This document shows positions 1 to 64,000 of a stretch of DNA of 64,000 nucleotides, one piece after another; within the stretch, counting starts at the first letter, position 1; each line of letters starts with the position of its first letter. The stretch comes from Mytilus californianus (taxonomy: Eukaryota): assembly GCF_021869535.1 (NCBI RefSeq), contig NW_026262690.1, positions 25,978,001-26,042,000 on the forward strand, read 5' to 3'. Below the pieces are notes generated by a model, which saw nothing but the letters and a program-made list of their open reading frames with translations, was not told where the DNA came from and searched no databases. The position numbers and the translations under genes are program-made.

Positions 1-195
1 TTTTGTTTTTGGTTTTCTAACTTAAGTTAGCCTCAACCAAATGTTATGAAACTTATACACAATGCTTATTACCACAAAATACTGATCAAGTTTGAATTTT
101 GGTGGTGTCACTTTTACTGTTCTTCAGTTATGTCCCTTTATAACTTTATATGATATGCAAGCGAGTCATCATCTGTGTCCCACGTACACATTCCC
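1..195 (+). mobile_element. 3' part of a HINE-like repeat; second copy at ~33595-33775
   Basis: Shared gcctcaaccaaat...gaaacttatacacaa...gatcaagtttgaatt...tcatcatctgtgtc...acacatt. Confidence 0.6.
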
Positions 196-579
196 TATTT
201 ATTTTCTCAAAAATATACACATGGCAAATTAATTTATTATATTGATTTATATTCAATTGTTACATATTATAAGGTTATGATAACCGGTGACAAATATTCT
301 GTGATATTTTCAGTATGATAATGTTGATCCCAAGATAATCATTACAAATTGATTGAGGATTATCCCAGTTGACTTGCAGTTTGAAAGACAAAGGGATGAA
401 TTTTTCAACGTACCATACTTAAGTGTAATTTATAAATTTATCTAGTCCTTATTTTTTGTCAGGAAATTTAAACAGGATACCTTTTTCTGTTGGTTATAAA
501 TGCACCATCAATTGTATAGCCCTTATATTTTTTAATTATTTTGCTTGGAATAAATTTGGTGGTTCTAACTTTGCTTTCT

Positions 580-765
580 TAGGGCTAATAAATTAGAATG
601 AATGTGGGAGGATAGGAAAAGACTTCCAAATTACCCTCACAACTAACATACTTTGAGTAATTTTGTGTACACCAAATGGACACATAACTATAAATTACCT
701 ATGACTCATGTCTAAAAATAAAATTTTTCTTACCTCCCACATTTATTTAATGGAATAGCCCTTAT
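580..765. mobile_element. Possible ~185-bp MITE
   Basis: Imperfect terminal inverted repeats tagggcta...aatgtgggagg and cctcccacatt...tagccctta. Confidence 0.45.
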
Positions 766-2653
766 ATTTTTCATGATTGTTTTGTTAACATTATGTCATT
801 TAGCAGATACTTTTTGATAAAGAATAATGTTCAATACAGCTTCCAATATTAATCTTTCTTCAGAAAGAGATTTCATACTTCAGAGGTTTGTCAAGTTTAA
901 ATATATGACTAAAATATTAAGATTCAATTGTATTACATTTGATTCAAGGTTCAGCAAAGGAGTAAGTTCACAAAGGGCTGGTATTGGCCCTAAGAATTTC
1001 ATGTTTTTTTGATCCGGCCAAAAAACTAAAAATTTCACAAAGAAATAGTTGTGATATAACTATTAATAGGAAATAATTTCTTCTTGGCACATCACATTAA
1101 AAATGAAGAAGAAATGACCCCTCAAGTATGCATTAATTGTGAATTGTGTTGTAATGTTATTTTGGTAAAATTTTCAATAAGTCAGAAAAAATGCACAAAA
1201 TCATTGTTTTTTTACCATATATCCACAATGTACTGACTTTGATGCCTAGAATGTACTCTTAATGAAGAGATTTATTCAACCTAGTAGGAAGGTGTTTTAA
1301 ATAGATTCATTTAAAAACTGAATTAAAGCCATTTTGACATTTTATGATAAAGTTGAATTTCAAAGCCATATTTGGCCTAAAGTGAACCTTTTCCTTGATT
1401 TCAGCACATCACTTTGGTGCTGAAGTAAAACATTGTTTTAAGATGAAGGTATTTAAGAGATAACTATTTGAAGCTTTGCAGATGTCCATTGGTAGTTTGA
1501 CTGTAGCAAATTGAGTTTACCTGGCGATGCAGAGCGAAGACTTTACAGTAAAATTAACGAAGGACGTCCACAAAGCTTCAAATACAATACAGTTATCTCT
1601 ATTCTAGTGAAAAATAAACAAATCATTCAATTTTAGTCATTTTTTCAGTTTAAAATTTTCATTAAACGAAAATTCTGCGAAATGAAGTTATCTTCTTTGG
1701 CACCTAAACTACGTGACGACATGGGGCGTTTTCTGCCTTCTTGTCAGCCTCAGATTGTAATTAAATTTGATTTAAAGAAGATTTCTAGTTGTAAAATGTG
1801 AGTTTTTTTTTGCTTATTATTGGAGAAATTACATGTCAATACATTCCGGAATTCAAAATGTCGGTCTCCCTAGTTACAGACGGGGAGATGGAGAATTTTA
1901 TGCTGATTGTCATCCAATCAGAACCATTGATACAAAAAAATTGCATTAGAATAGGTATTTTTGGCAATTATAAACTGAACATCAAACCATAGTGTAAATC
2001 CATTAATTAACATGCTTGTTAAGATATTCACATTATATTGTCAATAACTATATATATATATGAATTTGACATATTTTTGGGAGTACAAGACTGAACACTT
2101 TTTTTAAGAATAAAAACAATGTGTTATTTTTAAACAATACTGAATTAATTGGTATAATTAATTTTCTATCAAGCAACTAAGAAATTGTATTCCATTTTGT
2201 TTACTTGAACCCACGAATTCATCAAAATTATTGTCCAAGGATAAATAAATGGTTCACAGCATATCTTGCAGTAGCATGTTAAAATAGCAGTTAAAAATAT
2301 TGTTTTTTTCATTTATCAAAAGTATAATACAGTAGCATTTTTATGGTGATTGTCATACAATTTTTCTTTTAGAACAAGTTCTCAGCTTTATAGCACTTAA
2401 GTTATTAATACTTCTTCTGATTTGAATTGCATACTATGAAAGCTTAAAACCAAAGAGTTGTAAAATATGATTTTCGATGATCATGTATTAATTTATGCCT
2501 GAATTTACACAAGAAACCAAGGACATTTAAATCAATCTTCAAAATTTTCATTTCTATGCTTATTTTTTTAAGAGCTAATGAAAACCAACTGTTGTTTACA
2601 TGCATCTTGGTAAGATAAGGTCAAGGACCACTCGGCCACCTAGACTGAACAAC

Positions 2654-2824
2654 ATATATATATATAACTCGTCTCAAATTTAGCCCAACAATGTTAGATC
2701 TTCAAATTTGTGTTAGCAAATTTTTGTTCTTCCCTCAGCGGGATTCGAACCCTTGCTTCTTTGACATCGTGGCAACACAGCCTGCACCGTGTCCAGCGAC
2801 CTAGACCACTCGACCACCTAGGCT
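2654..2824 (-). mobile_element. tRNA-derived SINE-like unit with (TA)n tail
   Basis: A box TGGTCGAGTGG and B box GGTTCGAATCC (2741-2751); no acceptor stem. Second copy at 16800-16997. Confidence 0.8.
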
Positions 2825-4344
2825 ACATAAAAATATAGCTTTCAGTGGTCGATGTAATGCCTTTCCTCGTCGGCTTTATCTAGGGTTGTAACACAGTACA
2901 TGATGTATATATAGTGGCAAGTAGATGGTGTACCTTTCAGATCAGCTATTTTGTCTGTCGCAAAAGATGATAATGTAAATTACCATGGTGCCACATCAAA
3001 TTTTAATTTTATTATACACATCTAAACATATGACAACTTTATGACAGACATTCTCCATCGGATAACACATGGTTATACAGGGCTAACACCATAATATATA
3101 TATAACTCGTCTCAAATTTAGCCATACAATGTTAGATCTTATTAAGTATCAGTTGAACTGTGTACAAAAGAAACATATGTTTTTCAAAGAATTATGGAAT
3201 GTGAAATACAAAAAGTGCAGATAGATTTAAAGAAAATAAATGTTTCTAGCAGTTTTTATTATACAAAAAAACATAATACACTTGATTGAATATCAACAGA
3301 CATGTTTATGTTGATTTTCCCTTATTCCTTGAAAGAAACCAAATTCAGACAAATGTTGATTAAATTTTTTCAATGTGCCAAATTTTACAGAAAAACTAAT
3401 AAATATTCATTGACTGATTCTAACATTATACATGTTGAGAGAACAAATAAAATGGTTATGTCATTTTATTAAATTCTTATGTGACCTTGGTTTATTGGTG
3501 ATTGCAGCATAGTGTCCATGTTTGTTGAAAATGTAATTTAACATGTGGTTGATTAAAATGTATAATAACTTTTAAAAGAAATATTTTAATATAAAAAAGA
3601 AAGTGCTGTAATAATAAAAGTTCCTATTTATCTGTTATTTAAGTGTTTTATTGCAGGTGCCTACTTAACAATTTCCATAGTATAACCCATTATCATAATG
3701 TAAATACTATGTAAGGGAGATAATAATTGATATTCTGGTAGAATGGGGATAAGGATATATTCCCCTTATATTCCAGGCTGAGTCAAACTAGATATCAAAT
3801 TTACTATCATTCATACGGAAATGACATGAAACATAGATTTCTATTAGTCAAATGTTTGTTTAATTTAAAAAAAAAAGTGTTGCCTAGTGGTTACAAGAAG
3901 ACAAAATACAAAAATAAGCTAATGGTCTTATTTACATCCACTTTATTTAAAAGGGAGAAAAAGGGGGAAAACACAAAACAATTTAAGCTAAAAGACAGAA
4001 AATGGTAACAAGTGGACAATATCTTTTGTCATCTGTAAAACAAATCATAATCCATAAAACTTAACCCAATATTTCGACTGACTATGAAGTATTCATGTAG
4101 TACCTTTGCCAAAATTTTAATCTGAATCTTGAAGGTTATAGGGTATAAGAAAGAAGGTTAACCATGAAGTCGTCAAATAAAAAAAACTCCCAAAAAGAAA
4201 AATAACCGAAATGAGCAGCAATATTATAAGAATTCCAATCGACTGTCAACACAGATATTATCTTCCTTTTCCTGATCAAGGATTTACTATAGAAATCTTG
4301 CCCTGATTAAAAATAAGGAAAATAAAGATGAACAAATAAGTGAT

Positions 4345-5285
4345 GATACAATGGGGAATGTGTCACAGAGACAACAACCCGACCAAAGAGCAGAAAACAG
4401 CCGAAGGCCACCAATGGTTCTTCAACACAGCGAGAAAATCCCTCACCCGGAGGCGGGCTTCAGCTGGCCCCTTAACAAAAATGTGAATTAGTTCAGTGAA
4501 AATGGACACACTAAACTCCGATACATATACATGAACTAGAAATAAAAAACCATACAAGACTGACAAAGGCCAGAGGTTCCTGACTTGGGACAGGCGCAAA
4601 AATGCGGCGGGAATAAACATGTTTTGTGAGATCTCAACCCTCCCCTATACCTCTAGCCAATGTAGAATAAACGAACACACAGCAATATGCACAGTAAAAC
4701 TCAGTTTAAAAGAAGTCTGAGTCCGATGTCAGAATAAGTAACAAAAGACACTAAGCAAAATGACAATGATTCATAAATTAACAAAGGACTACTAGCAGTT
4801 ACTGACATTTCAGCTCCAGACCTCAATTAAACATATGAAAATCAAGCACAATCCCTCCCGTTAGGGGTTTAGTATCATACCATCATAAAATATATGAGAA
4901 GAACATAACCCGTATCATGCCAACAACTGGTTTTAGAATAAATGTGTTTATTTCCGATGCAAAGACCCTATGAGTGTGTCAATATTAATATCAAAATATG
5001 CCATCTTTAATGACCTGACAACATTATCGTAACCATATCCCTTCTGAATTACCATAAAAGATTGGATGTGAAATACCTGAACGTATAAGATGTCTGCATG
5101 TTGATTTATATTTACGAAATTTAGTAAATGCTTTGACTGGTTTGTGATCGCGAAAACCCTGGTGTAATAATTTTTTAGTAATACAGAGATTTCTTTCGTT
5201 AAAATCAAATACATACACGAGCGAATCGAATAAGTTGAGATATATAAACACCATAAGATGGTGACAAGGGAACGTCACCATCTAA
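4345..5285 (-). mobile_element. 3' end of a Penelope-like element (ORF remnant plus 3' repeat)
   Basis: FNERNLCITKKLLHQGFR...LIRSGISHPIFYGN and KGYGYDNVVRSLKMAYF remnants. The adjoining 3' segment recurs at ~10100-10500, 23575-23680 and 33360-33430. Confidence 0.7.
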
Positions 5286-6846
5286 AAATGAATAATTAAC
5301 AATAGGAAATGAAAAATCATCTCTTTTATCATAAATTTTATATCTATCCAAATCAGCTAAAACAACAAACAACACCATTTAGGATTGCAGCCGATCCTTA
5401 ACGTTCCTAATGTCGTAACAACAATCCCGTCCCCTTTTCCCGAATGTAACCTACCGAATTAGACTTATTACCTGGTTTGTACTAACATGAGCAACACGAC
5501 GGGTGACAGATGTGGAGCAGGATCTCCTTACCCTTCCGGAGCACCTGAGTTTCTGTGGGGTCCGTTTTGATCAGTCTTTAGTTTTCTATGTTGTGTTTTG
5601 TGTACTATTGTTTGTCGGTTGGTCTTTTTCTTTTTTAGCCATGGCGTTGTCAGTTTTATTTTCGCCGGACTGATGAGTTTGAATGTCCGTCTGGTATCTT
5701 TCGCCTCTCTTTTACTTGAGGTCAAAGTGTACTCAAATCAGAAAGTTGAGGTCAAAGTGTACTCAAATCAGAAAGTCTTTGCTCAAATAATTATTTGTGC
5801 CTCTGTCAGGACTGCAGTTACTTGCATGTCTTTATCGATATGACCAGGCGGACATAAATGATTGACAGCTAATTAATTAGTCGTCGTTTTCGTCGTTCTA
5901 AGAATTCAAATGTTCTGCAAAACTATCTTACAGACGTCTGTATGTTTTTCCGATGTATACTAGTATCTGTTGACAGCTGTTCGCATATAACGGCGTTTTT
6001 CATCTTTTAAATATAGATGAAACCAAAACATTTTAGTGCCCTGAACATCAGTAACTTCCGATTTGAAATTAAGGGCATGATTTGCATCTGGACCTTCCAC
6101 AGCGTCTAGTTCCCCAAATATTCATTTGGGATTTTCGAGAGCACAAGTTTTGGAGGAAAAAGTCGCGGGCTGCAGCGTTACATTAAATGTGCGATGTGTC
6201 ATGTTTACTATTCATATAAATTCTCGTATCTCGTGTTGAGCTGTATACTTCTGATATGAGAGGAAATAAATGAATAAATCTTATTTTGTCTCTTTACTTA
6301 CCTTATCTTTCAAGGAATCATAAAAATAAAAAAAAAAACAACAACATTATGATATTTCGTTGTACTTCTTTGCAAAATGAAAAAAAAATTGCACTTTTAA
6401 GAACCATGAGAAACATCCTTAAGTGTTTTGCAAAATAGATCTGTACCGATCGTTAAGTTTGATATATTACAAAAATAATTTAACCTAACATCTGAAATTA
6501 ATATCAATATTTCTCTCGAAAATGACGTTTTTGTTTTATTTACAACTTAAGTATTCAAATGTTTAATAGGTCAATATCGACTGGCAGCATAATGAAATGA
6601 GATTCATTTGTATTGCCTTGGTTAACTCTGTCAAGATATCATCTCAAAGGGTAATTTTGAATACAAATTACTGTGATGTTAAGATAAAAACAAAACCTTC
6701 GACCAGGTAAAAAGCTTTAAACCTCCATCGAAAACATTCAAATTTTCCTAAGTGAATATAGAAGAAAACGTTCACACTCCCTTCGAATCGATCAATGCTC
6801 AAATTGTAAATAACCTCATCATAGATACCAGGATTGTAATTGTGCA

Positions 6847-6892
6847 CGCCAGACGCGCGTTTCGTCTACAAAAGACTCATCAGTGGACGCTC
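6847..6892 (-). ncRNA. Type I minimal hammerhead ribozyme (GUC site)
   Basis: Minus strand reads gagcgtcca-CTGATGA-gtct-tttgt-agac-GAA-acgcgcgt-C-tggcg: intact core, 4-bp stem II, palindromic stem III, stem I with one bulge. Confidence 0.8.
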
Positions 6893-9800
6893 CAATCAAA
6901 AAACGTTAAAAATGACAAATAAAGTACGAAGTTGAAGAGCATTGAAGACCATAAAATCCGGAAGGAACATAAGATTAACTTATGTACTAATATTTTTAAA
7001 AGTGATATCTGATATTAATCGCATATGAAGGTAGGACAAGAGCTCAGCAACATTTGTGTCTTTGAAGATAGATGTAGCACGAGTGTTCAAAGAACCATTT
7101 AGATTTTATCCTGATTTGTTTATCACAACTTTCACCCAACTCGATGAGTATCTAGTTTTTTCTTTTTCACGTTTTGCCAATTGTCTGGCATAAACTTCGA
7201 CTGAATTTATAAGTTTTTGGAATACGATTGCTGTCAAGCAATCTGTAAGACTTTTACCATTGATTCCTTTTCAAGATTCTCACGTCTACCGTTATGTGCT
7301 TTATAATAAGGAACAACTCAGATAATCAGATTCTAAAGATTGTTTTGTTTTAATGAGTAAAACAAACAAACAGATTGAATTTAAAAAAGAGAGGCGAAAG
7401 ATACCAAAGGGACATTCAAACTCATAAGTCGAAAATAAACTGACAACGCCATTGCTAAAAAATAAAAGACAAACAATAGTACACAAAACACAACATAGAA
7501 AACTAAAGACTGAGCAATACGAACCGGAAGGATACGCAGACCCTGCTCCACATGTTGCACCTGAGTGGCCAAGTCTAATTCGGTAGGGCACTTTTGGGAA
7601 AAGGGGACAGGATTGTTAAATTTTTTTTCATAATCCTCGCGTTTTGATATCTCCCTTTTTTAGTTGCGTTTATTTTACAATACGGAGAATCAGTATTAAG
7701 AAGTATCTATATTTATCCAGAGACATCACGTCATAATGGGGATTCCATTGTGTTCTGTTGGTAAAATTCGAGAGTGGTTCCGGAATGAAACTTTTTCCGT
7801 CAGATAAGTACTGAAGTGGTGTTCCAATCAATCAGGTTACCTTTATGAAATTTCATATTGAACGTCCATAAGGAAATGAAGAACCACATATATGGTCTTC
7901 AATCAAAACGTAATCCAAACACTTTGTTTATGTAATCCAGCGCATGCGTAGTTTTCTTGACCAGGGGTATCATCGACTAAACCCCCTCAGACGAAATAGG
8001 CGAGTGACATTTTTCAAAAAGACGCTTAGTTAACGACTTTAATGCACCCACCTAACATACGGCTATATTATATATCATTCGAAAGCTTGTTATCTGTACT
8101 TTCTGTTTTGCCCGGTCGTCAATAATTCGTACGGTGCAATTTTCGTTAAATCAAGGTTAAAGGTCAAAAATGAATATTCCAAAATTTTGCTACAGTTAAA
8201 CAAAATGCCCTTTTCTGGTACCTATATGAAATTTGTTCATCTAAAAATTGTCGGAACCTTATAAAACAAAAAACAATAATTCCAAATCAAATGCAAACTT
8301 AAATGTTAATTGCGCAATATTTACATAAAATTGCATTTCTTAAAAAACTTCCAAAAATGATATAATTGAACTAACAGCTAAATGTTTCTTGAGGTATGAG
8401 TATATATATGTAAAAAATATAATAAATTAATGGTTTATAAGCCGAGGGAATTTTCGCATCATTGTAAACTGTAATTAATGTAATATAGCCTAAGATGCGG
8501 CCTTCTAATGCAACTTTTGCAGTTGCCCTATAAAAACACCATCTACAAATATTGATCATTTTGCTTTTCTTTGGCTAGATAATATAGTAAATATCAGAAG
8601 AAAATGATTAACCGGTTTTGAATAGGGGTATTGAAAGTGCTTTAATGAATAAACAAGGTATATATAGTAAAAATGTGTTTCCGATGTCGAAAGACGAAGT
8701 TTTATTCTCATTCAATATTCGAATTAATATTATTTGCACACTACGCTTTATTATTCACAATTCTTTTTAATGTAAGCTCATTATTACATATTTTATTAGT
8801 TGTTTTTATGAATGCAAGTTAATGTTCTGGAAGATTGAATATCCTTACTGAGCAACTGTATTTACCACCTGTTTTAGGTAGTGTTGGCACATTTCTGTGT
8901 AGTGTATTAGGGACTGTTGTTTGTTTGACCGACTTTTTCGCTGTGTTCATGGTGTTATCTTTTTTTTCTTCAACTATCATGGTTTTACACTGCCTCATTG
9001 TTATTTTCTTTAAGCCAAGGCAAAGAAAACCTGCAAACTCAGATATCGATGTAAGATATAAACCTTGTGTCCCTACGTCCGTTTGTCTTTAAGTGCACAT
9101 ATGGAGATTAAAAATGAAGGGATTTTTTTTTCAGGATAAACAAATAGAGTTGAATAGTTAGCAATTCTAATGTACCATTACATCTCTTCTTGTAAGCTAT
9201 CTCATAATCTTAAAACAATCTTACTAAAATATAGATCTCTGATTTCGTTATCCTCATGATATACTAGCATGCGAGTTGTTACAGATCTGAATTTAAATCA
9301 GATTGTTTTAACCCATGTTATTTACACTAATGCATGTTATTTTTCACGTCATCTAATATCACTTCTTATTGTTATGAGATCTTTGCACCATTAGAAACCC
9401 AAACGAAAAATTATGACTATGGTTTTAGACTGTCTCATTCTTATATATCATGTTTAATCAATGCATGGCAGATGATCTACTTAAAAGAAAAATGATAAAA
9501 ATACCGTACTCCAAGGGAAACTCAAAACGGATTAAAATGGTGCATCAAACCTGGCTTTATAGCAAGCTAAACATTTCACTTGTAAGAAAATAGCGCTCTG
9601 GTTTTCTGAATGTCTCAAATTAGAATAGTGCGTGGTACATTTACAATTGAATTTTAATGCAAAACCATAGGCAATTGAATTTAGAATAAAAGTGGTTTAA
9701 ATGCATATTTATATATCAATTTTTATAAAGAAAATTTATTTGTAGCATGTAGCTGTAGTAATTTAAAACATCTACATCAAAACTGCTTTGTTTGTTTAGA

Positions 9801-12444
9801 GGTTGCCTACTTTTACAAAAGGCCATTGGTGCTGATTGGTTGAATTTTTGTGTGACACCTACACGTCATTCATACTAACAAATATAATAAATGTATAATT
9901 CACGGGGATTGTCAGTTTTCTGCTGAAGGTCGGTTGATCTCTCTTGGCAATCCGGCTTCCTCCTCCAATAAAACTGATCGCTACAAAATACTGTATATGA
10001 TGAAGATATATGAGGTCTGGACCTGGCATGTCAGTAACTGCTATAGTCCTTTGTTAATTTATGTTTCACCGTCTTTTTGCTTATCTTCGTCAGTTACCTA
10101 TTCTAACATCAGACTCAGACTTCTTTTTAACTGAGTTTACTGTGCGTATTGGTTGTGTGTGTTTTTTTTATTCTGCATTTGCTAGAGGTATAGGAGAGGG
10201 TTGAGATCTCACATACATGTTTAACCCCTTCACATTTTTGCGCCAATCTTAAGTCAGGAGCCTTTGCAATGTGTTTTTTTTTTACTTTAGTTCACTTATA
10301 TGTTTCGGAGTTAAGTAGTGAGCGTCCGTTTTCATTAAACTAGTACACATTTTTGTTTAGGTGTCAGCTTAAGCCTGCCTCCGGGTGCAGGATTGTTCCG
10401 TTGTGTTGAAGACCCGTTGGTAGCCTTGGGCTGTTTTCATGCTTTTTGGTTGGGTTGTTGTCTCTTAAACACATTACCCATTTCCATTCTAAATTTTATT
10501 TAGTAGTCAATAGTACCGAAAGTGGCGTTAAACACCAACAATCAATCAGTCATCTTTATACTACAGTGTAGTTTGTTTACTACTCCGGAATTGAAAGTGT
10601 AGTTATAACGAACTGCTAGAATTTTTAAATAAAAATAGATTTGCAAAATGTGTCAATTTACATTTATTTCAAGAAATAATTATATTACTTAATTTGATAG
10701 GATTGACACAAATAAAATTTTTAGTTGCCAGCTTATAAACTTTTATCTCCTTAGTCAGTTCACGTTGCAGTAGAAGGTAACAAGAAAACGAGTTTAAAAC
10801 AAACATACATATTGAAATATCAAAGTTTTGCTCCCTAATTGTCCCTCAAAAAAGAATCCCGCGTGTATAATATCCTTTAAACACTTCTGTAATTATAAGA
10901 TTTTAGTTTTTTTAATCTCATATTGACTACATACAAATTTTGTTTACATAGAACATCAAAAAAGCTATCTTTTTGCAGATGGTGGTATTTTGGGCAACTG
11001 CACGAGTTGCTATAATAAGCATGAAGGGTAATTGCAGTAGTTTGATGATGTCAAAAACTTCCAAAGCACTAAATAGAATATTTAATTTGGTTCTATGGTA
11101 AATAACAACCGAATAACAGACAAAAAATTTGGTTTCAGTGCAATTTTATCATTTTTACTTGAATTTCTGGAAAACATCCCTATTTATTAAAAATCCGTCA
11201 TTAATATTTTAAAGTGCGTTTGATAAGTGATTGTTAACATCTGTTCTAACAGATTTTCATATTTTCATGCAAAATATTATTATTCAGAAGACAGAGTATG
11301 CAAAAATGCTGACATATTGTAAAATTAGAAAGTGTGCAACCTTGACCTTTCATCGTGATTTGACGAAAAATGCACCGTACGAATATTTGACGACCGTGCA
11401 AAAAAGATAGTACAGATGATATATATGCTTTCGAATGGTATATGATTTGGCCGTTTGTTAGGTGGGTGCATTAAAAATAAAATTTTATGGTTAATGTCAC
11501 TCATCTAAAAGAATTTTTTTCAAATTATCAACATTAAGAAACTATACAACACGTGTTGCTCACAATAGATATATCTTTGCTGTTGATCAAACATAATAAA
11601 GTCAAATTCATTTAACATGTTAATGATCATCAGATGTGTTATCCATTCGTTTGATGTGTTTGAGCTTTTGATTCTGCCATTTGATTAGGGACTTTCCGTT
11701 TAGAATTTTCCTCGGAGTTCGATATTTTTGATATTTTACTTTTTTATATGTAATTATTCCTGTTTTGATAAAAATCTGAGTAGATCGATAATAAACTCAG
11801 CTATTAATAGATTACCTGTGTGTAGACTTTTCCATTTAATTCAGGGGTTAGCATGTACAGAAGCCTTCTAATCATCTAAAGACAGACCAAGAGCAAAATT
11901 TAGAAGAAAAAGAACTGCATTTATTTGTATTTAACTAGTAATTGGACTTATTTCGGTTCTTTTTTTGCTGTTATCATTAAGTCTAAGATTAAAAGTTTTT
12001 CAGAAATCAATATGTCTTTGTCAAAATTTAATGAAATTGTTGGAAAATTACCTGGATTGCGATTTGTGGCCATTTGATCCCTAAAGCCAAAAAAAGAACA
12101 GATTGACATTTTTTTTACAAATGTATATTTAACACTGAGTATGTGGGATTGATAAGTACAATCAGAAGGAATATTTCTAAAATGAGTGTGTTTGAATTTC
12201 CAAGAATGACACAATAATTACATTGTTCATCTATAAATATACACTGTACCAGAAATTTTTTAAGTTAAAAACTATTTTTATAATGAATCAAATAGCGAAT
12301 ACATTTGTAGTTGAATACATTTTGAGAAAGAATACTAATATCAAAAGAAACAATGGCGGTCGTTTCCCTCAGAGCAATCAAGCTCTTTGGTTCAAGGTTG
12401 TACAAGTTTCTTATCACACGTAGCTAAGCAAGACGTAATATTGT

Positions 12445-12830
12445 ATCGATCCGACGATACCGCTGATGGTAGATTATTAGTCCCCGAGGGTATCACTAGT
12501 TCAGTAGTCAGTTCTGAATTAGTGATATGATTTATAACATGATACCTTTCTAAAATTGTCCGTTTATAAACCTTTCTGAAATTGTCCGTTTATAAAATAA
12601 AGAAATATTAAGAAACCAAGTTCCAGCTTGCTCCGGCAAAGTTAGCCTTATATGGATTTGGCTATTATTTTTAGGTCCCATGTTGTAAACAGTGAAATTG
12701 TGAAGTTGTCACATAGCTCTCCACGTAACTCAGTTCTTATACATCCTTTGCTTTCAAATATTTTGCTTTAAGCGTTCCTGGTGATGGGAAATCCATAAAA
12801 GCGTTTTGGACGCTCAAAATCTATTAAGGT
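12445..12830 (+). mobile_element. Degenerate single copy of the same retrozyme-like unit
   Basis: Shares tagtccccgagggtatc, ctttctaaaattgtccgtttataa and a decayed hammerhead (gcgttcctggtgatgggaaatccataaaagcgttttggacgc) with 40655-41235 in the opposite orientation. Confidence 0.6.
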
Positions 12831-13309
12831 ATAGAACCACTAATTCAGGCCCGGTCGGAAAGAACATACAAGAAAGTAGTACATATTGTAAACAAAATAG
12901 TTCCTACGCATAGCTGTATCTTTGTCGATAGTTGGAATATTTGGGTAGTTTTAGTATCAAATGAAAGCTTGGGGACTTGGGATCACTGTAGAACCCTTAT
13001 TGAAATTTTTATTTGAATAATAAAGAAGTATATGAAATTTTAATAGGAGGGCTCATTTGGCCTGTTGTTCAGATCAGAAGTTCCTGTTTTTGTACTATCA
13101 AACTTCCGGGAACCAGTACGCTCTAATATGCAATTAAAGGTATGTTGATTTTTTCAGCACAAGTCAGGATAAGGTACAGTTTTGACATGAAATAACTGCC
13201 ACTTTATTTGAACTTAAGACAAAGTAGCCATTAATGCTTGAATTTGCAGAATTTAACATAGAAAGCAATGGGGCTATGAATTAGTGGTTTTATACCTATT
13301 AGTGTTATT

Positions 13310-13790
13310 TTTTTATGTCGCCTGCGACGGAAGTTGCGGAAAGCTAGACGTAGGTGTTGCTTTTCCGGCGACGTTGGCGGCGACGGTAGAGGATGCGTTT
13401 ACAATTGTTAGGTTTTCTGCTTAAGTCAATTTTGAAAGGAACTACGTGTGATATATCAATGATATTTTCCATAAAACTGCATTACTATCAATACATATTA
13501 GTTTGATGACTATTTCGAGGCCCTGCCCCCTAGGTCATGGTTCAGCGACTTCCAAATCTAAGTTTTCTGCTTGAGTTAGTTTGATAGGAACTACTTGTGA
13601 TAGATGAATGATATTTTGTATACAATTGTATTACTATCAATATATATCAGTTTATATACTATTAGGTCATGGTCCAGCGACTTTGAATTAATTAGCAATT
13701 TTCAATGTTATTTTTTCTGCTTAAGTCAGTTTTATAGGAACAACTTGTGAGTGATCAATGATATTTTCTAAAAAAAAATACATTACTATC
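13310..13790 (+). mobile_element. HINE-like element with ~140-160 bp internal tandem subrepeats
   Basis: Starts ttttatgtcgcctgcgac followed by a GC-rich ggcgac tract; ttttctgcttaagtca...gatatttt...attactatcaat is repeated three times. Confidence 0.55.
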
Positions 13791-15000
13791 AATTTTGACG
13801 ACTATTACAGATCATTAATTTCAGGATTGTTATAAATATTGAGAAGAGCGTCGGCGATAAGTTATCTCCTTGTTTCACACCAGTTTTACAGCAAAACCAA
13901 GATGTAAGTTTCCCGTTTAGTTTAGAACACAGGATTCCGAACTCTGATAGATATTTTTTGTAGAATTGCATACTTTTTCATCAATCATATTTAACAAAAG
14001 CTTGTACAACATGATATGCCTGTCAATAAATCAACCCATTTTCTCAGATCAACGAATGCAACGAAGACCGATGGATTATTTCGTATGATACTATTCAAAG
14101 TAAAAATATGTTTTTCACATAATCTGTTTTTTCGAAAACCATTATGTCTGCAAATATGTCATTGTTTTCAAGATAACGCCCGAGGCGCTGGTTAATTAAA
14201 GAACTATACAGTTTACTAGTATATGAAATTAAAGAAGACTGGTACCTTTGTAATTCATTGGTATTCGGATATCTGAATAGGGGTCCTACAAAATTGGACA
14301 TATGATGGCTTTTCCCCAAATGGGCAGAATAATACTTGTGTCAAATATTAGTTGACAAAGTTCTTGCAATGTATCTATGATTGCAGGAAACCTCAAAACA
14401 CTATACGGAATCTGGACGTAACCACTAGCTTCACCGGATTCATCAATGACTTCCATCGGGATATCCTTTATGGTCCTAGAACCGAGCCTTCGTATCTTTT
14501 CCAAGAATTCGTTCGGATTCGTTGTTGACATTGTTTCAATATCAACTGCCACGACCATCTTGTACGCACGTTCCGTTCGTCTAAGACTTTTATCGAAAGC
14601 ATATCATGGTTGACCGTACTCGCGTCTTATGGCTGCTTTGACATTACGGCTACCGTTTCATTTTCTGTAGCATGCGGGCATTATCCTTTTCAGTCCTTTC
14701 ATGACCGATGGCCATTTTATTTTTGTGATCAACATGAGAAATCAGTATCAAAACATTACAGCCAATGTTGGTCTACTCCAAAATTGTGTTCAATTTTGCA
14801 AGAGTGCGTTTGTAGTTTAGTTTTTCTGCATTTCTTTGATCAGTTTGAAATCCTTGTTCGTTGGAACATAGAAAACATAAAACAGATGTTCCATAACTTT
14901 CATTCCGTTCGTTTCACAGCAAATTACATGACTAGTCTGTGCATTTACGTTCGTATAACTAATTTTAATTTGAAATACTGTTTTGTTAATGAGTTTTAAT
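13780..15000 (-). mobile_element. Degraded non-LTR retrotransposon (CR1-like) RT fragment
   Basis: KTGVKQGDNLSPTLFSIFI and SKLYSSLINQRLGRYLENN RT motifs, with frameshifts between them. Confidence 0.85.
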
Positions 15001-16796
15001 GTGGTTCGCCACCCTTAAATATTATATCACTGGTAAAACTGTTCACTTAAGATTTGATAAATGAACAGGGAATGAAAACCGTATACTTAAACCATAAAGT
15101 GGTGATGCAGATGATTTATTCGTCTTTATTTGTTTTTTTCTCTCAAACGAAGGATTTTCGTATTATTGATAATCCCTGAAATAATTTCAGGGGAATTTGT
15201 AAAATATTTCTTAAAATTTTCAGTGATTATGTAAAATCACTGGTCATTTTTAGTGATTATATATAGTCCATAATGATTTTAGTGATTATGCAAAATCCCT
15301 GAAAAATCAGAGATTCTACATAATCCCCGATTATACAAATTCACTGTAACATATAAACGGTAAAATAAATAAATTTAATTTTCCGACACGTCTTTTGGTA
15401 AATAATTGTAGATTTCTGATATATTCTTTTTTCTAAATTCCATTTCAGTAATAAGTAATTAATTACATATTTAAATTCAATAAAAAAAACCAATAGTATC
15501 TGATGACCAAAGATGTTATTATACCTCGATGGAAAAAAAACCAAAGACGATTGGTAAACACAAGACATACATTTGCTTACATTAATATTAGTTGGTTATG
15601 CTGTCATATTTAAATGTTTAGTTTACAAATAAACTTAAAAGGCCAATTCAATTTGAAAACGCTGTGTATCTTATTTTTTGTATTACAGTAATTAGACAAC
15701 ACTGATCAAGAGAGAATTTAAAACATTGGTTGTCTTGCAAAAATAAAAACCAGTAAAACTTCCCAGTTACGCACGCCGAAAAAGGGTTTCTTATGGAAAC
15801 AATTCTGATCAAATTAATTTCCGTTACTTTTTTCGTATGTTTTTTTCATGGCATTTTCAGTTTGTATTCGACTTTTGAATTTGAACATCCCTTTGGCATC
15901 TTTTGACCCTTAGATTTATTGGTAATGTTTAAAATCTTTCAATCAATTGTTAAAAAAAAATCTATTTACGATTTATGATTTGGACATCTAAATGAACAAT
16001 AATTTCAATTGAACTATCATACTGTCCGCATACGGTTGTTTATTTCATTGTTTTTACTTTATGAAAAGCCTATTCGTCTATTGCAATATCAAAATGACTG
16101 TATTTATTGGTTTAATATGAATAAGACAATTGGGATATAGGCAAATCAGACTGTAACCAAACAACACAATCCTCCAAAATTCTTTCTCGTTTTTAACTAT
16201 TGCTCATAATTAAATATCATCTGAAAAACGAATAATCACCAATTAAACTATGTGATGATTCATTAACAGCAGATGCCATTTTGCGAAACGAAGACTGATC
16301 AATAGAGGAATTGAAATCAGTTTCTATTTTCTAGATTAATTAGAGATCGACAGCAATAAAAGTAATATGTGATAATGATATCCGACATCATCCTGAGCAA
16401 AACTGTTTATTGTAATTGAAGTATTTTCCCTCAACGTGAAAAACAGCAGCATGCCAGATATTGTGCTAGAAATTGCGAGATCCTTTATAGTAGAATTTCT
16501 ATAGAATCCGTAAACAATATTATTTATGAATCAGAAATCATTACGTAATAAACCGGTATAGCACGAGAAGAGTATCAGAAATATAAGAAAAAGTATATTG
16601 ATTTCAAGTCTTCCCGATGTTCCTTATGTGTTATTGACTAAATAAATCCCTTTGAAAATAACATTTAAGGTACCAATTTTACTGCACCAAGTGCGCATTT
16701 CGAAAATAATGTCACATCAGTTCCCGACAAGGAATCGGAAGTTTGCATTAGGAAAATAAATAAAGAAAATATTTACATGGTAAAAACTGTAAGCGT

Positions 16797-16799
<3 letters not shown>

Positions 16800-16840
<41 letters not shown>

Positions 16841-16997
16841 CTCGTCTCAAATTTAGCTCAACAATGTTAGATCTTCAAATTTGCGTTAGCAAATATCTGT
16901 TCTTTCCTCAGCGGGTTTCGAACTCTTGCTTCTGTGACATAGTGGCAACACCGCCTGCACCGTGTCCAACGCCCTAGCCCACTCGACCACCTAGGCT
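16800..16997 (-). mobile_element. Second copy of the tRNA-derived SINE-like unit
   Basis: Alignable with 2654-2824, with a longer (TA)n tract; the homology continues into the 5' flank to ~17158. Confidence 0.8.
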
Positions 16998-18099
16998 ACA
17001 TAAAAAATATGTGGTCGATGTAATACCTTTCCTCTTCGGCTTTATCTAGGGTTGTAACACAGTACATGATGTATAATGGCAAGTGGATGGTGTACTTTTC
17101 AGATCAGCCATTTTATCCGTCGTAAAAGATGATAATGTTAATTACCATACCGCCACATAAAATATTGTATGTTCTGTCACGTGAACATAACAAATTGGTA
17201 TCTATTGCTTACAAAATCAAAATCATTGCATACAAATAGATAACCGTATTGTTTATAAAACGTTCACATAGAAATAATGTTGTCCTTTGTTGGACGACAT
17301 ATTTTGTAAATTGGAATTAGTGTACAGTTTATTATTAAAATAGTCATTTGGTCTCTGGTGGAGATTTGTCTCGTTGGCAATCATACCACATCTTCTTATT
17401 TTAACGATTTTGTTGAGTTTGAATACTATAGCTTTCTTATTTCATGATATGAATTATCCTGGACGTCTCTCCGAATAAAAACAGTGAAACACATATATTA
17501 TAAAAGAACAGATTACATATCAATCTCTCTTATTTTTGCTACTCTAATTTCTTTGCCGATACTCGTTACAAGTTTCGTATAGTATGGTGGGTCTAGTAAA
17601 CCTCAACAACTGATTTTCGGGTACTATTTCCTGAGGGAGAGGGAGATGTTAGGAATAGGGACCAGTAGTGCTTACTTCAATGTATCATTGACAAACAAAT
17701 AAATGTAATAAAATGTTTTTTTTTATTGACATTAGTTTACCAATATGATGTCTAAAATTGCAATGATGTCGGCCTGACGGAAAAAATGAAGATCATTATG
17801 AAACTCAACAGAGATTTTTTTAAAATTAAAACTTGGGTCATGAAACAGTGAAAAGTAATCAGACGACAAAACATGATACAAACAACAATTTACGGGAATA
17901 GCTCACATTGATAATTTTTAAGGCTAAATGATCTTTACATTTATTCCCGATTGCACATACTAGTATGAGATGTTCGCGCTACCGCTCTTTATGTATACGA
18001 CGTCAACGCTGTTGTGACGTAACCAAATTCAGATTTTCAATACAAGTATCATTGCAATCAGACGTTTTTTCTTATTTAGCCTTAATTTTTGTCCGATAA

Positions 18100-20180
18100 G
18101 AAAATGGAACCGTGGACACGGATGATTTGTCAAACATATAGGAAAGTCTGAAACGGAAGCAGGAACTTTTACTCAAATTAAATGAGGAGATAGTACATGA
18201 ACTGGATGAGATATCGAAACGGAGATCGTTGAGGCAGATGAGTATGCATTTAACTTAGAGTGTAACATTCGTCAAGTCAACAAACCCACCTTGGTAAAAA
18301 CTACATCGACACATTGCAGAAAACTACCATTTGTCAGATTTCCACCCATCTTTTAGCTCAACAAGTGACTACAACAAACTACCCACGTTGAATCTCCCTA
18401 CTTTCGATGGAGATATACTTCATTGACAGTCATTCTGGGACTCATTTGAGACAGCCGTGCATGCAAACCCAACGTTAAAAAATCCAGTTACTAGTATTTG
18501 AAATCGTTACTTCACGATGCAGCTCTGAAATCAGTGATGGGTTTTGCGCTAACTAATGCAAACTATGAAAAGGTATTTTCCCTGTAACAAGATAGATGTG
18601 GTCATGAACATAAAATTACACAGATGTGCATGCAGGCACAAGTTGATATTCCGTCGCCTAGATACACACTTTCCAGCCTCCTACGTTTTTATGACAACAT
18701 TGAAAATTACATAAGAGGGTTGGAATCACTAGGATAAACTTATGATTCATACGAAGCGTTATTATTACCGATTATATTGAACAAACTATTAGGGGAATTT
18801 CGAAAAAAAACGTGCAAGAGAATTTGGATCTACTAACATACGCTTGGTCCACTTAAGAAAAGGCATATTTAATGAATTAAATATCATGGAAGCCGGTAAC
18901 TTAATAAACAGTCTTGAAAATCCCACAGCTACTGAAGCATTTTTGACATATACGAGACCAGGAAAGCGACAATCAAGTCACAGACACCAAAATTAGGTTC
19001 ACCAAGAACACTAGCTTTAATTCTAAACAGTGCGTTTACTGCCACGAGTCACACGCATCGGTAAATTGTACCAAAGTAATTGAATATAAAGATCAGATGT
19101 CAATAGTTTACAGAGACCGCTTATGTTTCAACTGTTTAGGACATCTTAACTTGATTTGATAGTAAGTCACACAAAGCATGCAGACAACGTCACAATCGTC
19201 ACCACGCGAGTTTATGTAAGGACAATGCACAAATTGATAATAGTGTGAACGTAAATACCATACAACACAACGCGAAGGAATCGAACACAATTTTACATTC
19301 ACAGGCAACCACAAATATTTTGCTCAAAACCGCAAATAAACCTGTAAGTTTGGGACGACAATGTTTAGATGCCAACATTCTTTTTAACGAAGGAGCACAG
19401 AGGTCGTTTATCACAGAAGACATTGCCGCTAAATTGCAGTTATCAATAGCTGGCACAAACAGTTTAAATTTGTCTGGGTTTTGGGACAATGCAGAAAGTA
19501 CAAGAATTAGACACTTGAAAACTGCTTTATTTCTTTGCTTATAAAGGAAAGAAAAATAGCGATCAGAGTATTGATTGTACCTGAAATCGCCTCACCGCTT
19601 AAAACGTACGCCTATAAAGCAGCAAAATTACCGTATTTATCAGGGATAAAGATCGCTCATTCAGTTACTACAAACGACAACTTTCAAGTCCCAGTACTCG
19701 TAGGAGCCGACTACTATTGGTCAATTATAGAAAACCATTTCATCGAAGGTGAGGGACCTACTGCCGTGAACACTTCCCTGTACACCAAGCTGCATAAACC
19801 AGCAAAATTCTATAATGAATGTAATAATATAAAAAAAGACAGAGAATCTGACCTGGAGAAGTTTTGGAAGATAGAATCACATGGCATTGGAAAAATTGAC
19901 GAGAAGACAACGAGAAACAAAGAATTTCAAGATTTATATCAGAAGACATGTATAAGTTACCATGACAACAAATATTTCGCTACTTTACACAAGAAAGAAT
20001 ATCACCCATCTTTACTAGTGAACAAAGATATTGCAAAGTGGAGAAAATGAAATGTAAATAAAAGACTGAAAAAGGAACCGCAACTATTACATCCTCTAGA
20101 ACTGACATCTAATAAAGACAGAAGTCCATGTAATGAAATATTACCCGCAAGACAAGCGAAGACCGAGGCAAAACAAAAGA
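18100..20180 (+). mobile_element. Decayed Bel/Pao LTR-retrotransposon gag-protease fragment
   Basis: Broken frames encode NLPTFDGDILH*QSFWDSFETAVHANP (DUF1759-like), Cys-His boxes (CVYCHESHASVNC; LCFNCLGH), ANILFNEGAQRSFIT (protease motif with catalytic D read as N) and VLVGADYYW. I saw no RT motifs. Confidence 0.85.
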
Positions 20181-20649
20181 TAAAGATGTGGACCAAAGGA
20201 GACCGTCGCATGTGATCAATGTGAACTATTTATCCGAATTTAATGGACTGTTAACTGTGTTTTATGAGTTCAATCGTACTTTATTTAATAGACACAGTAT
20301 TTTCAAATTGAAGTTTTTTTATTTATCAGAGATAGTAATTCAAAGTGAAACTTTCTTAATTAATTTTCATTGTTATTTAATTCATTTGCGCGCCCAAAGA
20401 ATGTTCTGGATTGCAAATACAAGTATGAGATGTTTGCGCTACCGCTCTTTATGTATACGTGAGATGTCCAGAAAATAACGAATTAGAAGGACTAATTGTG
20501 TTTTCATTTTCTTATTCGATTGTAAGCTTTTACTAACTATGGCAAGAAAAAAAAACAAACAAACAAAAATACGCTCCAACTTCCAAATCATCTATTTCAG
20601 TAAATTGAAAGACATATATCATAATACTGTTAGTTCATGTTAAACATCT

Positions 20650-20817
20650 CTATAATCTTGAATGAGCTAAATTATGACTTTGTTCTAAAATGAACGGATG
20701 GACCTTTGTCTTTGCTTGAGGCCAACACAATATACATACAGCAAGAATAAAAACACCCGAAGCTATCACAGTTAAACTTATCATACCAACACATGAGGCG
20801 TCAAGCATTTGTTCGAT
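20650..20817 (-). CDS. CD36-like last exon: TM2 plus cytoplasmic tail ending KTKVHPFILEQSHNLAHSRL*
   Basis: Acceptor ttttcatttccag; 55 codons plus TAG; hydrophobic stretch MISLTVIASGVFILAVCILC. Confidence 0.88.
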   Translation of the reverse strand: MEQMLDASCVGMISLTVIASGVFILAVCILCWPQAKTKVHPFILEQSHNLAHSRL

Positions 20818-23800
20818 CTGGAAATGAAAATAAAAGTTTGTAAATTTATTTTATTCGTGTGTGTAAAGTTATCTTATACTTTTAATAAAGTTCCTACTAC
20901 AGTTCATATTAAAAAATATAGCTTTTTATATTCATATACCGGTATGTGGTTTTTGTGATCTGTTATAAATGAAATAGCAAATTGTCTGTATGGCGTGACT
21001 ACATGATCATTTCCTTAAATCTTGATGCTAGTCACCAAACAGGTAACCCGTTATTGCCGTTAATTAGTAATATGATTTAAACATTGCCTAAAATAAACAT
21101 GGCAGCTCTGTGATATTCATAATCAAACACATCAATTAAGTAAAGTAGCATCGAATGACGTTACACGGCAAACGCTCAAATGACATGAGAGTAAAAATGG
21201 GGGAAAAGAATGGAGACACCAATGGGAACGTTGTATTCACAAAGAATAATATCTAGAGTTTTCAATATTTTGTTATTTTTAACATTATGCAATATAGCCT
21301 TATTATGTGGTCAGTACAGGTATTTGTCGCTCCAATGAAAGTGTTTCCCAGATGTGCTGACTAGTACAAGGATCGATATCTATAAGCGTGTGTTACATTT
21401 CGTACAGTCTACTTTTCTATCTTCTTTGTTCTGACTTTGCCAACTTAGTGTTGTTATCGTGTTAGTCACGCACCCAGGTGTTCTGTCTGTATAGTTGTTG
21501 GTGGCAAAACAAAGTCGCTTTTCTTTGCAAATTACTTAGGATATTGATTTTACTTCAATGCAGTGACAGCATACTGAGTAACCAATGATAGGTATTACTT
21601 TTTTTGTTTAAGATTTCTCTTTGACGGTCTTGGTGCAGTCTTTCGGATTTCTTCTAATACAGTCAAGTGTTCTGTTTCCTTTGACAGATTCGTTGCTAAC
21701 ATGTTTGTCCCAGGACATGTTGTTGGTTATTGTGACTCCCAGGTAGTTGTTGAAGTCAGCTAAATTAGTATGTGACAAAGAAGCAGATACATATAGTTAG
21801 TAGGTATGACGTTCATGGTCTTGAACTTACATGGTGTTTCTCTTATTACTATGCATGTACTTAAGTTAAAATTCATTTGCAATCTGTTGTCCGATTCCTC
21901 AAGCGCACGAAGATCTACATGCAGTAACTGGATATCTGATGCTCCATTATGGCATAGATAGGATGATGTCGTACGCGTCTTTGAGTTTTGAGTAGTCTCT
22001 GGCATATAATTTATGTAGATTTGAAACATGAGGTTCCTAGCTTTATTTCCTGAACTGGTGTTGATTTTCCTTCTTCCAGCACTAGTTTTTTGTTTGTTTA
22101 CCCAAATACAAAAAAAGACGTATCCATTTTAATCAGACCGGGTCATTAAGTGTTGATCATGTGATATTTCAAAAAAATACTTTACAATAACTGAATGTTT
22201 ACACATAAGCTGACTTTTGTATGATGTCTTTTTTTCAGAAGGCCTCAGACAGCGGAATTTTACATGCTTATTTGATCTTCTTTTACAATAAAGCAAAGTA
22301 TGAGTTCAAAAAGCGGAAGAACATTGAAATATATTTGTAAATAATAGTTACATAATCTACTAATTTTTCTGAACAAAATAATATTATTTTATTTTATTTT
22401 GTTATCACAACTTTTTATAAGTGTCAATACCATTCTTATGATTCAGAATCTAGGCATCAAAATCAATGTTTTCTCTTTTTATGGAGTTAAGATAAGAGTC
22501 TTAAAATAAGATAATTAACTTACGCGTGTTTTAAATTTTCCAACATCAGAACTTGAAATTTCTATTCTTGATTCCCTTAAAAACGTTGAAAATGAATATG
22601 TTGAAATATTCAGTCGATATACATTATCAGTAACATCTCCATACTTAAAAAAAGAGATTTTCTGTTGCTTGCACAGAGTCTTTCTCCAAATTTTCCCCGA
22701 AAGAGGTTCTATGTCAATCTGAAATACAACAATATGTCAATGTCATAGATTCAAAACTTTTTAATTAGACAGGGATATCAAAATACACATACAAATTCTT
22801 TAGATAAAAATATGCTCGTGAGAATGTTGGATAAGTTTACAATAACTAATACAACGTAAAGCCAGGGACAATGCTTGCAATGTTTGAGAAATTAATACAT
22901 GTTGACTTATATTTTAATTCAGGTATTAGCAAAAGATAAGAAGATACAAAGGGGGCAATTAAACAACCATAAAACGAAGAATGACGGGAACTGCCAAAGA
23001 AAACAAAACACGAACAAACAAGCAGGATATGGAGTTCCACCTCTACTTGTGGTACCCGTCAAACAGTCTATTCAAGTTAACATACAGACGGTCTATACTC
23101 ATTCATGAATACTATTAGTTTCGTAAACAGGTATTGAAATTGATAATGTATATTTCCCAAATATATACAAAAAAAAGTACTTACAAATGACTCAATAAAA
23201 GTACAACACGGAACATTTGTGTTTGATGGACATCTTGATACATCTGCAAAAAACTATTAAAACTTGAGTCGTGCAATGATCATTATATCAAATTAGATTA
23301 CTAATTCTTAATAACATCTTACACCAACAGAAATGTGCTCCTGACCGAATTCGGTTTTTGTTGAAATACTGTATGTAACATATTTGAAACTGGAGGAAAA
23401 ACGAAGATACCTTTTCTTCATAGGAAAGATGCAGTAAAATGTGAAACTGGTCACATATTTGCTTCGTTACATTGAAAAAAAACGCGCTAGAACTATCATG
23501 ATTATGTTAAATTACTAATAAAACAATTCATAACATCAGTCATCAAAGATACCATGCTTATAACTCCGGGTGCGGGAGTTTCTCGCTGCATTGAAGACCC
23601 ATTGGTGGCCTTCGGCTGTTGTCTGCTCTATGGTCGGGTTGTTGTCTCTTTGACACATTCCCCATTTCCATTCTCAATTTTATTATAAGTACGCCAGAGA
23701 CATGTTTTATCTACACAAGGCTCTTCAATGGCGCTAATATCAAAACAGTTGGAAAGCAAAATAAATAACAAAATGGAAGAGCTTATCAAAATGTCCACTT

Positions 23801-26800
23801 TAAAACGCACCAAAAGATACCAGGCTTTTATTTTGTATCTACATAAAACTCATCAGTGGCATTCGAACCAAAACACTTGAAAAACCAATCAAATACTAAG
23901 TTGAATAGCAATAAAACCGAACCTCCTAAACAAGCTGTGCCAAGGCTAAGGCAATCTATTTAAAATTTCATTTAAAGCATTTTCGAAACGAAGTACAGTC
24001 AAGATGTATAAACTAATTTTCTTTCCATCTTGAAATTAACAATCTTCAATTTTTGGCCCCCTTTTCATCATTGCCTGAGAAAACAATTTGAAAAATATCC
24101 CTATTCTACATGTACAATGGAAGCGGATTCCGTATTCGACACAAACACTAAAGTAACGAAACATTTTAGGTTATTTTTATATCGTTCTACTATATGTTTT
24201 TGCATATTTGTACTATTTCCATATTCCTACTAAAAATCATATTAGGACATTGGGGGTGGAAGGATCTAAAATCTACAAACATTTTTTTCAATATTTTAAT
24301 GGTATCCTGATGCTTGCATTATCAACAACGACAGTTTGTTTTGTTTTATTTTTCTGCTAAAGAGAACTGTGTCGACTTTCTAGAAATCGATATTTCAAAT
24401 ATAAGAAAACACTTTAATTTGATGGAAATCGTGAACTATCTTATTACGATGGTTTATATGTTCATTTATTTACATACATCGTTATTGCCATCTTGTCTTT
24501 GAAAGTCGATAAACGAGTCTTCCGAAATTACAATTTGTAACATCAAACAAGTGTGAGCAATTAGTAAGAACAATTAAACAGATTCTGGACCAAAAATCTA
24601 ACAAGGCAGCAGAAGTAGCAGTGTGTGTGTTAAATTATATTAACATGGCTTCTGTCTATAAATGTAAGACATGCCTGAATTAATAATGCACTATCAGTTT
24701 TCTCCGATATATTCCCCGTTGATAAATAAACTATTAAGAAACTAAGGTTGCAACTCCCACAGGCAAAAGTTGGCCTTAGTTGAATTTGGCTTTTTGTATC
24801 ACGTAATTATGACGATATGATAAAGTAATATATATTATTAGAAATATTGAAGACGTTCTCAAAATCCTTAATTTCTATTTCCATAAACGGGCCTTAACGT
24901 CCCTTCTGCTTTGGTAAAATTGTATTCTGAATGCAAAGATAGGGTTTCAACTTTTAGCATTAAGTTACAGTAAAAAATATAGCGTCCAACCAAAAAGAAG
25001 AAAAGAAAAATGGTAGAAGCCACGGAAAAAACTCCAAAAATATTTTGGGAAAAGGGTGAAAAAGAAGTTTTCAAACAGTAACTTTTTCATTACCCATTTT
25101 TAATTTTCTAGATGAATGCATTTTTTTGTGTTTTATAAAACAACATATTTTTAGTAGATATAAGAAGATGTGGTATGAGTGTCAATCAGACAACTCTCCA
25201 TCCAAGTCACAATTTATAAAAGTAAACCATTATAGGTCAAAGTACGGTCTTCAACACGGAGCCTTGACTCACACCGAACAGCAAGCTATAAAGGGCCTCA
25301 AAAATTACTAGTGTAAAACCATTCAAACGGGAAAACCAACGGTCAATTCTATACAAAAAACGAGAAACGAGAAACACTTATGAACCACATCAACAAACGA
25401 CAACTACTAAACATCAGATTCTTGACTTAGGACAGGTGCAAAACAATTGCATCGGGTTTAAACGTTGTAATGGTACCAAACCGTCACCCTATCTGAAAAA
25501 TAGTGTAACATCACATCATAGAAAGACACACTATAAAATATCAATTGAAATGGCTTAACTCAATCAAAAGACATATTAACACAAGTGAACATACACTGAA
25601 CGAATAAATTTGATCTATGATACAATGCAAATACAAAATCAATAAAATAAGGGATGAATAATTAAAGTAGATATGGATATTGGAATTTCTATTTACCTTG
25701 CGTCGTAGTTTTTTATTCACGTGCTTACATTTTTAAAGATTTTTTTACCTCAATAAAGTGTTAACTTTTATGTAGTGTGTATTTCTACTAGTATTCAACA
25801 TTTAAAAAAGTTTGCAAGTGTATATTTTCCTTACCTGATATATATTTGAATAAATCAATTCCTGAATATTCCGTTATCCCTTTTTGTTTAAAATATACTG
25901 CGCAAGCAAACTCTTCGCTAAAATGAAGGAAAGAGTTTACTGCAGGCCTTTGACTTCTACATGTCTTCAAATCTTCCAATGGTTGAATGAAATACGTGGT
26001 ATATATGCTGTGTTGACTCGCTGTGGAAATATCGGAATCCTGATAATCTGGAATATAAAATCCAATTTTCACACTGTTGTACACAGTTGTGCATTGTCTT
26101 TTGTTTCTTTTTTAGGTTAAGCAAAATATTTTTGCAGTGAGGACTTTGTCCTGAAATAAAATTATTTGAAAAGCATTAAAATTTATCTAAAGCCACTTCC
26201 ACCCCCTTTTGAAGTTGTCCTTTGTACCAACCTTAACCTTATCCAAACTTTAAAAACAAAACCAAGAAGCAAATAACTGATGACCGATACAAATCATTCC
26301 TGTTGTTGAAGCTTTCTAAAAAAAGGGAAAAAAAAACCAAAAAAACTTGTTTTACCTTTTGTAAGAACAAATACTTACTTAAACCACATTTTAGAAGTTG
26401 TCTGAGAACAGAACGAAAAACTGAATTGTTTGATGAAATAATAATGGTCACAACAAGAGTGCAAGATTCTGGTTTTTAATGTTGCCTAACGAGTATAATG
26501 TCTTTTTAAAATATTGACAAATAAGTGGGAAAACTCGAGAAAGAAAAGACATTTCACATGAAATGTATTTGTTTATTAATATTATTTGTGCATTAAACTT
26601 TACTATTATATTTGTTGGATAGTGTCTTAGGAGTTGTACAATTTTTGGAAGGTACCTACACCAATTCAGGTATAAAAGATCATTTCTGAAAAAGCACAAG
26701 CTTGACATGACTCAAAAGAAAATATAACTACTCAAAATAATGGGAAGCATTAAGACATGCATTTATCTGAAACATTACAATCTTAGATTTCGATATGTGT

Positions 26801-29800
26801 GTGGAATGACTGACTATTATTTATGAAACTTTTCTAATGGACCAAAACGTTTCTAGTGTTACCTGGTTCTCAAACTATTGAAAAGTTTTTTTCAAAAATC
26901 ATGTCAGAAGTTGAATACGATAGAACCAATGGGAAGTTAATATAGTTTATTTATAATGCACTGTTGCCTTTCATTATAAACTTACTGTATAGCATCATAT
27001 TATTGCCCGAGTGTCTGTCTAGTATGCATGTTGACAACTTGACAGACAAACCAAAACTCTGGCTAACTTCTCGAGTCATATTTTTGGTCAGTTCACCATA
27101 AACATAACCGGAAGAAGAGTCGTACCCAATCACCAACTGTTTTATACTTGAAAATTTAAACAGGTTGTTTCGATGCTCTGTGGCACTCCAGTTGTTGACA
27201 TTATCAAACAAAGAAGAAAAAACGAAATCTTTTAGAGTCAGTAGAAAGTTTGAGATATAAACATTATCCAACATAAGTGACTTACAATATGTATCATTCG
27301 CAAAACAAAACAACTCGCTTACCCATTCTGTTACACTTAGAAAACAGTTAATATTAGATTCATTAATGCTTTGTATGAAGAGAAGTAGTCCACAAATGTT
27401 TCTAAAATTAGAATATTTTAAATCATTATCCTCAATAGATGGATACAGAAGCCCCGGTGTGGAACTGTTGTAAATTATGAGATGTCGCGAACAAGTATGT
27501 GTGTTGATAAAAGTTCTGCAAGTTTCAGTTGTTTCTTGTTTCAAAGGTAAACCCATCACTTCCGCTGAGGAGAGAGCGTTATACAAGCGTGACATTTCAG
27601 TCCCAGAAAAATCAGTAAAGTTTCTGATGTTATTAATCACAATTTTCTGTTCATTATTATTTATACCTATCCAGCGACCAAAGGAAATGTTTTGAACTAA
27701 ATGATCCACAATATTTTCTGTATTTGCAGTGTTGTTTAACAATCCTAGCAAAGAAAACACATTCTCAGAAATATTTGTTTGAAGTACACTTAGTTCTGCT
27801 ATTTTCGAATTGATCCATTCCGGAATGTTTCCTAAGAGATAATCCTCAGAGCTTTTAAACGTTCCAATTTCTTCTATTTTATCTGTGTCGAGCATTATTA
27901 TCTAAAAAACACAATTGATGTAAAAATCATTTAAGAGTGAATTATTTACTGCAATTGTTCAATCGTATTCTTTATATTTTGAATTATAAAAATTTGACTA
28001 TCGAGTATTCTACCTAATTAGTTCATTGAAACGAGTATTTCTTTTACTGAAATGTCTTTAATAGTTACATGTGTATGATAGTATAATATCAAGATTTCGT
28101 TATTGCCAAAAACTTGCAACAAATATTAAGAAATTGCGTCCAAATAAGGCCCAATAAGTAATTATATAACGATGTTTAAGCTGGGACATAACCTATTGAT
28201 ATATCAAGTAGTATACTATTCCTAGGTTCAAGCGAATGAAATAGCTTGACCTGTCAAACGTTGAATCAAACTTTAAAGAAATTTGTATATTTCCAGTAAA
28301 TTTGAATCTTGCGCATAGCCATGCAAGGAATTAATATTGGTATAGAACGATATTTTTGTGATATGGGTTTCCAATTTCAATTCAGAAATAACATTTTTAT
28401 ATAAACAATCTATTTATTGTTAGGGATGAGGGATGGATAAATACCCTGCCACGCCAGGTCTGTGTTTATGTTTGATGTTCTTCTGCTTTGTATTGATCTG
28501 ATGAGTTAAGCCTTTTCAACTGATTTTTATAGTTTGTTTTCATGTCATATTTGTTTATCGTTTTTATTTCATAAATTATGCCGTTAGTTTTCTCAATTGA
28601 ATTGTTTCATATTTTTCATGTCGAGGCCTTTTATAGCCGACTGTACAGTATGGGGTTTTCTCACTGTTGAAGGCCGTACGGTTGCCTATACATCCACTTT
28701 ATTTGAACTTTGGTGGATAGTTGTCTCATTTGCAATCATACCTCATCTCTTTATTTTCGTATATATTGGTATTTTTAGACTCGCTTGACATATTGTATTG
28801 ACATCTAGTCTTAAAGGCTATAGAGATGACTTTTGGTTATGTGTGCCTTTGAGTTACTATCGCATTGACAGATACCCCATACCCCCTTAGGCAATATATA
28901 TATAGAGATAATTGTTGTAAGCAATTGCGAAGATTCATAATCAGAAACCACTTACACAAAGCAACTGTTTACGGGTACGATGGTCACAAGGGACTAAGCT
29001 ACAATTTGTAAATGATCACACGGGACTATAAGCGACATTTTAAACCATATCCGTACAACTTAAGCTTTTATATATCATCAATTATTTACTAATTAAGTGG
29101 ACTACATGAATAGATTTTCAACTGATTTCAATCGGTGTCAATGAAGATGATACAAGTACATATACACTTCTTACCAACCTTATGTACAGAGATTCATTTC
29201 TTGTTACCAACCTCATAAACATAATTTTGCTTTCTTGAAATTGATTTTCAGACACAAAATGATCGCATATCAACGTCATTCTGCTAATTAGGCACTCCGT
29301 TCGTTGATTTGAAATAGTGCATGGGTTCATTGAGAGTTTATCTGCAGGATTGTATTTCATGTTTATCTCTCTCATTTCAATAATACAGTATGCCACATGA
29401 GTCTCTATCTTTTTCTTAATGACTTCATAAAATCCAACGAAATAAAAATAAGTATCACAATACAATCACTCCTTCTTGTTTTATTAATATTTAAAAAAAA
29501 ACAGCCCCCGGGTATTCATAGATTAGATAAATTTTGCAAAACAATATTTTAAGAATTCCCTCAAAATTTGACATTCATTTTCTCTCTATAACTAGAATCG
29601 TTTAATTTTAATGATAAGAGTGACGATAAACATTTCTCTTACACTTTATTGCAATACATGGTAAGATGCATCTATGGGGATTTCTCTTATTTCGGGATCA
29701 CTTTGGGTTATGAGACACTTGTGTATCATTAAATGGATGATGTGAATTTCTCCATGAGTTGGTCATACATATCAAAACTGCTAAACTTTATTTTACAAAT

Positions 29801-32535
29801 TTATTAAGGTTTGTATACGACCACTAAAGTGTGGTGAATTTTGATACAAACTCACCTCGTCACCACTTTTACAGTTTACGCCACATTCCTGCTGCGTTTT
29901 ATCTTCATCAAAGTTAAATGATATTAAGTATTTGAAAGAAACATATCCGTCCCTGAAAACAACATTCACTTTTCTTGCCGTCTTTTTATAGATGTAAGGA
30001 CCACATTTTTCCAGCTAAAACATTAAGAGTAAAAAAGTATTACTATGGTCCATTCAAATTTCATTCATTTGTTTATTTAGACTATCCAACGAACTGACCA
30101 TATTTACGATAAGCAATGAAATGAAAAAAACCTGAATGCTGTATAGTTAAAATAAAAAGTGCAATTACAATTGTATGATTTTATATCTATTCTACTAATT
30201 AAAAATTTATGTTTTTCCATGAGCTAAATAGAAGAAACTTGTATTCTGGTGGTAACAATTAATGGTACTGTTTGATATACATTGGAATTACTGTTGCTTA
30301 TTATTGGAAACATTGAAAGGAGGAACTTGCATTCCTCGTTTTAATCTAATTTTTAATAAAGATCCAAACGAAATTAATAAGATAATTAGAAGTGACATGT
30401 ACCGTCTTATTTTTGTAAAACAAAACCAACACAAAACAACACCTGTTATTTGGCGGCGACTAAGACATGATTAAAGCTCGATGTGTCAATATCTATTCCC
30501 TTCTTAAAATTTTCCTTTTATCTTAGATATATTGTTTTTGTTTAATTGAAAAGGGCTTTTTATGTAAGATTTATTTATCTTGCGCCAATTACTAATCAAA
30601 AGAAATTAAAAAAACATGTCATAAAACATAACATAAAACCAAGAACTACAATGAAATTATTAACCATGCTTGATGAGGCCGCATGTCCTTGATCATAATC
30701 CGTAAGAACAGGGTTAATTGTTTTATTTGACTCCTCAGGTTGTTAGTTTGATGTCGCGGATTTCTGATATTCTGCCAAAAAATTAATATAGAACAGAAGA
30801 CGAAGATTAGTTACTTACATTCGCAACGTGACTTCGATAAATAATATAATATGAACAAAACAATAATTTATAAGGACGTGTGAAAGTTTAGATGTTTAAT
30901 AAGTTTCGATTCATAGTATAAAATTCTCCATAAACCATGACTGGTAGAAACTGTCGACTTTATATCATTTGGCAGTTGTTTTTCACTTGTTCTGTTGATT
31001 GACAGCGTTTGATTTGTCAGCTTTTATGGACTTCCCTATTTTGAATTTGCCTTGGAGTTCGGTATTTTTGTTTTTGTTTTTTTTGTCAATACACTATAGC
31101 CCATAACAACATTGTAAACACAATGGTTTCATTCGGAGTATCGTAAATGCTGGTGATTTTTTTAAGTATATTTTTAAATGAAGATAGAAACAGTTTTATA
31201 GATGTATGAATAGTTTAATGCAATCAAGTATTGGGTACTTATCTAACCGTTGTATTTTTATATCATTTGTATTCTAACACACTCTATAAGTAGGTACTTT
31301 TATACGTAGAATACATAAACAATGAACGGGATTATGGCCAGGGCAAGATGAATATATTAGTTGACAAATTTAAACTGCAAAAGAGAAAACTTCATCATTA
31401 CAAGTAAGGACCCTTTGTTCGATAGCTTCCTTAAAAAGAGTTTATTTCCTCAATCTCAAGGAAATTATGATAAGAAAAGTAAGCCCTAGAGTATCGTTTC
31501 ACTTCGGAAATATATACTCTATCTTCAGGTGCTGTTTGAGTGTATAGCCACATAGAAAGGGTGAAGTGTGACTTAGATAAAAATCCTGTAGTTTAAAAAA
31601 TCAAATTAGAACAAATCAACATTATAGTTCTTATATAGTTGATAAACCTTCTCATTTTCGTATACCCGGCATCTCCTCTTATCAACATACAAAGAACAAT
31701 AGAACAGCTATCTCCAAATGTACTGAAATATTTTTGTATACGTATTAAAGGTAGGTTTATCATTCCATGATATGATGGTTAATGCAAAATTATAGCATTC
31801 AATAATTCAGAATGTGAGTCTTTCAGAAATTTACATTATTTAAGGATAAAGCATGATATTACATTTAATGAAATAAACAAGCAATAAACTATGTCCGTTA
31901 TTAAACATGTATTAATTTAAAATATATATAACTACTTACATGAGGAACAGCACCACTCATTAAAACATTTTGTTGATTTGTAATATTCCAAAAATATAAT
32001 GTTTCATACCGAATCCATTGTTCATCAAATTCCTATAAGAAATGAAAAATCTGTTATTTCAAAAGATATTTTTTTTTATTAAAATCCACAAATCATACTT
32101 GCATTACCATCTACTTAGTAGTCAATTCATTATAGTAATTGTTTATTTGTGTTTTTCTTATTTTCCTTTCTATTTTATTCTTGGAGGGAATACTAAAAGA
32201 CAACATTTATCTGTAACCTGTCAATTAATCAAACTTCAATAATAAAATGAAAATGCAAAAATATAACAGTCACTATCAAAGACATTTTCTTTAAAATTAA
32301 GTTTCCTTACCCATTGATTATAATGTGAATATTCTTCGCTAACAACACAATGGTCTTCTTTTATTCTATCCTCTACGAATCCCGGGAATTTTAGTCCCAC
32401 AATAAGTCCAATAGAAAGCACTATAAAGGCCACAATAATTACACCAATTCCTAGTATTCTAGACGATATAGGCGTTGTTTTTGCATTTTGCTCCAACGAC
32501 TCTTTTGCTTCTATCCAAAAACTACGATTTGGCAT
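20650..32535 (-). CDS. CD36/SR-B (scavenger receptor class B / LIMP-2 family) two-TM glycoprotein, spliced gene, at least ~680 aa
   Basis: Hand-assembled GT-AG exons with consistent phases: 32311-32535, 31940-32032, 29856-30014, 26986-27901, 25835-26047, [unresolved, 23390-25834], 23323-23389, 22524-22718, 20650-20817. Family-like motifs occur in the expected order: N-terminal TM, LYFWNITN, CGPYIYKK..KVNV, LFKFSSIKQLVIGY, FSEEFACAVYF..ITEYSGIDLFKY, IDIEPLSG, C-terminal TM. Family assignment is from remembered CD36/LIMP-2 motifs. Confidence 0.9.
21380..22010 (-). mobile_element. Degraded CR1/L2-like LINE RT C-terminal fragment in the last CD36-like intron
   Basis: DIQLLHVDLRALEESDNRLQMNFNLSTC resembles LQxDLxxLxxWxxxWQMxFNxxKC; NNYTDRTPGCVT follows further downstream. 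Confidence 0.7.
22524..22718 (-). CDS. CD36-like penultimate exon (IDIEPLSGKIWRK...KFKTR)
   Basis: Acceptor gtatttcag, donor CGC|GTAAGT, 195 nt open, phase 0-0; LDIEPxTG hallmark. Confidence 0.92.
23323..23389 (-). CDS. CD36-like small exon (FKYVTYSISTKTEFGQEHISVG)
   Basis: Acceptor tttttcctccag, donor GGT|GTAAGA; joins in frame to IDIEP. The incoming phase depends on the unresolved upstream exon. Confidence 0.65.
25835..26047 (-). CDS. CD36-like exon 5 (NYQDSD...FSEEFACAVYFKQKGITEYSGIDLFKYIS)
   Basis: Acceptor ttttatattccag, donor CAG|GTAAGG, 213 nt, phase 1-1; resembles CD36 FSSDICRSIYAVF...GIPVYRF. Confidence 0.8.
26986..27901 (-). CDS. CD36-like exon 4, 916 nt, containing the expanded apical region
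   Basis: This is the 314-aa ORF of the track trimmed to splice sites: acceptor gttttttag|ATA ATA ATG (phase 0) and donor TAC A|GTAAGT (phase 1). It has nine N-X-S/T sequons and an LFKFSSIKQLVIGY motif near its end. Confidence 0.88.
29856..30014 (-). CDS. CD36-like exon 3 (LEKCGPYIYKKTARKVNVVFRDGYVSFKYLISFNFDEDK...SGDE)
   Basis: Acceptor aatgttttag, donor GAG|GTGAGT, 159 nt, phase 0-0; hallmark GPYxY motif. Confidence 0.93.
31940..32032 (-). CDS. CD36-like exon 2 (EFDEQWIRYETLYFWNITNQQNVLMSGAVPH)
   Basis: Acceptor tttcttatag, donor GTAAGT, 93 nt, phase 0-0; matches the FYxFNxTN motif. Confidence 0.92.
32311..32535 (-). CDS. CD36-like exon 1: cytoplasmic N-tail plus TM1 (MPNRSFW...ILGIGVIIVAFIVLSIGLIVGL...HYNQW)
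   Basis: 75 codons; hydrophobic 22-aa stretch; donor TGG|GTAAGG, phase 0. Confidence 0.88.
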
Positions 32536-33779
32536 TTTAAAGGTCCATTCCGAATTTCAAAAAAACAAAATGTCAGGAAACAAAATTTTATATGGAACGA
32601 TTTTTTCCGTTTAACTAAAACATCTGCTAAAAGTGTATTTATATATTATGTACCTGTCATGTATACACGGTTCTTGTCATATTATATGCCTTCGGTTGTA
32701 ATTTGATGATTAGCAGACGTAAATCCGATTGCTTCAGAACAAACTGTTAATGATTTGTGTAGTCGATTTTACAATAATAAATTCCAAAGGACAGACTCTA
32801 ATCGACATCTTTATGCTCGTTTTCCATCTTCAGTGCGTGTTTTAATCTAGAACAGTTTCTTTGAAGCGTCATTAAGATTCTTGCTTCTAAGTTCAATTAT
32901 TTCATAAAACTCCAATAAGACACATTCAATCGTAATATTATGGCAGTGTACTTGAAATCTATAGGTTGATTCTATTGGCTCATAATTTTGTTTGCTTTCT
33001 AAATACAATTTACTTCAAATTGTTATGTTTCATGTGAATTTATATACCAAGATTATGAATGTTTAATTCAATTTCAGACAAGTTGAAGTTGACCATTATT
33101 AAATCCGGATGTATATGGGTGGATACTTAAAATAAATACCGTGTTAACAATGGTTCACGACAAAACAGCTCCAAATCCACTAATCTTAAAAGTGGCACGA
33201 TCAAAATCATAATCATAATTAATCAAGGAATTCTTAGTTCTGCGTGTTTGTACTCAATTGTAAGGATATCATTTTCTGGCAGTTTTATTGTGTACTTTGT
33301 TTTGTTTATGGTATGGATATCATATTCTGAAAATTAATAGGTTATTAATAGAATTGAGAAAAAAACGGGGAATGTGACAGAAAGACAACAACCCGACCTA
33401 ATGGGAGAAAACAGCCCAAGACCACCAATGGGATATCATATTGATATTCTGGAAATAAAAAACAATTTATGATGTTCTATATTTTTTTATTGTAGGGATA
33501 CCAGTTTCTGAAAATGTAACAGAATTGTATGATATTCTATGTTAAGGTTATTGTAGGAATATCACCTGAAAATGTAGCACAGGTCTATATGTCTTGATAG
33601 CTCGTCCCGAAATTGGTTTCCGTTCTCTAACTTTAGTTTGCCTCAACCAAATATGGTGAAACTTATACACAACGCTAATTATCACAAAACACAGATCAAG
33701 TTTGAATTGATAAGGTTATATGCAAGCGGGGTCATCATCTGTGTCACATGGACACATTCACCATTTATTCATTATCACA

Positions 33780-35490
33780 TGAAATGAAGCACAGTTGATT
33801 GATGTTCTATGTTTTAATTATTGTCACATAAAATATAGCACGGTAGTTGCATGCTCTATGTTTTGGTTATTGTCACATACAAAAATACACAGTGGTCATA
33901 AGTTTTGGTTATTGTCACATAATATGTAGCACTGTGGTTGGATGTTCTATGTTTTTGTAATTGTCACATAAAATGTAGCACTGTGGTTGGATGTTCTATG
34001 TTTTGGTAATTGTCACATAAAATGTAGCACTTTGGTTGGATGTTCTATGTTTTGGTAATTGTCACATAAAATGTAGCACTCTGGTTGGATGTTCTATGTT
34101 TTGGGAATTGTCACATAAAATGTAGCATATTTGTCTGAAGTTCTATTTTGGGTCATTATTACATAAAATGTAGCACACTAGATTGATGTTCTTTATTGTT
34201 GTTATAGTCACACACAATAATACATAGTGGTTAATGTTATAAGTCGGTTATTGGCACATAAAATGAAGCACAAATATACCAAAACTTATAACATCAATCA
34301 CTGTGAATTATTGTGTGTGACAATAACCAAAATAAAGAACGTCAGATAACTGTGCTACATTTTATGTGATAATTACCGAATTAGACTTATTATCGGGTTT
34401 GTATTAACATGAGCAACACGACGGGTGCCACATGTGGAGCAGGATCTGCTTACCCTTCCGGAGCACCTGAGATCACCCACAGTTTTTGGTGGGGTTCGTG
34501 TTGCTCAGTCTTTAGTTTTCGATGTTGTGTTTTGTGTACTATTGTTTGTCTATTTGTCTTTTTCTTTTTCAGCCATGACGTTGTCAGTTTATTTCCGACT
34601 TATGAGTTTGAATGTCCCTTTGGTATCTTTCGTCCCTCTTTTACCAAAATATAGAATATCCAACCACAGTGTTACATTTTATGTTTTATGTTTTGGTTAT
34701 TGTCACAAAAAATGTAGCAAAGTGACAGTGGTTAAATGATCAACATTTTGGCTATTGCCACACGAAATGTAGCACGGGAGTTTGTTGTTATATATTTTGG
34801 TCATTATAACAATAATTTGATGTTTTATGTTTTGATCAAAATTGAATAGAATGTAGCACATTGGTTTGATGTTTGATGTTTTGGTTATTGTAAAAAAAAA
34901 ACCAGAGTGGTATGACGTTCTTATTTCGGTTATTGTCACATAAAATGATGCACAGTGATTGATGTTATAAGTTTTGGTTATTGTCGTATAAAACGAAGCA
35001 TAGTAGTATGATGTTCTATGTTTTGATTATTGTCACATTAAATGTAGCACAGTTATTTGATGTTCATTGTTTCGGGATATTGTCATATGAAATGTAGCAC
35101 TGTGGTTTGAAGTTCTATTTTTTGTTATCATCACATGAAACGTAGCACAGTTGTTGGATGTTCTATGTTTTGATTATTATCACATAAAATGAAGCACAGT
35201 TGATTGATGCTCTATGTTTTGGTAAAACATTAAATAAAGTGATTTGATGTTCTATGTTTTGGTTATTATGACATAAAATAAAGCACATTGGATTGATGTT
35301 CTATATTTTGGTTATTATCAAAGCGATTTGATGTTCTATGTTATCGTTTTTATCAAAGCGATTTGATGTTCTATGTTTTGGTTATAGTCACATAAAATTT
35401 AGCGCAGTAGTTTGATGTTCTTTGTATTGGTTATTATTACATTTAATGAAGCACATTGGGTAGGGTTTTCTATGTTTTGGTTATTGTAAC
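33780..35490. repeat. Degenerate ~49-bp minisatellite with an internal inversion and an insertion
   Basis: Unit ~gatgttctatgttttggtaattgtcacataaaatgtagcactgtggttg (ttgtcacata at 33961 and 34010). More decayed units extend to ~33280. Confidence 0.93.
34375..34641 (+). mobile_element. High-copy ~270-320 bp interspersed repeat (atgagcaacacgacggg...ggtatctttcg family)
   Basis: Other copies at ~5410-5715 (+), 7375-7620 (-), 49755-49995 (-) and 57135-57540 (-). It is the source of several recurrent spurious ORFs in the track. Confidence 0.9.
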
Positions 35491-35995
35491 ACTATAATCA
35501 TCGTAATATTTTGAAGTTAAATACTATGTTACAACCTAGAGGAAAGAGAAAAATTTTGAATAAACAGTAAATAATGACAAACGCGTTCTGATAACGAATA
35601 TAATAATCTGATTATCAACACGTTTTGATACGTTTCATCAGATAGTACTATATGTCTCTTGTTTCATTGAAATCCAATAGGGATGCAAGAGGAGCCCAAA
35701 CTGTTTTACTATGTGGGGTGATTGGTTTAACCATGGAAGTATTATATTTGCAATATATTACTTCATGTGTTTGTACCTATTTTTGAGAAAAAGACCGCTT
35801 TTAAAGTGTACGGGAATTATATCTTAAAGTCTATAGTAGATTCCTTTCGTCATAACGGCCGACAATAACAAAATCCGACACATTCAATTTCAAGTAGATA
35901 AAACAAACACAAAAATAAGAGGGTATTTACATAGGGGAATCATACCATGTCCACTTATTTTTATATGGAAAGTTGTGTACTTCACAATTCATCCA

Positions 35996-36258
35996 GGGGA
36001 CCTAGGTGGCCAAGTGTTCTAAAAAGATCATCTATTGTTTTACTAGCCTGTCAACACAGAGGTCGGGAGTATGAACCCCGCACGTGGCATGTGCGTTAGA
36101 TTCCAATCTTAACGGACTAGGATAGTCGGTTTTCCTGCCGAAGGTATGTGGTTCTCTCTAAGCACACAGGTTTCCTGTACCAATAGAAACTGAATGCCAA
36201 AAATAACAAAGAATTGTTCTGAAAAGGACATTAAACACCAACAATCAATCAATCAATC
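35996..36258 (+). mobile_element. tRNA-headed SINE with a V-domain-like core and (aatc)n tail
   Basis: Decayed A/B boxes (ggtggccaagtgt; gagtatgaacccc), core gtggttctctc...ggtttcct, tail ttaaacaccaacaatcaatcaatc. A split copy lies at ~9905-9990 plus 10515-10550. Confidence 0.65.
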
Positions 36259-36499
36259 ACAAATCATACAGATAGAATTGATCGGAGTCCATAATACCAT
36301 TTTATCAGCAATAAAAAAAGATTATGAAGACTTTTGAATTTTATCGCAATGTAGAAACCAAAAAATTCTGCAAAATAAATTATGTACTACAAAACTAACC
36401 TCTATTTTCATTGCGTTATATTGATATTGATTTTTTTAAATAGTTTTATGAGAAATGAAAATTATTTTTGGATTATATAATGAAAGGAAATCACCAATT

Positions 36500-37640
36500 A
36501 AGTTAAAGGATATTGCCAGCTTCTTTTCATTTTTCGTGAGAAGCTTCTATATGAAGTCTGTCTTATAAGAAGAAAGGAACAATTCTGCAAAAAGAGGGAC
36601 ACAGTTGTTCAGGAAAGCCTATTTTCTATTGAAAAACTCGTCCTCCAAACGCTAAAAATATGTTGCCAATAAAACAAAATCCAGCCTTTTAATGATTCCT
36701 TTTTTCCAGTGAACTCGAATCAGGGTGGTTCTTTACAAAATATGATTTGTCTCAACCCAAAACAAGATATTTGAATCTGTGTTTGCCATTCTGTTTTATG
36801 AAGCAAAGTTGAATTAATCCTTCAATCTTTCTTTAAGTTTAGAATGAGGATACAAGTGTAAAGAGTAGAAAAGTAAACTGTTTTTCATTCTCATACTTAT
36901 GCATTACGAGAGGGAACTTATATTGAAAGAATACTAAAATATCTTTTGATTTTTTTAGCATTCATATCTGATTCCTACCACCACTAGAGTAGGTTGTTTT
37001 ACAGTAACTCTGAAATCCAGTTTTGATCGCTGTTCAATACCTGTTAATAATTTGGAAAGAGGTTTCGTAATGCTTTGGCAGAACTAGCAATATAACATTG
37101 TTTTAATGACACTTATGTAATATGGGTATCCAGTAGAGTGACGAAAGATCTACTTCTTCATATCTGGTTGAAAGTGAAAAATATTAGACAGGCGTATGAT
37201 TATTCAGGATTTCATCTTTTGTAGGTTTCGTGTGAGTATATGTTGGGGTTTCAAGAAAATTATCAACACCTTAATCCTTTATCAAGCAGTTAATATAATC
37301 TTTTTTCAAACAAAAACGATATTTTGGGGTTTTTGTCTGAACTTCACAATACTTCACTTAATATAATTATGACGAGTGATTTGAAATTATTCACCTGTTT
37401 TCTTTCAGGATTTTCCTTGTCACCTTTTCCTTGAAATATCATGTTGATGACATAATATTGATTGTTTACTTGTAGTCTTAGTCGGGTTTTGAATTACAAA
37501 GTTGTATATAACGTTACACCAGATTAAATGTAAAATATTGACTAATCGTAATTTCTTTCCTTTCAAATCGATGAAGATTGAGATGCTTAAGTGACATTCG
37601 AGCACTGCCGAGATAAAGAACAGCAATGAAAGCAATGTCC
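36500..37640 (-). mobile_element. Degraded Penelope-like element reverse transcriptase
   Basis: Motif remnants SLYWIPILHKC (~37110-37150), FSTLYTCI (~36850-36880) and IGFP..NCVPLFAELF (~36570-36630); many stops and frameshifts. Confidence 0.8.
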
Positions 37641-38924
37641 CATACTTTATTATTCCAATAGTATTTCATTGGGTTTTGGTCTCATGCAGGACATATTCTT
37701 TTTCTTTTCAATTAGTTTCCCAGTTATTTTTTCCGTTGCTATTTGTATACAGTAAAACCTTTTTCATGGTTTAACAACTTCATCAATTTTTATTTTAAGT
37801 TAATAAAGTCAAGTGATTAAACACCTTTGGATTTATTGTTCCCAATCCATTATGAAGAAATATGTTATTCACAGATGAAAATATGTACTTTTATACTGCC
37901 AAAATCTGCAATGAAATTTTATTAAAAAGAAAATGTATTTTATATAGCTAATTTTAGTGTAAATAATGTATATACATTTTAGATAGTCTCTCATAACTCT
38001 TTTATAGTGGCTCTTGTATGTTTTATGATGTTGTTTTATTAACTATTTGTATGTTTTATATAATGAAGAGGTGAGACTTAAATAAAATATTGTCTTGTCT
38101 TGTCAATAAACACCCGACACCCAGAACATACAAACAAATACAAACAACAACGAGAAACACATGATCTAGATAGTATGACTTGGTACAAGCACACAACGTA
38201 GTGGCAATTTTCCGTGTGCATGTGTTTTATTGTAATTCAAAAATATTTAAATTATTTCAAAGAAAACTCAAAAGGACCATGTTAATTGAGAAAAAAAAAA
38301 AAAAACTAAGACAAGAATAACTTCTTGTATGTTTTATTGGTTATACATGCTGTTGGACACTGAATATTTATACATTTATGTTTACACAAAATCATCAAGC
38401 AAAACTTTTCTTTTATCATTTATGACGTTCAATGTACATTGACTGTACGTTTAGTGAACCAAAGAACAAATAAGAGACATTCAAAACCAATTAGTCTATT
38501 GGTAAAATAAATTTAAATAGAAACATTAATTGTGAATTCTCATCATGCTTTATGAAAACAAACGCTTTCAACAGCTGAAGTGTAATACGTTCTCCTCCTG
38601 TATATAAACGTGTTTCAGTTTAATAAATGCATGCATATTATAAGATTATCTCACTTCAACAAGTAGAAATTGTTCATGGATAACAAGACAAAACATTGTT
38701 TACTTCAATTAGCGAGGATTTTTTTTTATCATATTGATGTATTGCAACAGTGTTCATTGTCATTGTAAATATTTGCTTTTGTAATTATCTCTTAATTTTG
38801 ATATAAAGCTGTTGTACAAGTGTCAGGACAGATAGATAATCAGATAAAAAAAACATAAAATATTTCAATTAAAGAAACACAGCCCTGTTAGTCTGATACA
38901 GATAAAGGCTTATGATTTCTACGT

Positions 38925-39190
38925 CTAGCGCTGAAGATATTACGTCAAGCGCTAGAGATGTACACTCAAGAGCTGAAGATATAAATAACATCTGGCTATA
39001 CAGATGGTCTCCAGCGCGGAAGATGTAATGTATAGCGCTGCAAATGTAAAGTCCAGCACTCAAGATGTAGAGTATTGCGCTATAGATGTAAACACCAGCA
39101 CTGAAGATTTAAATCTCAACGCTGGAGATATAAAGTTCAGTTCTAGAGATCTAATCATAAGCGCTGATGATTTTATTCCAACGCTGGAAA
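38925..39190 (+). repeat. Degenerate 21-bp periodic repeat (agcgctgaagatgtaaagtcc-like)
   Basis: agcgct/agcact-gaagat recurs every 21 nt; one frame translates as SAEDVxx heptads. Confidence 0.75.
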
Positions 39191-39654
39191 CTCAAATGAA
39201 TTAGCGGTATGATTACAAGTCCAACAACTAACATATAACCCTTTTATCCCCAAATGTCATGAAAGTTTCATAAATCATAGTCCTTCGGTTGGCTAAAATT
39301 ATTATTTAATTCTTACCATGGCATATAAAGATGTGTGAATATAAGTCAATCAAACAGAGAGAGAAAAAAAACAAACTCCAAGGTAAATAAAAAAAAAATG
39401 GAGAAGTCCATAAAACTTGACAAAACCAAACGCTCTACTATATCAACTCACAGACTACGCATTTTACGAAGAAAATGGCAGGTGTGTTAAACCTGGTTTT
39501 GTAGCTAGTTAAATCTCCCACTTGTATCAAATGACACTAAAATCCAGAAGACACCACAGGGTCTTTAGCAATTTACAAATGTAAGCAAGCGGTTAATCGC
39601 CCAGAGTCTAGAACTTTTTGGAACATTAAGTTTTGGATTTTCAAATATTTAGTC

Positions 39655-39790
39655 CTAGAGCGTCACTGAAAAGACATTAATTGTCGAAATGCGCCTCTGT
39701 TGCAGTAAAATTTGTACAATAATTTTATTACTACCACTGGTTCGCAAATACATCATGAGCCCAGTAGCCAGTACTTCGTTACTGGCATGA
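39655..39790 (+). mobile_element. Fragment of a third hammerhead-bearing repeat family, core mutated
   Basis: gagcgtca-CTGAAAA-gaca-ttaat-tgtc-GAAA-tgcgcctc: stem II intact but CUGANGA changed to CUGAAAA. A related decayed copy lies at ~16690-16735. Confidence 0.5.
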
Positions 39791-40654
39791 AAAAAAAACA
39801 ACTTTAGATTTGTACATTGTGCAACATTTCAGGTAGATATGAAAACACGAAGTTATAAATCACTCATTTGCATGAAACTTGAATGAAAGTTTGCATGCAT
39901 CACACCACTAAAAACCTTATGATACGTTAGTATGTTGCATATATGTAATTATTATAACAGAACATTAAAAAAATCAATTTTCTTATTCTTTTCAATACCA
40001 TCACCCGGGTAAAGGAAGACATAAATCGTAATACCCTTTAAATTGAATAGTAGCTTTATATTTGTACAATTCATGTATAATTATGTCCTGTTCTTGAACA
40101 TCTAAATCTTGAAACTATCGTAATGAGACAAATATAAGAATTTTATTTTATGTGTTTGTCAAGAAATATACAAAGTTTTAACGTAAAACGAAACTGTTTT
40201 GCAATAATTGTTTCTAAATAAAAAAAATCATATTACAATAACTTTCCGTCTTAATTGGAAAAGATAAGAAATAAGACAAATATAGAATCCACTTAAACCA
40301 ACATTTTAAATCAAGCTTATAAAACTCTTGTTTAATTAAGTCTGATAACAAAATATTTTTCTTGTTTGTTCACTATGCATTCAGATAATTATAAAAGTAA
40401 GAAAGTGTTGTTTTATTCCCATTGAGACAACTATCCAATAAAGACCAACGGTCTGATTTATGCTACTTCAATAAACGAGGAATAAATATGACACACAGTA
40501 ACCAACGACAAACACTCGATTACAGGTCTTTGCTATGGACGGGCACACAAAGTCTTGTTCGAATACATTACAAAAATGTGAAAATGTGGTTTTCAATTTA
40601 CTAAGTAGGAGATCTTATGCGATTATGATGAGATATAAAAGTTACAAAAATGAA

Positions 40655-41235
40655 AACAACACGTTATTAATTTCATGCGTCCCAAGCGCTTTTCTGGATT
40701 TAACTTCATCAGGAACGCTCGAATCAATGATGAATAAGAACCGAAACAGTTGAAGAGCTATATTACCAAAAATGACCTAAGAAATAGCCAAATCCATCTT
40801 AGGTCAAGTTGCCTGAGGGAGTTGAAATCTTAGTTTCTTATAATTTCAAAATTTATTAACGGACTCTTTTAGAAAGGTTTGTTATGAATCATGTCAGTGC
40901 CGAAGTACTGACTTCTGAGCTTACGATACCCTCGGGGACTTGCAGTCCACCAGCAGAGTTTCGACCCAGTACTGTAAAAAAGGAAAAACAACACGTTATA
41001 AATTACATTCGTCCGAAGCACTTTTCTGGATTTACCTTCATCAGGAACGCTCAAAGCCGAGTCTTTGAAAGCCAAGGATGAATAAGAGCTATTTAACAAA
41101 CAAACAAAAAAGGACACAAAAAAGCCAAATCCTTCTACGGTCAACTTTTCCTGAGGGAGTTGAAATCTCAGTTTCTAATAATTTCAAAACTTATTAACGG
41201 ATACTTTTAGAAAGGTTTGTTATAAATCATGTCAA
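40655..41235 (-). mobile_element. Tandem non-LTR retrozyme-like repeat, ~332-nt period, two hammerhead motifs
   Basis: The hammerhead 5' arm aggaacgctc occurs at 40711 and 41043, and the adjacent ~150 nt are repeated. The left motif has UUG at the cleavage site. Confidence 0.7.
41009..41052 (-). ncRNA. Type I hammerhead-like motif (UUC site) in a retrozyme-like unit
   Basis: gagcgttc-CTGATGA-aggtaaatcca-GAA-aagtgctt-C-ggacg: stem I cgttc/ggacg, self-complementary stem III, atypical very short stem II. Confidence 0.65.
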
Positions 41236-44200
41236 CATTTCAAGTAGATTTGAAAACACGAAGTTATAATCACTTATTTGCATGAGACTTGGATGAAAGT
41301 TTGCATTAAACATAACATCGAAAACGTTATGATACGTTAATTCTCATCACATAAAAAAAATAAATACCACCACTACATGAGATTAATTGTTCATGAATGA
41401 AAGTTAATTTGACTAAAATTATCTTTGTATCGAACAAAAAATGTAATCATATAAATTAAGCCGATAGTAGTTTCCCGATGTTCAGATATATATATATATC
41501 GATTAGAAGAGATATATCTAGATAATAAATCTAAACTGAGAAATTCTCATGAACTCCAAAATGAGTAAGATCGGGTGCGTCGACAGGGTAAGTGTCTCCT
41601 GCTTAGAAAACATCCTCCGCCATGCGAATTCTTACTCAATCAAAATATTACAAGCGGGAATAAAACACAAACGGTAAAATTACAGATTAAACGATTTTAC
41701 TTGTATCTAAAGATCTCAGACCGCGAAAACATCTCTAGTGAATTGAGACACCGACACATGGCATCGATCAACCAAATCTGTTGGAGCAGTTTTTATGTAA
41801 TGTGAACAACCCTGCTAATGAAGTCTGTATGTTGTGAACATGCACGAGTGTAACATATTAACTGAAATATTTAACATACGATATGGATGGAGTAGAAGGT
41901 ATGTTACTGCGTTTTCCTGATCTTTTGAAGTAGTTTTTACGGGTTTGAATAGCTTATGGTTCGCAACGTCCATAATTGTTGCAACTAATCTATACTTGGG
42001 CCTCTTGAAAAAGGTGAATTGAACTTTGAAAAAGGTATGAAAAAGAGTTTAGTTAGAATTAAACCTTCAAACGTTACATACAATGAAACAGTCATATCAT
42101 ACTGCATGCATTACATTTCTGGGAAATAATTGAAAATACTTTGGTTTTTTTACGCAATCACGTTAGATTGTAAAAGCCTGAATCATGTATAATTCAACTC
42201 AAAATTATAAATTATCTTTCTTATAACACCTTTTAGATGCCAACAACAAATTGATTGACCTGTGCGATGCTATTATACAATTTTTTGGTAAATTTTGTCT
42301 TGAGTATTTCTGCAGGGCTTTAAACTTCTTGTGTTTCATGCAAACTGCAAGATCTACCAAACTCCCTCATTTTGAGAACTTGTCATCAACTTTGAGATAT
42401 TGTACTTCACTAATTATCATAAACCATTTTAATGTTGATGAAATATCCCATAACAATTTTGGCCCCAAACTATGTGTACAACAGCCATATAATGTCAATT
42501 TAATTTCCATTATCTTAACTCCCATGTAGGCTCTTAAGTGTCCAGATTGTAGCCATACTACTAGTATTTAATTATTGATAAAATTAACACAATTTTAAAA
42601 GGATTGGAGAACTTTTACCAGTACTATTGTATGCAGTTTCAGTGGCCAAATGATGGCTCATAGCATACATTCCCATTTACTCTATAACATTCAATTTGAT
42701 TTTATCATGTCACAAAAGGACCCCTGAAATTGAAAATAAATAAACTTATTCAAGCTTTTCAGAATTATGTTGACTGTATTGATAAATGAACGGGATAATA
42801 TAATCTGGACACTACTATAACGTATTTGACAAAAATGGCGATTTTGCGCATGTTTTTTGTTAAAAACGATATGAACAAAATCTTTACCAAAAAAATGTTT
42901 TTACACGGTATCATCTTTATAAAATATATTATGTAGCAAAATATCTTTTTGGTTAGAGCTGTTGCTCATATCTAAGTATCAATGATAGGTTCTCAAAATT
43001 AGGCTATTTTGGTATTTTTTGGTGTTTTGGATCCATAATGCCTCTATGTAGGACAATATCAAAAATATGAATACTTATGTCCGACAGACTTATATCTTAT
43101 GAACACCTGAGGGATGTTATTTGGAAGATTTACAATACTGTTTGAATCTCGAATCCAAGAGGCCCAAAAGAGTGGTCTTTTCGTACCTTCTTTGTATCTG
43201 AATTATAAATATTAGTTTTGAAACTCATACACCTGAATTCTGGCTTCTAGAATAAATGATTTATGATTGTCCTGTATTTGGATAACCGTAAAAATGAAAT
43301 TAATTCGCATAATGTAAACATTAAGCCGCTTTTGATGCACTTGAACTAGATTATTCAGTCATGACATTATTGACTAAATACATATGCCAATTTATGTCTT
43401 CAGGCATCAAAGACGTTTTATTTTCGTTATCACGAAAACACAAACAGGTAATATGGATTATTAGCTGTTTGTTAAATGTTCTTGTTACGATAATTCATAA
43501 TTGTCGTCGTCGTCGTCGATACCTTCATTCTTCGTGTATATATTCAGTCTTAGTTTTTCACTTTCTGTGATTATTGAAACTACTTAGGCTATTGCAACAG
43601 GACATAGTGATTCAAAATGACTATAATGGTCAACCCTTCAAATAAAAAAGAAAATATTTTATTTCTATGACAATATGTTTGTCATTTTGATTACACAGAA
43701 TTTGCTCTTACTTTTAAATTTACTTTTTCGTTTTGAGAAGTTGACATTTTAAGATTAAGTTTGGATGGAAATCATCTGAATTGGTTGTCTTATGTTATGT
43801 GCATCGTTCAAATATTACTTTTCCATAAATATGACACGAAAGATTTATACAACTGGAAATAAAATAAACATTTATACAATATATTTTAAGTGAATAAGAG
43901 TTAACTTGTAAATTCGGCTAAATAATCTTTTACATTTTTCTGATTTTGATGCAAGTGTTTTCACACATCACAAAGAAGCACTGTTTATGTTGGACTCTTG
44001 GCATTTTCTGTGAAGTATGTGTTTCAGATATACTTTTGCATATTACTTTCAAGTCGGTTTAGATCATTGGTCTGGTTCTGTCCGTACCCTGATAATAAAG
44101 TAAAGGGTATTGACAGTCCGACTTTGTACAGTACAAACCGAAAAAATTCCCGTTAATATATTGTTCGACATACCCGCGGCAAGATCACGAAGTACTGAGC

Positions 44201-44596
44201 TCTAAAGCTAGGTTTCTCTGACTAGAATATGAACACCTTCATAATTAACAGAATCAAAGAGACCGGCAAGAAGTACCAGCCTTGAAGAAACTGACACAAG
44301 TTTTCGACGATAATACCAAATAACTATATGGACTAGGTGTAATGCAGTTTTAAAACTCCTGTTACAAGCACATGGAAATTTTGTCGTCACGTGTAAGACT
44401 CGCCATAGCAATATATTGGTAGTCCCACTTTGAGTTAATAAAGCAAAAAAAAATTAAACCCCAAAAAAAACTTCCGGTGATATAAACATGAACACTATTT
44501 CTCTAAAATTTACCCTATTTTCTGTCTCCATGGTTTTAACATTATTCTATTATTCATATTTACCTAAATGTGTATTGAACATTTATTTTATTTCCG

Positions 44597-45103
44597 TAGG
44601 TATTGTTATATTTGATGATTTGCTAGTGAAAAATTGCTATTCTAGTTAAATTCACAACAAACTCTTTGAAATATAAAACAAAAAGCGCAAAATTCAACCT
44701 TCACATGTGAAATGTAGAAATTTTGTCTTTTGTGCAATACTAGCATACAAGCCGACACAAAATGTGTTGAAAAATAATCGAATATTTTCTGTAAAAACAG
44801 TTGGACTACAAATTGAACCGTCAAAGCTGCTTTCCCATCGATAATATAATCGATAGGTATTGTTATATTTGATGATTTGCTAGTGAAAATTTGCTATTCT
44901 AGTTTAATTCACAACAAACTCTTTGAAATATAAAATAAAAAGCGCAAAATTCAACCTTCACATGTGAAATGTAGAAATTTCGTCTTTTGTGCAATACTAG
45001 CATACAAGCCGAAACAAAATGTGTTGAAAAATATTCGAATATTTTCTGTAAAAACAGTTGGACTACAAATTGAACCGTCAAAGCTGCTTTCCCATCGATA
45101 ATA
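44597..45103. repeat. 257-bp tandem duplication
   Basis: Copies start at 44597 and 44854; they produce the twin ORFs 44642-44824 and 44899-45081 of the track. Confidence 0.95.
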
Positions 45104-45499
45104 ATTGTAAAAGAATTGGCAATTTGTAATGGGAATTACACTGCCTAGGTTTCAGAAGCACCTTTACAAATATAAAACATAATAATGTTGCTAGTTTGTA
45201 AACCATAGTCGGGTTGTCTGTCTTTGATTATCAAATCACGGTTAAATGTAACCGATTTTGAAAAAAAAATATATTCTTCAACTCGACTTAATTGATTGTG
45301 AAATAAAATTCATCGATATGTCTCGAAATTTGACTCGGAAAACTTGTTTATTATTGGGGGTATACGAAATATGAAAAAAAAATTCTTTCTTTTTGCCTCC
45401 ATAGTACTCCAAAGATATGAAACCATGATGATTATTATCCCTTATTATTTTGGCTACTCTGTATAGGTTTTTAAGTCATATAGCTCCTAACGTTGTGAA

Positions 45500-45950
45500 G
45501 TGTGTTTACACATCCCTGACTTTCGGATGTTTAGGTTTGAGTGTGTTTACACATCCCTGACTTTCGGATGTTTAAGTTTGAGTGTGTTTACACATCCCTG
45601 ACTTTCAGATGTTTAGGTTTAAGTGTGTTTACACATCCCTGACTTTCGGATGTTTAGGTTTGAGTGTGTTTACACATCCTTGACTTTCGGATGTTTAGGT
45701 TTGAGTGTGTTTACACATCACTGACTTTCAGATGTTTAGGTTTGAGTGTGTTTACACATCCCTGACTTTCGGATGTTTAGGTTTGAGTGAGTTTACACAT
45801 CCCTAACTTTCGGATGTTTAGGTTTGAGTGTGTTTACACATCCCTGACTTTCAGATGTTTAGGTTTGAGTGTGTTTACACATCCCTGACTTTCGGATGTT
45901 TAGGTTTGATTGTGTTTACACATCCCTGACTTTCGGATGTTTAGGTTTGA
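45500..45950 (+). repeat. 41-bp minisatellite, 11 near-identical copies
   Basis: Unit gtgtgtttacacatccctgactttcggatgtttaggtttga starts at 45500, 45541 ... 45910, with no spacers. Confidence 0.97.
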
Positions 45951-46589
45951 GCGTTTATAACAAAGGTAAATCCAGTAAAGCGCTTCAGACGCACACAATT
46001 TATAACGTGTTTAGTCCATTTTATAACAGCCTTTCTCTTTCAAGTATACAGTAATGTAACATGCAATTGTTTTCAACAAGAAAAACATTCATAAATTGCT
46101 AACAAAAACAACACCTATATCTCTTGCTTCTTAATGTTAACAAAATGAACTATAACAAAAATAAGTTTTGTAGAAGAGTAAGAGATTCTAGTTTATATTG
46201 AACAAAACGAGTAAAACATAATGACTAAAAATAATGATAACGCTCCCTATTAAAGATTTAAATAGTACTTCATATATTGTTATCATGTCGAACTTATCTC
46301 CATAAGAAAAATCCTTAACTTATGGATCTCTTTCTTGTACTGTTTCGTGTCTATTTATTATGATGTGACTGCACTCTGCAATTCAATGTATACCATCAAA
46401 CTTCACACATGACTATGTTCCTCCCTTTAACTCATCGTTTGTTTGATGTTTCAATCATTTGATTGCAAAGTACCTGTGACGTGTTATGATGAAAACAACA
46501 AGAACTATTTTGCATTTTGCATGGCACTTTTGTCTCATGCAATCTGGTTTCCCACGAAATGATGAATGACTGGAATCGTGTGGGTTTTT

Positions 46590-46715
46590 TCACTGTCCCG
46601 GTTTATATGGATTGTAGTCATCTTCCTTTAATGAAGCTAGCGTGTGATTGACAACCCTGTGATGAGCCTCATCTGCACGAATGGCAAGGATCACATCTAA
46701 CATCGTGGCGTTCTC
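46590..46715 (-). CDS. AOX: AOX-A last exon ([41 protein letters not shown])
   Basis: RADEAHH motif and NPYxPGQ terminus. Confidence 0.97.
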   Translation of the reverse strand, partial: ENATMLDVILAIRADEAHHRVVNHTLASLKEDDYNPYKPGQ

Positions 46716-49700
46716 CTAAAGTCAATAAAAATTGCTTCATATTATTTCTTTACGTAAATTAATGAACTAACTAAAAATGTATAATTATAAATGCTCACAT
46801 AAAGAGTCTTATTTGAGTGTTTTGAAGAACAATGAAGTTAATTTGCATGATATGAGGACAATAGCAATACCCTCGTTTACTATCTTGTGATAGAATTAAC
46901 ATTATTCAGCTGTACCAATTTGAAAATTTATTTTGTACACGATGTATTTTGAAACTTTTCGAAGAATTTATACTTTCAGTGGTATTTCATTTATATCATG
47001 TACACAAATATTATTTCGATTAAATGTAAAAAATATAATATTTACTTGTAACTTCCAATAATTAATTGCAATTTCTGGTGCAACCTGTGTCTTCCAATGC
47101 TGCATTGAACCCTTCTGTATGTCCTGTAATTTAAACAATTAGTTAATTAATACATAAATCAGGCCGATGGTTATTCTCGTTTAAATTGTTTCACATTTCG
47201 TCATGCCGGGTCATTTTATAGCTTACTATGAGTATGTGATTTGCTCATTGTTGAATGCGGTACGGTAATCTATAGTCTACGGTCTCTGATGATGTTGAAA
47301 GTTGTTGTGTCATTGGCAATTATACCACATTTCCTTATTTCTAAATTGATAAATTGGATACAAAATTATTTAACTGAACATGCATGTAAGAGGAGTAGCA
47401 AAACAGATTTCAATAAACGGTCTCTATCGTAAACCCAGAAAACTACACGAAGCAATGCTATCAGACGGATAATTAACATAAAAACCTCTCATGTCGTATT
47501 TTTCTTTATGCAATATAATTTAATTTAAAATACTTTGTAACAAAACATGTGCATGATTTACCTGTAAGCATTTAGAGTATGTTATCACTGCTTCTTCCTC
47601 CAAATATCCAACAAATCTGTGACAAAATCTTGGACTCATTAAGTAAGCTAAACTAAACATAGTCACGAAAGTACCTATAATACAAACATCGTCTTAATAG
47701 TGAGATTATGAACATTTTAAAAAGAGAAAAATGAATTACTTATGAATTGGGTAATGTTTCATGTCGGATGTGAATAATTCTTACCATTCAAATTGTAAAA
47801 TAGAGAAACAATGAATTTTCTTTGTTACGATATACTGAAATGATCTTTAAGTTTGTGAAAATTTAGTTTCAAGACGTAACATATGACACACAATGGTCTC
47901 GTGGTAGTGTGTTTGTCTTGAGTAAAGGAAGTATTGGATTCTCTGCTATGTGGTATCAAAAACATACAAAATTTAGCATCAATAACAAAGAATTGGATGT
48001 CAATCTTAAAAGAGGGATGAATAATACCAAAGGGTCAAAACGTTGCACGTTTAGATGAAAACGGCACAAATTGCATCATAGAATAGTCATATAAATGTAA
48101 CAATTTACCTTGTGCCCCTACAACACAAAGTCTAAATAATTGACTGGGTTGACGTAACTGTAATGCTGTCATGAGGTGCATTCTTTCATTTTCTGCTTCC
48201 TCTGCAACGAAAAAGTATAGCTGAATTTAGTCATAAGGGAACCATGTACTTAAAATAACTGAAGTGGGACCTTTTATAAAATACTAGTGGCCATAAATAT
48301 AGAGTACTCGAGTTTTCTGGTCGTACTTTAATCTAATGAAATAATTTGTGAATTGAGAAGGACTGAATTCTGAAGGGAAATATATTTACATTGCATCATT
48401 ATATTCTTTTTACAAAACATTATATGATTAAATGTGTTGTTCCCCTTCTTACGTTGTCATAGGCACATTATTTTTTTTATAATTATCTAGATAATGTACA
48501 TCTTATCACATTTTCTTAAGAAAACGTGTAACAAAGTTTACCTAGAAGTGTGTGGATCCAACCATAATCTCTTTGCATTCGTCTTAAAGAACTTAAATGT
48601 CTTAACATGGCGGCCACCATACCCGGGACACCAGCAACTGTTTCTAGAAAACATATTCGTCTGTAAAGAAAAATAGAAATATAAATTTGTTCTTCAGTCT
48701 TGACATTGCAACGATCTACACATTATGCTCTAACTTCATCAACAATCTACACATTATGCTCTAATTTCATCAACGATCTACACATTATGCTCTAACTTCA
48801 TGCATATATCAATTGAGAATTTATGTCATTTAGAATATATTTGAAAATCTTTGTAAAATTCTTTTGCTTGGGTGATTGCACTTTTTTCAAGACCTTTAGA
48901 AAGCAAGCAATTTATTCACGAAGAAGAAACATGCTCTGCAAAAAATGTGTCTAATGTTGTCACGTAATTGTTTTCTGTTATTTAGATAATGCACAAGACG
49001 GGAAATATTTTTTTACAATAAAAGAGACGTTTCAAAGTGCTTCCATTATCACCCATTTAAATCATCGGTGAAGACGGAATGACTATTTTCGTGAGCTTAT
49101 ATTCTTAAGTTGCTCATTTGCATACATATGTTGAGCATACAGAGATATTCCATGTAATGTTTTGCAGTTTGTATAAAAGCAATCATTTGTAATATATTTC
49201 AGATTTACAATGAAAAGGGAATCTTGCTGTTTTGATTCAACACTGTATAATGTAACAACAATTCACGGCAATTCGTGTAAAATGGAAGCCCCCCCCGCCC
49301 CCCCCCCCCCCCCCCCCCCCACTCTTTGGCATATATATATGTTTTTTGGGAGATGCCCCTCAATTCCATGAATTATTTGTTAAATATTGTTGTAAAATAC
49401 GCATGCAAGTGATATGGATGCCAATTATACACATTCATGACTATTATTATTTTCTGTCTCGATGAACCAACAAAACTAATCAAAAACTTACAAAACCCAT
49501 CTGCGTTCGTTTCTTTCCCCTCTGTTGAAACCACTCAGGGTATCAAAGGTCTTTCGCATTACTTTTACACTGTAGTATGCCATCTACAAAAATATAGAAG
49601 TGTAAGAGAATAAAATCACTCTGCCAGACTTCAGTCCTCTACAATATGTTTCAATTATTATAATTAGTTCTAACTGTATAATGCTTTATCTTATTATTGA

Positions 49701-52700
49701 CTTTTTAAATTTTAGTCTTTTCTTCCAGATTTAACTGATCACAGTATAACAATAGAGAGTTAAAAAAGAGAGGAGAAAGATACCAGAGGGACATTCAAAC
49801 TCATAAATCGAAAATAAACTGACAACGCCATGGCTAAAAAAGAAAAAGACAAACAATAGTACACAAAACACATAAAAAACTAAAGACTAAGCAAAACGAA
49901 CCCCATCAAAAACTGGGGGTGATCTCAGGTGCACCGGAAGGATAAGCAGAACCTGCTCCACATGTGGCACCCGTCGTGTTGCTCATGTTGGTACACAAAA
50001 TACCTATTTGGTTCTATGTTGTAAAGCTCATTTTTCTCATGAAGCGTGTGCTTTTTTTTCTCCAAATAAAATATTTTCAGAAATAAACCTTACAATATTT
50101 ATTACCTTCCTTAAACTATAAAATGATTTACAACGATATCAAATTATCCGATAAATCGCCGTTTACTTATTATAATTAAAAACTTGCCTTGTCAACTATA
50201 CCCTCTGGTGGCTTGTGTGTGACTTGAACACTGTGGAGTTCTCCTTCAGACCTGTGTTGAGAAAAGGATGTGAAGATCTGATTGTTTGTTGTCGTTACTA
50301 CACATAAGAAATTCAAAATCTTTATATTTATTTCTTTTTCGAGGAGGAATATTGTACTTTTGTCTAAACATGTATTTACAACATTCAATTGATAGATAAT
50401 AAAACTAGCAATACAGATATCATTAAAAAATGCCTAATCTTAGTCCTAGAAAATTTAGAGAGTTGAGGGACAATTATTCAAATATAGAAAAGCTTGAGAA
50501 CTTGTTTTTATTATATTGCAAATATGCATAAAATTGACCCGATTTGAGTACCAGTAATGTTAATCTTTAAATTCTTTATCTAAAGTGACAGATCTCATCA
50601 TCAGATACATTTCTATGAGTAAACTAAAAGCGTGGGATGATTCAGGTTTTTTTTAGTTTTTGTGAAATGTTATGTTTTTAGTATAGTTTCCCACAACGTC
50701 CTGTTGGACGATTAACAATATTCAATTACTCTATATAAAAATCGTGACCTATCACTTGTATGCAATTAAAGTAATAATGGATGCATGACGTAGTTTTTTT
50801 TTTATTAAACGCGAAAACGACCATCTTAACAAATCCTGTCAAAACTAATTCATATAGCGCATATCAATTGCTTATTTTTAATTTTTACAAACAGTAGTTT
50901 CTTAATTTGAGGACAGGGCCATTCAACTCTCGGAAAGAATGAATCATACTAATTCATCAACACTAGGTCTATTTAGGCTGCAAAATATTGCAAAGATAAA
51001 AAGAAAATTTCACTTAGATGCCTATTACGGTTCGAGTTTTAACGAAAATTGTATCCTGTTTTCTAATATTTGTCCCGCTTTGACTGCAATATTTCTGCTC
51101 GTTAGATCGATATTATTAACAATATTGTAAAGTAAATAGTTGAAACATTATCCTCTTCCACAAAATTGATCAAAACTCCACGTCATATGTAAGGTTCTGG
51201 AGATATTGATATGTTCTTGTGATTGGTTGGTAAACATAAAGGGTTGAAAAACTTGTGTTAAAAAACAATACGATGGCCATAAAGAGTGAACCTACCATAT
51301 TGGATGAGGTAATGCGTGTGTGCCAATTGGAGGAGGGTCTCCTGATACAACTGCTGATATCTTATCTTCGCTTTTCCTACAAGAGAAAGTACTTTCATTA
51401 GTTCAGTATACTGAAATTACGCGGTGGAGGTAAATAAAAATTTCCTAAGGAATGCTTTCCTGCAAAAACATATCGACGACTTAAAAATAAGCAACGATGC
51501 CAAACTCTAAATGTCAGTGAACCTTAAATAACCATTGACAAGTAGGCACATGTAGGTATGGAGAGTTGAAATCTATCGTGTTGGAGGTATTTATCAGTAT
51601 TGAATGCTTCTTTTGGTAATTTTATAGGGTTGTAAAAGCGTTGACCGTGCATGCGCACATTTTTAGAATGAAGCACTTCCGCGCTTCATACAAAATGTAC
51701 TCAGTCTGTCAACGCTTTTACACCCGAATAAATTTACAAAAAGAAGCATTCAATTCTTAAATGATTCTAGTAAAATGTACATATCAAATATCGAACAAAT
51801 TGAAAAGCTTGTATATTAGTAGCTGACGGATGCTTAAAATGTCGTTATGCGACAAGGAAACGTGTTTTAAAATATGAATTACTAAAAGGCTGCAAAGGAA
51901 ATTTAAATTGTTTTAAGCAACAAACATAGGAGTAAACAAACAACAAAAAACATAGATGACTCAAAGAGTGTTTGTATAGTACTTTGTATAAAACGTACAT
52001 GGATAATAATATGCATATTTCGTTTGTCAGAAACTTTCACATTTTACCAACTGCCATTTACATATACACGCATTATTGATTTTTTATTTGAACTAATTTA
52101 ACTTACTTGAAGTGCTGCAAACTTTTGGGGTCTGGAATGGTTTCATAATTTCCTGCTTTGAATTTTTGTATATTATCGTCTACTTCCCTTTGAGTTGCTA
52201 ACTTTCGAACACTACTGAGTCCCTTAGAAAATGAAGAAGAAGAATAATAGCAGATATTTTTAGAATTAATGAGAGAGATATAATAAAAAAAAATATCATG
52301 AAAGGACTGAAATAAAACCTTAATCTATCCGTGAGTAACTGTAAAGATGGAAATCTATATCCCATAAACTCTTACTCAATGTCTAGGTTACTTTATCATG
52401 TTTATAGTCTCAACTAAAGACAAGATCAAGTCTAAAGTCGCCCCTAGTCGACCCAAGTTGTAAATATATCAAGAAAGAATTTGTTACTTTCCCTAATAAA
52501 TATTGCCGGAATGGCTTTGAGTGGGATCCCGTCTGCGGGATGGCGTTAAAGCTGGGGGAACTAGCTTTTGTATACGTAGTCTGTTATTATTGTACCACAA
52601 GATACGAACTTGTAATATTAGGTTAGATGTTTTGGTACCAATATATGAGATATTGGGTTTTAGATAATGGATTGGAATATATCACAGTTCATTCACATCT

Positions 52701-53838
52701 AAATCGGCTGTCCAATTCAATAAACATAAACAAATTGGTACAGTCCAAATTCATTTAATAAGAGTCCAAATATAAAATAACAGTGTTATACAAATCAGTA
52801 ATTTAAACCAAAAACAATTAACATATCTGATTGCATTGGAAAATCCTAACGAAGTTCATGTGCTCTCGTTGGCATATCCAAACGGAGTTCCATAATAAAA
52901 AAAATTATCTTTCTTTATATACCAAATAGCGTTGCTAAAAACAAAGTTTGTAATGGTCATTTTGTCCACAGAAATTAGATAACAGATTGATTCCGTTTAT
53001 CAAAGAGAAATTATTTACACGCTTGTGTATTGAACTAAACATAATTGATCAAATAGAAATATTGAATAACCGTAAGATTTAAGTTCAATCTTGACCATAA
53101 GTATTGACACATATAAATTTATAATCTAACATGTTTCAGGTGTAAACAAATATTTCGGACATTTAAATTCATTATGAAATTACTATTAAATAAATTAAAT
53201 ATGCCTGGTGCATACGAAATTTACCCGTTAATAAACTGTAATAGAAATCAACATAATTAGATAGTTTTGAATATAAAATTTAGTACAAAAATAATGTGTG
53301 ACAAATAATTCAACAGTAATATTGACAACACCCCTCCCTCCCCCCTCCAAAAAACCCCCAAAAAAAACCAATACAAAAAAAAACAAAACAAAACCCCAAA
53401 AAATATATATAGACACATATAGTCATAAACACCGAAAAGATTCTGGACAAAACTAACGAGTCATTTTTATTTTAACATTTCTTGTGAAACAAAAGCCTGC
53501 CCAGCTCTACATCTTCGACATTAATATATGTGAAAATTTTCGCAATCGCATTGTCCTATCGATCTTTGATTTTGACCATCAATCAGCTCAAAAATATAAA
53601 AAAAAAATTAAAAATTAAAAAAACAACTGATGACAGACAGCCTTCATGACGTACAAAGTGTACAATTAGTGACAACTAAACGCGACCATAAATGCGACTC
53701 GTTTCACAAAAAATCTTGACAAAATACTCGGGTAAGTAATGAACATTTCAGTATAACTTACGCGATTGTTGTCGTAAGCTGCGGTCGTAAGATTCTTTGT
53801 GAAAAGAGCTTCTGGACCTTAAATATCAAAGGAGGCAT
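46590..53838 (-). CDS. AOX: Mitochondrial alternative oxidase, copy A (10 coding exons, 951 nt, ~316 aa)
   Basis: Exons 53762-53838, 52107-52214, 51296-51376, 50188-50251, 49492-49583, 48542-48660, 48109-48201, 47562-47674, 47046-47123, 46590-46715 give one open frame. All di-iron ligand motifs are present ([33 protein letters not shown]), plus LPHPIW and the animal-type C-terminus NPYKPGQ. Exon 1 and the exon 2 acceptor are less certain. Confidence 0.96.
47046..47123 (-). CDS. AOX: AOX-A exon ([26 protein letters not shown])
   Basis: APxIAxxYW motif; 78 nt, phase 0-0. Confidence 0.96.
47562..47674 (-). CDS. AOX: AOX-A exon ([38 protein letters not shown])
   Basis: [11 protein letters not shown] hallmark. 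Confidence 0.97.
48109..48201 (-). CDS. AOX: AOX-A exon ([31 protein letters not shown])
   Basis: ExxH iron motif; canonical splice sites. Confidence 0.97.
48542..48660 (-). CDS. AOX: AOX-A exon ([39 protein letters not shown])
   Basis: First iron-ligand motif LETVA; canonical splice sites. Confidence 0.97.
48709..48801. repeat. 31-bp tandem triplication in an AOX-A intron
   Basis: caacgatctacacattatgctctaacttcat x3, about 50 nt upstream of the acceptor at 48660. Confidence 0.95.
49289..49320 (-). repeat. 32-nt G-run (one interruption) on the AOX-A sense strand
   Basis: C8-G-C23 on the plus strand, in the intron between exons at 49492 and 48660. Confidence 0.95.
49492..49583 (-). CDS. AOX: AOX-A exon ([31 protein letters not shown])
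   Basis: Acceptor tttttgtag, donor GTAAGT, phase 0-2. Confidence 0.93.
50188..50251 (-). CDS. AOX: AOX-A exon ([21 protein letters not shown]) with GC donor
   Basis: Acceptor caacacag, donor AAG|GCAAGT; THxxP..xDK motif. Confidence 0.92.
51296..51376 (-). CDS. AOX: AOX-A exon ([27 protein letters not shown])
   Basis: Acceptor tttctcttgtag, donor TG|GTAGGT; LPHPIW motif. Confidence 0.93.
52107..52214 (-). CDS. AOX: AOX-A exon ([36 protein letters not shown])
   Basis: Donor AA|GTAAGT; acceptor either ctcag (52214) or ctaag (52222). Confidence 0.8.
53762..53838 (-). CDS. AOX: AOX-A probable first coding exon, mitochondrial-presequence-like ([25 protein letters not shown])
   Basis: Basic, hydroxylated, no acidic residues; donor GC|GTAAGT, phase 2; an upstream acceptor (atacag) suggests a non-coding 5' exon. 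Confidence 0.6.
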
Positions 53839-56800
53839 GAAAACAACTACAGTTTTCTGTATAGATACATAAAAAAGTTTCCCCTCCCTTATATAAGTAC
53901 AAATGAAATATATGGACGGCAGTTTTATCGGCAGCGGTACAAACTGCAAGTGGTAGTAGATATATGTATATTGTATATGCATGAAATATTCGACACTGGA
54001 CGTTAAGCAAGCAAAAAAAAAAAACAAACAAACAAACAATCAATCAATCAACTTGATACGGTTATATTAGGCGATAAAAAAGGTATTCCGGGTAATCTTA
54101 TTTTTTGTGGAATGATTCTAATGTTATATTAAAACTGAAAAAGAAGACTTGTACAATATTATATTTTTATCACTTACTTGAACTAGAGACACATTATCAA
54201 CATTTCCGATCAAGGGTTTTACCAATCCAATTTGTTTAATCAAACCTTGACTTTGCAAACCGCACCGACATAAGCTTCTCACGACTGACATTATTTATTG
54301 TTTATGTAGTATTGTGTGCCTATAATATTTTTCGCGCTAATATATTGTATAATTTCAACCTCAATGACCCGCTGATGCAAGCTTCTACGAGATTTACAAT
54401 CACGGATTTCCTTGTATCGATTTGCTCAGTGTTCTATATTTAGTAACACTGACATAGGGATAGCCGGTGTATATACGTCATCATGTCAAAAATAAAGAAT
54501 AAAGTCACAAAATGAAACAAAAATTTCCTTACAACTATTCAATGGAATTATTCGTATGCTCGATTGATTTACTAAATTATGACGAAATAATGGAATACTA
54601 ACTATAGAAATCTGATGCAGGTAACCTATGGATTTCGTCACACATCGAGAAGTTTCGTTTACATACCGAGGTTAACGAACTGTTGATCTCACGTTTACAC
54701 GTAAAAATTATTAACTGAAAGATTTAAAGTGATAGTAAAACATTTCTTTATTTATTTTTGTCAGATGCAGTATCACTTTCAGAATATTTTTTTTATTTTT
54801 AGGCATTTGGAATGAAATCTTAATTGGGTCTATTTTCCTGTCATCAAATTGATAGCCTGTCACGGCGGCTTTTGTATGGCAATTTACACTAATATGTCGT
54901 TAAATGAGATTGGATGCCCTGCATTTATCATGCTTTTCAATACCATATGGTCAAATGGCTGAAAGACCATCCACCTAAATTATTGAAAACTATCATTCTG
55001 CATTGACACTAATATATTGGTGTAAATTAGATACACTGACCCATTCGCGCTAATATAACCGGAAGAAAAGTGACACTAGGAACTTTTACTATAATTTGCA
55101 AAGTGCTTTATATGAACTCTCGTTTTAAATTGAATATTTATATAAACTCTCGTTTTAAATTGAATGTTTCTCGTTTTAGTTTTAAGTTGAATATTTCTTG
55201 TTCTAAATGTTTATTTATTCTTAAATATAATGTTTCTTTATTTCAAATACCCAAAGAGATTATAGATTTTACAACTTAATCCGATGGCTGTCTAAAGGGC
55301 GAAAGATAATACATGTATCTTACACTCAACTACAAAAGAAGCAATTATCGCTATTTTACTGAGTTAAGCCGGAGGACAATAATCCGATTATTATTGCATA
55401 AGATTAGACAATTATATTTATATTTTATGAGAACCTTTTATAATGTTTTAATACCCTTAACTTTGAATTAATGTATGTTTTGTAAACTGTTGCTTGGGCA
55501 GTCTTCCCCTAGCTTTCAAACTGTACACTTGTGAATAAATTTGTATTTACTGTAGACGGTCTTTCGTTTAAAGCAGCCACAGTGTCGATTATTGACCAAC
55601 AGACTTTAATGTAACCCGTACCGAAATTCACGGGGTTGTAATAACGTCCTGAATGTGTATTTAATACATGCATCGCTGTTCTATCTTGTCTTTCTCTCGT
55701 TCAATTGCCAAACATGATAGAAGTGTTATTACTTATAAACAAAAAATTTAGGTTTTGGTAATTAAACCAGAAAAAGTTTACATTGTGTTAATTTACAAAA
55801 TCTATACTTGAATTGCGACCCTCTTTTTTAGTTTGTAACCCGGATTTGTTTTCTCTCAATCGATTTATGACTTTTGAACAGCGGTATACTACTGTTGCCT
55901 TTATTTACATGGTAAACTCGATTACAGCTAACCGCTTAAATTCTAGAGTAATTCAAGATACGATAACGTACTACATGTACACAATTCTACGCCTGCTCCT
56001 CTCCTGGTATTGGGGTCTAGAGAATTTTAACAACTTAAGCTTGTAGTAGGTAAACCTAAGACATTTCTCAAGTTCGAGAACTATATGAATATATTGGCTT
56101 GTTTAATTGGTTGCAGAATATTCAATGTCGCGGTATATTTACTAACATGATGAGTCCAAATGGACCAGTCTTTGGTCAATTTATATGGCTTTGTAGAGTA
56201 GCAACATAGAATAATTTTAAAGGTTTTGGTTTTGTCCGACCGATTTTTTTTTGTCTCAAGACGTACCCGATGATGTTTGTTCTATTGAGTGGAGCAGAAT
56301 CCAGTGGCAAACTCTGCCTTATTTCCAGTAGCATCCGAATTCTTCACCGGGTTTTCAATGTAATGTTTTGTGAACTTCGTTACAAGTATACATATTTTGT
56401 CTATTTTATTACGGCTATGACATTGTTGTTCCTTTAACATCTCAACATTTTTCTATCATGAACTCCAAAGAAATACACATAATTGTAGAGAAAAAAAACC
56501 AACATGATTGGACAAGTGACTCAAAGATATCTTTATGTATTATATTAACTCACATTAGAGGAAAACAGTTCTTTTAGTGATATTTCTTTACGATTTCTAC
56601 AAAAGGTTCGTGTCAATTTTAGCGAATCTACTATGGCGAACAACAATGAATGTTCGCCCCTTGAATTTCATTTACGTGTTCTACAAAGGGTTCGTTGAAA
56701 AGGCTAAACATTTATTGTCTTGGCAGCTTCAGCGTTTTAAATAGCAGATTTATTTAAAATCACCACTTTTTTTTATATGCAAAGGTAAAGGTTTGATAAG

Positions 56801-59720
56801 GCCACTTTTTTGGTCCCTTGAATTCAAAAATCAAAAGTATTATAAATCGACCAAATAACACCTTCAGATGTTCTTAAGACATTAGTCTATCCGAAATCCG
56901 TGTTTTTATATTTGAATTTTGTCTTCTTGCATTTAGTGCAAAACAGCAAAAAAAAAAATGTCAAAATAGCCTCAGTTTGAGCTTGTCAGTATGCTAAAAT
57001 TCATAATGCCATAAACCTACATTAATTCATCTACACAATGTTGTAAAACACGCCCACCTCTCTGTCTGAATTAATCCGATGCAGGCCTTCCAAGTTGGAC
57101 AACCCTTAGCTATGTCCACATCTCACATTGAACTGGGACTTTCAAACTCATAAGTCGAAAATAAACTGACAACGCCATGGCAAAAAAAGAAAAATACTAA
57201 AAGACAACCAACAGTATACAAATCACAACACAGAAAACTAAAGACTGAGCACCACGAACCCCGCTAAAAACTGGAGGTGATCTAATGTGCTTCGGAAAGG
57301 TAAGCAGATCCTGCTCCACATGTGACACCCGTCGTGTTGATCCTGTTAGTACAAATCCGGTGATAAGTATTCTTCGGTAGGTCAAATTCGTGGAAAAGGA
57401 AAACGGGATTGTGGTTAAGACGATTTGAATATATCCGTCGCCATCTGTGAAACAGATATTCCATAACGATTAACCAACTCGTGATGGCGTCCAAATTTTT
57501 TTCGAAGGGACGATTTCAACTTCACCACTTGGAACCACCACAGCAAAGACAGGCGTGTTTTACACCATCGTGATGATAAATTAATGTTGATAAATTAATG
57601 TAGATTTATGGCATTATTAATTTTATTGCGATAGACGACCACGGAATTGAAAAATAACGATAACGAGTGTCTTTTCACGAAATTGAAAGTTGAGAACCTG
57701 GTTTTATTTGAAGGTCAGAGACATGTGCATGTGAATCAATCTCTATATTTGTGATAAAATTTTGTAATACTGGGGGTTAAAGATATCTTTTAACTAAAAT
57801 GATTTTGGTTATAGTAAAACATATTAAAAATGGGCTGAAAATACCGAAGGGACAATAAAAAAAAATAAAAAAATAATAAGTCAGAGAAAAAGCGACAATA
57901 TCATGGCAAAAAATAGAAAACGATGAAAAGACGAGCAAAAGTCTACAAAACCCTTTAAGGAAAAGTCTGAACAATACGACCCCCCCCCCTAAAAAAAAAA
58001 ACCAACAACAAAAAAACATGGGAAACACACCAACATTTGCCTTAATCTGTAAGAGAAAATGGTCTTGAGCTGTTTTCACCTCTTTACGATTTGTTAATAA
58101 TAGTCTACAATATTGTTAGCACCTCAAAGTACACAAATGGAGTTTTGATACTATGAATTTTAGTTTAGATTGATAGACTTTTATCAAAATTTAAGACTCA
58201 AATGGGCGAGATTTTTCTTAAACAATAGAGGACTTTATTGATCATTTAAAAAAAAAATTAAAAAAATATAGAAATGAGAAGAAAAAAATCTGTAAACAAT
58301 TCCATATTGGAAGGTGCACAACTTCAATAGGATTACAAACTGTCAGTGAATTTCGAAAGCTCTGGGTAAAACACGGATTTGTCTATTGTCTATGGAACGT
58401 TTCGCTGAAGAAATGACTTAAGTTCCGTAGTCAGGAAAAACTGGGGGAAATTTTCAAACAATTCCCTTATAGTAGGTCCACAATTGCAAAATATGTGCAA
58501 TCATTCGCGGTAAAGTTTCAGGGATCTGGGTTACGAACTGTAGTAGAAGTTGATTACACGAAATAGGTACTGTCTTTAGTATCTTTGATGAAAAAGACCA
58601 AGTTCCAAAGTTTAGAAAAAGTTTTAAAAATCCCCGCTTCATAATAGCAAGCGTACAGCTTCAACATGTGTGCAATCTTTGAAGTTTCAGGGATTTTGGT
58701 TGAAACTATAGATCATTATGCAAATTAGGTTTCCACTTTATCTACAAAATGGCCCCGTTCTGATTTAAGATCTGAGTAAGTTACCTTACCACTTTTTCAA
58801 AGCGTATTAAGTCGTACTGGACATCGAATTTCTTTTTTATAAAGGCTGTAATATAAGAATATAATGCGATATGATTGCCACTAACTCAAAGACAAATATG
58901 GACCATGGGACGAGGAGGTAAACTATAAAACAATCCATACCATTTAGCAAGCTACAAAAGTCTAAATTGTAGTACATTCAGCTTCAACACAAATAATTGA
59001 CCACCCAGTCCACAATTGCCGTAGCCGGACATACATATATCGTAATATTGTTAACTCCAATCGCCTACACACGACAAATCTGATCAGTTTGTGGTACATT
59101 TAAGACTGGGCATTTTTTCTATAATAATGTACAAATTATATTTTTATACAAGTCTTATTGAAAGCATCTTTCTCATTTTTTTTTATTGTTTACAACTTCA
59201 TAAAAACAAATAACCCATAACAAAAAAAAAAACATGTTTCAAACAATATTGAAATGATAGGGTTTAAAAATTCAGTGCTTTCCCGTACTGTGGCTTTTAT
59301 CGAAACGATTGTTTACATATAAAATCAAATTCAACAGATACAACCATTGTTTTTACAGGACATACATGAAAAACGTTAACATAACGTTGATTATAAAACA
59401 TTTATTACAATGATTTAATTTATAAAACGTCTATATAGATACAGTACATTGGAGTACTAGACAGTTGTTAACATTTGATTCCATAGATTACGGAGGAAAA
59501 AAGTCCGAGTATTTTTACAAAAAAGCCATAAAGACATTAGAAAAACGATTGAAATCCATTTGTATAAAAATCTGTCTGTTTTTTAAAGCGGTCCATGACT
59601 AACCATTCTGGCTGGCAATTCTTTTTTCAAACCATTTTATTTCCTTAAAATGACAGATGGCGAGAACTAACATGTCTGGATATCTTATTGGTCAACTTAA
59701 CACGATAATAGTATTAGCTA

Positions 59721-60761
59721 TCATTTTCCTGGTTTATATGGATTGTAGTCATCTTCTTTCAATGAAGCTAGTGTGTGATTGACCACCCGGTGGTGAGCCT
59801 CATCTGCACGAATGGCAAGGATCACATCTAACATCTTGGCATTATCCTAAAATAGATGCAAATAATAATAAAAACAAATCCTACCGATCATGACGTTTCA
59901 TAAACTTTTCGTTGTGTTGATTGATTGATAGTTGAATGTTTAATTCTTAGCAGAAAATATTGATCAAGGAAATGAAAAAGGGTAACAGTAAATCAGTTAA
60001 TAATAGTGTCCATGGAGTAGGAGCAGATACTTTTAAATGATATTCGAAGAGTAAACACATGTTATAAACGGCATCCTCTGATTTGTTGCTTTCCGTGGCG
60101 AGGAGTGCTACATTCTCACCACAAGTTAAAAGTATTGAATTTGACAGATGACACAAAATGGGATTGCACATTTCTACAATCTGACTGGGGAAATGCTACC
60201 GCTAATGTCGACTATATATGTATTGTGTTTATGGATTTAATTAAGAATAATACCAAGTTACATGCTGTTACAGGTAGACATGACTATGCGTAAAAGTTCT
60301 TACCGGTAATTTCCAGTAAGTAATAGCAGATTCTGGAGCCGATTGTGTCTTCCAGTGTTGCATGGAACCATGATGTATATCCTGCAAGAAGACCATGTAA
60401 AAATGTTTTACAACATACACACACACATTATTTTTTTGCGCATCGTTACATTTCTATAAATAAAGTTGTTCCTTATTATTTAGTTGTATTTTTTTCGTTA
60501 GATTTTTAATATCATTTGATTCTCATAAAATTTTACAATAAAAAGAAGGGAAAACTGATGAAACCAAACATATCTGAGGCAACTATATATGAGGTTAGAG
60601 AAGACCAAAGATTTTCATTTACGATGAAAAAGTACATGTAAATTTTACCTGCACACATTTAGTGTATGTAATTACTGCTTCTTCTTCCAAGTATCCAACA
60701 AATCTGTGGCAAAATCTAGGACTTATTAAATAAGCCAAACTAAACATGGTAACAAAAGCAC
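59721..60761 (-). CDS. AOX: Alternative oxidase copy B, last three exons; the 5' exons are not in the window
   Basis: Exons 60649-60761 ([38 protein letters not shown]), 60304-60381 ([26 protein letters not shown]) and 59721-59846 ([19 protein letters not shown]...NPYKPGK*). Exon lengths (113/78/126) and phases equal copy A, with open frames and intact splice sites. I found no EEAENERMH exon in 60762-64000. Confidence 0.93.
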
Positions 60762-62231
60762 CTGTAAGTCAAATATAATTGTTTTAATGCTTATAAAGTC
60801 TTGCATTCAGTTTTTTAAGATTTGGTACATAAAAAGTAAAAACATGATTGATTTTTTGTAAGCCGTTTATGAAGCTTAATTTTATAAATAAAATTCAACA
60901 AACTGCAAACGTAATACATGTAGGCAATACAGTTTTATGTACAGCTTTAAAACTTTGACAAACTAGATGTATATACATCATGTAACTCACGTAACTTGTC
61001 TAATATCGTAACGATATTTCTTCAAATGTTTTTTTTTTAATTCATCCATTTAAACTTACTAACGTTTGCTTTCATCAAAGATTGACTCAGTCTGCTAGTT
61101 TGTATGTAGATTACGACAGTGGCATGTATCTAGGAACATGGTACAGAGTCATTTTGAGCATGAACTAGTAAATCATCCTTAGAGGTTTAACATTGAAAAT
61201 AGTCAAAATTTGATTTATCGACCTGTCAGATTATGAAGATAGAAAAAAATCATTTTTAAATAGAAATAATTGTCCTTAACTATTTTTGAAAATTTGCGTT
61301 CGTCGTCCGTTAATTTTACAAAAATGTTCTCTGAAACTACCGGGCCAATTTTAAACAAACTTTGCCAAAATCATTATTGGGGTAATTGGGTTTAAATATA
61401 GTGTCCAAGACAGAGACAGAATTGTTCAGAATGTTGAAGTCTGTCTACTTTCCCTTTAAATCATAACAGTGAGACGACTTCTTATAGGAGTTATTGCCCT
61501 TTAAATACTGTTTCCAAAAGGTTTTGAATATTATCTTGAAAACTATAACCGATAGAAAGTAACTTTAAATATCACAAGCATTCTGAGAGTATTGCATGGC
61601 AATACATAGTCCCCTACCGGGTAAAAAATCATTATACTGGAACAAAATGCTAACTTGTTCTATAACTTGTCATGGTGTAAACAAAAAGAAAACATCAAGT
61701 CAATATCTTCAAGCATGACTAAAAACAGTGTGGAAAACTGAATATGAGTGAATTTTTTCAAGTCCAAGGACCATAACTCTACACAAAATTATCAGACCGA
61801 AACAAAAATTTAAACTTGATCTGTAACTTGTCATGATAAAACTGTATACCAATTGTCAATCAATATCTTCAAGCATGATGAAAAAAAGTGAGGAAAACCT
61901 ATAACACTCTAACATTAGATATGATTAATAGTTCTCTAAAATTAGATATGACGTAATACAATGTATATCTAATTTCAAATTACAATCAAATATAATTAAT
62001 AGTTCCAAATATTTTTTCTTTCATTTGTCACAAACTAATAAAGATTTGTAACTTATCTATAAAATGTCAACAACTTGTATCTACACAATGTAATGTAATG
62101 AAATATATACCATAATAAAAATAGATTATTATCTAATTAAAGGATTTCACTTAATAATATATATATATATATTTTGCATGCACACGTATAAAAATTGCGG
62201 TTTTTATCCAACGCAATCATAGGTTTGAACG

Positions 62232-62450
62232 TCTAGAGATTTGCACAACGATACTAATATAAGATGGTATTATACGAAGATGTTGTTAATAAATCGTATT
62301 GAGCTATTTTTATACATATAATCAGTATTGTTAAAATAATTGACACTGAAGAAGGCTATTTGTTAAGCCGAAATATTTGTCAATACGATTTATTAACAAT
62401 ATCTTCGTATAATACCATCTTATATTAGTATCGTTGTGCAAATCTCTAGA
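62232..62450. mobile_element. Foldback MITE, 219 bp, with 71-bp terminal inverted repeats
   Basis: 62232-62302 is the reverse complement of 62380-62450 with one mismatch; both ends read tctaga. Confidence 0.9.
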
Positions 62451-62570
62451 CTTATATAATTTTTTTCCTTATCTGCACAGTATCGTCTATTCTAGACGAT
62501 CCGGTACATAGTAAATTTGCTGGTTGGTCCTTTTTATAGACTTCTATATATATATATATATATATATATA

Positions 62571-63488
62571 CAAGTCTAAATTGAAAACAACGTTCAAACC
62601 TATGATTGCGTTGGATAAAAACCGCAATTTTTATACGTGTGCATGCAAAACAAATTTCTTGTTAGAGGGGTCTAAATACAGCACAAACAACATTTTCCAA
62701 AAGACCAAAAAAGTGAAAAAGTATATTTTAACAAATCGCATTTGAGTAACAGGTCGAACAACAAATGTTCTTAAACCCTGCTGACTGCCATTGGCGATTG
62801 CCAAATAAACGGATCACCGATGTAATAAATGGATCTTAATTATAAATTTAATACTAAACAGAAAACAATAAACTTGCGGAAAAGATGGTATACCGCAAAC
62901 AAAAGGTGCAAAGGTTTTTGTACACCATATCCGGATTTCGACAATTAATGTCTCTTTAGTGATGTTAGGAATCGAAACGGTATTTGGAAAGCCATACAAT
63001 TTACCTCAATTTCGGGTAGACTCTTGAATTTTGAGGAGTCAAAATAGGATGAACGGATCATATAAACCCGAAGGCAAATATAATACAAGCCCAAACGAAA
63101 AAGTATAAGCAAGTCTAAATTGAAAACAACGTTCAAACCTATGATTGCGTTGGATAAAAACCGCAATTTTTATACGTGTGCATGCAAAACAAATTTCTTG
63201 TAAGAGGGATCTAAATACAGCACAAACAACATTTTCCAAAAGACCAAAAAAGTGAAAAAGTATATTTTAACAAATCGCATTTGAGTAACAGGTCGAACAA
63301 CAAATGTTCTTAAACCCTGCTGACTGCCATTGGCGATTGCCAAATAAACGGATCACCGATGTAATAAATGGATCTTAATTATAAATTTAATACTAAACAG
63401 AAAACAATAAACTTGCGGAAAAGATGGTATACCGCAAACAAAAGGTGCAAAGGTTTTTGTACACCATATCCGGATTTCGACAATTAAT
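62571..63488. repeat. 379-bp near-identical direct repeat pair, 539-bp offset
   Basis: 62571-62949 and 63110-63488; a partial inverted copy lies at 62171-62231. Confidence 0.95.
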
Positions 63489-64000
63489 ATATATACATGT
63501 AGCATTCAGAAAATTAGTTTATACAAAATAACATATAAATGAGTTATCTCCCTCTGTACAGATATTATGGGTTAACATAGTACTCTAACATAAGTTATTA
63601 AGTTTTTTTATGGACCATAACTCTGGACTAAATCATCAGACCGGAATAAAATTCGAACTTGATCTGTAACTTGTCATGATAAAACTATATACCAAATATC
63701 AAATCAATATCTTCATGAACGAAGAAAAAACGTGTGGAAAACTGAGTTGCCGGACTGACGGATGGACAGACGGACAGAGTGCAAACCTAAAGTCCCCTTC
63801 GACTTTGTCGGTAGGGGACTAAAAAATGTCCAGAAAGACAAGATCTACTAATAAGTCAGAATGGCCAAAATCGTCCGTTGACTTTAAAAAAAAGGTATTG
63901 ACCTTAAATAACGTTATTGCTTATCATTTTATAACAGCGTTTTTGCCTATCATCTCACAAGGCAAGATCTCCAATGAGCCAATATTGGACGACTTTTTAT

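What the first reader, a model, noticed from the sequence alone, without database searches (positions are those of the whole stretch)
46590..60761. Two tandem, diverged, apparently intact alternative oxidase paralogs in an animal genome
Seen: a complete AOX-A and the last three exons of AOX-B, on the same strand about 6 kb apart. Over the 105 shared codons they differ at 13 amino acids (~88% identity). They carry many synonymous third-position changes, identical exon lengths and phases, and unrelated introns of different size (330/438 nt versus 457/267 nt). Established: AOX is the cyanide-resistant ubiquinol oxidase linked to hypoxia and sulfide tolerance, and animals that have it usually carry one gene. 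Inference: this is an old tandem duplication kept under purifying selection, possibly sub-functionalised by tissue, emersion, hypoxia or sulfide exposure. I cannot tell whether this duplication has already been reported.
Basis: partly seen in the sequence, partly recalled or inferred. Interest (0 to 1): 0.72.

Follow-up and report, generated by a model that had tools for sequence, protein, structure and literature searches.

The report
Two tandem mussel alternative oxidase genes
The California mussel carries two complete, old, selectively maintained copies of the cyanide-resistant mitochondrial alternative oxidase gene side by side; other Mytilus mussels have the same pair and databases list both genes, but I found no paper describing them.

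Summary
The window is Mytilus californianus (GCA_021869535.1, scaffold JAKFGE010000004.1, 25978001-26042000).

- **AOX-A:** RefSeq LOC127737805, 331 aa, 10 exons, window 46590-54291, minus strand.
- **AOX-B:** RefSeq LOC127737804, 333 aa, 10 exons. Only exons 8-10 lie in the window; exon 7 starts 338 nt past its end.
- **Divergence:** A and B differ at 13 of the last 105 codons and at 71 of 331 overall. dS is 0.93 and dN/dS 0.14. Introns do not align.
- **Conservation:** M. edulis, M. trossulus and M. coruscus have the same B-then-A tandem; M. galloprovincialis has adjacent A- and B-type entries on one contig. Ortholog dS is about 0.25 with dN/dS 0.11-0.12 for each copy, so the duplication predates the Mytilus radiation and both copies are constrained.
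- **Active site:** all di-iron ligands and the animal C-terminal motif are intact in both.
- **Expression:** stranded RNA reads and spliced RNA contigs cover B exons 8-10. They cannot be told from a 99% identical degraded copy, B'. I did not test A expression.

Sub-functionalisation remains an inference. The assembly also holds a second pair (B'-C) about 50 kb away, which may be a haplotype artefact. Both genes are already annotated as "uncharacterized protein". I found no paper on them, and the scan has no other note on them.

The parts
54178..54291 (-). AOX-A exon 1 (start codon, presumed mitochondrial presequence)
   Evidence: The exact spliced match to P0275 / XP_052104695.1 begins here. 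The first 45 residues have 6 R+K and 1 D+E.
52107..52222 (-). AOX-A exon 2
   Evidence: Exact spliced match; tblastn matches to Mytilus AOX proteins.
51296..51376 (-). AOX-A exon 3
50188..50251 (-). AOX-A exon 4, followed by a GC-AG intron
49492..49583 (-). AOX-A exon 5
48542..48660 (-). AOX-A exon 6 (LETVAG iron motif). It differs from B exon 6 at only 4 of 119 nt.
48109..48201 (-). AOX-A exon 7 (NERMH iron motif)
47562..47674 (-). AOX-A exon 8 (LEEEA iron motif)
47046..47123 (-). AOX-A exon 9
46590..46715 (-). AOX-A exon 10 (RADEAHH iron motif, NPYKPGQ C-terminus, stop codon)
46359..46589 (-). Presumed AOX-A 3' UTR, up to the only AATAAA within 790 nt downstream of the stop codon
   Evidence: Motif scan. 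Inferred; no RNA was laid here.
54292..59186 (-). Intergenic spacer between B and A, which should hold A's own promoter
   Evidence: No B-strand RNA depth apart from repeat fragments, and no B-to-A joints. That it holds the promoter is inferred.
59187..59720 (-). AOX-B 3' UTR
   Evidence: Stranded RNA depth runs from about 59200 to 59720 with the first mate on + only. An AATAAA lies at 59187.
59721..59846 (-). AOX-B exon 10 (RADEAHH iron motif, NPYKPGK C-terminus, stop codon)
60304..60381 (-). AOX-B exon 9
   Evidence: RNA contigs join it to exons 8 and 10.
60649..60761 (-). AOX-B exon 8 (LEEEA iron motif)
   Evidence: RNA contigs run on 121 nt beyond its 5' edge.
60762..64000 (-). In-window part of AOX-B intron 7 (3576 nt in all). 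B exons 1-7 lie beyond the window, at window-equivalent 64338-72005.
   Evidence: Exact spliced match of P0270 on L001. L001:18006-32285 equals window 64000-49721 at 100%.

Best explanation
These are two separate, complete, tandem genes for the mitochondrial alternative oxidase (AOX) in Mytilus californianus.

**Arrangement (shown).** On the minus strand, AOX-B (LOC127737804, 333 aa) comes first. After 5.4 kb comes AOX-A (LOC127737805, 331 aa). Each has the 10-exon structure of mollusc AOX genes and its own start and stop codons. The same B-then-A pair is present in at least three other Mytilus species.

**History (shown).** The pair arose by a whole-gene tandem duplication before the Mytilus species diverged. 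It is about 3.5 to 4 times as old as the M. californianus/M. edulis split, measured by synonymous divergence. Both copies have been under purifying selection since.

**Protein (shown from sequence, function inferred).** Each copy keeps an N-terminal basic presequence, all four iron-binding motifs and the animal-type C-terminus. Each should therefore be imported into mitochondria and oxidise ubiquinol with O2, bypassing complexes III and IV when these are blocked by hypoxia-reoxygenation, sulfide or NO.

**Division of labour (inferred, untested).** The 71 differences sit in three places: the presequence and N-terminal arm; a block after the second iron motif; and the loop before the last helix. 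None touches the catalytic core. Together with unrelated flanking DNA, this suggests the copies differ mainly in regulation, or in import, dimer or membrane-surface properties. One would then act as a housekeeping AOX and the other as a condition- or tissue-specific AOX.
For: **Identity**
- The window matches GCA_021869535.1 at 100%.
- Exact spliced models equal the RefSeq proteins P0275 and P0270.
- Both score a full-length PF01786 match: 327 bits (A) and 320 bits (B), against a cut-off of 22.7.
- B aligns to trypanosome AOX 3VV9 at E = 2e-72, with LET, NERMH, LEEEA and RADEA.H conserved.

**Divergence**
- 71 of 331 residues differ; dS 0.93, dN/dS 0.14.
- Only exons align between the two genes.

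**Age and constraint**
- A-type and B-type clades each contain M. californianus, M. coruscus, M. edulis and M. trossulus; the B-type clade also holds M. galloprovincialis. SH-aLRT support is 97 and 100.
- Ortholog dS is 0.26 (A) and 0.23 (B), with dN/dS 0.107 and 0.123.

**Synteny**
- B sits upstream of A on the same strand in M. edulis, M. coruscus and M. trossulus, with gaps of 3.3-5.3 kb.

**Expression of the B type**
- Strand-specific reads fall on exons 8-10 and the 3' UTR, and the introns are empty.
- RNA contigs are spliced 10-9-8 at the predicted junctions and continue 121 nt upstream.

**Comparable conservation**
- Over the AOX domain, A and B are about equally similar to outgroup AOXs: 73-87% and 73-84%.
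Against:
- RNA on B exons 8-10 cannot be separated from the degraded copy B', which is 99.1% identical there. One of the variants seen in the reads matches B'.
- No enzymatic, localisation or differential-expression data exist, so the division of labour is pure inference.
- Exon 6 is nearly identical between A and B (4 of 119 nt differ). This suggests either gene conversion or synonymous constraint, and it makes dS a slight underestimate.
- I could not place the duplication relative to other mytilid genera, because the four nearest outgroup sequences carry no names.
Confidence: 0.9

Rival explanations
1. A and B are two haplotypes (alleles) of one AOX gene, placed in tandem by the assembler.
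For: Mytilus genomes are highly heterozygous. This same scaffold does hold a second AOX unit, B'-C, that is about 97% identical to B-A and could be such an artefact.
Against: - A-B dS is 0.93 and the introns do not align.
- Distinct A and B orthologs stand in the same tandem order in three other species' assemblies.
- The A-type and B-type clades are each strongly supported.
Confidence: 0.01
2. AOX-B is a non-functional or unexpressed duplicate (a pseudogene), and only AOX-A works.
For: - The B-type stem branch is 2.6 times as long as the A-type stem (0.26 against 0.10).
- The near-identical copy B' is clearly degraded, and part of the RNA signal could come from it.
Against: - B has an intact 333-codon reading frame over 10 exons with canonical splice sites.
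- B orthologs show dN/dS 0.12 between species.
- All iron ligands are kept.
- Correctly spliced, correctly stranded RNA is present.
Confidence: 0.05
3. The B exons 8-10 in the window are an alternative 3' exon cassette of a single AOX gene, like the duplicated exon 10 of oysters, rather than part of a second gene.
For: Oyster AOX makes two isoforms from a duplicated terminal exon (PMC5589949). From the window alone, only B's last three exons are visible.
Against: - B exons 1-7 exist 0.3-8 kb beyond the window and give a complete protein.
- A has its own exon 1 with a start codon, 5.4 kb downstream of B's stop.
- No RNA joint links B to A, and the spacer has no B-strand coverage.
Confidence: 0.02
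4. The real copy number is four, not two: a recent segmental duplication of the whole B-A unit produced B'-C, and the family is still expanding and decaying in M. californianus.
For: - B' (LOC127736893) and C (LOC127737806) lie about 50 kb 5' of B on the same strand.
- Their non-coding DNA is 94-99% identical to the B-A unit, with transposon insertions.
- A-C dS is 0.047.
- B' has lost exon 4 and part of exon 6.
Against: - The same pattern fits an uncollapsed second haplotype, in a species with presence/absence variation.
- M. edulis, M. coruscus and M. trossulus show only B and A within 10 kb on each side.
- I could not obtain read depth.
Confidence: 0.4

Closest known systems
Oyster AOX with a tandemly duplicated exon 10 (CvAOXA/CvAOXB; Liu & Guo 2017, PMC5589949)
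   Same: An intertidal bivalve, a 10-exon AOX gene, and two protein forms of nearly equal length with all iron ligands kept. In the oyster, one form is preferred under air exposure.
   Different: - Oysters duplicate only the last exon and choose between the copies by 3' alternative splicing of one gene. Mytilus duplicated the whole gene, so each copy has its own flanking DNA.
- The oyster exon-10 peptides differ at 14-15 of 41 residues, near the last ExxH motif. The Mytilus exon-10 peptides differ at only 3 of 41.
- That paper states that no animal was known to have more than one AOX gene.
Single-copy mollusc AOX genes (Lottia gigantea, Crassostrea gigas and others)
   Same: The same Pfam family, 10 exons, and the animal C-terminal motif. 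The domain is 73-87% identical to A.
   Different: There is one locus per genome in those descriptions, whereas here two conserved loci sit in tandem.
Plant AOX1/AOX2 multigene families and fungal aox paralogs (e.g. Aspergillaceae, PMC10744626)
   Same: The enzyme is duplicated into differently regulated, stress-related and housekeeping copies, some of them in tandem (my own knowledge for plants).
   Different: These are independent duplications in other kingdoms. The plant regulatory cysteine mechanism is not expected in animal AOX (my own knowledge). No regulatory data exist for the Mytilus pair.
Trypanosoma brucei alternative oxidase (PDB 3VV9)
   Same: A homologous di-iron four-helix-bundle quinol oxidase. 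B residues 101-324 align at E = 2e-72 with all ligand motifs.
   Different: A protist enzyme with a different N-terminus and C-terminus. It serves only as a structural reference.
Other lineage-specific animal AOX duplicates visible in annotations (Mercenaria mercenaria, Littorina saxatilis, Paralvinella palmiformis, Actinostola sp.)
   Same: Two AOX proteins on one contig. The Mercenaria and Littorina pairs are each other's sisters in the tree.
   Different: In the tree those pairs are species-level duplicates. The Mytilus pair is older than the genus radiation, and I showed it to be conserved in order and strand across species.

Membership tests
Alternative oxidase (Pfam PF01786; di-iron carboxylate quinol oxidase) | Full-length match to the AOX profile above the curated cut-off | tested here: met
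   A scores 327 bits and B 320 bits, against a cut-off of 22.7, covering profile positions 1-215 of 216. Single exons also pass.
Alternative oxidase (Pfam PF01786; di-iron carboxylate quinol oxidase) | Four iron-binding motifs (LET, NERMH, LEEEA, RADE..H) with all Glu and His ligands | tested here: met
   All four are identical in A, B and C and align to the motifs of trypanosome AOX 3VV9. None of the 29 A/B differences from the AOX-domain start to the C-terminus touches them.
Alternative oxidase (Pfam PF01786; di-iron carboxylate quinol oxidase) | Cyanide-insensitive, SHAM-sensitive ubiquinol:O2 oxidoreductase activity in mitochondria | not testable with these tools
   Needs recombinant enzyme or mitochondrial respirometry.
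Animal-type AOX | C-terminal motif N-P-[YF]-X-P-G-[KQE] (McDonald et al. 2009, as quoted in PMC13679545) | tested here: met
   A ends in NPYKPGQ and B in NPYKPGK.
Animal-type AOX | The 10-exon gene structure of mollusc AOX (PMC5589949) | tested here: met
   A and B each have 10 coding exons. Exons 3-10 have identical lengths in the two genes.
Animal-type AOX | N-terminal mitochondrial targeting presequence | tested here: inconclusive
   The first 45 residues are basic and hydroxyl-rich with 0-1 acidic residues. No targeting predictor or experiment was available.
Retained (functional) tandem gene duplicates | Adjacent, on the same strand, each with a complete reading frame and canonical splice sites | tested here: met
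Retained (functional) tandem gene duplicates | Each copy has orthologs in related species, with dN/dS far below 1 | tested here: met
   Tree. Ortholog dN/dS is 0.107 (A) and 0.123 (B). Synteny holds in three further species.
Retained (functional) tandem gene duplicates | Both copies are transcribed | tested here: inconclusive
   B-type RNA is spliced and stranded correctly but cannot be separated from B'.
Oyster-type alternative terminal exon system | Duplicated exon(s) inside one gene, chosen by alternative splicing | tested here: not met
   B is a complete upstream gene with its own stop codon and 3' UTR. No B-to-A joints were seen.

The most novel reading that the evidence does not exclude
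Mytilus mussels have evolved a two-isoform alternative oxidase system by whole-gene duplication. This would be convergent with the exon-10 duplication of oysters. One copy would be constitutive. The other, probably the faster-evolved B, would be specialised for emersion, hypoxia-reoxygenation or sulfide/NO stress, through different regulation or different surface and N-terminal properties. It would be the first conserved, functionally divided AOX gene pair described in an animal.
Probability: 0.35. Interest if true: 0.55.

Novelty: new member of a known kind. Interest (0 to 1): 0.35.

Why it matters
AOX is the main candidate for how sessile intertidal and sediment-dwelling invertebrates keep mitochondria working through hypoxia, reoxygenation, sulfide and NO. 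As late as 2017 the literature held that animals have at most one AOX gene.

A pair of intact paralogs, conserved across a whole genus of ecologically and commercially important mussels, offers three things:
- a natural experiment on AOX specialisation in animals;
- a parallel to the oyster splice isoforms;
- a practical warning, because qPCR, RNA-seq and proteomic studies of 'the' Mytilus AOX may be mixing two genes that are 78% identical, or four in this assembly.

It is not a new kind of system. Both genes are already in RefSeq and UniProt, unnamed or named only by domain.

Tried and rejected
- **Exon-sized queries.** The word-index protein search cannot reach full-length relatives from exon-sized queries. 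I therefore used the one big profile search with a single exon given by reference, only to obtain full-length AOX references.
- **Joined spliced models.** Exons were searched by reference. After that I used only the public proteins the tools returned (P0275, P0270), which my script showed to equal the spliced exons exactly. Exons were joined only inside scripts, for that equality check and for dN/dS.
- **Further AOX exons or relics in the window.** tblastn with all Mytilus AOX proteins found none outside A and B exons 8-10.
- **Intron and UTR similarity between A and B.** None was found. One 130-nt match in intron 4 is a dispersed repeat.
- **Literature.** Eight full-text searches and targeted reading found no description of Mytilus AOX paralogs. 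McDonald et al. 2009 and Jacobs & Ballard 2022 are not held, so I could not check them.
- **Naming the nearest outgroups.** P0182, P0166, P0200 and P0211 have no names, only an SRA run id, so the duplication could not be dated against other mytilid genera.
- **Downstream gene.** Pfam on the exons fused to AOX-A in the M. galloprovincialis model gave only a sub-threshold TMEM100 hit.
Full report
**What is in the window**

A six-frame reading of 44-64 kb shows AOX-like peptides only on the minus strand. Eight stop-to-stop pieces, searched by reference, each hit Pfam PF01786 (Alternative oxidase) above its cut-off. Five of them lie at 46.6-48.7 kb and three at 59.7-60.8 kb. The splice sites flanking the last three exons of both sets are canonical. 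The window holds no N.

**Getting full-length references**

Exon-sized queries cannot reach full-length relatives in the word-index search. I therefore gave one exon (window:48543-48659:-) to the profile search. I then used the Lottia AOX it returned as the query for the word search.

tblastn of the returned proteins against the window showed Mytilus proteins to be closest and revealed five more upstream exons of gene A, including exon 1 at 54178-54291.

A cluster look-up showed two 90%-identity clusters:
- The A type holds M. edulis, M. trossulus, M. californianus (two proteins) and M. coruscus.
- The B type holds M. edulis, M. galloprovincialis, M. californianus and M. trossulus, with M. coruscus in a cluster of its own.

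Accession numbers are adjacent and the contigs shared.

**Identity of the window**

Fetching the contigs that encode the M. californianus proteins showed that the window is that genome at 100% identity. It is GCA_021869535.1, JAKFGE010000004.1, record 25978001-26042000, in the same orientation.

A script that demands an exact spliced translation gave the following:
- **AOX-A** is LOC127737805 / XP_052104695.1 (P0275, 331 aa). Its 10 exons are 54178-54291, 52107-52222, 51296-51376, 50188-50251, 49492-49583, 48542-48660, 48109-48201, 47562-47674, 47046-47123 and 46590-46715.
- **AOX-B** is LOC127737804 / XP_052104694.1 (P0270, 333 aa), also with 10 exons. Exons 8-10 are at 60649-60761, 60304-60381 and 59721-59846. 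Exons 1-7 lie beyond the window, at window-equivalent 64338-72005. Intron 7 is 3576 nt, so exon 7 begins only 338 nt past the window's end.

From here on I used only the database proteins.

**Divergence**

- By Nei-Gojobori, dS is 0.93 and dN 0.13, so dN/dS is 0.14. On the shared exons it is 0.078.
- blastn of the two gene regions aligns only the exons. Introns 8 and 9, the 3' UTRs and A's upstream kilobase show nothing better than E = 0.02.
- Exon 6 is an exception in the other direction. It has 4 differences in 119 nt (pS 0.14, against about 0.55 gene-wide), and its synonymous divergence is also low between species. This could be gene conversion or synonymous constraint; I did not resolve it.

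**Are both copies kept by selection?**

The maximum-likelihood tree has 58 AOX proteins.
- An A-type clade holds M. californianus A and C, M. coruscus, M. edulis and M. trossulus (SH-aLRT 97).
- A B-type clade holds M. californianus B and B', M. coruscus, M. galloprovincialis, M. trossulus and M. edulis (SH-aLRT 100).
- The two clades are sisters (support 93). Four unnamed sequences sit just outside them.
- The B stem (0.26) is longer than the A stem (0.10).

I also mapped the M. edulis genes exactly. Ortholog dS between M. californianus and M. edulis is 0.26 for A and 0.23 for B, with dN/dS 0.107 and 0.123. Paralog dS within either species is 0.83-0.93.

So the duplication is roughly 3.5 to 4 times as old as that species split, and both lineages have been constrained since.

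The order (B upstream of A), the strand and the spacing are conserved:
- 5.4 kb in M. californianus;
- 5.05 kb in M. edulis;
- 5.27 kb in M. coruscus;
- 3.25 kb in M. trossulus.

**Protein features**

- Both proteins give full-length PF01786 matches.
- B aligns to trypanosome AOX (PDB 3VV9) at E = 2e-72, with the four ligand motifs LET, NERMH, LEEEA and RADEA.H conserved.
- The stretch from CFLETVAG to NERMHLM is identical in A and B. By the alignment numbering in PMC5589949, this stretch holds two of the iron motifs and most of the listed dimer-contact residues.
- The 29 differences from the AOX-domain start to the C-terminus cluster in two blocks, just after NERMHLM and in the segment before the last helix. 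The remaining 42 differences are in the N-terminal roughly 100 residues.
- Both proteins end in the animal motif N-P-[YF]-X-P-G-[KQE] (motif as quoted in PMC13679545).
- Both N-termini are basic and nearly free of acidic residues.
- Over the AOX domain, both are about equally similar to outgroup AOXs: 73-87% for A and 73-84% for B.

**Expression**

- In the raw stranded RNA run of the organism that holds the stretch (X21, about 6% of it read), reads lie on 59200-59846, on exon 9 and on exon 8. All have the first mate on +, as expected for a minus-strand RNA. The introns have no depth. One read spans intron 8.
- RNA contigs of two further runs (X16, X17) join exon 10 to 9 to 8 at exactly the predicted junctions and run on 121 nt upstream of exon 8. 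That equals exon 7 plus 28 nt.
- The spacer between B and A has no such coverage apart from dispersed-repeat fragments, and no joint links B to A.
- An AATAAA at 59187 fits the 3' end of the coverage.

Two caveats apply. A second B-type copy, B', is 99.1% identical over this part, and one read variant (59587) matches it. So the RNA proves a B-type transcript, not B alone.

**Copy number beyond the window**

The same scaffold carries LOC127737806 (C, 331 aa; A-C dS 0.047) and, upstream of it, LOC127736893 (B', 287 aa). They lie about 50 kb 5' of B. Their non-coding DNA is 94-99% identical to the B-A unit, with transposon insertions. B' has lost exon 4 and the 3' part of exon 6. This is either a recent segmental duplication with one decaying copy, or an uncollapsed second haplotype. 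I could not decide without read depth.

**Comparison with what is known**

Liu & Guo 2017 (PMC5589949) describe a duplicated exon 10 with alternative splicing in oysters. They state that no animal was known to have more than one AOX gene. The Mytilus case is a whole-gene duplication instead.

Current annotations show other animal AOX duplicates: Mercenaria, Littorina, Paralvinella, Capitella and Actinostola. An animal with two AOX genes is therefore no longer exceptional in databases.

Eight full-text searches and several targeted readings found no paper on Mytilus AOX paralogs. Two key reviews are not held. The scan's own notes list only this same stretch.

**Verdict**

The reading as an old, selectively maintained tandem duplication is supported. 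Sub-functionalisation is plausible but untested. The genes are already annotated, as 'uncharacterized protein', so this is a new, apparently undescribed member of a known kind and of moderate interest.

Noticed in passing
L003:10001-17526 and L009:10001-21239 (same scaffold, record 26100218-26128779, about 50 kb beyond the window's B gene): A second AOX pair. C (LOC127737806) is intact, with dS 0.047 to A. B' (LOC127736893, 287 aa) lacks exon 4 and the 3' part of exon 6. Their non-coding DNA is 94-99% identical to the B-A unit. This is either a segmental duplication or an uncollapsed haplotype.
   Followed up: partly
window 48542-48660 (A exon 6) versus L001:16925-17043 (B exon 6): Exon 6 differs at only 4 of 119 nt between paralogs that are near saturation elsewhere (pS 0.14 against about 0.55). 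Its synonymous divergence is also low between species. This points to gene conversion or constraint on synonymous sites.
   Followed up: partly
window 45499-45951 and 44597-45103: A 41-nt tandem repeat with 11 copies (95% matches) and a 257-nt unit with 2 copies lie just downstream of AOX-A. The copy next to gene C has them too.
   Followed up: no
window 62565-62949 and 63104-63488: Two 385-nt direct copies, 99% identical, inside B intron 7.
   Followed up: no
window 55826-55907 and 57135-57340: Short pieces of the B-A spacer have very high depth in RNA contigs, with many loose ends and variants. They look like fragments of dispersed repeats transcribed elsewhere, not local genes.
   Followed up: no
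window 20653-23235 (minus strand): Exons here match residues 293-429 of the M. galloprovincialis model VDH97347, which fuses them to AOX-A exons 1-9. That is a merged gene model, and it shows the downstream neighbour is syntenic. The only Pfam hit is a sub-threshold one to TMEM100. M. edulis CAG2223846 (605 aa) is another over-long AOX model.
   Followed up: partly
P0001 (Actinostola sp. QZH41_014598) and P0157 (QZH41_014599): A sea-anemone protein model contains a partial AOX followed by a full AOX, next to another AOX gene. Tandem AOX copies therefore also occur in a cnidarian.
   Followed up: no
window 50186-50187 (donor of A intron 4): A and C use a GC-AG intron 4, whereas B uses GT-AG.
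   Followed up: no
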